Source: Lepidodermella squamata (lineage: Eukaryota > Animalia > Gastrotricha). From it: a stretch of DNA of 64,000 nt. This document shows, piece by piece, positions 1-64,000 of this stretch (the first letter of the stretch is position 1; each line of letters starts with the position of its first letter). The translations under genes were made by a program, and so were the position numbers. The DNA lies in assembly GCA_047495785.1 (NCBI GenBank), contig JBLDXI010000001.1, positions 3,720,001-3,784,000 of the forward strand, written 5' to 3'. The notes under the pieces were generated by a model that saw only the letters and a list, made by a program, of their open reading frames with translations, was not told the DNA's origin and ran no database searches.

Positions 1-727
1 TATAACCATCTACAGGGATTAGTTCTGAACTAATCCCTGAAGGGACCAAGCCACCGAGTTTTACCCGATTACCAACTTTTTTAGATTTCTGAGCTTTTCA
101 TACCATCGATAGAACTCATCAAGCCATGGAAAACCCCGTTGTCCGTTTTTCAAAATTCGTTTCCAGCTCTGAGAAATATTCGGAAATATTGTGTTGTTTT
201 AGATTTTTGGCGTCACGCTCGAGTGACCCCATCGAGCAAATTCGTTCCTATGATTGATTCCAAAACGCAAAATTTGATATTTCAAGGTTAGGCTGTAAAA
301 ATACTTCAGGGATAAGTCGCGTATGTCGTGTGGCGTCATTAAACACCATTAAACACCACCAATAGGCCATGGGACATTCAAATGAATATTAAGGGGTCTA
401 TCTCAACTTTTCATACTTCATACCTTGCGGTTGCTACCATCGGATTCTCCATCTAGCGTATTCCTACGTTCCGCGTTTCAGAGGTATGCATTTTTGAATA
501 AGGGAAAATTTTTGTCTCAAAATTCGATTTTCTCTTTATAAATCGACAGAGAATAGAGAATAACATTCTAGTCTACGCTAATAACAAAACTTCGGAATAC
601 GATTTTTATCAAATTGCTATTTTTTAAAATAATTTTTGGCCTGAACGCGTGACACAACTCGAAAAACCGGGTCAATGAATCAAAGCGGAATTTTATTGCT
701 TCTACAACGTTATTGAGGTAGCTCTAT

Positions 728-3511
728 TCACAGTGCTGTAATAGCCTCGTCGCCTCTCTTTCTCTCAATGTTGTAATTAGTCACCGCTGCCGAAATGCTC
801 TCCTCATCCATGGATGCAGGCGATGGCGCGGCCTGGCAGCAATGTCTCATCCTCGTTCCTCCAATCGATTTCTGTGGGGTACTTGAATCCAAATCCCGAT
901 CAGGGCTGCGTCCAACATTAGTCGATGCATCTTCATCCGGGGTCCCGACTGAAAATCCAGGATTTTCATGGCCTTGATCTTTACTATGCTGGGAACTAGC
1001 TGACTTGATTGACTGGACATCTTCGATGACAACCTTATGATCAGTTTTAGGATGTTGTTCCTGAGGTGGCAATGTTCCCTTGACGCCGAACATGCGGCAA
1101 GTACAGTAGCAAACCCAGCATTTGAACAAAGATTCGCATTTAACAGGCCTAGCAATGCCATGACCCTCCAGTTCCCGGCAGAAAACGCAATGCTCGGCCG
1201 CTCCAAGGTTAGATCCTTTACAGCTTTTCTTGCCTTTGGTGTATCGATGTTTGTAATTGTCGACATGAGTCTTTTCAGCCGGGAGCCATTCTTCAGTCGG
1301 CAAAAATACGCTGGACAGTTTTTTCGTGATGCTTTTATGAGGTGAAGTCATAATCGCATGAATGGCGAATCCTGGAATAGGAAGAAATGAAAGAAGCGAA
1401 ATAGCCCATCCCAGACCAATGGCCCAGCCAGGGTATTTATAACCCCGATAAGATGGTTGATCGAGGTCTTTCAGGCCGATAAAAAGCAAAGCTCCCATGA
1501 AAAGCGGGGTGACGATGAGCCACGAAAATTTCCAAAGAATATTCGGCCGTTTGCCAAGCATCAGATAGACATCGTCGGAAAACCGACTCAAACCATAGAT
1601 GTATGCCACAATGACAACTTCCAGAAAAGCAACGACAGTTACGGTGATAGCTGCAGTGTACCAGTCGATCAAGACGTAGAGGTACATTCCACCCTCTGCG
1701 CAAATTGGTAGGCCAAGAATGAAGCATACGCTACAAACTGCTGCTGTGATCTTAACTTTATGGCCACGCAACACAGGGTACAGGTCGAAAAGCCCACTGA
1801 CCACCGTGTCCACAAAGCCAAACTGGCTGTCGATGCCGAGAGTGAGCAAGGTGAGGAAGAAGCAAATCGACCAAAACGGGCTAGCCGGCATTTCGGCAAT
1901 GGCTTGAGGATAAACCTAAAACATCAATTTTCGTGGAAACACCAATGATACCAATAAGGACAAGGATACCACAAAAGCCAAGCCCACTCCGGAAGCCGCG
2001 AATCTTTTGATCGGCATATTGGTCTTTTTAGCCATAAATCCGATAACGGAAAACATGGCGAATCCACCATAAACGGCTGGAATAGAGGGTTCAAAGAATG
2101 TTTGTCTAAATCTGACGATTTACCTGTGAAAACGTCACTAATCGGTATCCCCACCGCCTCTCTGTTGAGTGAAAATAGAAATTAAAATCCAAGGGAGGAA
2201 TAACCCACTCACATGTCCAATTTGTTGTTGAATTTGTTGTAACTTGCCATGGTGATCAGGCCACCCCAAGCCGGGCCTAAAGAGTAAAACATCTGAAGAG
2301 ACGCTTCGATCCATACGTTCTGGTTGAGCAAAGTTGTGAAGTTGGGTTTCAAGTAGAAAACTAAACCATCCGCAGCTCCGTCGAGTGTCACGCCCCGAAT
2401 CATCAAGGCCGTGAGCAGAAAATAAGGCAAGGTTGCTGTGACATAAACAACCTTGCCCGAAGACTGAACACCTTTGCACAGGCAGAGAAAGACTATCATC
2501 CAAGCGCCGAATAATGAGAGGACGAGTTGCCAACGAAGTCCTCCGAAATCCTCCAATCCTCCCCAATTTATGCCCAAGATGACATTGCTAAGCAATTAGA
2601 TTTGCTAATGACAACATCAGCCTTACAGTAAATACTCACTTCCAATAGTCTTCACTAGGTAGGAGGAAGTTTTCCGGAGGAAGAGGAATAGTGCAATTCA
2701 TGGTCCCGTTATTTATGGCCAGGGTCATGTTGCCAACTTCTTCGGATGTCGCATTAACGAATTCCGTACAGCGTAGGGTTGTCGAGAATGGATCATAGCA
2801 TGTTGCTACGTAAATTCATTCTAAACCTAACTGGCTCTTTGGATAAGGAGTTTAAACCTGTGTTCCAGCTGTTGTCGCAACCTCGCCATGGAACGTCACT
2901 TGCAAATGACTGCACCAGGAAAAATATGCCTTTAATTAAGCAGAGAGCGAATGTAGAAGAAAGATTAGCAAATTTGGGTAACATACACCATCCGAGAAGC
3001 ATGTTGTAGTAAATGCTGACAATTCCAGACAGAATCACACAAGCGTAACCAACTCCTCGGAAGACAGGGCAGAAGCTCCACATCGTCAACGGACTCAGGC
3101 CCGAAAATTGACCGAGTGCCAACTCGATGAAAAACAACGGAATACCGCCCGCAAATAGAGCGAAGAAAAACGGGATCAAAAATGCTCCACCGCCATTTTT
3201 CATACACTGGAATAGGTCACAGTTTTAACTTAATTTTACCGAGGCGATTTGATTACCATATAAGGAAAGCGAGTGATATTTCCGATGCCAACAGAATAAC
3301 CCAAAGTGGCTGAAAATGAGGGGAAATTACATTAGAGATTATCGTATGAAAAGGGTGTTGTACCTAGGAAAAACTCGATCTTGTGACCCCATTGGCCTCG
3401 ATCTGCCAATTCGTGACTCTTGTCTGGCTTTGCCTTTTGCCCGTAAAACCTCTCTTTCAATCTGCTGAGCGACACAGTGCTCCAGACATTTTTCATCGAC
3501 TTGCTAGCCAT
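728..3511 (-). CDS. SLC6 Na+/Cl- dependent neurotransmitter/amino-acid transporter (glycine/proline-transporter-like), multi-exon
   Basis: Spliced reading: MASKSM...DRGQWGHKIEFFL, GYSVGIGNITRFPY, KNGGGAFLIPF...GIPLFFIELALGQF, KGVQSSGKVVYVTATLPY, QMFYSLGPAWGGLITMASYNKF, LGIDSQFG. Short GT-AG introns separate the ORF pieces. ATG at 3511. The 3' exon structure is approximate. Confidence 0.92.
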
Positions 3512-4152
3512 TCAACAAAAGCGAGTAATAAAACCCAGTTAAATGAGCTTTTATGTTACCAATGGTATTATTCAAAAAGATACACGGGAAAACTCGCCAT
3601 TGTTACGGTCCGGCGCTATTGCGTAGAAATTTCAGATCGTGCGGGTTTGAGGGTGCATTTTGAGCGCTGACGAAGCGTTAAGTGGGGACTCGTGTCGACG
3701 AGCGAACATCCACACTACCGGTATGTTACAGATTGGAGCATTTGGATTGGAGCTTTTGGAAGCGAAACGGGACGAGTTGGCGTAAATCCTTACATAAATT
3801 AGCTGCAAATTTGTGCAATACCACCTAAAATGGATAGAATGGTTCAACTAGTTGAACAGCGTGAATCATCTGGATACTGCGGAGCTATCTTTATTACAAA
3901 AAGTGTGAATGCGATTTCTAGGTTATACCTGAGATTCCAGTACTCGGCTCTTGTTTATTCTTCTGTCATTACAAAACTCGCCTAGGCGCGGATCAACAGC
4001 AGCGGTAATGATTAGCCTCTGAGCGCGTGGTATCGATCAAATGTTGTTGATGCACGCAGCCATTTCGCATGAGCGTTTTTATGCGTAAATGATTAAGCGA
4101 TACTGAAGAAGCGCGGCTATAGAACCACGCATACGCAATGCCTTTTATCAAT

Positions 4153-4225
4153 GGTTCTGTAGTGTAGTGGTTATCACGTCTCCTTCACACGGAGAAGGTC
4201 GCGAGTTCGAACCTCGCCAGAACCT
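4153..4225 (+). tRNA. tRNA-Val(CAC)
   Basis: GGTTCTG/CAGAACC acceptor stem; A-box TAGTGTAGTGG; anticodon arm TCTCC-TTCACAC-GGAGA; T-loop GTTCGAA; downstream T-runs. Confidence 0.95.
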
Positions 4226-4332
4226 TGCGGTAAATCTTTTCTAGTTTTTTTTTATTTTATCACATCATGTAAAAAGCAATGCGAAATGTATGCACCGGCG
4301 CATCATATATCCACTGAATTGAGCCAATTTTT

Positions 4333-6128
4333 TTAAGCACACCAACGCTTTTCAACAGAGCATTTTAAATATATCCAAGTTGCAAGAGCCTGGTCTGCGG
4401 CCGTAAGATTCTGGTTGTAGCCGTTTGATTGTAACCAGTCCGCTGGGTCTATTTCGCTGCTCCGCAGTGGCTCTGGTGGCAGAATGCGCCGAAAGTGGCG
4501 CCGTTGTAATTGCTCCAGCGAAGTTTGCTTCAAGACATTAATGAAGTCTTCTGAATAGCTTTTTTTACAGATCTGACATTTCTGAAAAATAAAAGACACA
4601 GAAGTAAAAAAGCTTATCCTTATATAATGTCCTTCTTTCTCGTTCTACTTATTTTATGAAAGGATTTAACTAATTCGCTCGCTGTGGGAACGAAGAGCTT
4701 TTATGCCTATTCATACCGCTTACCAAGTCATTTTTTGCGTCACACGGTTCGTCAAGATTGCAGGCCGGTCGGCCAATATGTAGGTCATTGTCATGTACCA
4801 GGCCAAAGTCATTCCTGTTAACAGCAAAAACATAAAAAAGAGACCATATTAGAGATATAAACTTACACAATTGAGTCTATGAATCCGAATCGGTGATTCA
4901 AAGAAGCGCCAGTTATCGTGAAGACATCGAATAGAATCTGCCGGTAGATGCGTCTATTTCGCAATTTCGCCCCATGGGCCCATAAATTCGGTGAAAAGTT
5001 TACTTCCATCAACCAAGGTTTCAATTCACGATTCCGGGTCTCTATCAGGAAGTCAAACCGCAACAAGTCGAAGTGTTTCGATATTCCATCAATGTTAACG
5101 CCGGGATCAGTCCAGACCTGACTATGATTCGAAACGTTGCCGACAGAAACAAGCCGATTGCTCAATGTCAGGAAAATGCCTCGAATTTGTCGTTCCATTT
5201 CATGAAACAATTCGTCGGAACTGTGACCACGAGTGAACAGGTATTGACTGAAAGCTTGCTTAATCGTTGAGCCTTCGTTGATGAAGCGTCCAAGAGATGG
5301 CAACTCCCAGGGAGGTCTATGCTCTGAATCAACGACATATTTCCGAGTATTTTTCGAATCGAATGGATGGTAAGGCTCTGGGCAAGACCTTATCCAAATT
5401 TCGTGATCCAGGAGGTAAACCCGCAGGGGGGCTATGCTAGTCACTAACACATACATGCCGACATCAATTTTGAAATCATCGATGAGCAAAGGACTGTCGA
5501 TAAATTGTTGGATGAAAGACCCGCCGTATGGTTTAAAATGATCAGGATACACTAGGGAAATGCCGCGGTGAGAATTCGATTTTGTCATCCATTTTAGGTC
5601 AGGATGCATTGCTGAGTAATTTCTCCACTGAAAATACTCCTCAGGCATGCGGAAAGACAAAGGTATTTCGCCTGTCCTCATAGTTGCCAAATCAACCTTA
5701 TTAGTAAGGATGCCGATGTTAGGAAAGTGGTTGATCTGAAAATGAATACTGTGTACAGTGAAGAAATGAAAGAATGGATTTCTTACAATTTGGTTAGCGT
5801 AGATCTTCCGGAACTGATGATGGTTGAAAGGCCATTCAAAAGACCAAATGAGATTGATATCGGAAGTGTCTTGTGGCAGATCGAAAGCTACGTCGAAGCC
5901 CAAGGCTTCTAAAACAGAGACCACTTCTTGCAAGTGGCCTTGGCTCTTAGAGGTTACGTGCCGCCCGAAAACAAGAGCTTTAGGCTTGAAATGGTTGATC
6001 TTAAATGATGAATTGCTCAGAAGCGATTCATTCTGGGCTAGGTCTCCTCTCTGATCCGGCCAATATCGATTGAAGAAAATTGATGATAAACAGATGAGAG
6101 TTGCAGCTAGCGAGTCGAGGCGCGACAT
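4333..6128 (-). CDS. Tubulin-tyrosine-ligase-like (TTLL15-like) ATP-grasp protein with N-terminal hydrophobic segment
   Basis: INHFPNIGILTNK, IQQFIDSPLLIDDFKIDVGMYVLVTSIAPLRVY, FDLLRFDFL...PWLMEVNFSPNL motifs. There is an in-frame 51-nt intron at 5736-5786. The 3' exons lie at about 4670-4820 and 4333-4580. Confidence 0.85.
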
Positions 6129-6510
6129 CTCCGCACGAAAAGGTGTGATGCCCTAAAACTCGCGCTCTTCAATATATGATACGATAGGTGTCGCCGGCTT
6201 TGCGTGTAGCCCTTGGTGCGGTAAAAGCTAACGCGAGTTTCATCATAATCTGCCGCGCGTTTATAGCCGCCGGCTTTCTCTCGCGTGTTTGCCTACCATG
6301 CGGCATGCGGTGCAGAAATTGCGGATGCGCTGCACGCGTGAGGGCAACAATATAAATGACACACGCGCACACACAGGGTCGCATGCGGAACACAGTTGCA
6401 GGTCAGCGCGCAGTCGTTGGTAATAAACCGCCTCGGCTTCGTTATTGTTGTTGGTTAGCCGTAAATACTTGGCTCGGCGCATCTCACAACTCGATTGTTG
6501 ATAATACACA

Positions 6511-7322
6511 TACTGTAACGCAGTCCTTTTTCGGACAGGGTAATTTCGGACACTTTTGGCTTTGAGCGTGAGTTTCTCCACAACCCTAGTAGATAAAAAT
6601 ACCGTTCAAAATGCAGGAGACAGCCTAGAGTCTTGTCTTTCAAACGACACCTGAAACATGTAAAACGGATTTGTTTACAAAGAACGGTTGTACTTATTCG
6701 CAGGTGAGCGCCGAGGTAAAAAATTGCAAACTTTTTCAAATGGCAGTATTTTTTGCCGGATAGAAGCGCGAAAGAAAGAGCGCATCGAATTCAGATAGGC
6801 TGGCATGTTTGGAAGAAATTTAAACGGGACATTTTGCCTGAAATTCCGCCAGAAAAACCGACATCCCCCGTCTAATTTCGGACAGCCCCTAACTACAGAG
6901 AATTCAATCGACCTTGACAGTTTTTAAACTTTAATATTTTAGTGAGAATAGCACTGAACTGCGTTGAGAGCACCAATTCGCTAACGGGGGTTCAAATCCC
7001 TCAACATGCAATTCATTTTTTTATTTTTGAATCTGCTCACAAATTTTATCTCGCTTTAATGCGAACTTTGGCCCTAATCTAAATATTCACACTGAGCTGT
7101 CCGAAATTACCCCAGTTGTGTCCGAAATTAGCCGAGTCAGTTTTCCGTGAATACCTGTGCAGGTATAATTTGCAGAAGGTATATTTTTACCGTGATTAAC
7201 ACTACGATATGCAGTTTTTCAAGGTGCATCTTTGGGCGCAAAGTACGTAAAAAAATTCGTTCATCTCACAAAATTAAGCCTGAAAAACAGGTTTTTGTCC
7301 GAAATAAGACAACGTTACGGTA
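6511..7322. mobile_element. Non-autonomous DNA transposon (MITE), TA-flanked, Tc1/mariner/pogo-like
   Basis: Imperfect TIRs TACTGTAACGCAGTCCTTTTTCGGACA and rc TACCGTAACGTTGTCTTATTTCGGACA; subterminal TAATTTCGGACA repeats in both orientations. Confidence 0.7.
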
Positions 7323-8763
7323 TTATAATCGCGCAGAATAAATAATTGGTATTTAATACACCGTGATATTGCTAAACAAAGACGAGCGGTGTTGACTACC
7401 GCCTGCTTCCCGCTTTGTGTTCAAGTGATGCATTCTTATACTATAGAGCCTGAAACCGAAACTGCGCGCTATATAGCGGCGACGCATCTTATCTACCTAT
7501 TCTCAACTGAGATTTTAATGATCATCGCGTTCGACCTCTTCTCTCACATATCCGCGAACTTTTTATTACAGAATTATTGAAAAATAGCCGAGAACAGCCA
7601 CATTTCATCAGGCTGCAAAACTGAAATGTTGCGAAAATTATTAAATTTGAAGTCATGCATTCCATTGATTAAGTAAAATTAATAAATTAACAAACAGTTT
7701 AGCTCTCAATTTTTTTTAAATTTCTGCTATTCTGACTTTTGTTGACTCCTTATACACTTGGTCGCTAGTGATGCCCCGCAGTTACAGCCATTAGTCATAA
7801 GTGACGCAAGTAAAGAAAAGGGTTCAGAAACTCTAAAATGAGAGACCAAGTCACATCTCATCGCCAGAAAAATTAAAAAAATCACGAGAATACGTGTCAC
7901 TTGTTATTGGGATAAAAAAAAATCCGGAGAAATTTCGTCCTAACTGGTAAAATACCGAAAAATACCGAACCAGTTACCATCGGGGTTTTCCGGGGATTCT
8001 CTGGAAAATTTTTATTTCTTCCGTTGAATCGCGTATAAAAGATGGAATATTCTCTCGGTAGGTTTAATTTAATAAAATTAATTTAATTCCCTAAAAAAAT
8101 TAGCAAAAGTACAAAATAGTCGCGCAACTTCTGGGACACGCCGTATTACCCCGCAATTAGTTTATCAATATATATCCACCTCAGGTAAAAAGAGCGATTT
8201 TAAATGCTTTGATTGGCTTTGATTTGATTGCAAATAATTGGCTTCCGAGACTGCTCATGTCGGGAAATCACTGATTTGTAAAATCGATATCGGCTCTCCT
8301 AAGTGAAGTAATATGAAATATGAAAGTTTCATATCGATTCAAGAGTTTAGACCTATGATGGAGTCATTTTTCAGAAAATTTTAGAGAAATGCAGCAAAGA
8401 TATAACCCATCATTTCTTTCTTCCTAGAGGTAACATCGGTCATTGGCTTGTCAGGTGAAATCAACATTTTCCTGATAATTTTCCTGTTTCAAAAATGGTT
8501 TCAAATTCGATGCAAGCTCATTCAATATTTTTGCATCACCCTGATTTTATAATATTGAGCCCACTGAGCAACAAAAAATGTGCATTCGAAATGTGATTTT
8601 TTAATTTTATTTCTCGTAAAAAAGGTCTTGACCTCGTCGCAGTTTTCACGCGCAAAAAATAGGCTGGAGTAGTCGCAGTTTGATTGTCGAATTTCACACA
8701 AGAAAAGTTGAGCTCTGGTTAAATATTCCGAGTAATTTACACTGATATCAATAGATTAAAGCG

Positions 8764-11700
8764 TTATAAACTGGGTAACAATAACAAAATTAACGGAACA
8801 CAAATCAGCGGTGAAAAAGTTCTGTGCCTGCCGGAGCTGATTAGCGGATTCGAAAGGCCGAGATCGGTGAAAAAGTAGAACTGCCCGTGGCCACCGCTGG
8901 GCGGCGTAGAATCAGGCGCGCCTATTTCGGCTATTTTCGACAGGCTAGCCGCGTCTAGAATCACGAGGAACCCCCGGTTGTTATTCAAATTCTGCCCAGC
9001 TACCAGCAACACGCCGTCTTCCTCGCCTTTACTGCCAGGATTAGGCACGAAAACGACCTCGTCCAACAGGTAATTAAGGTCTGGCACCCATTGCGCGACC
9101 TCAGTTGTCCGGGTGTTCAGCTTTACGACGGCACTTTGACCCGGGGTGATCCATTTGCTGATCATGTACGTTTGCGTGTAGTATTTGCCGGCGTATTTAG
9201 GGTTTATCCGAGGTTTTTCGTAGAAATTCCACTCGATTTGCGTTAACCGGTAACGAGTAGCTGCCGAGTCGGGAATGTCGACAATAATTCGTTCCACGCG
9301 AGTCGCGCATGTATAGCCCTAAGAAGGAGCAAAGATGGGGGTCATCCAGGATATTATTTTTATTTTATTAGGCTTACGTTGTTATTCACGATGGATGAAA
9401 GAGAGGTGCAGTCAGCCATGTAATTGCCGTCGTTTGAGGTCAAAACGTCGAGAACGATCGTTCCAGTCACTTGATCTTCAAATGCGTTAATCTAAAAAGC
9501 GTCAAAAGTAGAATTTTAGGAATTCAGTATGTGATATCTGTCAACGAAATCAAAGTTTGACCACCAAAATAAAAGAAATTTTCAATTTCAAGGGAGCAGT
9601 CACGAATTTCCCAAAAATGTGGTCAATCAATTATTGAGTACAGTTAATAATTATTGAAATTTGGCTCCGTATTCGCTTGGAAGGATTTCTTAAATCTACC
9701 GGCTCTATCGATTGGTATCATTTGCACGAAAATCGAAGATGCAGAACATGGGTTATTAGCATTTGTCCAAAACTAGGTCAAACACATCTACCTGGTAGCG
9801 AAATTGAAAATTTCGAAAAATATGGAAAATAAGATCGAAATTTCCTTTAGCGATTGTAAAAAGGCCGAATTCTTAGGGCAAAAGACTGATTTTCTGTTAA
9901 TTGAAATGTAGTTTGTTCTTAATTAGGACAGCGCAGACTAGTTTTCCATATTGACCAGGTAAAAGCAACCACCTTCAGGGTCCAGGCTGTCAAAAGGGGG
10001 AATATCTTTTAGCGGAACCAAATTTACAGTGAGCGGAACCAAATTTGCTTTTTGCGGAACCAAATCCGAAATATGCCAAGAGTCATTTTTTGAATATTTC
10101 TATGAATTTTAGGCTAAGCATGAATTCTGAATTGAACACTGCGTCTTATAGAGAATGTTGCGCTGAATTCACTGGTGAATTTTCTAGAATTATTGGGGCC
10201 CATTTCGACATGCAATAAATATCCGAAAAACGATTTCAGGCCACTAGAAAATTCTAAAATTTGGTTCCGCTAACAGAAAATTTGGTTCCGCTACAGCATA
10301 TTTGGTTCCGCTTCAGCAAATTTGGTTCCGCTCACTGTAAATTTGGTTCCGGTAACAGGAAGACCCGTCAAAAGGGGCCCTGCTATACCCTAACTTTGGA
10401 CGCTGAACATGTTGACATCAAAAGATCTAGGGGAATTTTTTGGTCGGGTCAATGATGATTCATCAGAAGATTTGAGGAATGAATCATCATCATTTGAGAA
10501 GTTAGGAATCCGAACATCCTAATAATTTATCCAATAATTTTTTTCTGATTAAAATTAGCGAACCTTCACAGAGGGACAAATTTGAAATGACAAATCTACT
10601 AGGTTTGGCGAACTTTTTTCCAAGATATTGCCAATAACAAAGTCAAAGGCTACCCACCATGCTGAGGACACAAAAATTTGGTGAATTTAGATTTCGATTT
10701 CATAGCTTTACTTAATTCCCTATATTGAATTGAATGCGAAGTAAAGCCAAACTTACGATATGAGAAATGAAAAGCGGCTGAATTCGAACTTCATAAAATC
10801 TCTTCGTATTTTTATTCAGCAACTGCACCGTACTGTATTTATCCGGCCGCCATTTGAACAAAAACGAATACAGCGGCGAAAATACGTAGGCTGGCCAGTA
10901 TTTATAAACTATAAAAATTAAAGATAATTAATAAGAATTTTTCCAAACTTTCTACACATTACCAAACATGAAACAGTAATCAGCTAGCATTGACGAGGTA
11001 GGCAGAACAACGTAATTCGGCGTCACAGCAATATCGTGAATATAACCCGGCAAATGTTCAATTTCCCGATATTGCAACAACTGGTCGGCCGAAGTTCCAG
11101 GGTTCGTCGAACATTTATCAGACGTCGAAAATTGCGGCATCTCTTTCACGGCGAATAACTGCCGTTTCGCCGTAGTCCCAGTCGGCACGATTTGGTAAAT
11201 TATCAGCCGAGTTTTACCCGTATTAGGATTTGCGTTGTAGACAGCCGACCATAACGTTCCGGTTGAGTCATCAGCAGCGTGACCAGCGTTGTTGAACATG
11301 AGGCCATCCATGCCGAAGCTATTCCCAGAGTCTGCGAATGGGAAAGGCTTCCCGTCATTTTCCATGGTTGCGGCGTCGACCCGGGTGCCGTAGGTTCCAT
11401 CGGAAACTGCTTCGATTGAGGTGCCCAGCTTCCAGAAATTATGGCTTGGGCTGTAGGCTAAATAGCCGGGGAATGCGTTCACGCTCGCCTCGATTCGGTC
11501 ACTGGTTCTTGAAAATAGCGTCCAGAATGCGGTGCCAACGCCGTCTAGCGATTGGCCGTTCGATTTCCAAACTTGATAGGCCAAAGACCGGTAATATCTA
11601 CGAAAACAGAAAAGTTGGGTAAAAATCCTACAAAATACAAAATATCCCTACAGGACATTCTTTCTGAAATCGACCGATGAATCATCGACCCAATTTCAAA

Positions 11701-12299
11701 CCCTATTTTTGACATCTTTGTTTATGGCAACCTCGAAAACTTAGGAAATATAGGCAGATAAGGAAGCCAACATTTAAAATTATCCTATCTTCCTGAGGGA
11801 ACTTGGTAACTAAGGTAGAAACTCGAAAAAATTAATTGAAATTTAGGGCTAGAATCTAATAAATTATAGAAATTCAAGTACTGGGAACCTAGTTTTCACA
11901 ATAAAATATTTTTCAATTTAAAAATGTTTATAAGGTACCTGTTTGAGTATAAAATTTTGTTCGTATCTCCATTGATTTTGAAAACTGAACCCATGCCAAC
12001 TGGATCTTTGAGATTTTCAACTCGATTTGGCACTCGCTCAGAAAGCTGAAATAAAAATAGCTCAACATAAGCCAGGCTTCAAGTTTTACGTTTTATCATA
12101 CCTTTCCCCATGACCCGCTAGTTTGCCGTAGGAAAAAGCCATTTAGCCAACTTGGCACCTTGCCATAGGTTATCTCGCACATTTCATTAGTCCTCTCCGC
12201 TTCGACCTGAGCGAAGGCGTCGTAAATTGTGTAAGGCGACGGGTAGGACGAGGCCAGCCGAATGACAAACAGCCAGAAAAACCAAGTGATTTCAATCAT
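8764..12299 (-). CDS. Carotenoid cleavage oxygenase (BCO/RPE65 family) with signal peptide and GPI-like C-terminus, about 6 exons
   Basis: GKVPSWLNGFFLRQ start of the fold. Four Fe-ligand His contexts: NNAGH, PGYIHDIAVTPNYVVL, PLFISH|IINAFED (across a splice) and GGHGQF. EKPRINP and EVVFVPNPGSKGEEDGVLL motifs are also present. Confidence 0.88.
9998..10366. mobile_element. Mutator/Foldback-like MITE in an intron of the carotenoid oxygenase gene
   Basis: 9-bp direct repeat GTCAAAAGG at 9989-9997 and 10367-10375; GGG...CCC ends; about 20-bp subterminal repeats GCGGAACCAAATTT / AAATTTGGTTCCGC in inverted arrays. Confidence 0.85.
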
Positions 12300-14766
12300 T
12301 TTTGCAGCGAAATAATTCTAAAAAATCTATTCATAGCCATAGGATGAATTATATCAAAAATCTTTTGTAAAATAGAATAACTAGCCGTTGCCAAATATGT
12401 TGAGTATATGGACATGACGTTTTTTGTAAGTCGGCTCGAATAAAGATACTTTATAGGAATTAATAAGCGCGTTCTGTTAATCCCTGAAAATTGCACCGAC
12501 GTATAAGTACCGATGCATTTTTCCAGGATTCTAAATCACGAGTAAAATCACGAGGTGTCTAATACTGTGCTGTTTTTTGGCTTATTACCGCCAAGTTCCT
12601 ATACGGCAATGGCTCGACATGTCTCAAATTAGGTTAAAACATTTCGATGATTTCATTATAAGACACCCTCTGCAACATAAAATCCTAATAATTACTTCGA
12701 AAATTATATGCATAAAAACAGCGACAGACGGGTCGACCAAAAGGTAAACTAATAAACAATAAAATGTATAAAATTTTATCTGATACCAGGCCATAACAAT
12801 TCTATAAATAATTCGCTGAAAACTACTGATTTAAAAAATTCAGCGAGTTATGGTATACCGCCAATACCAAAGAAGACGGGTGAAATAAGGACAAGTTGCT
12901 GTTCCGATTTGCTACAAGTGGCAAATTGACACTGTCGCCTATTGAGGACACTCCGAGGGCAAGAGTTCGCGCTTAAGATAGGCGAGACATGAGATGACAC
13001 GTTTAAGATGATGATTCAGTTGCGATGAGAGTAAAGAGAGACACACGGAATCCATCGGTAACACGGCGGCGCCCGCTCGGGCACACTTCCGCCCTGCTTC
13101 TGTTTACCGTATAACCCGTGTTTTGATCGCCTTGTATCGTTTGTTAATTGCCAATAAAAGATACGATATAGGCGCTCGGCAAATACGGCTGGCATAGGGC
13201 GACTTTTGTAATGTCGCATCGAACCGCGATGAGAGCCGGCGATGATGACGAGAGTAGGAAGCAACTCGCCCCCGTTTACGCACTTGACATCAGCCGGCAC
13301 TAGGTGTGTAGCAATACTTGCTAATGCTTATAAGACGATGATGATGGCCACAAATAGCGTAAGGGCGTAGTAGTATGTTGAGAGGGGTCCTCTCCGCCCC
13401 GAAACATACCGGTCTTATACTAATAAAAACAAAAACAACGATCGCATGAGGGCATGGGTAAACAGGACGGGTTTTGCTGTCTGCTTTTTATTTTTCGCAT
13501 CACAGCGCCAATAAAACGCTCGGCCAACGCGCGTGCGCGCATTTTTGCATGAGACACCCTGTGATTATATGCCATATAATGTGCGTGTGTAACAGTATAA
13601 TATGTAGGCACGGTTAATATAAGCTAAGCGAAAAAACACTCAACACACATTTAGTACCAATGTGTTACCCACTTGCGAATTATTCGAACCTTGAAAAATT
13701 AATCTCATGTAGTTCCCACAAATCTCACTCCACCTAAATATCTTAACATTCCCGATATGATAACGGTTCAGGAGAATATGGGATCCCGAGAAAAAAAAAC
13801 ATTAATTGAAATAGAGATGCGGAATTTTTTAGAATATTGACGATTGACGCAATATCTGATAAATAGTCCTAAAAATACAAATAAAATGTGCCCTAAAATT
13901 AAAAAAATTCGCTAGTCGCGTTTTCCAGCTATGCAAATGATGCCTGAAGCTAAAAAATCGAGATTTTTTCAGATTTTAACCTGAGTTCATAAGCAAAAAA
14001 CTGCACTGAAAAAATTACTTCGTTTTAATAAAGATCTGAAAAAAGACGGGCAAAAATTATAACAATTTTCGACTTCATTACTCAATTTTCCCGGTCAAAT
14101 GATCTTTTAGTAACGCAAGCTCTTAAAAAAATTGGCCTATTTTTTATTATTAGCCGCATCATTTTTTCGCTCATAAAAATTCAAATTCGAAGTATTTTTT
14201 GCGAAAAAATTGAGATGTAAAAAAATAATCGATAAAAAAGAAGTCATAGATTATTTTTTCCTCACGAGCTATCACATAGCAGTGAAAACTTGGACGCGCG
14301 GAAAGTGCTGATTATCGTATATGATGACAGAATATATTTCGCAAGGCTTCTTTTCAACTCCCTGGAGGCGGGGCGAGATCAACGAGCGATTTGCACCTGC
14401 TTATAGTGAAAACAAGCGATGACAGCAGCTCAAGAGACAAAATTTTATTGTATAAACATATCAGTATATACAACAACAACAACATTATAAGCAGCCGTTT
14501 TTCGCGCAGCCTTCATCTTTCATCATTTAGTGTTTGCCATGATAACACAATTATAGCCGATTGTTGTGCGATAGAAAAACAGCGCTTATAGCGCCCTGTT
14601 TGTCAATAATATACGAAACGACAATAAAACATGTTTTTGCATATATAAATATCGGGATATTTTTAGCGCCCTTTAAAAGGGCGATTAATAAATCAGGGAT
14701 TATACAATAAAAATTATCACAAAAAAATAATTTCAAATTTTTTAGAAAAATTTGAAAAAATTATGT

Positions 14767-16843
14767 TTATGATTCCTCTTCAATTCTTTTGGTAAATCGG
14801 GCTTTATGGCTAGCCATAGCCGTGGGACTTGATAGGAAGGTAACACTGCTTTCCGTAGATCTCCGTTCTGCAGCCGGCGTGCAGCACAAGCATTTTTCGG
14901 CCAATAATTTGCGAAATTGATTGCCAGTCAATATGTAGACGAGAAAATTAACGGCGTAATGCGTTAGGGCGATTTCTTCGAAAAATCGCCGCACGACATA
15001 GGTGTCGAGTTGAAAGTCGTCTAAAATAGGTTCGAAGGTAGCTATCGAGGTTGTAACGTTGCCGGTTAGCGGCTCGGAAGCGTTTTTTGTTGTAGTCGTG
15101 ATGGCCGCGCTTTGAAAAATCAGCGACTCGGAAACAATGAAAATAACAGCTAGCGGAAGTTGAGTTAGGATCAAGTAAAAAGAAACAGCTAGCAAGGTTG
15201 CGGTTCGAATTCTCTGCAAAATTGAAATATATCAATTATTAATTATTGATTATTAATTAACTACGAGATATTTTACGACATGATAGGAACAGGTGAAACA
15301 AGGAAAGAAATAATTTAACAACATTTTTTACCTGTCTCATTTTGCTTTTTGTGAAAGCACAATAATAATTTTCTTGGCTAGTTCCCTTGAAAACGCGAAA
15401 AATTGGGCTCTATTAGACCCGAACCGAAGCGAGATATTAAGCCGAATTTCTTACCAGAACATACACCACCTTTGTCAAATCTAGGTATTCCTGTACAGTA
15501 GTAAGGACAAAAGATAGGAAAACAATTAGGAAAGTTAGCCAAATGTTAGATCCATGAGTCGAAAAAATTGTAGTTTCTTACATTCTAATAGGTCACTCCT
15601 GAAATGGAGTAATATGTCATAGGTCACTCATAGTTAGAACTCAATAAAAACTCTGCTTTGGAACCCGTGAACCAAATTAGAAAATTTGATCGGACTATAT
15701 CTTCATATTTCATAGCTATCGGTTCCCTTTCTGAAAGTCTCCAATCATTTTGAATTGTGAGCATCAACATTTTGTCAATTTTTAAAATAATTCTAAAGCA
15801 TTTTCAACGCATTAGTGAGACATTTCAGGTAATAGGATCCTGGATCCTCATGCAGTGAGGTGAAAACAATTGAACCATTGCAATTTATCTCTCTAAATTT
15901 TGAAATAAATTTTCTGCATTTTTTGACAAAAAAATAGATTTCTTAAAAACAATGGAATTTTTTAATTCATTTTTAATTTTTTTCGAAAGGAAAAGTAAAT
16001 TTCCGGAAAATTACGGTTCATAACGATGTTGTACCGGGAACTTACGTGTTGATTAGGCTGCCGTTGGTGATGCATCCTTAGATTTTGCCCTTTATCAAAC
16101 GAAGCGTGACGCGTATTCTCCAAATCAGGCGTGCCATTCACCATCGCCTGCGTCGCCGGGTTCAGCGACTGCTCATGCCGGCTATTGATCTGAATAATCT
16201 CTCGAATCAACGCCAAATTAATGCCCAGGTTAAGAACAGGGACAGCCGTGAAAAATATCGCCGCGGTAATGATCGACCAAGCGTACAAAAACGCCCGAGC
16301 CTCTTCCCGGTTCGTACACGTCGCAGCCGGGTGTGACGGGTGCGAAGTTGTCCAAAAAATGGCCTCGGGCCACGCGCAAAACACGCTTGTCGCGAAAATA
16401 CCGATGAGTATAAAAATGACAAATTTATGGTTAGAAAAGCGCCGCCGCCAAAACGGGTACGCGACAAATAGAAACCGGTCTATGCTGAACGCGCAGACTA
16501 TAGCTGGCGATGCGTATTGCGGTATGATGAAGAGGGTTGAAAAAATCTCACACATAACCGGATGGTCGAGTATGGACAACCGCCAAGCCCAGTGCAGGTC
16601 GAATACTAGGTAGAAAGCGAGGAATAGCAGGTCGTTTAACGATAGGGTGACTAAAAAATAGGCGCTAGAATTTTGCCGGCGCACCGAGCGCGTCGACCAA
16701 ATGTAGGCCGATAGTATGTTGCCCATGATGCCGAGCAGCACGACGGGCAGGGAGAAGTAGCGGTCCATGTAGACGATGAACGGCCGTTCGCGCTCGACGA
16801 CATCGGCGAAGCTTGTCGTCGATATAGCGGTCGTATTTTCCAT
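14767..16843 (-). CDS. Class A (rhodopsin-like) GPCR, FMRFamide/neuropeptide-receptor-like
   Basis: GIMGNILS (TM1), LSLNDL (TM2), FSIDRF (DRY), QLP (TM6), AVNFLVY (NPxxY-like). Exons 16843-16046 and 15213-14767, with a probable in-frame 54-nt micro-exon at 15385-15332 (GTSQENYYCAFTKSKMRQ). Confidence 0.88.
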
Positions 16844-19202
16844 AAATAAATGACCTAATACTATATAGCTACAAGAGAAAAAAAATGAGACGATGAATCA
16901 GCAATCAGCGAAAAGGTTTGTTTCCAATACTACCATCTGAACGAAATGAAAACTGAAAAATGAGATTTTACCCGCTTAGGTAACCAGGATCCCTTGGTGG
17001 ATAATAATTTGGTCAAGAAGTTGAATTCAATATTTTGGATATTTTGAGAAAAGAAAGGAGTGATCATTTTTTAGAATTCTTCTAAGCAATTCTTCCCCGA
17101 AAATTCCCTCATCCTTGGAAACTCCTTAGAAGATAATATATACTTTACTTCGACCTAGGAAGCTGATATCGATTCCCATTTTCGACTTCGAAAAATCAGT
17201 AATTTTTCTGATAAAGAAAGTTTGGGATGACAAATTAAAAAGGATTGAAAATAGGTAATACCAAGCTATTAGTAAAGCTGATCAAGGAAAGGAAAATTCC
17301 AAATTCCAAAAATTATAAAAAATTAGATAAGGGAGCCTCAATTTATAAGTGGCGCTGATCTAATCAATTTTATGAATTTTCCGATTTTTATAATTATTTT
17401 CAAGTGATTTTGTCTACATTTGTTTATTTTTAATTTGTGCCTAATATTAGTTTTATTTTTTTAACGTTTGAATGTAATGAATCTAATATACCGAAGCGGG
17501 GCATAGGGCATGAGCAGGTTGGTGTGTTTATTATTTTTTCTACTATGAGTTCACGCAGCGTTATTAGGGACAGATATGCGCGGCTAGACGTGCGTTCGTC
17601 AAAGAGCGCGCGCCCGAGATCAGGAGCTCTGATATAACGCTTATTCGTCGAAAAATAATAAGAACAGACTGGAAAAATATAGGCGGAGTAAAAATATAAT
17701 GTACCTATAAATAAAACTCGAAGAAATAATAATTACGCATCATGATAACTGATAACTATCACAAGCCCGCAGCAGGTATGAGGCAAACAACGGGTTGGTT
17801 TAAATTTGTAGTAAAAAAATCCGAGTGAAGAGTAGTTATGTGACAAACTTCAAGAGTCTCGAGCCAAAATTGAAGTGCATAATATTCCACAACCACACCT
17901 TGTAAGATTGGGATGAAATCCTGAGCTACAACGCTACTACAACGCTGAACTTATTCTGTTAAAACTTAGGAAATACCCGAAAAATGGGTTCTGTAAAATT
18001 TTCTTCAATTAATTCAAGAATTGTGAGGAATTTTTAAAAATTGTCGAGCCTATACAACATGTTTTCTATTTAGGTTGAATAAATTGAACAATTAGTGTTT
18101 GGAATTTGGAACCACAATGATTAGTATGACCTTGTTAGACATAATGATTGGACAAATTTTATCTAGTGCCCCAATTCTCGAACTAAAGACTGATTGTTAT
18201 AGCAACCCACAACTGCAATATAAGGTGTTGCATAACCTCGTGCTCCTAAAATAAATGCGGGCGAATGAAAAAAATGCATCGGAAAATCAACTCGAGCGGG
18301 CATCGATTGCAACATCATGAAATGGCATATTGGGGCGTGTTATTCTATAACAAATCACATAATAGAAGCAACCGACGTGATACAGATCGGCTGTTTATTT
18401 TTGCTAACTGTTATCATCGTTACCGAAAACAGAAAAGAATCCGGGCGCGTACATTATTTATACACTTGCTTGCTTAGCATATTGGGCGTTATGCTTGCTA
18501 TTAATGTATTTAGACTGGTCTATATCGATATAACATTTTTTGCCATATACCTCTACCTATACATGTCCGTCTGAGATGTTGGATTTATTGCGGGCTTGGA
18601 TAAATACAGGATTTCGATATTATATTATTATAATAAGTATACTCAGTTTTCTACGTCGCCAGGCCAAATCAGGCTTGAGAAAACAATTTTCCGCCCATAA
18701 AATATGCAGCGTAGATTTTTCGCCGATCATTCAATTATTTGGATCACAAAAAATTGAGACAAAATATAGCGGAAATTGAGGTCGCCGTTGAGCAGCTCGC
18801 ATCCTTCCACTGTCTACCGTGAGGGCGATACGTGTGCAGAATTTCCCTGGATTTATTTAGCTATTTATATTGGATTTAGAAGGCCGAAATATTTTTATAG
18901 CTGTGATAAAATCTTAAAAAGCCGTTATATCTGCGTATCCTACTCATTGTTTTTTTTAATGAATCCTGACCTCATTTCGATGTGAAAATGTGCATGCTGC
19001 AGATGTAAAAACCAACTTGATTTGATTCGAAAATGTGCGTCGATATTTTGTGAGGCTAGCGATTTATACGAGCCAAGCCACTGGAATTATGAGAACTCAT
19101 AAAAGGGCTCATTATAAGCAGGGATCATATTGCGAATTGAATAGCGTCAACTTGTTTTATTGCTAACTTTATGAGACACTAGACTACTCTCACAGTGTGC
19201 AA

Positions 19203-19274
19203 TCCTTGGTAGTATAGTGGTTAGTATCCCCGCCTGTCACGCGGGAGACCAGGGTTCGATTCCCTGCCAAGGAG
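19203..19274 (+). tRNA. tRNA-Asp(GTC)
   Basis: TCCTTGG/CCAAGGA acceptor stem; anticodon arm CCCGC-CTGTCAC-GCGGG; GGTTCGATTCC B-box; poly-T terminator follows. Confidence 0.96.
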
Positions 19275-19437
19275 CATTTTTATTTTTATTTTTATTTTTT
19301 ATTTTTTTTTTATTTTATTATCTTGGTTGGTTGATTTTAAATTTTTTAAATTTAACTCCTCTCCATTTGAATAACAAAATTCGATAAGTGTCAAAAACAT
19401 GATATTTTATTTCAAATTTGTCAAAGTTGAAGAATAA

Positions 19438-20274
19438 TTAAAACCTAGCGCCAATAAATCGAAAGAACACCTCATCGTATTCTTCAATTGGAACCTTCAC
19501 GTTGATTTCAAGTGCTTTCCTTTTCTCAAGGAAAGCCAGCAAATCAGGCCGCTCGCGGTCGATGATCCCCAGCATCCACTGATTCACAACATCGGAATTC
19601 GGCGCATAATGATCTGCCTCAGGACTAGTGGCTGAAAGAGACTTCTTCTGTTCAACAAGCTTAACAACCGTCGAGTAGATCTCATCGCTAAATTTTGATT
19701 TAATGTGCTCCCATAACTTGGGAAAATTGATCTCGATCAGGTTGCCAGTTGGCTCGTTGTTATCGCCGAATTTCATCATTAAATACTCGATCATAGCGAC
19801 AGATTTGATAACGCAGAGGTACTTCTTGACGACAACCATCTCTTTCCCAGCAACGTTATCGGCGTAATTCCGCTTGCTCATAGTTAAATAATTGTTCAGC
19901 AGTGGAATTAAACGAATGTTTTGATGCAAAATTCGCCGGCATTCCTCAACCATCTCCGGGCAAGTGTTAAGGTAGACAATCGGAGACTCGAGCCATTCTA
20001 CAATTGTCGGGTTGATTTTCTGAAGTTGAGACAAGACTTTGGCCAAATCCCAGGCTTGAAAGTCGAATTTGTCCATTTCGCAGTCCAGAGTTTGCTTTTT
20101 CACCCCGCCGAGGGATAGATACTTCTTCCGATCGCGTTGAATGAAAACAAAACGGATGTCGTAATCCGACTCAACAGATGGCCAGCCCCAAGCTCGGCTC
20201 CCGATATCCACCGCATAAAGGATCTCGATATCATGCTCCAACTCCAGAGCTTTCAACGCCTCCAAAATACTCAT
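19438..20274 (-). CDS. RlaP/YcgL-like Pol-beta superfamily nucleotidyltransferase, copy 2 (intronless)
   Basis: ILYAVDIGSRAWGWPSVESDYDIRFVF (GS..DxD), DFQAWDL, NPTIVEWLESPIVY, KKYLCVIK. The first ATG is at 20274; the ORF-track start at 20322 is TTG. Confidence 0.85.
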   Translation of the reverse strand: MSILEALKALELEHDIEILYAVDIGSRAWGWPSVESDYDIRFVFIQRDRKKYLSLGGVKKQTLDCEMDKFDFQAWDLAKVLSQLQKINPTIVEWLESPIVYLNTCPEMVEECRRILHQNIRLIPLLNNYLTMSKRNYADNVAGKEMVVVKKYLCVIKSVAMIEYLMMKFGDNNEPTGNLIEINFPKLWEHIKSKFSDEIYSTVVKLVEQKKSLSATSPEADHYAPNSDVVNQWMLGIIDRERPDLLAFLEKRKALEINVKVPIEEYDEVFFRFIGARF

Positions 20275-20318
20275 ATTAAATGTGTCTATAGATACAAACA
20301 ATTTATTTGAACGAAAAT

Positions 20319-21170
20319 TCAAGCGAAAGTGATGCCAATAAATCGGAAGAAAAGTTCGTCGTAATCATCAAAACGTGGCCTATCGAGTTCGACCTTTTTA
20401 CGGTCTTCCTCGAAGGCTAACAAATCTTCCCGTTCGCGTTTTACAATACCAGATAGCCAGTGATTGAGATGCTCAATCGCTCGAATCGTGTCGTGACCGC
20501 CAGAGACTAACGCCTTCTTCTTCTCGATGAGATCAAGAACTGTTGAGTGAACTTCAGGAGTGACACGGTTCTTGAGTTGATCCCAGACTACGCCGAATTC
20601 GATATCCATAAGTTTACCAGCGGATTCGTCTAACGCTTCAGTTCTACAATCGCTGTATTGCATCATCAAATACTCGACCATTGCAACAGGGCGGACAGTG
20701 CAGAGGTACTTCTTAACGTTAACAAAAGTTTTCTTGTCGATGTGCTCCATGTAATGATTCTTCCCCATAGTCCTGTAGTGGTGGAGTAGAGGCATGATTC
20801 GGACGTTTCTGACTAGGACATGTTTGCATCCGTCAACGAATTCAGGACATGCGTTGTAGTAGAAAATTGGCGATTGCAGCCATTCGATAACGCTTGGGTT
20901 GATGTTTTGCAGGTGACCAAGCGCCTTTGCGATATCCCAACCCTGGTAGTCCCACTTGCCAATCTGGCCATCGATGACTTGCTTCTTGACGCCGCCTAAT
21001 GATAAGTACTTCCTGCGGTCGTTGTGGATGAAGATAAAGCGTATGTCGTAGTCGGAGCCAGTGGAAGCCCACCCCCAGGCACGGCTACCGCCATCGACAC
21101 AAAACAAAATTTTAACTTCATGCTTCTCCTCCAAATCGCGCAAAAGTTCCAGGCATCCGGCATCCGCCAT
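20319..21170 (-). CDS. RlaP/YcgL-like Pol-beta superfamily nucleotidyltransferase, copy 1 (intronless)
   Basis: ILFCVDGGSRAWGWASTGSDYDIRFIF, DYQGWDI, NPSVIEWLQSPIFY, KKYLCTVRP. ATG at 21170, with a TATAAAA motif about 80 nt upstream. Confidence 0.85.
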   Translation of the reverse strand: MADAGCLELLRDLEEKHEVKILFCVDGGSRAWGWASTGSDYDIRFIFIHNDRRKYLSLGGVKKQVIDGQIGKWDYQGWDIAKALGHLQNINPSVIEWLQSPIFYYNACPEFVDGCKHVLVRNVRIMPLLHHYRTMGKNHYMEHIDKKTFVNVKKYLCTVRPVAMVEYLMMQYSDCRTEALDESAGKLMDIEFGVVWDQLKNRVTPEVHSTVLDLIEKKKALVSGGHDTIRAIEHLNHWLSGIVKREREDLLAFEEDRKKVELDRPRFDDYDELFFRFIGITFA

Positions 21171-21615
21171 TTCCTCGTCGATTAAATTACGGTTGTATGA
21201 ACAAGTTATAACTCTACTAGGCAAAAGTATGTGTGAAATAAGGCTATTTTATACACACACATGCTGTAGGACTACGAAAAGTGATAAGCATATTGCATCA
21301 GAAAGTGTGTGTGCGTACAAAAGCATTGGATATCAATAAACCGTGAATCACGGATGAATCATCCCTCTCAAACGAGCAAAATCAAGTGAATGCTTGTCTT
21401 CACTGACTGTTTGCATCCGCACTGGAACCAGGTGTGACAATTGAAGCACGTGTTTAAAGCAAACTTCAGTTATTAGCTCTTGAAAACACAAATTGAAAGC
21501 ATTTCACATTTTTACTGTCTTTTTCTAGCAATTTATCGAAATAACAGAGTAAAATATCAACAAGCTGGGTTGTAGGAATAGTCGATGGTAAAATTTGAGA
21601 AGAAGGACCAGGTGA

Positions 21616-23566
21616 TTAAGGCCATACTCTCTGATTCCGTGTCACTATCCTCCTCCGCCGCTCCATAGCCGGCGCAATGGGTAATGCTCGACCTCCTTGT
21701 TTCTTGAACACATTTAGATGCAGAAATTTCGGTGCAGCTCTTACTTCGTTCTCATTCCTCAGCATAAATCCCATAGGGGTGGGCGGGGGTACCATGATCA
21801 TGCTATTCCTTCTCTCGGGATAGGACGACGCAGGAATTTCACTTTCGCCACGATTTACAGACGCGTTTCTGCCATCATTTTGAGGCTTTCTAACGAGTCC
21901 TTGTCCAGAATGCGCGATCGAACACGAGTCCCACACAATGTCGTAAACCTTCCCTCCACAGCAACCGAAACGAGCGCGATTATTCCGAGGAACTTGATGC
22001 GGGATTCCGTTGCAAATCATCTCCATCAACTCATTCTGCGGCGTAGTTGTTATGAATTCAGATTTCGGAGGCGGGCGATGAAGTCCGTTTCTTCCTAGAG
22101 TTGATGCGATGGCGGCGGCTAAAAGTTGTTCAGAATCAACATCGTGACCACCCGAGCCGAAAACTGCGGCTAGTCTTTGAATCAGAGCAGCAGTTGCATT
22201 AGTAGTTTGCTTGTTTCCGCTTTTCGCAACTAAAACTACGCCTGGAGGTACAGAACCCTGTGACCTTAGCCCAGTGTTATTATAAGAAACAGCCGGATGA
22301 CGGCTCCTCCTATCCGATTCAGCCCGATAAATATTAGCTAATTCAGGGCAAGTCCTCGCCAGATTTTCCTTAGACACTGCTCGGTTCTTACAACAGACCA
22401 TGATATGATTAGGGTCGTAATAAGCTAATCCTTGGTCGCAACATAGGAATTTTTCAGGGCACCATCTATGATTAGAATTTCGACTCGAATCAATTGGTGA
22501 CAGTGTTGTGGGTAGATCAGCCTCATCCCATTTCGCGCCTAACCCACTCCTGACGTCGAGTAATGTATTGCCTCCAGTTGGATTGTTAACAAGTAAGGAC
22601 GGATCAATCTCAGGAGGCAGCTCCCTGAATGCACCAATCATCTCAGCTCCGGGCCAATAGATGTCACTTTGACTCGGGGGTGCTGTTGTAGTTGTAGTTG
22701 TTGTCGTAGTGGTAGTAGTCGTTGTAGATTTGGCTAACAATGAATGCTAGTGAGATAATAAGTCTATTTCTGACAAAATTCTATACCTCGGTTGCAAGAA
22801 TTTCCTGTCCACTGAGAACCACAGGCGCAAACTCCTGGCGCTGATGTGCATAGCCCGCCATGCTGGCAGATGTTGGAGTTGTGTCCACACAAGTTTATAT
22901 TGCAGTGATCCGCCGAACCGGCTGAAGTGTAGCCAACAACAGATAACCTCCGAATGCAGCATGAAGCGGCTATCCTAACTACGGCAACTGAAATTCCTCC
23001 CGTGCTTTTAGAGGCCGGCATACGATAAGCGATTGAGGCCGATGCTTGTCTTAGGGTAGGGCTGAAAGCCGCCCCGATTGGTTGGTCTGGTAAGTCTATA
23101 AAAGTACCGACTACCTCAGTTCCTATTGTTGTGAATGTAACAGCACTTGTCCAGTTAAAATGGCCACACAAGTCGGGCCCAAGGTTCAAATTGCATCTAG
23201 AACAACAATAGAGGTGAAACATTCTGATCTTTCAAATAATAGTTCTTACTTTGATAGATGCGAATCCCTAACGCTGCACATAACTGGCCGAGCTGCATTG
23301 GATGGCTCTGCACTTGGGGTTAGCCATGCTGTTGGTGGGTCTGGTTTCGATGTTGCCTGAGCTGGTTCTTCATAAGTGTTCTCCAAAATTTGGGATTGCG
23401 ATTTTCCAGATAAGAGTTGGAACATTAAAGACTGCAGGCTTTCTCGGGGATGCCGCCGTTGGGCGGAGCTTAGAGTGACGAGTGACGAAATAATGAGCGT
23501 TGTTACGATCGAAAATTTGATTGATTGCGCAAAGCTCGCCTTGCGCTTCTTCAGCGTTTTCATCAT
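21616..23566 (-). CDS. Secreted protein with EGF-like domain, poly-Thr tract and galaxin-like di-Cys repeats (3 exons)
   Basis: Hydrophobic N-terminus (IVTTLIISSLVTLSSA); CQHGGLC..CACGSQWTGNSC EGF motif; Thr run; CCDQGLAYYDP..VCC and CCGGKVYDIVWDSC. Introns of 53 nt at 23197-23249 and 22734-22786 join the pieces in frame. Confidence 0.72.
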
Positions 23567-24769
23567 CAAGGTAAATCGTTAAGGCTTGAGGACTGCGGCA
23601 CCAAATACCAACAAGTTATTCTCGCTAATGGTTTAATTTCAGTCTCTGCGTTAACTTTTTACGTGCGATAAGTCGTATTTTCTCTTTTGTTAAAGCTTAC
23701 CTTGCGCGTTTAACACGCTATTTACATGTAAGCGCTAGATACCTGTCATTGTTGTGCGTGTCGAGCTGAAAATGTTATCGCTTTCAATCCGCGCTTTTGA
23801 CGCAGCAGCAGCTTCATAACAAAGCGGGCCACTTCCTCAAAAATGACACAGCATAAGGTATACAGCAGCATTTGGTCGCGATGTATAAAGCTGCAATTTG
23901 CGCAGTTAAAGTTGTTTGCAGATCTGTATCCACATCTTTAACTCGGCATACCGAGACTTAATCTTCACTGTTTACTCTTTTTGCAATGATTTCGGCCCGA
24001 GAGCGTCCGAGATATGATAATTACCTAATGTAAATAACGACGAGAAAGCTCCCACCCCACCCTGTTCATGTCTTTATGCCTGGTCCAAGGTCCAAGTTAC
24101 TGCTCAGAGCCACGAACAATTCTTCCTCGAAAAATATATGCTGGGCGAAGTACATTGAAATGGCTGAAATAATATTGAAGTTTGAGGCTCATTTGCTATC
24201 AATTCCAAATTCCAATATAAATATATTTCATTCAGGAGTCCAATGAACCATTTTGAGACATAATCGCTCAACCAGTGTATGCAAGATGTGATATAACACT
24301 TATTCATATCGACGCTATTTTTTGATGCTCGAGGAGATGCCCGCTCAAAAATTCTGCGCTGCAAGATCTATTGTTATTAGGTGCGCGATAAAAATGGGAG
24401 AATGAACGCGCCGCGACAGTAGTCATGCGCGTTGCTAAAAAATGTCGTTATATTAGATTTGGACTTCGAAGCTCTGCGTGAACAAGCTCGTTTCCACAAT
24501 AAGCCTTTCGTGAGAATTGAGCGCGATACCAATGTTATATTGCTTTAATCTGATGGGCGGTAAGAACAAAGCGGCATTCACAACTCCTATGCTCTGAAGG
24601 CATACAAATCTTATTGTTTTTCGATTAATAATTCAGCGAATAAAAAAGTATGGCAATACCTGAAAACAATGAGCATTCAGAACCGGAGAGAGGTATTAAT
24701 TAATGATGAACAATTGTTAACGAGAAAATCTGTCACTTCAGGAATGGAACTCTCTCATTTTCGGATGAA

Positions 24770-27700
24770 ATGCATCTTTTGGAGGTAGCCTATTTTTTAA
24801 GTGCTACCTGCTTCATTGCGGGAGTAGAAGCAGGATCTCATTTTTGGAGGTTCGATCAAAGAAAACCGAGCGTTTTTGTAGCAACCGATACCTTGTCATC
24901 TTTTGAGCTAACACGGTATCAGAAGCACACTGAATATCGAATCTGATTCATCTCAGCATTTTCCAGATTTTCTGCTGATAACGAGAATTTATGCGCCGCT
25001 AAGTGTGCTAGTGCAACACAGGGGTGCTACTCAGCACACTACACCCGAAACACAAAGAACTGCATACACTACTCTGCTGCAGTAGGATCCAGCTCTTTGT
25101 TGACAACCGTGGCAGGCACAGTCAATGACATTTCGTTTGATATTGCAAATTACACGTGGTATTCGGTAATATTTCAAATACTCCCGATACATTACATTTC
25201 CTGATTTTGAATCTTGATTAAGAAACCCACTGCTTTGAAAGACTATCCAGTCGACGTTCCTCGATGGCTTATCGCTCTCAACAGAACTATATCTACATGT
25301 TCGAAACCCGCTTCAGTACTGAAATTAAATGAGTTTTATAATGAATTTTAGCTTGCCCTACGCCGCAACCCTTGGGAGTGGCAGCTATGGCTGGGCCAGC
25401 ACCTCTTGGCCCGGCTAATATCGGGCCTTGGCGCATTCGAAATGATCAAATAACAGCAAGTTCCTGGCAAAACAATGAACTGTACAAGCCATTCCATGGT
25501 CGGCTATACGGAACAACCTCCTGGTGTGTAACAAACCCGAACACAAACACCTATTGGCAGGTGACGTTCGATCAGGTGATGTGGATCCATGGCTTCACCG
25601 TAAAGGGTTTCAGCTCAACAGTTGCTTACTCGTATTACTTGGGGTATAGCTACGAGGGCAACTACTACTACGATTACTTGGAAGCAGATGGAACCAAGTA
25701 TCTATTCAAAGGCCACTCTTCGAATGCCGACTGGAACACGCCCTATTACCTTGCATTGGGTAATAAGCCAGCTCTGGCTAAAGCTATAAGGATCTACCCC
25801 CAAACATGGTCTGCAAACCCCTATTGCCTGCAATTCGAAGTTCACGGCTGTCCAGCTGTTTGCAGAGGTTTGAGAATCTTTCATAGCGGGTTTTTGTGAT
25901 TATGATTTGGTTAGATTCGTTGGGAATTCAATCGTTCGAGTATCCCGACGAGCGCTGGGATTCAAGTGGCTGGTGGGATGTGGGATGGCGAGCATCGCAG
26001 GCTGCTTTCGGTTCGCCATATGTTTCTTGGCACACAGGACAAGGACTTCGTCGCCAACTTGGCGACGGTTGGTTACAGTTAGACCTGGGAAAGGATTATG
26101 TCGTACGCTAATCCTGATTAACCCCCATAGGTTATGTAAGATTTGCTATTTACTAGGCAACTGGAACTATTGTACAAACATGTCGAGGAGGTGCATCTTA
26201 CTTCCCTAGGCAGATTTCGTTGTTTTACTGCTCTGGCGACTGTTCGTCATTCGACATCTACACGGACGGTAATGGTCGGCGACTATTTGAAGGAGTTCCC
26301 GGCTCCTTTATTAACGCGTATCGGACGCATCTATTCAACCGACCAGTCTTGATCAGGAAAGCCCGTTTACAGATTCGAGCAACCGATGGAAACGAAGGTG
26401 ATAACAGCGATTCGGATAGGCATAGCGCGTCTTCAACCATCCCTTTTGTTTTTTGCTAGTCTGTGTTCGATGGGAGTTGTTGGGATGTAAACATATTGAA
26501 TACAAGCACTACGCAACTGATTTGACGCTCAGAAAACCAACGAAAGCTAGCGGCTCATCTCCGTTGAGTGAGATGGATATTTCCACTGGAAAGCTCACAG
26601 ATGACATTGAAATCGACGGAGCTGGGTGGGCTTCGTCTTGCGTTTCTGTTCCGGCTAGTACAACGTCAAGGAGCTATGTGACCGTCGACCTTGGGTCTAG
26701 TCAGGCTGTTACTGATGTCAGTATTCGCCCACCGAGAATTCAATCATGTAAGGAAGTCCTGGGTTTACGGTGTCTTGCTTCTATCCCTCTTAATTTCAGC
26801 TTTGGATCCGGTCGGCTTGTGGATGTTCGACCATTACACAGGAGCTTTGGATCTAAGCGGTAATGGCAACGATGGAACGCCCATCAAGGTGACCTTAGCT
26901 GATGGTATTTATGGCCAACCTAAAGGCTCGTATGAATTCACCAATAACGACGGTACAGTTGGAGTGGTAGTGCCTAATGTTAAATACAACCCTAACTATC
27001 TTTACGCCGTGAACAAACACGTTTCGTTTTTCTTATGGATCTATCCGTATCGATCCAATGTAATGGAGCCGCTCATCCATTTTCCGAGGCCAACTGGAAC
27101 TCCGTGCTGCGGTTTCATGCTGTGGCGTAATAACGATGGCGCTTTCCACACCAACCTCAGGGGCCCTAATTGGGACAGCCCAGTTCATGTGGTCGACGCA
27201 AATAAATGGAATTTTGTGGGCATTGTCTTGGATCAAAGCACAGGTTTTACATCGAAATAGAAAAACATTCCGTTCCTGAATACAATATATAATCACTATA
27301 GGACTGATAACCTTTTACGCAAACAATAATTTTGCTGGACACGCCTATGCTGGAGTTCAAGGAGATACCGACACATATTCTCCTCTCTACTTCGGGCGTT
27401 ACACCATAAATGAAGCACGGCAATTTCATGGCCGCATGGCTTGCGCCCAGATGTATCATCGATTGCTGAGCCGTGAAGAAATGGATGATGCAAGAAGATG
27501 TCCGTGGACTAGTAAGGCTACTACGCTTTCATAATCACAATCTAACCTGGGATTTAGGTCCAACTCCACTTCTGCTTTGGCCGTTCGATGCGGCCAATGG
27601 TGCGAATGATTTCATGGGCCAAGGGATCAACGGCGTTGCGACTGGAACGACTCTAGTTAACGGCCATTTGGACTTCCCGCAATCGGCTTACAGCTTCGCA

Positions 27701-30700
27701 GGAACAGCCTCGTCCTACGTGTCGTATGCGAACAGCGGAGGCCAAGTTGACGTGAAAAATGGTATGACTATGACTTTCTGGTTCAGTCGATCAGCTATCA
27801 GTGGTCCTGAAACTCTCGTCGCATGGATGAACCCTTCAGCGCCAACAACCAGCGTCTTCACCGTTGATGCATCCGGTGGTGGAATTAAAGTTACTTTCGC
27901 TTGCCTTGACCAGCCATCATACTCGGTCACTTTTTCCGGATATTACACGAGAACGTACGCTTACGAAAGGATGCGGTACATCGCCCTAGTTTACGACATC
28001 GCCCTATCAAAACTAACTCTGTATCACGATGGAGACATTTTATTCACGCGAAGACTCCCGCTTGGCTGTCAGCTCAATACCGGTGGACAGTTGCGGATCG
28101 GAGGTTTACCCTCTTCCCAGTACTATAACGGACAAATGGCGTGCTTTCAACTCTTTAACAAAGCGCTCACGCCACGTGAAGTTACTCAGGTGTCAGCCTG
28201 TCCAAAACGAACAAGTAAGCCGCCGGGATTTAGTTTTTCTTTAATATGGCTTTCTATAATGAAACTCCTAGCTCCCGCCTCAACCTTCTATATTGTACAA
28301 GATGAGATGAGCTGGGTGAGTGATATCAATAAATGCCTGGCTGCCTTTTTAAATTATGATTCTGAAGCTACGCGATCATTCGGGCACTGTTGCTGCGAGC
28401 AACTCATTGCACCAAAGCTGCACTTATTGGCATTGGGGTCCTTTCAATTTCAACACCCATGGCTACAACAATCAGAATACAGATCGAATGTCTACTTACT
28501 GGGGCTCGGGCTGGCCGGTGCCTCAAGTAGTCAATTCATTCACTTTAGCTCTTTACGCTAAAGTAGATTGGAACAACGGCGAACTTCACATGCTGTCGTT
28601 AGGCGCTTGCTGTGATTACGGCAACGCAAGGGTTGGCATGTTGAACAACGGGAAAATGTAATGCTCGTCACTCAAAGTTTTGCTGCTTCTGAGTTGCTTA
28701 TTATAGATTTGCTTGGTACCAATGCACGAATGGCGGATCTTACGGCTATATAACTTCTACATCGTTCGTAATGCCTGTCAACCGGTTCATGCATATTGCA
28801 TTTGTTCGCGATCAACCGAATGGAATGATGTATATCTATGCTAATGGAGCTCTAATAGGATCCGGATCAGGCCCAAATTGCGTGTTGCAACAAACGACCG
28901 GCATTACTGTTTTCAGCTATCCATGGGTATGAGAAATATCCTGATGCAAAATGAAAATCCACGATGGATATTTCGATATAGAGTGGCTCTTACAGTGTGA
29001 ACGGCGCCTCGGCTTGTCCAGCTGTTTATACAGCTGCCCTGAATAAGTACGAAATCCAAACTATCACTAATGGCTGTCCAGGGATAATGGAATGTAATTT
29101 CAAGAATTTCATACGTTTACCATAACTTTTAACAATACCTCAAGTGCGATCAACTCATTGCGAGTCAAACCTGGGCATGCAAAGAGGGACACAGTTTAAT
29201 TCACTGACGGGAACCGACTATGTTGGAGCCTCAATCGACACCAATGGTTTGTTCTTATTTGTAAAAAATACTGCTTAATGATGATATTTTAGCCTTGACA
29301 TGGCGAGCTACGGCAGCTACTAACTCAGAGTGGTATGGTTTGCAGTGGCTCTATGATGTCGAAATCCGAGCCGTAATGACACGAGGCCGCCACGATGCTG
29401 CTGAGTGGGTAACAACGTATCAAATCGCTTATCATGGACGAGAAGATATTTACGACTGGACTTGGGTCAATGAATATGACGGAAATGGTGCAAAAGTAAT
29501 TACTTAACATCTGGCTTGCAAAAAGCATTTTCATTTATATATGCCAGGTGTTCAATGGTAACACCGATCAAAACACTCTAGTGGAAAATCGAATAGTGCC
29601 ATCAATACGCACACGTTGGATTCACTTTCATCCGCAAACATGGTACGGCTGGCCATCGATGAGAATCGGATCCCGGGGATGTCCAGGTAAAGCTGTCTTC
29701 TACTATTGCCTCAATCCACCCATATACCTTAAAAGGAGGAGGACTTACCTGCAATCGAAAACTGCACTTTAATACAAATGGTTACTCTGTCAGCTCAGCA
29801 AATGCTGAGAGTGACCCGTCGAATGCATTTATCGAATCAAACGCTTATTGGTATCTCGAGAATCCACCCAATCAAATTCCGGTATGGTTCGGATTATCAT
29901 TCGGAAATTTGCTGAAAGTCACCAGGGTAAAGGAAATCAGGCGCTCAAGTCTACAAAAAAGTCTATGATCCCTGTTTTTAGGTCGCTACAAGAGGAGGAT
30001 ATCCTTCCCGATCTTGTTGTTGGGTGACTATTTACCGCCTGCATTACAGCTACAACAACGTTGATTGGGACGCGTACAAAGGACTAGACGGTTGGGTCAG
30101 ACATTTTGCCGGCAACACAGACTCGTCAAACATAGTCAAAAACACCCTACAGCCACCGGTCCTTCTAAGATCAATAAGATTCTACGTTGAAGTAATTCAT
30201 GTCAACTCATTTTTCAACTCTGATTTGTCGCTTTTGAAGTGGTGGAATAATCAAATCGCTATGCGAGTTGGAGTATATGGATGTTTGGCTGATATGGAGG
30301 ATAAACAGTTCGCTCCTTTAGCCGTAACATTGGGTGACACCCCGGTGACTGATGTCAACTCGGCGTTGGCTAATCCTAAAGTCGCAGAAATGTATCAAGC
30401 TAGTCCAGTGGGGGATCGATCGGAGGTCCACCTAGTAGCCGGTGATATTTCGACCCCAGCAAAAGGGAGGTACCTTACGTTCATCAGCCCAACGCCTAAT
30501 CAACAGCTCGAAATCTGTGATGTCTCGGCATTTTCAATGAATGACCCTTCGAAAAATATTGCATATAAACGAGGACTCATCTTGCAGCCATCAGCATTTG
30601 CTAGTAATGCAGCTGATTATTCAAAATTCGCGACAGATGGCAAAACTTACCAGCTTTTAGGCACTGCAGCAGGTAACTAAAGAAATTGCCCAATATGAAG

Positions 30701-31668
30701 ATTTTAATTGAAGGAAAACAGGTCAACCCTGCATAATTGGCTGGCCGAATTTGATTGATGAGATAGTAATGTCAGAATCCGGCTCTAGTGTTGGCACCAT
30801 GCCTCAACTTTCGTCAACTTGCTCCGGCAAAGTTGCTCAGTGGGAATTCAATATGAATAGCTTAGGCCTCTTTGTACCATCGAATGTCTACATCTCAACG
30901 TGGTCCAAAAACACTGCAACACAATATGTACTGAACGGAACTGCGGCTATCCCCATCTTCCCAAATATAAGGGAAAAGTTTTACATGTAAGACACAAGGC
31001 ACCTGGAAGTTCAAATCTTTCGATATTCAATATTTTCAGCGAACAAACTCTGGGCAGCACTCTTGCCATTAGCCCGAGTAAATACGTCGGATATTATCTG
31101 GATTTACCCGTACCTGTCATCAATTTCATGAGCACTTGGACTGGCGTGAATCCCCTCATGTTTTCATCTTCGAGTTTGATACCAACCGGGGCTTACCAGG
31201 CCTCCGTGCAAGCGCCGGCCGTGGCCAGCCAAATGACCACTCCCGGCTACGTAACTTTTGGTGGATCAGTTCAGGAAGCTATATTGGCCCGCGGCTTTGT
31301 GACAGGTTTTAAAATAATTCTAGATCGCAAACCGCATATTCAATCCCATTTCAGATGCTAATGGAAATACGTGGTTGGCCGTAGATCTTGGGGTAGCTCG
31401 CCCTGTATCTCGTGTTATGGTTCACTTGCCTCCTGATATTTTCGCGAAAACATTGGCTTTCACGGAAATTCGTGTCGGAAATGATATCACTACGATTACG
31501 AATAACCCGATTTGCGACTATCATGACGCTATTAAAGTAGACAATCGACATTCTCAGCGTCCTTATTTCTACTACTGCAAGGAAGCCTTGATCGGGCGTT
31601 ACGTGGTACTGAATCGACGCCGCTTCGGCATTTTGCCAATAGCTGAGATAATGGTGTTCTCACGCTGA
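24770..31668 (+). CDS. Large secreted multidomain protein, copy 1: signal peptide, PAN/apple, F5/8C (discoidin) x4, LamG/ConA-like x3, split F-type-lectin-like domains
   Basis: MHLLEVAYFLSATCFIAGVEAG signal peptide; CAAKC..CYSAHY..C PAN motif; IRNDQITASS/WLQLDLG/FNGNTD..RWIHFHPQTW discoidin motifs; WPFD..ANDF LamG motif; WLAVDLG..EIRVGN..NPIC..GRYV..AEIMVF. Many about 50-nt introns; internal boundaries are approximate. Confidence 0.82.
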
Positions 31669-32454
31669 GGAACTGCAAGGCTATGGCTCATCAAAACTTT
31701 AAAGAAACATATTTATCGTGTGTGAACATCGACAGCATTTTTGTTAAGAGACGCGCTAAAACACGCGAGCTCACAGTTTTCGAGATGTAAAATACATAGC
31801 GGTATCATAGTGCGTACAGCCTTCAGCAACATTGTTGGGGCTCATTTTGACTCTATTGCCAATAAAACAAATGATCCCGCTTAGTTCGGCGTTGTGTTAC
31901 TAAGATTGTGTGAAGTTCACTATATGTGGAATTACCGACCAGGCCTTTATTTAAGCGGGATATTATCGCCGCATCTATTATTCTTTTAGCTCAACTTGTG
32001 ACGAGATAAAATCCTCGTGACAGTGTCTCGATATAGGTGGGATATGCGACGACATTCGAAGACAATCGCTGTGAAAGCGTAATGCAAAACCATCCATTGA
32101 AAGGACTTCCATATATAGACAGTCATAACGATTGAGTAAGTCCAAAATCGCATTCTATTGCTGCAAGAACCATTGCTTTAGTGTTCCTAATTATTAATTT
32201 AGGATCGCGCACAGCAACAAAGGCATCGATTGCGCAATTGAAAAACCTTGAAGACTACTGAGATTAGTTGTTACCCAAGGACGGCCGAATCACCATGTGA
32301 CATGTCACACACAACATTCATGTCCGCATTCTGAGAGTGCAGCGTTTATAGGCTTTGTTCATGATTTGAAATCGACAATAAATATATGTATTTACTTGTT
32401 CGAGCCAAAAAATCACGGAAGAAATATAAATGGCTCAAGTTACTACGGACATTT

Positions 32455-33130
32455 CGTCGTCGGTGCGGCCAAAAGTATTATATCCATAAAAAATCGAAAA
32501 TGAGATTTTTACAGTTTCGGGCTCAGAATTTAACGCCCGTTATTATTCTGAAAACCGCATCTCAAAATTCGCTAGGGATCAAAAGTATTATATCCACTTT
32601 CGTGCCTTTTTTACTAGGTCACTTTATCGGCAGAATCAACAGTATTATCTCCATGGCATGAGTTCGAAAGGGCACCAAAAGTATTATATCCAGCAAAAAA
32701 TCACTCAATCGCGAGCAAAATGGTGATGTAAAAATCGCCAAAAAGTAAATGCCTGCATGTGGAATCGAACCACAGCAGTGCGATGTTGATGCCAAACAAA
32801 AAATAACCCTCTTTGTCCACGCTTAAAAAAGAAAAATTGTCAAAAAGGGATGCAAGCACGGGGATTCGAACCACTCAATGTAAAAACACCAAAACACAAA
32901 AACAAAAAAAGTACAAAACAGTATTATATATCCAACGCATGTCTCGATAGCGCAAAAACGGTGCATCACCGGTAGACATGGCCCGCGCCATTCGATCCGC
33001 CGTGATCAACTACCCCCATGTTCGGCGTAGTGACATATTTTACTGAAAATTTCAAAAATAAATCTGTTTTTTTCGATTTATCTCACAATTAATTCTCTTG
33101 GATATAATACTTTTGGCCGCACCGACGACG
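32455..33130. mobile_element. Sola1-like MITE
   Basis: Perfect 32-bp TIR CGTCGTCGGTGCGGCCAAAAGTATTATATCCA; ATTT on both flanks (4-bp AWWT target duplication is characteristic of Sola1); internal AAAAGTATTATATCCA repeats. Confidence 0.8.
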
Positions 33131-33647
33131 ATTTTACCTAAAAAAAATGCAGCACTTACAAGCCTCGATATAAGTAAGCTGTTAATGTGAGGTTGAGCTA
33201 TCGTTGATCGTTCCACGTAGAACTAAGTTCTATTATCAAGATTATCAACCTGATTATCAAGACATAACACCACATGGAAGGGAATACAATGCTCACAATA
33301 CAAGTGATTACTCTCAGCGCAAAAGGCTGGTGTAGATGTTTTCTACAATTTTAGAAAAGGAACATCTATATTATGGCGATGCTTAGCGACGCGTCGTCAT
33401 TTTATGTCTTGCGAATCAGAGCCATGCATTTTTTAGCCCCCATAAAGACTTCGATGAATGCCGATTCGCCTCTGGGTGATTAATATTTTACCATGATGCG
33501 CGGTTTTTTTACATAATAAGCCTTATTGTCTTCCTCCCATCCGGTGGAAGATCCTCGCCTGATATAAATAATTCATGGTGTGCGCTACAGAAAGCGTCGG
33601 GTATCAATTCGCGTGCAATCTCTACAGTTTGATCGGCTTGACAAAAA

Positions 33648-36600
33648 ATGCAGGGTTTACCTCCCGGCGTTATACTTTTAGTACTCATGTTTGTTGATAA
33701 GGCTGCAGGAGGAGCTCATTTCCTACGATATGATCAAAAAAAGCCAGATGTTGCAGTTAGTGGCGACACATTAACTTCCTACGAATTGGCAAAGTAAGAG
33801 GATTTACAACGGGTGACTTAAATTACGGGGGTTTCATTGAAGATTTTCGGCTGGCAATGAGAACTTTTGTGCCTCAACATGCCCTAACCAGACAGTTGGA
33901 TGCTACTCGGCTTACTACAACCGAGCGACAAAGCAATGTACTCATTATTCAGCTGCGATAGGGACCAGCTCGATATTGAAACCAATCGCGGGAACTGCGA
34001 GTGACATTTCATTTGACGTAGCCAACTACACCTGGCCGGCCGTAAGAAAAAATATGGTAATGGATCTTTATATTTTAGCTAGATGCTTGCTTTCAGCAAC
34101 AAGCACCGATAAAGCAACTCACGGAACCCGTTCCAAGATGGCTGATAGCTCTCAACAGGACAATATCAAGACGTAAGACTTGAGTAATATTGACGAAGCA
34201 TAATCATAGCAGTTTATCACTGATAACAGCTTGTGGAAAGCCGCAACCACTCGGGGTCTCCGCCGCAGCCGGCCCGGCTCCATATGGACCTGACACCGCC
34301 GATATTGGGCCTTTCCGAATAAGAAATGACCAAATAAGTGCAAGCTCTTGGAATTCTGAGCAAAACAGGCCGCGGAATGGCCGCCTATTCAATGTTTACG
34401 GCTGGTGTGTCAGTAGTCCCACTACAAGCACTTGGTGGCAGGTAGTTTTCGATACGTTTCAATGGATTCATGGCTTCACAGTTCGAGGTTTCGATGGGCG
34501 TGTTGCTTCCTCTTACTATCTATTGACTAGCAATGATGGAAACTCTTGGCTGAATGAAGGCTTCTACAAAGGCGCTGATGGAAATATATACCTGTTCCAA
34601 GGCCACAAATCGACGGCAGATTGGGCCACGCCTTACTACTTGACGCTCGTTAACGGACCTGTTTTGGCGAAGGGAGTAAGAATATATCCGCAGTCTTGGC
34701 CAACCAATCCCTATTGTTTGCAATTTGAAATTCATGGCTGCGCAGCTCTTTGCAGGGGTTAAATGAATATTGTTCCTATAACTACTGTTTCTAAGCAGTA
34801 TTCTTCTCACAGACTCCCTGGGGATGCAAGAATACGACTTCCCGAACGATCGTTACAACTCATATGGTTGGTGGGATGCAAGGACTCCCCCATGGAACAT
34901 TGCATTAAACAATCCATTCGCCTCGTGGCATACAACTCAAGGGACAAGAAATAGCATAGGCGATGCTTGGTTGGAAGTCGACTTTGGTAAAGACTATGTC
35001 GTGAGTTTTTTCAACTCATTGTAAGGCAACTCATTATTCATTGTAAGGCAACTGCAGCGATTCTTCAAACATGCCGCGGTTGGGACTATATTCCTTCGAG
35101 AATGTCAGTTTTCTATTGCGCAACATCTGAATGCGCGTCAGGTTTCAACATCTACGAAGATCGAAATCGAAGGCGCATTTTCGATGCGCTGCCCGGCGGA
35201 TCAATCGGTCAGTTTCGAACCCTCTCATTCGACAAGCCGATTCTGGCACGCAAGGTCAGAATGATGATCCGTCAAACCCAAGGCGGATATGTATGCGCGC
35301 GTTTCGAAGTGCTTGGCTGTAAAGAAATTCCTTACAAATATTATGCAACTGATCACGCGAACGGCAAAACAGCACTTGCCAGCGCTTCGCCAGCTTGGTC
35401 TGATATGGCCGTAGCAACGGGGAAACTGACTGATGAAAGTGAAAATGATGGAGCGGGTCTTCTATCATCATGCGTTACCGTACCCGCCAACACCAATGCC
35501 CAGAGCTACGTCACGGTGGATCTTGGCGAATCGAAAACACTTACCGATGTTTCGATACGCCCTGCTCGCATGCAATCTTGTAATAATCACTGAAATGGTT
35601 CAAGATTTTCTTTATGCTACATATCAATTTTTAGCGCTCAATCCGGTCGGACTCTGGCTGCTGGATCACTATACCTACGCGAATGATCTGTCCGGAAATG
35701 GAAACGATGGAACAATCATGAGAGGAGTAAACTTTGCGCCTGGAATTTATGGACAACCGATGGGCTCCTTAGAGTTCACAGGCACTGGGACATCAGGTGT
35801 AGTTGTACCTAACAGCAAATATAACCCCAACTGGCTTTACGCCGGAAAGAAATCTATCTCGTTTTTTCTTTGGGTTTACCCATATCGGAACAATGCGCAC
35901 GAGCCGTTTGTTCACTTTCCGAGGAATTCGGGCTCGCCATGTTGTGGTTTAATATTTTGGAAGACCGGCGACGGCCAATTCCATACAAACATCAGGGGTC
36001 CTGCGTTTACATCACCAGCTCATGCGATAGACGACAATAAATGGAACTTTGTCGGTCAGATGTTTGATCAAAATACAGGTAATTCGGGAATAAGAAATAA
36101 ATTTGAATTTAGAATTTGGAATCTCAGTTATTTTAAACTCACTTTGTGATTAATTAAGGGACTTTTTACTTCTACTCAAACAACAACTTGGTTGGAAGCT
36201 GGACAGTTGGTGTGCAGAGTGACACAGATACTATGGCGGCCTTGTACATAGGCCGGTACCACACGGGAAACACGATTGAGCAGTATCAGGGTCGAATAGC
36301 TTGCGTTCAGATGTATCATCGATTGCTCACCCGAGAAGAAATGGATGACGCCAAACGCTGCCCATGGACTAGTAAGAAAACATTTCCACGCTTTTCCTCA
36401 TTCATTTGAGGAATTTCTGGCTGTATTTGAACTCAGGCCCGACCCCGCAGTTTTTGTGGCCCTTCGACGACGTCACGGGAGCAAACGATTTCTTAGGCCA
36501 AGGCATCAATGGCGTCGTCAGTACTGGAATTACTACTGTTACTGGCCCTCTTGACATGGCGAAGTCAGCTTTTGCCTTCAAGGATTCAACAACCAGCGTA

Positions 36601-39600
36601 ACTCATTCGAACTCTGGGGGTCAACTTGACTTCAAAAATGGTATGACGATGACGTTCTGGCTGGCTCGTTGGGGGTTAACTGGCCCTGAGACTTTGGTGG
36701 CCTGGATGGACCCTTCAAACCCTGCCAACCCTGCTTTTACTCTGAAAACAGCAAATGCTGGTTTAGTTGTGAGCTTCGCATGCAGGAATCAGCCTTCATA
36801 TTCGGTAACCTTCACTGCTCCCTACACGCGTCATGTTGCTGGCGTGGGATCGCGTATACGCCCAGTCGCTCTAATTCATGCCATGGGCTTGTCAAAACTC
36901 ACCCTTTACCATGATGGTGAGATGCTTTTCTCGCGTAAACTGCCACTCGGTTGCCAGCTACCTACGTCTGGACCATTCCGCATCGGCGGATTGCCACTCT
37001 CTGAATTCTCCGGTAGCGATATGGCATGCTTCCAGATTTTCAACCGTGCTTTGACTCCAAGAGAAATCCAACAAGTTTCATCTTGCCCCAAGAAAACAAG
37101 TAAAATATTAAGAGCATTCTGATTTATAATTGACTCGGTCCATTTTTTGCCTTGTTGCAGCTCCCAATCCGGTGTTTTATATTGTTCAAGATGATACGAG
37201 CTGGGTTAGTGAATACTAGTAAATTATTCAAATTTGTAACATCTTCAACAATTCTAAGCTTCGAGATCACTCTGGCACGGTTCCAATAGGCTACGCCATG
37301 ACTCAGGCATGCACCTATTGGCTCGACCCAGGGCCTTTCACTATTAGAACGCATGGATATGACTGCAAAACAACCGATCGCATGTCCTCGTGGACCGGTA
37401 AATTTAATGTTAAATTACAGAGAATGAAAATTACCTGTAACACAGGCTGGAACACCTGGCCGCCACCTCAAGTTCGCAACTCGTGGACCTTGGCTTTATA
37501 CGCAAGAGTTGACTCGACGAGCACTATGACACATTTCGTCACTGTTGGTGCTGGATACTCCGCTGCAAGAGTAGGCATGACGAGCAATGGGAGACTGTAA
37601 GACGCCAAAATCATCTCGGAACGGGGTAATGTGTTGCCTTTTTTCAGCTTCGGCTGGTTTGCCTGCACAAGCTCTGAGACAACGACAGCTTACATCGAAA
37701 CACCTAATTTCGTCATGCCAGTTGGTCGATTCGTTCATGTTGCCTGGGTTCGTGATCAAACGACTGGAACAATGACACTGTATGCCAATGGCCAACCGAT
37801 TAACACAGTCAGTGGAACTTCGATGTCCACGTTGCCAACCTCTGATGGTGTCTCGGTTTTCGCTAGCCCTTGGTACGGTAACGGTGTAAGCGGAGCGTCA
37901 GCATGCGTCGTAGTCTACGCCGCTGCATTGGCCAAGTTCGAAATTCAAGCAATTACGCTTGGATGCCCGGGACTCAAAGATTGTAAGCCCAGTTGTATTA
38001 TTATTGAACCTTATTACGAAAATCAATCATTTACGTATAGTAAGGCCTACTTATTGCGAAGCTAACTTAGGCCAGCAACAATCTAGTTTCTATTGGTCCT
38101 TTGCGAACGGTATTGACTTCAACCCAGCGCACATTGACAGCGATCGTAAGTTGCTATCAGAATTCATGAGAAGCCAAATATTATCAGCTTCTCACAAACA
38201 GTTTCATCCTGGAGAGCATCTACCGCTTCCACTTCCGAATGGTATGGTATCCACTGGTTGTACGAAATGGAAGTTCGAGCTATACTGACACGAGGTCACC
38301 ACAATGCAGCGAATAATGAGTGGGTAACGACTTATCAAGTTGCTATGCATGGCCGTGAAGATAATGATGGATGGTCTTGGATTCCAGAAGTCAACGGTGT
38401 CGGGGCGAGGGTAATAGCTTTATTTCCATTCCTTTCACAGTGGTGGTAACTTGATATTCCCAGCTTTTCTACGGCAATACAGATCGAACCGGCTTGGTTG
38501 AAAACCGAATTTATCCTTCAGTGAGAACAAGATGGATCCACGTCCATCCTCAAACGTGGAATGGCTGGCCTTCGATGCGGCTGGCAATCAAGGGATGCCC
38601 AGGTCTGCTTAGCGTCACGATTCAGTTTACCTTAGTAATTTTCGGAACTATCTGAACAGGTGGAGGTCTCACTTGCACAAGAAAGCTGCATTACAATACG
38701 CAAGGAGTTAGCGTGAGTGCGCGTGCAGCCGGTAGCGATACTCCGGACGCCGCGATTCTCGAAATGTCTAATCATTGGTACATGACTCCTGTTGATTTCG
38801 TAACAGAGCATTGGATGAGGTGGTCTTTCGGAAATCTCGTGAAAGTCACAAGTGTAAGGAGATTCCCATCTCGCATGCTCGCTAGATTAGCCTTCTACAT
38901 TGAATAGGTGGCAACTCGAGGTGGAGGAAGCGCACGCTCATGTTGCTGGGTCACGGTTTTCCGACTCGCTTACAGCTACAACAATGTTGACTGGGAAGCT
39001 TACAAAGGCTATGACGGATGGGTTCGCCATTTCACTGCCAATACAGAGGCATACAATGTTGTTGAATATACGCTTCAGCCTCCGGTAACGTTGCGCTCTA
39101 TCCGATTCCACATCGAGGTAAAGATGCCCAACATTCATGAAGACTTGAAATAAATACCGTGCTATACAGGGCTGGTATAATTCGATCGCGTTGAGGGTGG
39201 GAATTTATGGCTGTATGGCAGACTATGAAGATACTCAATTCGCGCCAATGACTGTTACCCTAGGAGATGCGCCAGTTACCAGCGTGACGACCGCGCTATC
39301 TAATCCTAAAGTTGCCGAGATGTTCCAACCTTCTCCAATTGGTGATAGATCCGAGATTCATCTTTTCACCGGTGATATCACGACACCAGCCAAGGGCCGT
39401 TATCTGACATTCCTCAGCAGCACTTCTAATCAAAGGCTTGATATTTGCGACGTTTCAGCCTTTTCATTCAATGACCCGTGGCAGAATATCGCTTACAAGA
39501 GAGCCATTATACTGCAGCCGACAGCTTTTGCAGGAAATGCGGCTGACTTTTCGAAGTTCGGTACAGATGGCAAGACGTATCAATTCCTTAACATGGCAGC

Positions 39601-40616
39601 AGGTATGTTCTCAAATCCCCATATTTTCCATATTTTCCATAAACGCATGCTTCAAGGACAACCCTGCATCGTCGGTTGGCCAACATTGATCGACGAAACG
39701 CACTCGACTGAGACCAAATCGGTTATCGGTGGTATGCCTCAACTTTCATCGACTTGTTCAGGCAAAGTCGCTCAGTGGGAGATCAATTTGAACACCCAAG
39801 GCTACACCTGGCTTCAAAACATTTACATTTCAACCTGGACTAGAAGCACGTCAACTCAATACGCGCTGAATGAAACAGACGCAATAACCGTTCCGCCGCT
39901 ATTGAGGGAGAAGTATTACATGTAATATTTCTAAAAACAATGCTTGCGTCACAAGGTGATAAGCTTCATATCTTTCTAGTGAGATGACGTCTGCTGATAC
40001 CCTAACTGTCAACCCGAATCGATATATCGGGGTTTATCAGGATAATAACGACCAAGGCACGATTGAGACACATTCTTCGGCAACTGGCGTTAATCCTTTG
40101 TTGTTTTCGCCTGCAAGCTCTGTGCCATCGGCAGTCACTGCGACTGTCAAAACTACTGATATCAACACTCAAATGACTACCCCTGGTTACGTAACCTACT
40201 CTGGCACGAGTCAACAAGCCATGATGGTGAGAGGCTTCGTAACAGGTATGACTTGAACTGAGCTTCTGATTCAGGCTGAAATGATGCTCAATTTATTAGA
40301 CGGAAATGGGGTAACTTGGCTCGCTGTCGATCTTGGAGTCGCACGACCTGTGGCAAGGGTAGTTGCAGTGCTACCTCCAGACGTATTCGCGAAAACCCTC
40401 GCGAACACCGAAGTCCGAGTTGGCAACAACATCGCGTCGATTGCCAGCAATCCAATCTGCGATTACATCGATGGCGTTAAAACACTCGACAACCGCCATT
40501 CGCAACGTCCCTACTTTTATTACTGCGCTAAACCGCTGTTGGGAAGATACGTCATCCTGAACCGGCGAAAGTTCGGCATATTGCCCCTCGCTGAAATCAT
40601 GGTGTATTCGCGTTGA
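33648..40616 (+). CDS. Large secreted multidomain protein, copy 2 (tandem paralog of 24770-31668)
   Basis: MQGLPPGVILLVLMFVDKAAGG signal peptide. Domain order and intron positions are colinear with copy 1, and it ends GRYVILNRRKFGILPLAEIMVYSR*. Confidence 0.82.
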
Positions 40617-40947
40617 ATTCACTTGGACAAAAAATGTTTTCTTCTGTTTGAGAATATTTGTGTTGGAACTTGAGTTTTGATGAACTTTTCAATGGCTTTG
40701 TACCCTCCATTCTATCAATTTCAATCTGCTTACATCACCTGTCGAAATCCGCTGCGAACGCTTTGAGGTAACAAGAACATAAGCATCATTCCGGCTGAAG
40801 AGTATACAGATATCGACGATGAAACAATAAACTGAGCAATTATTACTTTATTTCAATAAACCGTTACATTTCGTTCATTTCGATCATCATAAAAAATAAG
40901 TCTAAAAACAAACTAGCTCCTCATATATTGGCAGCAGCACCCGGGCT

Positions 40948-41673
40948 TCAATACCAGAACGTCGGCGCCTTCTTGCGCGTTTCTTTGATACCCATTTCTT
41001 CCATGATATCTTGCTCGAAAGTCTTCAGTTTCGGCGTGAATGTCACATTGGTCAATGCTTTTTCATTCGTGTCCTTCTCCGGCGTTTCGACATAGGTCGA
41101 CGGAGTAACACCATTGTCCACCTCATTGATGGCAGCTGGTAGCGGAATGATACGCCCAGACCGGGTTGAAACCCGAACCCGCTCGCCTTTTTCAGTAAAG
41201 CGCCACTCAGCCGAGGTGGGTTTGAAGTCGCCAGGGTCAACCAAAGCCACGTGCTTCGTGATTAGCAAAGGTTTTTCAATGCGCATGCAAGTAGGAGGGA
41301 CAGCCGCGCTATTTCGAGCCGTGATTTCGTACTTGCAGTTCAACCCCTCAACAAAGCACCAGTTACGCGGTTTAACCAGCTGGTTGATTATACCCTGTTT
41401 ACCCGCGTCCCTGCCCGCCAAAATTTGGACCCGATCGCCTTTGAAAATCAGCGGTTCTGCAATAGGTTCAACTAGAGTCTCGCGTTTTCGATTAGGCCGC
41501 TCAGCCAGGCGGTTGTTTTCTTTGAAAGCACTTGACCACGGTGGGTTTTCGTCGAATTGGAAGACTTTCACGCGTTGTTCCCGCCAGCCAGCTAGCGGAC
41601 CCTTCCACGACAAACGAAGGGCTTTTTCGTACATTTCATACCGGACATATCGTTTCCACCAAGACGACGACAT
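40948..41673 (-). CDS. mRpL24: Mitochondrial ribosomal protein uL24m (intronless)
   Basis: KOW motif FKGDRVQILAGRDAGKQG, NWCFVEGLN, EWRFTEKGERVRVSTRSGRIIP, C-terminal LKTFEQDIMEEMGIKE..TFWY. Confidence 0.93.
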   Translation of the reverse strand: MSSSWWKRYVRYEMYEKALRLSWKGPLAGWREQRVKVFQFDENPPWSSAFKENNRLAERPNRKRETLVEPIAEPLIFKGDRVQILAGRDAGKQGIINQLVKPRNWCFVEGLNCKYEITARNSAAVPPTCMRIEKPLLITKHVALVDPGDFKPTSAEWRFTEKGERVRVSTRSGRIIPLPAAINEVDNGVTPSTYVETPEKDTNEKALTNVTFTPKLKTFEQDIMEEMGIKETRKKAPTFWY

Positions 41674-41784
41674 GTTTATAACAAAGTCTAAGTTTAATTT
41701 ATTCAAAAATATTGATTAATCTGAAGACTTTGGCATTAAAATATTTGAGGTGAAAGAAAACACGGGGTTCAAAACGCAACAAAT

Positions 41785-44611
41785 CTATTTTGTGAATCTA
41801 ACGAGATGTTTGTAGTACCGCCCATTCGGAGCGAAAAAACTGGCATCGGCCAGCTCAGCTGATTGCTTTAGCTTATCGACAATGAAAGCTCTAAATATAA
41901 GAATAATCATCGATAGGGTAACAACAGCGGAGCCTATCAGTGACAAGAAGTGCGGGACAGCTTGTAAAATGATGGTTTGAAACGCGAACAGGACCGCAAG
42001 TTCTGCCGATCGGACTAGGGAGACGATGGCAGTTGGCACATGTCGAGAGGCGAATGTGATCAGAACTTGGCCGACCATCGATACAAAAGCACAGATCAGA
42101 GCAGCGGCGCGGTGCTCGTAGCAGGTTGGCCATTCGAATTTTCCCGTTGCGACAGCGATCGGCAGCAGTAGTGCTGCGCCGCCGAGGCCGAACCACCAGA
42201 CTACAAGGGTACTATTTACTTTGGCCAAACGCCGCATACAGACAATCGCGGTTGCCTAAAATAAAATCATAATAAACCGTTGAATAGTTTTCGTAAGTTA
42301 TCAAATTAAAACCCTACTAATAATTATTTTCGGGAATAATTTAACTCAAGTCATTCTTCTACGTGCCGATTCATCGATCATTCGCTAATGCAGAGCTGCT
42401 CAACCTTCTCATACCTTTCCTGCCTCTAATATTCCAACACTAGCGCACCATTATTCTCCGTGAAAGACACGGCGCTTCCAGGGGCTTTGCAACTTATCGA
42501 GTCTGCTTGATCTTGACGTTAGAATCTCTACTCTGCTGCTTTTAGGCATCACAAGCTCTGACTCATTGCCCGGGCATGACGGGACTGCCATCCTCTTGAT
42601 ACATCCTCTCGAAAGCTCCAATTTAGAAGTAATTACTCACCGGCTTCACTTAACGAATATTTTGTAGGCACTGATAACGTATCAACCAGTCCAGTTCTGA
42701 TTGGTGTAACGAGTCGCCAAGTAGCTCGGATTGGTCCATAAACAGCAGTAGGGTCTGGAAATACCTCAACAAATTCGGATTTCCTGATCAGGTTAAAGAC
42801 CGCGAAAGATTTGACTACTTTAAGAAAGCGCCTCCATGGCTTTACCATATCCAACGAAAAGATGCGAATAATGTAACTACACTTCTCAGCCTACAATCAT
42901 TGATGAGAATGTCATAACGCGGTTACCATCCCAAAAAAAATGGGCTCGTGTAACCAACATTAGCCATGGCAAGAAAATAAAGGGCTCAAAACAGACTTTC
43001 GTCAGCATCTTACAGCTGTTAGGGCGCAAGTGTGCCCGAAGGCGTTCGGGTATACCCGAGCCCGACTGGGTAATATCGTTTTGCCCGTCCATGATGTCTG
43101 TTTTGTTAAAATAAAAGAAATAAATGACTGGAATTTTGTTCATTCCATAGTCAATTTTTCTGATTATTATCATGTCATTGAACCAGTCGATCGTCGAGGT
43201 GGAGCTGCTTGAAGGCGTTTCCTGGATGCCGGCCGTGGCTGGCCCTCACATCCCTGGGGTGTACTGAGTGATTGGCCAAAACATCCGGGTCATTTTCCCC
43301 CGACCGCGTTGACCCTGAGGAGGAGGCCCAGGAAGCTCGTCTAACCGAACAAAAGCGAGTTCGCCAAGCTGCCCTTCAACCCTCTCGGGCGAAAGAAGAG
43401 CGCGCTGCCAAAGTTGTCCGTCGTGCCCGCTCTCCGAAGAAGAGCGCAATCCGGAAATCGAATTGCCCGAAATCGACCTGCCGGAGCTGCCCGATAACGA
43501 CGAGCCCACTCTATGATCGAGTAAATTTTTTCTAGTCTTCTATTTTTTCAATTAATGTTTTCCAAGAAGGCACAACTTTCGAGCCGCCTTGTCGCTGGCT
43601 GCAAAAAACTTCTTATAATGTGACCTAGTGCGAAAATCACTACTGTTTGATCAGGCGGAACTCGATAAAAGGATCGAGGAGACGCGAGTCGCCAAGAAAT
43701 TAAATTCCCTTGAGCGGCGGCGTGAAAACCGGCACCGCATCTACACCGTTGAGGGAGTCGACCGTCTCATCGATCGTAAAATTTACGTGAAAGACGGTTC
43801 GATTGCCTTCTATTATTCGATTCGATCTTCTATTAGCCACGAAGTAATTCTTCTCAAATTGTTCTTTTCGCTTTGTAAAGCCAAAAATCGATCGATTTTT
43901 ACGCAAAACAGAAATCAGTGAAATTTTCCATAGCTATTCGACAGCCAAAATTCTACGCGATTAGGAGTGAAAAAATACACCAATTTAACATACCTGCCCA
44001 CAGCTGGCCACCAAGGCACAGCCGCTTCCGATCAGACGGTCCATGAACGGTATATCTTGTCGGCCGGATGACGCCAGGTGGCTGGGGAAAATCAGCGGAG
44101 GTCGCATGATCAGCAGAATTCCACTTATCGACAGTGACACGAATAGAATATCAAAATAACGAAACGGCTCGCGGAGCACAATACACGCCAAAATGACGCA
44201 GAAAATAGGCGAAAAGCCATTGAAAATCACACCGGTTTCAGAGAGTGGCAAATACATTAACGAGGTGTAATAAAAAAACACGCCAGCAGTGCCGGACACG
44301 CAGCGAATAATTAGCGTTAACCACATTTTACGGAGATTCGGATCGCGGATCAGCTTGACATCATGGCTCGAACAAATCGGAGCAACGTAAATCGATAGGA
44401 ACAACATTCTCGACAGCGTGAGGAATAAAACATTTGAATCGCCGTTTGTCAGCAGGATTTTGGCGACCAATCCATTTACGGCAAACGTTATGGCTGATAG
44501 AAAGCATAGGAAAGCTCCGACGACGGTTGTTCGCGTCGAGAACCAGACAGCGAGGCGATGTTTGAATGTTTGGCGTACCGCTTTCACCTCCACATCATCG
44601 GTTATTTCCAT
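41785..44611 (-). CDS. SLC35G-like EamA/DMT transporter, copy E (exons 44611-43994, 42255-41785)
   Basis: Two EamA repeats: IRCVSG..YTSLMYLPLSE..PIF..LREP in exon 1 and GQVLIT..IVSLVRSAELAV in exon 2. Phase-0 GT-AG intron of 1738 nt. Confidence 0.85.
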
Positions 44612-45369
44612 TCAAGTCTCTCAAAAATCATATCCTAAAATTAATGATAAATTAAAATTAAGATGCCTCTTGAAAAAATGATGATAATTTAAACAAATTC
44701 GTGAATTCGGGCGAAAATCACACATCGGATTTGGAGAGAAAAGCTCAGCAATTTTCAAAAATTGAAAATCGACCTTTCGATTTTTCGATAATTTTTCGAT
44801 CTAAAATATTAACCAGGAGAGCGACATGCGAAATCTTCGACATGGTGAAGAAACTCTCAAGGCCGATGAAGTTTAGCTAACTTTTGGCCGTTAAGGATTC
44901 GATGAAGTCGTGTCGAAAAGCCCGAAACAAAAAATTTCCTTGGCAGATCGTCGGAAAGGCTTGACGTCTATTACATAGCTTATGACATCGAAAAGCAATG
45001 CGAGCTTACCCGTAGAAAAGATGCAACTGCTTTCCAGAGAGATTTCCTTCAAACTGGTATTGGCGTAATCACTTCAATTTAATCATAATCTATAAGGCGA
45101 AAAATCGAAATGTAGTTGAGGATTAAAAATGAGCTCATTTCATTACGGCGTACAAAAGAGGATCGTACAAAATCAACCTCAATATCAACTATCACCAAAT
45201 TCGCACCGAGATTTTTCGAAAGATTACGTCATTTGTGTCCTTGAAAATTTGATTATATTCAAAATTTTCAGAATAATTCAAGCGAAATTACTGAATATTG
45301 AAAAATGTTGGTGCACAATCTGATAACAGCATCGGATCAGATGGGGAAATTGAGCAACAAACTGTATTA

Positions 45370-48300
45370 TCATTTTGTCAAAACAAGAAAGAACTTGTAG
45401 TACTTAGCATCGGGTGAGAAGGTTTCACCCTGAGTTTCACAGCACTGCTTGAGCTTATCGATGAGAAGAGATCGTAGAACCAGGGCTACCATGACCATAA
45501 CAATGATGCATGAGCCAATAATTGAGAAGTAATGCGGATACACGCCGAGAAAGCTCATTTGGTAGAAAAACAGGAAAGCGAGTTCGATCGATGACGAAAG
45601 ACTGGCGATAACTGGTGAGATGTAGCGGACGGCCAGGGTCGTCGAAGCCTGGCCAACCATGCCGGCTGAAGCAGCCAGGACTATGCCAGCCCGGCCGAGG
45701 TAGGTTGATGGCGACTGGAAGCCATCGACGGCGAGCATTACCGTCAGGGCGACGCAAGAGCCGACGCATGAGTTCCAGAAAACGATTGCCGAGTAATGAA
45801 CGTCGCGAGACAGAGATCGGACGCTTAGAATTGCGATTGACTATAGAATGAATGATGAATAAAATAATAAATTCAAGATTTTGAATACTTCAATGAACAA
45901 CACAGGTCATTTCCGATGTCCTAGTTTTCAACAAAATTTAGAAAATTCAGGAGACAAAGATGGAATTTTTCTAGTTCCACTCCTAGGCATCCGATGGGAT
46001 GATTCGATTTGAATGATACTATATTTTAGTTTCGCACGCCGCCAACTAGCCTGGATGCACCATCTGCCGGAAGTTTTCTATCATACTGTTCACGTCGCGG
46101 TCGCGTGGCTTCTTTGCCGACAAGACTTTCCTAACAATGGTGTATGCCTGCGAATCATGGAATATGACCGAAGACGAGGAAATGGCGCTAAATACCCAAC
46201 AATACATATGGCTGCAATGCATTTTGGGAATTAAGAATGTGGCGTGCACGCGAAATCGCGAGGTTACTGCCAAAATCAATCGAAGACAGTGCTTAAAGTA
46301 GTACCGGGGATGCTACCGTGGCGAGTTTGCCGGGGAGGACCTTTTTCCCCATGTGAGCCAAGCGAGCGCTACCGTTCAATTCTCATTCCCGTTTGATTGA
46401 ACCACAGGTTATTCTGAGTATTGTCAGTCGATTCTCATAAGTTTTTGTTAGGTGAAAAATGGATTAGAAATGGGCACTCTCCTGTTTTCCAAAGTTTCTT
46501 CGAAGGAAATCGCCTGTCACATTGCTACCGAGAAGCGAAAGAAACTTTTTGATCATAGTCAAGAGTCTTTCATGGCCGGTCTGTTTTATCCAAGTCTTCA
46601 TCCAAGTCAAGATCGTGTACCTCTGAGTTGTAGAAATATTTCAGGGGGAGGGAGTCCCAACTACCTACTTCTTAGAACTTAGAACTTGCCAACAGTATAT
46701 TCACAAGTGCTTGAACAACTGCGGTTTCGATGATGACTATTTGAGGAAACACTGGTTGGCTTTCGCTACTTCGGCGTTTTTTGGGCGATTGGCCGGTGCT
46801 GGCCGTCGATTGCAACGACTTTTCCCACTGCCTAGCGCATGGACTCGAGCTTGGAATCGGCGATGTTGTTCTTGGAGTTCAAGCTCTTTCTGCACGACTT
46901 GTCCCACCTAAACAACATGTGGTATTTGCCCCTTGAAGAAGTTTAGAATAAGTTTCGGTTCGGCGAACAGGACGCCAACAAAAACGAGGGAGGAACGTCG
47001 TTGTTTGTAGCTTGCTCCGACTCGATTATGATTGCCGGCGGCGATTCCGATGACGTGAACCGAGTTCTATCGTGGCAACAGGGTGACGGGGAAATAAAAA
47101 ATGTTAAAGGTCTGATTCCTTTGGTTCTGCGATCTGAAGAAGACCGATATAAATTGCCAGTATTTTGCCTGGGCGGTGACGAGTCGGTGGTGGAATCGTT
47201 CGGTTCAGTGTACGGCAATGTCGCCGATCCTGTTCACCGGCTGAACTTTGACTCCATGGACTCGGGGCTAATGATACGGATGAACGGCAATCAAGGCGAA
47301 ATTGATTTTAGAAGAAGCCCTCGACTTCTACTTCGGTGCTCGGGAGCTTTGGCATTTCTTTTACGAATTTTCAAAACTAGGAATATCCAAAACTCTGGCT
47401 ACGGCCCAAACTGAAAAAGATATTTTAGGCGGTTGATGGTGATGCTCTGACATTACAGCCTGTCTCATAATGTACGCTGTCATATTTCGAGTTCTTTTAA
47501 TGAGGGATTATAATATAGGATTATAAAATATTGATAATCGATGCGTTCTTGATCAGCACAATAAACAACACAAATCTTGCTTGGAACTATATCATGAGAT
47601 AAAGCTTCCCTAATTTTTTCTTGATCTGGGATAAAGCTTGAGATTTTAATAACTTACTGCTACCCTGCCTGAGTTGTTGGTTAATGAAGATGAGATTGGT
47701 TATTTTTACCCCTCTATTTCACCCACGCCTATTATTGATCAGCGTTGTCTTGTTGATACGAGATGCGGTGAGCATGCGACTTCGAATGCGAACTATCTTA
47801 TCCCTATTCGTGAGGCCGTTGATTCGAAAAGATTTAAAATCGGTGGTGGCGGTTTATTGCCTTCAAGTAGCGTTGGTAAAATGTTTTTCGATTTTTCTTA
47901 AAGGACTGCTACGACCGCTGAGATGACTGCTGAAAGTTTGTTAATTCATGTTCACACCAATTTTTTTAAATCTGAATTTTCTACACTATTATTTCGTTTC
48001 CAAATAAATTCAATAGAACCCAGAACCATCAAATAATTTTACTATTACTTCTAACAATTTCTGTATTAATAATTTCAATTTTCAAAGCTTGTGCTTAGCT
48101 TTTAACTGAATTCCCACAAGCTCACCGTTGAATTTTCAGATTACAATTATTTAAGCATTTGAATTAAGATTTGCAACATAAAGCATCTTATAGAGCTTAT
48201 AGAATAGAATATAGAGTAGAATTTCCCGCGCGCTATTATAAATTATTTTTGAAATTATTGATTTTAAATTCGAAAATTTCTCTATTAAATAAAGAATTTT

Positions 48301-49022
48301 TCATAAAATTTATTTCCTACCTGAAAAAATGCCGCGACAAGAGCCAGACCGCCACCAATGAGCCGATAGTGAAGCAGGATATCGTCGTCGCCATTCGCGG
48401 CTAATTCAGGCGGGAAAATGAGCGGCGGTCGCAGAATCAGCAGGACTCCGGAAAACGTGCTCGCCATAAAAAAAGCATCCGTATAGTGAAACAGCTCCTT
48501 GAAAACAATGCGCGATAAAATTGACGAAAAAATCGGCAGCATCGATGTGAAAATGACGCCGACGTCTGAGAGCGGCGCGTAGTAGAGCGCGACGAAATAA
48601 ATTAAGCTGGAACTGCCGAATAAACAACGTAGAAACAAAGCCTGCCAGTGGCTCCTCAGCTGCTTCGATTTGACGAGAGGCACCTGATTCGCAGAACTGA
48701 TAGGCAAGACGAAAAATCCGATGAAAAATTGCTTGGAAAATGTGACGAAATAGGGCGAAACTTCACCGCTAGTCATGAGAAGTTTCGCAATTAAAGAATT
48801 CGTGGAATAGGCCATTGCGCAGAAAATACATAAAATAACACCGAAAAGCGTTGAACTAGCGCGAACCCAGATTGATACCTGCCGGCTGAGAGGTTCTTTC
48901 TTGGGTTTTTTAGTCAGAGGGACTTGGTCGGGTTGAGGCGGTCCAGGTGCTGTCGGAATATTTCTAGCGCTTTGAATCGACAGCTGCGTGTGAAGAACGA
49001 CTGAACTAGTCATGGCCTCCAT
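45370..49022 (-). CDS. SLC35G-like EamA/DMT transporter, copy D (exons 49022-48321, 45840-45370)
   Basis: Paralogous sequence; CAG|GTAGGA donor and CTATAG|TCA acceptor; intron 2480 nt. Confidence 0.85.
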
Positions 49023-49245
49023 TTTTCATCAAATTTATAATAAAAAAGATTCTAAAATATTTAAAATGAAAAGATCAATCATATATTTAGGGTACAATTT
49101 CAAAATTCAGCAAAATGCAACAGAGGCAAAATATCAACACTGGGTAAAACTATCACAATTATGACTGTAAAATTTAAAAAATTTCAAAATTTAAGGTAGA
49201 TTGCACGATAAGGCAAAACAAGTAAAATATCTTTCAGACTAGTTT

Positions 49246-52031
49246 TCACTTGGTAATAGCATTCAGCAGCTTGAAATGCTTAGAATTCTGAGCGAAAGCC
49301 GACTTATCATTCGGGTCGAGTTTAGCCTGTTTGATGCGATCAATAAGCCAAGATCTAACAACCAGCAGGATCATTGCGATCAGAATAATCGTTGAGCCAA
49401 TGGCAGATAATATGTGCGGGTTAACGCCGAGTATCACAATTTGGTAGAAAAAGGATATGCACAGCTCGAGGGATGTTGCTATGCTGAGAATGGTGGGTGA
49501 GATGAATTTCAGCGAGAAAACGGCAAGAGCTTGGCCGATAGTGCCAACCAGCGCGACTGCAATGACAATTGCGCGATCTTTGAATTCGCAGGGTGAGACG
49601 AACGCCTCAGCAATAACGGCTACAGTTCCGTAGACAATCGTACCAGTTAGCGAGTTCCAGAATACGATCAGCGAGAAATCGACTTCGCCAGCGCATGATC
49701 GAACTCCAATCATTGAGGTAGCCTAATAATAAGAAAAAATCACTGAATTAATTGGAATTAACCGCTGATTTTCGCTGAAGTTAATTTCATATTTCTGAAA
49801 ACGAGATAATTGCGATAACAAGATACGTTTTCCAAGCGAAGCCCTATGCAAATTTACCGTTATAGGTTATAGGTATAATTTCTATACTTTATTTCTCTCA
49901 CTCTATTTCTCATTTCCAAGATAGAGCCAATAATTGGGGGCCGATGTTGGTCCGATCAACAAATACCTCGCGGCACATCGAGTGCTCGTCCGACGGGACT
50001 TGCGAAACAAGGAAATGAAGTATTAGGAAAACTCGGCAAACGAAACTATATATGCTACATCCAACACTGTAATTACAGGAACGTCAGATCTGATACTATG
50101 GTGAAGCCTTTTGAAGTCAATCATCAGAGGGCTTTGACGAAGCAAAGGCCGTTGTGGCTTACGACGATTCGAATGGCATCGCCATCGAAAATATTGAAAG
50201 CCTAGGTTTGGAACGTGTTCGAAAGTCTTGGTTATCCATTGATGACGGGTTGTCTGTCGTATTGAAAGATGCCCAATTGGATTTTCGCGCTGGTCCGATT
50301 TCAAAGGTTCTTCATGTTGATGCTGTAATTGAGTCAGAAGCAGAATTTCTAGCTTGGCGTCTAAAGCAACAATCCATTGAACAAGTCGAGGAACGCCAGC
50401 TTCACGACAAGAAAATCGCCAATAGTAAAGATGCGTTTGGTCGAACTGTCATACGTTTAAGATGCCACGCTGCCGGCAATTAAACTTTTGTCGAGGAGGT
50501 AGAAGTTGTCGGCCCGAAGAAAAGGAGACATAAAAATGATAAGCGCGATCCTTACGGTTTGCGGACAGAACTGGGCTGTCCTGCCTGGAAGAAATACACG
50601 GCTTATTTAATAACCACTGATCATTATGAGCTGTCTACGTATGGCTCACAATTTGCAGGAAACTATGTTCTACAGCTCTAGATTATAATTATTTAAAAGG
50701 TGCCCCCTCCCCCGAAATTAAAGATTTTAAATTTTTTATCTTTGGGGGCTCCGCCCCCAAAACCCCCCGTAGCATGCTTATTATTGTCTACTGGTTTTCC
50801 TTAAGATCAGGAACCATTAAGTTGAGTGGAATGACTTTCAATTCTAAATTCTAACCTAGTGTCGTGACCAATATTATATTACTTGAATTATGCTAGGTTG
50901 TTCTTATTTTGGGTTTAATAAAAGTAAGGTTTGATTAATTCGCGTTGTTCGCTACATCTTCCGTCGGATTCGAGCGCGGGCTATCAAAGCTGGAGCCAAA
51001 GACCTACAATAATCCTCTCCTTCAAACATTTAACATCGCAAAATATCAGACGGGTAGATTTTTGAGCAGTGCGCAACTTTTATCTTGAGTTGACAGTGGC
51101 ATTGATATCTGTTTTCTACGATTTAATGAAATGAGTTGATCGATAGCGTTTTGAATGCAACTGGAGCTGCTGAAACGTTTTCAGGGCGAGTTCAGGACCA
51201 GCAAGGGGTGGTAATTAAACCGTGTATGACCCTCGTTAATGTCTTTTCCAAGAAAACTAAGAAGGCAATATTTAAGAGGCTGAAATGCTTGACTTGAATT
51301 CCACTGCATAAAAAAGTAAAAATTGCAAAAATTGCGAATACGATATTCTCAAGGCATAGACAACAAATACGGACGTATGAAACAAAACTTAATCTTACCA
51401 AGCCAAACGCAGCTAGAAGGGCACAGCCGCCTCCAATTAGTCTGTTCATCAACGGCACGTCATCGCCAGCCAAAGATATCTCAGCCGGGAAAATCAACGG
51501 TGGCCGCAAGATCAGCGTAACACCAGCCGTAGCAGCGAAAATGAAAACAATATCGGTATAACGAAACGGCTCTTTCAGAAAAATTCGGCACAAAATCGCC
51601 ATGAAAATCGGCCCAGTCGACGCATACATCACGCCGAAATCGCCGAGTGGAATGTACGATAGGCCGTAGAAGTAAATCAAGGTGGAACAGCCGAAAACGC
51701 AGCGGACCGCGACGCCTTTCCAGTGTTTGTACAACGCGGGCGATTTGACGATATGAGCCTTGTTAAAGGTCGAAAACGGCATGATGAAAACCGTCATGAA
51801 AAAAGCGCGAGAGAATGCGACGAAGAACGGAGTTGTAACGTTGTTTTGCATGAGAAATTTTGCGATAAATGACATTGTTGCATAGGCTAGAGAACACAAG
51901 CAGCAGAGCAAGGCGCCGATTGCTGATTGGCGAAATTTCGCCCACTGGTCCATCTTTTCTCGCAAGGAATTTCCGTGCGGAGTAGATACGGTGTTTGGCT
52001 CAGTTTCATCTCCCTTCGCGTCTTTTTCCAT
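49246..52031 (-). CDS. SLC35G-like EamA/DMT transporter, copy C (exons 52031-51399, 49722-49246)
   Basis: Paralogous sequence; TTG|GTAAGA donor and ATTAG|GCT acceptor; intron 1676 nt. Confidence 0.85.
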
Positions 52032-52230
52032 AATTTAAACAACCTAAGAAAAATATTTTCGGAATATAATATAAAAATTGCAGTGAAATTTTGCATAAAA
52101 TTCTTAAGCAAAAATGTGTTTCCTTTTAGTTTTTTTCTCGAATATTTTCAACTTAAACAACTATGACGATTTGTTTATTTTTGTGGAGAAAAACCAGCAA
52201 CAAGATCGAAAATTGAGTGAAAAAGATCAA

Positions 52231-55200
52231 TTATTTCGTCAGACCACTGAGAAATTTGAAGTAGCGGGATGTTTTAGAAAACACAGATATCTCCTCCGGG
52301 TCGCGTTTCGCCTGTTCAATGCGATCAGCGATCCATGAGCGAATGACCAGCAGCACCATGGCAACCAAAATAATTGCCGAGCCAACAGCGGATAGAAAAT
52401 GCGGCGTAACGCCGAGAATTGTAATTTGAAGCATAAACAGAAAGACCAGTTCGAGTGATGCAGCAATACTGAGGATGACCGTTGAGATGTATTTCACAGA
52501 TAGAACGGCAGTAGCCTGGCCGAGGGTGCCACCCAGCGCAGCTCCGACTACCATGAGTCGATGTGCGGCAGAGCAGGGTGAGACAAACGAGCTTGTTACA
52601 ATTATGGTGATTGTGAAAACGATGAGACCGGTGACTGAGTTCCAGAAAACCAGCAACGAATAGTGAACCTCGCCGGCACAAGATCGAGCTCCAATCATTG
52701 AGGCAGACTAAATATGAAAATCGTTAAAATCAATGATTATTTAAGATTAGTGGTTTCAAAATTTTCAAATATTACTTATGAGAATACCGCCGAAAAATCA
52801 CAAGGTAATCTTTTCAAAATGGCTGTGCTTTCAATTGAACACGAGCTTGCTCAAAATCATCATCATCTGAACTCTTGAAAATGTGATCGATCAAGAAATT
52901 CGATTTTAGAACACGCGTATGGCACCTGCTCTTCGTAAATTTCGCAATCCCGGTTTTTCTGACATGACGCGTAATGCGAACTGGCCGGAAAAATAGGCTA
53001 AACTGCATCGAAATTCGACAGGTGAATCAGAAGTCTCGATTTGTTCAGCTCATTCATAAAATCTCAGCCGAGGGTTTCGGGTTCCCACTTCGCCGCGCTG
53101 TGGATGATAAGGTTTCCGTTTTGAAAATATGCGACTCCGAGTTTGGTGCTCAGAATTCAATCAAGCCCAAACGAATTATTCAATCTCCCTGACTGATAAC
53201 GATCTTGACAAGATCAACAGCAGATAGATAAGCGCGGTTTTCGGCGTTAACCTTAACCTGTCCGCTGTTGTTGGGAGATGTTGCTGTTACCTTCTTGAGC
53301 ATTTTGCTACGACATGACAGACGCCTAAAGGCCATATGAGCTATCTTGTAGTGAAAATCGCTGTTTCGAGTTACTGATTATCACCATTGTCATTGTTTAA
53401 TTGGTTTTGCTTCAATAACCAATTGGTTTGCCTCAATGAGGCAAACCAGCTTGCAGAAGTCTGAGCTAGGAAGTGTTAATGGCTTTGGGCATTTTGTAGG
53501 GTGAAGGCGTGGTGGGACGGGCGGCGAGCGGCGGGCCAGCTCGTTGCCGCCGCAACTTCCAGTGCATTGCAAGCGGTAGAAGCCGTCCAACTCGCTAATA
53601 ACTCGCATTTCTGCTCCCGTTGAGGCAATTGCTGCAATGCAGCCACAAATGCAGCGCGTTTTATCAACACAACCAAAAATAAACAGAGAGCTTTCCAATC
53701 TGCTGCGAAATCGGGTCAACCGCGCCGCTGGCCACGGCGCCAGTACGCCGCATCTCCGCGGCAAAACGGAGGTGGTATCGATCCCGCTGCTGGAAAAAGC
53801 TTTTACCGCGCTGTAGATGTCTTACAATTCAATCTCCATTCAATCATTACCCATCTACATAGATATAGCCCCTTTTTCTAGCGTTAAACTCGCATTATTC
53901 TCAAAAACATTATCGTATTCTCGATCTATGAAGTTCAATGACTATTCTCAGCTTTCAATCCGATTGAGCGATGTTGGTCATTCACAAATCGACTTTATCT
54001 ATGATTTTGCATTTAACCATTCTTTAGCTTTACTTCCATTTACCAAGCTATTAATCATTCTTCTAACTTCGCCGGTTACCACTGCAGGTGTCGAGCGTTC
54101 GTTCAGCTTGGTGATGCTAATTAAAACCAATCTAAGCAGCAGAAAGACGAATTTTCGTTGAGAAGACGTATGATTCTAGGCATGAGTCGCGAAATAACCA
54201 AAACGCCGACTTCGTCGGAAATTGCGAAATCTATCATCCGCTGATCCACTTGGGATCGTCGCAGTTTTCGACGAATTAATGACTCTAGAAAATTGATTAT
54301 AATTTGTCAAATGCGCCCCTTCACCCCTCCAAAGCATGTACAAATAGCTACAACAATGCGAACAGGTGTCTGATTAGCACTTTTAGCAGAGCCAAATAAG
54401 CATTTTACCGAATCGAAGTTGAAATATGCCAAGATTCATTTTCAGAAAAATATCGGCGAATTTTAGTCAAAGCCTGATTTCATGAATTGAATCATGAATT
54501 GAACACTATTTCGTTTAGAGAATGTTATCCTGAATTTACTGGTTATTCAGAAAATTCTAAAATTTCGTTCCGCTACAGCAAATTCCGATACGGCAAAACG
54601 GTTTCGCTCACCGTTAATTTGGTTTCGGTAAAAGGAGGATCCCTTTAATGGTATTTGGATACTTATTGGACAAATTAATTAGAAACGCCGAAATTATTTA
54701 GTTTTCGATTCAATTAGTCTCGCCCCGCCATAATAATTAGAAGAAATCATACCATGCATGCTGCAGCCAGCAAAGCGCAACCACCGCCAAAAAGCCGGTT
54801 GATAACCGATTCGCCATCACCGTCGCTTGCGCTTATGACTTCCGGGAACAAATACGGGGGTCGTAGGATGAACGTAACGCCAGCAGCTGCAGCGGCTATG
54901 AAAAGCCCGTCCGTATAACGCAGCGGTTCTTTCAAGAAAATCCGCGCGAGAATCGCCGAAAAAATCGGCGTAGTCGAGGCGAAAATGACGCCGAAATCGC
55001 CCAGCGGCATGAAATACAGCCCGATGTAATATATTAAGGTGGATATTCCGAAAATACAGCGAACCACCACGCCTTTCCAATGTTTTCTCAGCGCTGGTGA
55101 TTTGACTAGATCGATGCGATTTGAAGACGCCGAGGGTAGGATGAAAAAGGTCATGAAAAACTGGCGTGAAAAAGCGATGAAATACGGATTTGTTATGTCG

Positions 55201-55328
55201 GACATCATGAGGTACTTGGCAAGGAACGAATTCGACGAATAGGCCAGGGCACAGGCGATGCACAGAATCACGCCAACAGCCGACTGGCGAATTGCCGCCC
55301 ACTGCTTCAATTTTTCACGCAATTTCAT
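52231..55328 (-). CDS. SLC35G-like EamA/DMT transporter, copy B (exons 55328-54753, 52707-52231)
   Basis: Paralogous sequence; ATG|GTATGA donor and TTTAG|TCT acceptor; intron 2045 nt. Confidence 0.85.
53817..54245 (+). mobile_element. hAT transposase C-terminal dimerisation-domain remnant (intronic)
   Basis: LLIILLTSPVTTAGVERSFSLVMLIKTNL matches the hAT consensus LLxxPxTsxxxERSFSxxxxIKxxxR; the frame is disrupted. Confidence 0.75.
54400..54645. repeat. Decayed copy of the 9998-10366 MITE family
   Basis: Shares GAAATATGCCAAGA, GAATTGAACACT, AGAGAATGTT, GAAAATTCTAAAATTT(C/G)GTTCCGCTA and CGCTCAC..AATTTGGTT with the first copy. Confidence 0.7.
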
Positions 55329-55757
55329 TCCATTTTTCAGCTCACTAAAATCGACTAAAAGAGAGAAATTGGCACATTGGATGTAGATTTTATTGAAATT
55401 CAAAATAAAGCATCAGATTTTTTGTTTCACTCTTCCATAATACACAGCATCTCGTTGAATATTACAAATTATTCGTTCAAGTGCAACACATGAGGACGCA
55501 TTCGCAAAATAAGTTATTAGCAGAAAGAAGAAAATTTGAAAATTCTAAATAAAACAGGGTCAACTATTTGTATAGACGGAATTCAAGTTATTTGGCACTT
55601 TTGAACCACGGCAAGAAAGTCTGAAAATATTCGTTTAAATAACCGAGAGGAGAGAAAAATGTCACAATGAAGTGATATTATGAGTCGCAATTCAAACAAA
55701 CAGATATTTCACAACACGAGATTGCTTCACATGCGTTCAGATCCAATGCAGTTGTTT

Positions 55758-58700
55758 TCATTTCGTGAATGCAAGTAAAAACTTGTAAGACTTCGAGGTT
55801 GGTGCGAAAGCTGATTGCGATTCTGGACATTGAGCTTTTTGCGCGATTTTATCGGTCACCCAAGCTCTAAAAAAATAAAGAAAAAAATCAAAAATCAAAT
55901 CACAAATTGAAATATGTAAAATTTCAACGCGAGAAAATTTTCAGCATAATAATTTAATATTCTTTAGAAAGATGAACGTGTCAAAAGTCCGGAAAATGAC
56001 AAATTGGCGCGAATCTTTGAAAAGGTCATTCTTAACAACTCTTTATCGGTCTTGTGTTCAAGCAGAGTCTGTTCGTGCCCGTTTATCACCAGTCGTTACG
56101 CACTTGGAAGATGCTGTGGTTACGCCGTTTCGTCGGGCGTTCCGCCATACAACACCTGTTGGAGCCGCTGCTACGTCAATTCAAGTTGAAGAAGGATCCT
56201 ATTGTTTGTCGCCTCACTTTTCAAATTTTCTGATCTCTACAAGAAAACTCCTGGAGCTGGGCTAACCATGCCACTTCAGCGAAAAACGAAGACTCAAGGC
56301 AGTGTCAATTCCACTTTCTTGCCAGATGGTGCTACATCCACAAAATCTGTTCCAATCTATCGCTTTTCAGCGATTGTATGATCGTATTGAGCAATCAGCC
56401 AAAGGCATCCCAATGCTGGTTAAAATGATGCCGAAAACCGACGAATATTTACCGCGTTCCAAAGCTTCTGCAGCGCGTGTCATCCACTCTCTTGATGTGG
56501 TTCCTCAGATGTTGCAATCCAGCATCATCAACGGCCTCCTCACCAAGATACCCGCTCAATCCAGGGTCAATTCCAAAGACGCCGATATCATCCTTGGTGT
56601 CAACAACGCTCTCATTGGCATGCTTAACACTTATGCCACAGCTAAATAACGGGGTTTCGAACACACTATTGCCACCGATCTCCAAGCACAGGATATGTGC
56701 CACACCTTATTCACTATAATGCTTCCGTTTTTGATGGCCTATAGTCAAATTGAACTTCCCACGCGTCAAGAGCACGATATGATTCGTCGTATTGCTTGTA
56801 TGTTCGCAATACCTCATCTCCCCTAATTGCATTGTATGTCGTCACGATCAGTTATGTTCTAGCTGCTTAGCTACACACATCGCTAATACCATTCATGGTT
56901 TACTCAATGGCGATTACGCAGCCGCTCGACTCGACTTGATCAGATCCACTGACTACATGTGTTTTTGTGGATGTGACGATAACACCCTGATGACCAAACG
57001 TATTTTGACGCCGTCAGAAAAAGTCAAACGAAAATACGGTGATCTTTACCAAGAGGCTGGTGCTATCGCCCATCCTGAGAAGATGCGTGTCATGAATTGG
57101 GCACTCGACTAACATGTCGCAATAGTAGATGGCGTTCTCAAATTTCAACTACCTGCACTGGTTTTCCCAGATGCCTCGACAGTTGAAGCTCCAATCTCTT
57201 TCGGAAAAATGACCATTTCTGTCACCGTTGGCCACTACCCATGGTCTAACCAAAGGCTCGAGTCGATTTCTGGTGATGCAGCTATTCAAAAAACCGAGAG
57301 TAGCAAAAAATTGTACATATCCATCGGGAATCTCTCCAAAATTCTCCTGATAACCTGTCAGGCAAAGGATCATCGCGCAGTCCAAAGTTTCTGTGCAGTT
57401 TCATCAGCGATTCAATCCTTAGCTGTCACACCTTTCGCAGCTTCACTCGTCCGTTATGGCGAGCAGATTTAAAATCAAGCTCTTGAACTCAATGGGTCTG
57501 CAGCATATTGGTCACTGGCTGAAAGCGAGCGCAAAACGTTTGATGCAATCGCTCAAGGCCATCTGAATTTAACTTTGATTTCGTGTATGAAACCTGGCCG
57601 ACCCTGCGAGGAAGCCATGGCTATGCTGAAAGAAGCCGGCAGGAAGCCGGTTGTTCCCAAACACAGCCTAGGCAGGGAAGTCATTTCTGAAAACGTTGTC
57701 GCCCCTGTCTCCAAACGTCGCCGTAATGAGCCAAAAAGAACCGAAAGCCGGAGATGAAGAAAGCTGCATCACTACCGGCTGCTTCGATTTTGAATTTTTT
57801 GCGCCTAAACGAGCGACCGCAGTGATAATCGAACACGCGATTTTCGAATCATCTACAAGCGATTCAGTCGAAATCGGCGCCGCTAAAGACGATTTCAGTG
57901 ACTATGATGATGACGACGCCGTCTTGGCTTATAATGATGAATTTGAAATTGGGAATTTGATGAGTTTTTAGCAAAAGGAAGAATACTGTAAACGTAGTAA
58001 TTTTCGCGGTTTGACAACAGTTTAAAGTCAAATTTGCCGCCGATCAAAGGCAAATTGCCGAAATCGATCGGCCGCGAATTCAAAAATAACGCGAAAATAA
58101 CTACGTTTACAGTATGACAGTTACGTATAAACTAGTAAAGCTGCTGGCTGCTACCAAGATACGTGTTGCACAGCCCTATCTCGAATAGAAGCCTAGTCTT
58201 TTGAATAGAAGCCTATTTTTGGGAATTTTCGAGGTTCCAGTTTTGCATCAGCCCGGGTTAGTATTTCACAAAATACGGTGCGTTTCTATTTTCCAACTCC
58301 GAATTATATGAAAGGGTTAACAATTTAAAAATAGTTGTTCAATTAAAATTCAAATAATTACCTGATAATAACAACGACCATGGCGCAGAGAATGATTGAC
58401 GACCCGATAATAGAAAACATGTGCGGATAGACACCGAGGACGGTGGTTTGAAAGAGAAACAAAAACGCAAGTTCGAGAGACGTTGAAAGACTCGCGATAA
58501 CGGGGGAAATGTAGCGAACTGAAAGCGTCGTCGCGGCTTGGCCGACCATGCCGCCAACTCCGGCGGCTACAACGAGAAGGCGCAGGATAGGCGCACAGGG
58601 TGACAGGAAGCCGTCCATAGCTAGCATAATCACAAAACTGACGATGAGGCCGATGAAAGAGTTCCAAAAAACCAGGGCCGAATAGTGCACTTCACCGGCG

Positions 58701-61700
58701 CAGCTTCGGGCGCCCAAAATAGCCGCTGCCTAAAAAATAAAAATGATCGATTTTTCATTGTAAGTAATTACAAGTAGGTATGATGAATATAGTCGATTTA
58801 CTGGCCTTGATGCAATAATCCGAAGCTCAATTATACCCGCGTGGCTTTAGACCAAGTTTTAAATGTTTCCATAGTTTTAACAGATTAAGGTAAAATTGCA
58901 TATCCTCCCCTCTGAAATATTTCGACATCAGTTTTTCTTCAAGGCAATTCCTATTCTTTACAAAAATAAATAATTTCGAGTTAAATCTGCCAAGGCAAAT
59001 TTCATTTCCAAGCTCAAACTTGACCGTTCGTCCTGTTAGAAAGCATTTGCGCTCTTGATACAGGATCAGATGATTCGAACTTTGTAAATGACTCTTCTGA
59101 TAACGATGAAGACGAACGAAATTCATGCCATACCAGTGAAAGAGATATGGACCATAACGAAAAATTCATGAAGCGCAATTGGGAAGATAACGAGCAGGAG
59201 GAATGGTGGTGGCGATGGGAGACCCATGGTAAACCAGTTTGGCAAGAAGAGAAAGGGCTGTGTCGTTTTGAACGTATGGTGGTAAAAAGGAATTCAAAAT
59301 CCAGCGAATAACAGAATTTTCACGTTTCTTGTACTTATTAGATTAAATGATCTGAGCTCTAAACCTAATAGCACTCACTGGGTGTTTAACTTAACAAAGC
59401 TGAAGAAACTAAATTGCAATACTTGACATTTGGGTTTATTTTTGTGCATTTATAGAATTTAGTGAAAATCTTGAAAATCACCAAAATGTCGAATTCGTCG
59501 ACAGATATCAGAGAGTGTCCTTTCTCCGTGTTGATGCTAATGTCTGAGATAATCAATGTTGTAGTTTGTAGCCGAACAAATTTTCAACAAAGTCCCGCTC
59601 AATGGTGATGTCGTAAAGGAAGTTCGAATTTGATGAACAAACAGACGACGAGGAAAAAGCGCCTTACTCGAAATAATTCTACGCGTAAAATAATGCTCTA
59701 AGATAATGTAATGATACCATTACGTTTCGTTTACTTCGATTCAGGTAACAAGGTGTGTCAGAAATGCTAGCTCGGGACCCTTGCTTTTGGCCGCGCCGAC
59801 GACGATTTGTGCTTCTAAGCATGTCTTCTTAGTCACTTTAGCGAACGAAAACAACGTTTTTGGCACTTTCGTCCTCGGTTCGAAGAAAAAAGGCTTGCGC
59901 TCACTGCTACCGATCTACGCCATTTTTAGCCTTCCTACTCAGAACGACCTTGTCGAAGAAGAATCCAGAAGAATTCCAGTTGCTCGCCCGAATCGCTGCT
60001 TCCGAACACTTCGCGTTGCTGTCAGGTGCGGCTCGTCGATCTATCCGTGGAAGAACAAGCAAGTTCGGTGCCGCTAGGGTCGCCGAGGGCGCTCGATGAA
60101 CTATCATTTTTCAGAAATTTCATGAGTGATATGTGATGATACCGATGATACTTGAATAAATGTATGCGCCATCCATTTTAGACCATGTGTTTTAGATGGA
60201 AAAATACGCTACGATTCATTAATGGTTAGATGAAAACAGACACAGCCAAATATTTGTATCTACCCCTGCAAATTATATCATTGTTCTACATATTTTAGCT
60301 TCTGTTCAGGTTCAGGTTTGTTAAGGTTCAAAATGGCGTTTTGTTGTACCTGAAATAGGGCCGATAACAGAGCGCATCCGCCTCCAATCAGTCGATGCAG
60401 CAGGGGTGTATCATCACCCGTAATCACTTGTGAAGGGAATAGATAAGGTGGTCGAAGGATGAAAGCAACGCCACAGGCCGAAGCCAGCATGAATATGATG
60501 TCGGTATAACGGAATTTCTCGCCCAGGAAAATTCTTGCCAAAATGCTCGTGAATATCGAAATGCTGCACGTGAAAATGACGCCGATATCAGCCAGAGAGG
60601 CGTAGTAAAGGCCGATGTAGTAAACAAGAGCAGCCGAACCGAAGGAACAGCGAACTCTGAAAAACAACAAGTTCACATTAGAATACAAAAAATCTATCTA
60701 GAATGTTCCTTTAGGTAATAAAGAGGTCGAAAATGCTGCGATAATAATTGGACATTACGAATTACGAATGTATTTCAGCCCCGATCAGCAAAATACAGCT
60801 GAATGATCGGTTTTATCAGTGCACACTTACGGCTTGGTTCCGCTATAACGCGAAGCACAATGACTCACTCATTGTGAAGTGCATGGACTTTCCAGCTGAT
60901 CACACTTTCGACAAGAAGCTTTGCGCCACGACTAACGAAAGCATGCCCCTGATTTCGGATTTCTCCCATATGGACTGATGTATCAAGTTTCACCCACTGC
61001 TTCATCGGACTGGAGCTAAGAGCTTTGAAGACCTGCGCCAAGTTCAATCCGAAGGTCTGCCCGCTGAGACTTTCCAGGAAGCTTGTCGAATACTTGGCCT
61101 CATTACTGACGACACGCATACTCGCCTGTCCATGGAGCATGCATAGCAATGCTCAGCCTAAAGGTGACAGGGAATTTTTCGTTACTGTTTTCTGCTCCAT
61201 CGGATGCCGCTGCTCTCTAGAGTCAGTTTCGCAGTCAGATGTCTGGGGACTTTCTACATGCTGCGAGGGTTTCGAATCCCGACGCGGGTTTTTCAGAGCA
61301 AATTTACTGGCTCTGGCAGACCGTTTATTATCGCAAGCGAACAAGTCTTTAACAAGTTTCAACCTTCCCGAGCTAACATTTGCTAACACAGCGAATCTGA
61401 TTGATTGTGGTAAAAATGTCTTACTCGCTGAAGCATCAGCTAAAGATAGAGAATATGAATACACCCCTTCTCAATGTAAACCAGCGTGCTATATTTGACG
61501 TCGTTATGCACCTAAGGGGTGCTGTGTTCTTCCTGTGTCCCGGTGGTTCGGTAAAACGTTTACCTACACACCATCTTGCTCATTTGCGTTCGATGGGAAA
61601 AATTTGCCTTGCTACAGTTTCTTCCGGTATTGCTGCTATTCTGTTGGAGGGAGGACGCGGGGCCCATTCTCGATTTGCCATTCCTTCATCTATGGATGAA

Positions 61701-62963
61701 GGCTCCAAGTGTTCGATTTCCAAACAGGATTCCAACAGTTGCTCCTTATATTAAGAGTTAAAGCCGCGCCTAATTGATTTGACCTATGGTGTTTCAACTA
61801 CTGTAAATCCTTCTACACTTGGCGACTCTTCCACACTTGCATTTTAGCTGCTCGCAATGAAGAAGTCACCTTCATAAAATAGCGAATTTTTGAGAAGTTT
61901 CATATAGCGTATTATAGCGTCGATAAGGTCTACTATCCATACGAGGGGCCTATTTTCCCGTAGATCAGATTTGATTGATTTACCTGGATTTTTTGGGGAT
62001 TTTATTTGAAATGATTGATTTAAAATGGCTAAATATCAAAGCCTTTAATATCAATTTAAGACTTCAGAAATTTGAATTTGAATTTTGAAGTTGAAGTTGA
62101 AGTTATATATTCGGTTCTATGTCAATTGAGCAAACGAAAATTGAGCAACGAAAATAGAGCAAGGGCTTTTGAGCAACGATATTAGAGCAAACGAAATTAG
62201 AGCAAAACGACTTCTGAGCAAACGAAATTAGAGCAAAACGACTTTTGAGCAAAACGAGATTAGAGCAAAACGACACGAGAGCAAATTTAATAATTAATTG
62301 CAGCTGTTGTTTATTTTAAATAAAATTTGCTCTCGTGTCGTTTTGCTCTAATCTCGTTTTGCTCAAAAGTCGTTTTGCTCTAATTTCGTTTGCTCAGAAG
62401 TCGTTTTGCTCTAATTTCGTTTGCTCTAATATCGTTGCTCAAAAGCCCTTGCTCTATTTTCGTTGCTCAATTTTCGTTTGCTCAATTGACATAGAACCAT
62501 ATATTCGCGACGCTCAATTCCTCAATTCCTAAATTTCTGATGTTGAAAATTTCAAAAATGTTCAAAAAAATAATATTTCAAATTAAATAACATAACAGAA
62601 TACTCACGTGATAGCTTTCCAGTGTTTGTTTAGAGCCGGCGAGTTGACCAATTCCACGCGGAAAAACGCCGTTACCGGTATCATGAACGTTACAATGAAC
62701 AGCTGGCGCGAAAACGCGGCAAAATACGGCGAGACAACGCCCTTTGACATCAAGTACTTCGCTATGAAAGAATTCGACGAGTAAGCAAAGGCACATAGGA
62801 TGCACAACATCGCCCCAACAGCGGATTGGCGCGGCCGGGTCCATTCAGATAACTGGCGTCGGAAAGACGGCTTTTTCGTTGCTTCGATCACAACCGCGCA
62901 TTTTTCGTCGCTCAGCGATGCGAATTTCGTCTCGCCATCCGAGCCCTCTTTTTCCGATGACAT
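55758..62963 (-). CDS. SLC35G-like EamA/DMT transporter, copy A (4 exons: 62963-62608, 60656-60350, 58729-58362, 55866-55758)
   Basis: Splicing gives contiguous WKAIT|VRCSFG, ALFQ|AAILGARSCAG and VVIIR|AWVTDKIAQ...LAFTK*, all colinear with the paralogs. Introns are 1951, 1620 and 2495 nt. Confidence 0.83.
57984..58114. mobile_element. Short TA-flanked MITE
   Basis: TIRs TACTGTAAACGTAGTAATTTTCGCG and rc TACTGTAAACGTAGTTATTTTCGCG (one mismatch). Confidence 0.8.
59784..59804. repeat. Solo right TIR of the Sola1-like MITE family
   Basis: CTTTTGGCCGCGCCGACGACG followed by ATTT, nearly identical to 33110-33134. Confidence 0.6.
60748..61900 (+). mobile_element. Decayed Helitron Rep/PIF1 helicase fragment (intronic)
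   Basis: TLTAWFRYN; LNVNQRAIFD..FFLCPGGSVK (degenerate Walker A); GKICLATVSSGIAAILLEGGRGAHSRFAIP; ILAARNEEV. Frameshifts and deletions are present. Confidence 0.88.
62113..62498. mobile_element. Foldback-type MITE with long perfect TIRs
   Basis: About 175-bp mirror arms built from about 15-16-bp GAGCAAA(A)CGA units; GGTTC...GAACC ends; 8-bp direct repeat ATATATTC at 62105-62112 and 62499-62506. Confidence 0.92.
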
Positions 62964-63178
62964 GATTCCGCAAAAATGAACAAAAATATCAAGGTGCCAG
63001 AGCTACTGTGCGGGCCAATCTACTCATTCTCTACTCATTTAAATTAAATGTGTCCGTGTTTCTATTTTCGGAAAATTAAAGGTAGTGCAATTAGAAACAG
63101 AAATAAATTGATTCAGGTAATTTTTTAATAAAACGCAAACAAATAACAGCATTTGAGCCACGATTTGGTGAATAGAAT

Positions 63179-63836
63179 TTATTCCTGTTCTTTCAAAATC
63201 GGCCTCTTGCGTTCTGGAACGTAAGGAACAGCACCAGGTGTACTGTGAGCACGACGATTTCTCTCCCTGAAAAAATTGGGGAAAATGAAAAATCAAGATT
63301 TCACATTTGAAAATGACCCACTTTCTCTGCTGTGAATCGCGGATAATTTTGAGCTCTTTTTCTTGGGAGTAAATGTGCTTCGGAACGTGACGATGTTGAG
63401 CAATTTTGCGAACTTGGGGATGGCTACCAAACCGCTCCTTAAGCCTGTTCGAATAATCGATAGCCGCTTTTTCTCTCGGTTTCATCTAAAAATTAACTAT
63501 GAATTGTTTGGAAATTATAAATAGAAAAAACAAACCAAGCCAAGCTTTTCCGAGGCATTTGCCTTCCAAATGCGAATATTCATTTCATCAGACCCGGTTA
63601 GAATGTACTTTGAATCAGCTGACCAGAGAACAGAAATAACACGTTGCATGCGTTTCGTATGATAGATATCGCGACTACGGCCCTGCGAAACCGGGAAAAT
63701 CCGAACGGTCTTGTCATAACCGGCCGAAGCGAATTCTTGACCTGTCGGCGAGTAGTCGACGTCCATTACCGCTGAAATGTGGCCCATATGCACGTTCAAC
63801 GCCATGTCTAACCGACGCATGTCAAAGCTGTACAGG
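63179..63836 (-). CDS. DCAF13: DCAF13/Sof1 (WDSOF1), last three exons; the gene continues beyond the window
   Basis: HISAVMDVDYSPTGQEFASAGYDKTVRIF, YHTKRMQRV, GSDEMNIRIWKANASEKLG, and Sof1 tail PQVRKIAQHRHVPK...NRRAHSTPG. Introns of about 50 nt. Confidence 0.93.
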
Positions 63837-64000
63837 CTATAAAAGAGAAAATAATAATTAAAATTATGGAAACTTGGTTCTGGCTGAAGATATTCAAAAA
63901 TTCAAAAATTCTCAAAAAATCACGAATAAGTGAATATTTAAAAGTAAATGGTTTCGTTTTTTCAATTGAAGCAGCCTCAATGAGTTGAAATCCTTTGTCT

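Follow-up and report, generated by a model that had tools for sequence, protein, structure and literature searches.

The biochemistry of the RlaP family was reportedly first characterized in late 2025, in bacteria only. Eukaryotic members appear in the literature merely as "a small number". The two Pseudomonas enzymes, PfRlaP and PaRlaP, add one or two NMPs to an RNA 3'-OH, with a preference for a mimic of cleaved tRNA, and are required to restore the aminoacylation of over-damaged tRNA (PMC12776372). Three aspartates are strictly conserved in the family, and RNA is the only substrate class labelled in its one biochemical study (PMC12776372). The phage members are predicted to restore nucleotides lost from cleaved tRNA ahead of ligation (PMC7824862).

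Here we describe a tandem pair of genes, RlaP-A and RlaP-B, which are further members of this known family and are located in an animal. The window, that is, the whole stretch of DNA analyzed, spans 64 kb, and the pair lies in it close to a tRNA gene.

A tandem RlaP pair among animal genes

Both proteins match the Pfam profile PF10127 (RlaP) far above its gathering score of 23 bits, with 123.8 bits for RlaP-A (E 1.3e-35) and 116.7 bits for RlaP-B (E 1.9e-33). RlaP-A also matches the nucleotidyltransferase family phrog_14344 (E 7e-41), while a search against the NCBIfam profiles gave no match. The Pol-beta signature (hG[GS], DxD, and a third Asp) is present in both proteins and is defined by G28 and S29, D40 x D42, D74, and D79. 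The motifs named in the original prediction (GS-x-DxD, a third acidic D..WD block, and NPxxxEWLxSP) are all found in the two copies: GGSRAWG in A and IGSRAWG in B, SDYDIRF in both, WDYQGWDI and FDFQAWDL as the third acidic block, and NPSVIEWLQSP and NPTIVEWLESP. RlaP-A retains 28 of the 30 most conserved positions of the family. In RlaP-B the catalytic residues are intact, and three positions that are 95-98% conserved depart from the consensus (G77A, H131N, and R160K, in A numbering). RlaP-A and RlaP-B are true members of the RlaP family with intact catalytic residues, and the profile search bears out the identity first proposed for them.

The AF2 model of RlaP-A (pLDDT 94, pTM 0.91) superposes on models of bacterial RlaP clusters with TM values of 0.80-0.84 and an rmsd of ~2 Å over 251-255 residues. 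The model predicts the two-domain RlaP architecture, composed of an N-terminal NTase domain and a C-terminal helical domain, with the terminal helix packing onto the NTase domain. Among solved structures, the nearest are nucleotidyltransferases with two domains, namely HalB (Z 10.3, with 14% identity to the window protein), DrrA (Z 10.2), GlnE, and ANT. A sequence search of the PDB gave no match, and no entry for the solved structure of PfRlaP turned up in the PDB copies that were searched.

The two intronless, open paralogues of about 280 residues that had been predicted are confirmed (Table 1), and their proteins are 50% identical. Each of 20000 shuffles of gene A was interrupted by at least one stop. 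The start of A lies in a Kozak-like context (gaggaaATGg), and an AATAAA hexamer follows each of the two genes. With a window-wide AATAAA frequency of 9.1e-4 per base per strand, the chance of finding one at most 40 nt from both stops is ~1.3e-3. The order of elements in the spacer (poly(A) signal, short gap, and acceptor-like AG) would correspond to the layout of an operon junction resolved by a spliced leader. Sigma-70 promoter-like and terminator-like sites at the locus are no more frequent than the chance level.

Table 1. Coordinates of the RlaP pair and neighbouring features, numbered from the first base of the window.
Feature	Position	Strand	Description
RlaP-A ORF	20319..21170	-	Intronless, 283 aa + stop; Pol-beta-type nucleotidyltransferase with C-terminal helical domain
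RlaP-B ORF	19438..20274	-	Intronless, 278 aa + stop; paralogue of A
Raw ORFs, adjacent	20319..21224 and 19438..20322	-	From the ORF listing; A and B are trimmed to ATG starts
A/B spacer	20275..20318	-	44 nt, from the stop of A to the ATG of B
AATAAA in the A/B spacer	20307..20302	-	Begins 14 nt from the A stop codon (counted from its first base)
Pyrimidine-rich tract ending in AG	20287..20286 (AG)	-	In the spacer, after AATAAA; 11 nt before the B ATG
AATAAA after B	19406..19411	-	Putative poly(A) signal; begins 29 nt from the B stop codon (counted from its first base)
TATAAAA box	21247..21253	-	83 nt upstream of the A ATG; sequence motif only
Acceptor-like ...TTTTGCCTAG	ends at 21217	-	Upstream of A; candidate by motif alone
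tRNA-Asp(GTC)	19203..19275	+	ARAGORN; convergent with B, 162 nt from the B stop

The flanking ORFs are of metazoan type and include an SNF neurotransmitter symporter, TTL, a rhodopsin-type GPCR, RPE65, an F5/8C and LamG protein, EamA, and mitochondrial L24. A search with the SNF exon gave relatives of Metazoa type. The GC, GC3, and CpG contents and the codon usage (RSCU) of A and B fall inside the range of the host ORFs. Between 0.61 and 0.77 of the k-mers are present in two runs from two studies, neither of which is recorded as RNA. The animal setting originally described is thus upheld by the metazoan flanks, the host-like composition, and the eukaryote-type TATA and AATAAA signals. Its description as intron-rich needs a small correction, the genes around the pair having large exons in a compact layout and not conspicuously many introns.

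A convergent tRNA-Asp gene was found next to the pair, as predicted. The RlaP genes at 13 related loci all lack an adjacent tRNA gene, and for this reason a functional link was set aside; the tRNA-Asp probably plays no part in the function of the RlaP unit. A transposon or cassette origin was also considered, and the flanking terminal repeats sought for it were not found. The only notable direct repeat at the locus (19450-19487 and 20334-20371) corresponds to the conserved C-terminal coding ends of A and B.

Phylogenetic position and duplication

A word-indexed protein search gave only seven matches. An exhaustive search of 1.84 billion representative proteins returned best matches with 40-41% identity (E 1e-46 to 1e-50), located on eukaryotic contigs, and no homologue above 41%. 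In the tree, A and B lie inside a 28-row clade of eukaryotic and viral-contig sequences (support 96/93), within which the branching is a polytomy. Most members of this clade are metagenomic proteins, and their labels as eukaryotic or viral come mostly from gene neighbourhoods. The eukaryotic neighbours observed are a band-4.1 FERM gene, PROPPIN, a group of TFIIE-beta, Rpn5, YEATS, and ALG11, and a split P-type ATPase with GT10. The sister of the clade is a giant-virus-like clade of ~530-aa proteins, which includes a sequence from a giant-virus MAG (GVMAG contig L014, also carrying aaRS and SNAP). All 38 of the best GTDB bacterial RlaPs among the matches listed fall across a split with 98% SH-aLRT; the bacterial contig scan used a profile built from eight sequences, and its figures cover the matches listed only.

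The branch of RlaP in which the pair is placed comprises eukaryotic nuclear genomes and giant viruses, outside the sampled bacteria. The genes had been taken for prokaryote- or phage-type, and this part of the original prediction is imprecise and, as worded, not supported: A and B are not nested with bacterial or phage RlaPs, their closest relatives are on eukaryotic contigs, and jumbo-phage proteins reach only ~29% identity. A grouping of A and B with the animal-like subclade that has the band-4.1 neighbour is not rejected (AU p = 0.386), which is compatible with vertical descent within part of the animals; no synteny is shared with that other animal-like locus. The proposed horizontal acquisition is retained only in part. 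A bacterial or phage source is not supported, and the position in the eukaryote/giant-virus clade indicates that any transfer was ancient and came from within the eukaryote/giant-virus pool. The ancestor would have held or acquired one copy, most likely by ancient transfer within this gene pool, a direction of transfer that we infer.

A and B are sisters in the tree with a support of 100/100, in line with the duplicated module originally proposed. Synonymous sites between them are saturated (pS 0.79), dN is 0.39, and both frames are open. Saturation at synonymous sites, this value of dN, and their position as mutual closest relatives together point to an old duplication with constraint on both copies. 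A lineage-specific tandem duplication as the origin of A and B is therefore supported. The history that we propose would start from a single RlaP copy in the ancestor of the animal, followed by the old tandem duplication and by purifying selection on both products.

Predicted function and alternative readings

By homology with the Pseudomonas enzymes, the most likely function of the pair is the addition of one or two nucleotides to broken RNA 3'-OH ends. Each protein would use the three aspartates and two metal ions to transfer one or two NMPs onto RNA molecules that end in a 3'-OH after breakage or trimming. Cleavage of a tRNA in its anticodon loop would yield the favoured substrate, the 5' fragment, which RtcB or another ligase encoded elsewhere could then rejoin into a full-length, chargeable tRNA. 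The two-gene unit would probably be transcribed from a TATA-containing promoter upstream of A, and 3'-end cleavage at the spacer AATAAA, together with a trans-splice at the AG preceding B, may separate the two messages. The family assignment is well supported, and expression and function are predicted. Taken as a whole, the reading of A and B as two functional paralogous RlaP enzymes of the eukaryote/giant-virus branch, acting in tRNA-end repair with operon-type expression, is the best explanation and in our judgement a reasonably probable one.

The characterized RlaPs are bacterial and ~30% identical to A and B, so the substrate specificity of the window proteins could have shifted. The RlaP fold might have been re-purposed in an immune or signalling oligonucleotide synthase, a tagger of viral RNA, or an AMPylator of proteins or small molecules, instead of serving RNA repair. 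The best solved structural neighbours lend this some weight, since they are HalB, a defence enzyme that makes oligodeoxyadenylate, the AMPylation domain of DrrA, GlnE, and the aminoglycoside ANTs, and with such neighbours the fold alone cannot fix the substrate. Furthermore, the related eukaryotic arrays are fast-evolving and have lost catalytic residues, as is often the case in conflict-related families, and RlaP-B is off-consensus at three strongly conserved positions. Finally, no RNA ligase, PNKP, RtcA, Hen1, RtcB, or Rnl domain, and thus no repair partner, was found among the 33 of the 51 window ORFs of at least 110 aa that were scanned against Pfam. Linkage to a ligase or to a repair operon is a trait of prokaryotic operons, and is not expected on an animal chromosome. 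We consider such re-purposing unlikely, as both the sequence and the full-length fold are nearest to RlaP proper, the PADLOC defence models match neither A nor B (0 families), leaving a distant similarity in fold to HalB as the only link to HalB-type or CD-NTase-type synthases, and the only biochemical study of the family labelled RNA alone (PMC12776372).

Different histories of the pair can also be envisaged. Under ancient vertical inheritance, RlaP would have been present in early eukaryotes or animals and lost from most lineages, with no horizontal transfer here. The several unrelated-looking eukaryotic contexts of the clade members, the unrejected grouping with the homologue whose animal-like contig has a band-4.1 gene next to it, and the fully host-like composition of A and B are all compatible with this alternative, which we regard as rather unlikely. 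It is opposed by a very patchy distribution in which the exhaustive search finds only distant homologues, by the scarcity of eukaryotic members in the literature, by the viral contigs interleaved in the clade, and by the lack of synteny with the other animal-like locus. Contaminant DNA of bacterial, viral, or protist origin, chimerically joined to animal sequence, might be suspected from two intronless genes of a mainly microbial family. Such an artefact is very improbable: metazoan ORFs lie 0.4-2.6 kb away on both sides of the pair on one contig, no other microbial gene is nearby, composition and codon usage are host-like, TATA and AATAAA signals of eukaryotic type occur, most k-mers recur in runs from different studies, and a divergence of 50% between A and B implies that they have long resided together. 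Even less credible is that the genes are remnants of an integrated giant-virus fragment, non-functional and in decay. The giant-virus affiliation of the clade would fit this, but both frames have stayed intact while synonymous divergence reached saturation, all catalytic residues are retained, and the 64-kb window contains neither another viral gene among the ORFs scanned nor extra RlaP-family fragments (local tblastn, minus 19208-19266).

We know of no nucleotide-restoring step ahead of ligation in the standard RNA-repair and tRNA-splicing pathways of animals. If the RlaP pair is expressed and active in tRNA-end repair, non-model animals would have an enzyme that replaces the nucleotides missing from broken tRNAs ahead of ligation. 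A bolder version, which we regard as doubtful, is that several eukaryotic lineages, this animal among them, received an RlaP gene from giant viruses, and that the pair is co-transcribed as a possibly heterodimeric module for tRNA-end repair or antiviral RNA tagging. If correct, it would add a nucleotide-restoring step, unknown in model animals, to animal RtcB-type ligation. The phylogeny itself points to a distinct RlaP lineage common to eukaryotes and giant viruses, with repeated tandem duplication and with catalytically dead copies in some protists. For the study of gene exchange between giant viruses and their hosts, and of how pseudoenzymes evolve, this lineage is a tractable example.

Comparison with known RlaP systems

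The bacterial RlaPs of P. fluorescens and P. aeruginosa share with the window proteins the Pfam family, the three catalytic aspartates, the GS motif, the two domains, and the closing C-terminal helix, with ~29-32% identity over the full length among the matches listed. In Pseudomonas, RlaP is encoded between rtcB and rtcA (PMC12776372), whereas the window pair has no linked ligase or cyclase and consists of two diverged tandem paralogues on an animal chromosome. The phage RlaPs (the T4 NrdC.11 class and those of the jumbo phages BcepSauron and CcrColossus) belong to the same family, phrog_14344, and are ~29% identical to the window proteins. Their genes co-occur with phage RNA ligases, a linkage that the window genes do not have.

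The best viral structural matches are two giant-virus proteins of the Klosneuvirinae type, from Terrestrivirus (A0A3G4ZQ79, 515 aa) and Yasminevirus (A0A5K0U9N0, 596 aa), with E values of 6e-18 and 1e-15, TMq of 0.73-0.74, and 26-31% identity. In length they belong to the class of the sister clade. They have an additional C-terminal half of ~250-300 aa without a Pfam match, in contrast to the window proteins, which are bare modules of ~280 aa.

A parallel in gene arrangement is found in two eukaryotic arrays from marine metagenomes, L008 with two genes and L101 with four. These belong to the same clade and, like the window pair, are intronless and arranged head-to-tail on one strand, although they were duplicated independently of it. 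In most of their copies, catalytic residues have been lost: P0077 carries D40S, D74E, and K82H, and the copies in L101 are without GS and/or DxD. In contrast, both copies in the window are intact.

A conserved tandem pair of RlaP genes

RlaP-A and RlaP-B are two well-conserved genes, arranged in tandem in the genome of an invertebrate, that encode nucleotidyltransferases of the RlaP family. In a Pfam profile search, both proteins match PF10127 (RlaP) far above the cut-off of 23 bits, with scores of 123.8 bits for RlaP-A and 116.7 bits for RlaP-B, and alignment recovers in each of them every motif quoted in the original prediction, establishing that the two adjacent RlaP reading frames described there are real. 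Both also match phrog_14344, annotated as "nucleotidyltransferase", with an E-value of 7e-41, and their ATG starts line up with the N-termini of other family members. A translated search of the window revealed no further RlaP-like fragments.

The two paralogs share 50% identity at the protein level, 59% at the DNA level, and 40% at third codon positions. With pS at 0.79, past saturation, dN at 0.39, and no stop-free sequence in 20000 shuffles of RlaP-A, the duplication is an ancient one, after which both reading frames stayed open and conserved. The most conserved family positions are retained at 28 of 30 sites in RlaP-A and 26 of 30 in RlaP-B. A conservative departure at D26 is common to both (numbering of RlaP-A), while G77A, H131N, and R160K in RlaP-B affect positions that are 95-98% conserved. 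The catalytic residues of RlaP-B are intact.

Features of the window around the RlaP pair
Feature	Position	Strand	Basis or remark
ORF of RlaP-A	20319..21224	-	ORF listing; first ATG at 21170, 283 aa
ORF of RlaP-B	19438..20322	-	ORF listing; first ATG at 20274, 278 aa
TATAAAA box	83 nt before ATG of RlaP-A	-	sequence motif
tRNA-Asp(GTC)	19203-19275	+	ARAGORN
Rhodopsin-type GPCR	15962-16843		next gene downstream of the pair
Cys-rich ORF with poly-Thr tract	21616-22740	-	445 nt upstream of RlaP-A
Repeated F5/8 type C (discoidin) and Laminin_G_3 ORFs	25372-38065	+	metazoan-type domains
Tandem EamA-family transporter array	41785-55403	-	Pfam; at least five genes or exons thereof
SNF neurotransmitter symporter			metazoan-type domain
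Tubulin-tyrosine-ligase family			metazoan-type domain
RPE65			metazoan-type domain
Mitochondrial L24			metazoan-type domain

Host-like setting and the neighboring tRNA gene

Pfam scans show that ORFs of the window carry metazoan-type domains, and the GC content, GC3 (0.55-0.56), CpG observed/expected ratio, and RSCU of RlaP-A and RlaP-B lie within the range of these host ORFs. Sigma-70-like promoters and intrinsic terminators are no more frequent than chance, and no terminal repeats of a mobile cassette flank the pair. AATAAA begins 14 nt (RlaP-A) and 29 nt (RlaP-B) from the first base of the stop codon, with a joint chance of ~1.3e-3 given the hexamer frequency in the window. The 44-nt spacer between the RlaP-A stop and the RlaP-B ATG consists of AATAAA, a pyrimidine-rich tract, AG, and 11 nt before the ATG, a layout that would be compatible with a spliced-leader trans-spliced, operon-like gap. 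Sampled 31-mers are present at 0.61-0.77 in two runs from two studies, neither recorded as RNA. The proposal of a horizontally acquired, duplicated, and domesticated module is borne out in part, for duplication and constraint, and composition and gene signals are host-like; a transfer into this lineage, of whatever timing and direction, may have occurred.

Across the window, the CpG observed/expected ratio is 1.16 at 42.8% GC, and there is therefore no sign of CpG depletion in the region. The 374-aa product of the Cys-rich ORF directly upstream of RlaP-A contains 16 consecutive threonines; its galaxin-like repeat match is weak and sub-threshold (E 0.006). The F5/8 type C and Laminin_G_3 cluster probably represents duplicated secreted or adhesion genes.

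The predicted adjacency to tRNA-Asp(GTC) was confirmed, the gene being convergent with RlaP-B and 162 nt from its stop. Since the 64-kb window holds two tRNA genes, we treat this adjacency as coincidental; the flanks retrieved for 13 related loci, some eukaryotic, some viral, and some unclassified, contain no tRNA gene. The use of tRNA-Asp in published RlaP assays (PMC12776372) is not evidence for a link to the neighboring gene.

Relatives and phylogenetic position

Searched exhaustively with phmmer, 1.84 billion representative proteins yielded 3249 homologs, none above 41% identity, and the exact RlaP-A and RlaP-B proteins are absent from this collection. Among the closest of these, P0008, 40% identical with an E-value of 4e-50, comes from a 28-kb contig that looks like animal DNA, with a carbohydrate sulfotransferase, split exons, and a band-4.1-type FERM protein matching human 4.1-like 3 (E 9e-60). 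P0009 adjoins a PROPPIN fragment, P0043 neighbors TLD and DHH genes, and P0037, from an NCBI eukaryotic assembly, neighbors TFIIE-beta, Rpn5, YEATS, and ALG11. On a marine contig, P0010 and P0077 are encoded in tandem, with a split P-type ATPase and a GT10 fucosyltransferase as neighbors; a related contig carries four tandem RlaP copies. P0014 lies on a dense, giant-virus-like contig with MORN and DUF4116 genes, and P0002 is near-identical to an RlaP on a 103-kb IMG/VR viral contig.

In a 65-row tree (IQ-TREE, LG+C20, root not fixed), RlaP-A and RlaP-B are sisters at 100/100 inside a 28-row clade with support of 96/93 and a polytomous interior, most members being unnamed metagenomic proteins classed by gene neighbors only. 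A neighboring clade, made up mainly of proteins of 500-556 aa, includes a sequence from a giant-virus MAG, on a contig that encodes a class-II aaRS and a SNAP homolog as well. The original prediction assigned the pair to a prokaryote/phage type. In a second tree, which adds viral loci and the best 38 of at least 567 bacterial/archaeal genome matches, all labeled bacterial sequences are split from the 40-row group of both clades with 98% SH-aLRT. Jumbo-phage RlaPs reach at most ~29% identity to the window proteins, and the viral structures nearest our AF2 model are the nucleotidyltransferases of Terrestrivirus (515 aa) and Yasminevirus (596 aa). As judged from these trees, the affinity of the pair is with the eukaryote/giant-virus branch of RlaP, rather than with bacteria or phages. 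A grouping of the pair with the animal-like P0001/P0008/P0040 subclade is not rejected in an AU test (p = 0.386), making a single origin with that lineage possible.

RlaP paralogs also occur together at other loci. In the two marine arrays mentioned above, which run head-to-tail beside a split P-type ATPase on eukaryote-like metagenome contigs (L008:7605-10226, two copies; L101:5039-10291, four), the catalytic GS and/or DxD residues have been lost from most copies: P0077 carries D40S, D74E, and K82H, and L101 copies read GADIRF, HHEIAF, or GSIVQF, which suggests pseudoenzyme evolution. At the bacterial loci L026:2035-3871, L054:1888-3732, L080:2989-4616, and L087:2986-5717, the canonical ~255 aa RlaP has a divergent second protein of 295-363 aa close by or as its immediate neighbor (0-1 kb). 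The N-terminus of this second protein also matches PF10127 (E 1e-22 to 1e-30), and RlaP pairing may thus be a recurrent theme. In the giant-virus-like clade that is sister to that of the pair (P0011, P0012, P0022, P0025, and their relatives, 500-556 aa long, and L014:8471-9463), an extra C-terminal half of ~250-300 aa has no Pfam match. Three genes downstream of P0011 (540 aa), on a dense contig, a 669-aa gene (L003:14830-16839) encodes DUF924 together with a PP-loop ATPase (ATP_bind_3, TilS-like) and matches QueC faintly, a hint of a role in tRNA modification in the neighborhood of RlaP.

Predicted function and comparison with known nucleotidyltransferases

The sole biochemical study of the family identified RNA as substrate: RlaP adds one or two NMPs onto the 3'-OH, prefers the 5' half of a tRNA mimic cleaved in the anticodon loop, and is needed to restore aminoacylation after ligation of over-damaged tRNA (PMC12776372). 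By homology, RlaP-A and RlaP-B would share this chemistry, NMP addition to RNA 3'-OH ends. Jumbo-phage genomics ties RlaP to RNA ligases (PMC7824862); no ligase, cyclase, or kinase-phosphatase partner was found among the 33 ORFs scanned against Pfam, out of 51 in the window that reach 110 aa, and PADLOC defense models gave no match for either protein. "A small number" of eukaryotic members has been noted (PMC12776372), and the pair adds further members, in an invertebrate genome, to this already known family; its significance would grow were RNA data and assays to bear out a role in RNA-end repair in an animal.

The AF2 model (pLDDT 94.1, pTM 0.91) superimposes on bacterial RlaP cluster models from ESM-Atlas with TM scores of 0.80-0.84 and an rmsd of ~2 Å over ~252 residues, and its C-terminal half looks like a helical bundle of the HEPN-like or KNTase-C-like type. 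The nearest solved structures are two-domain nucleotidyltransferases, namely HalB of Hailong (Z 10.3), the AMPylation domain of DrrA (Z 10.2), GlnE, and aminoglycoside ANTs.
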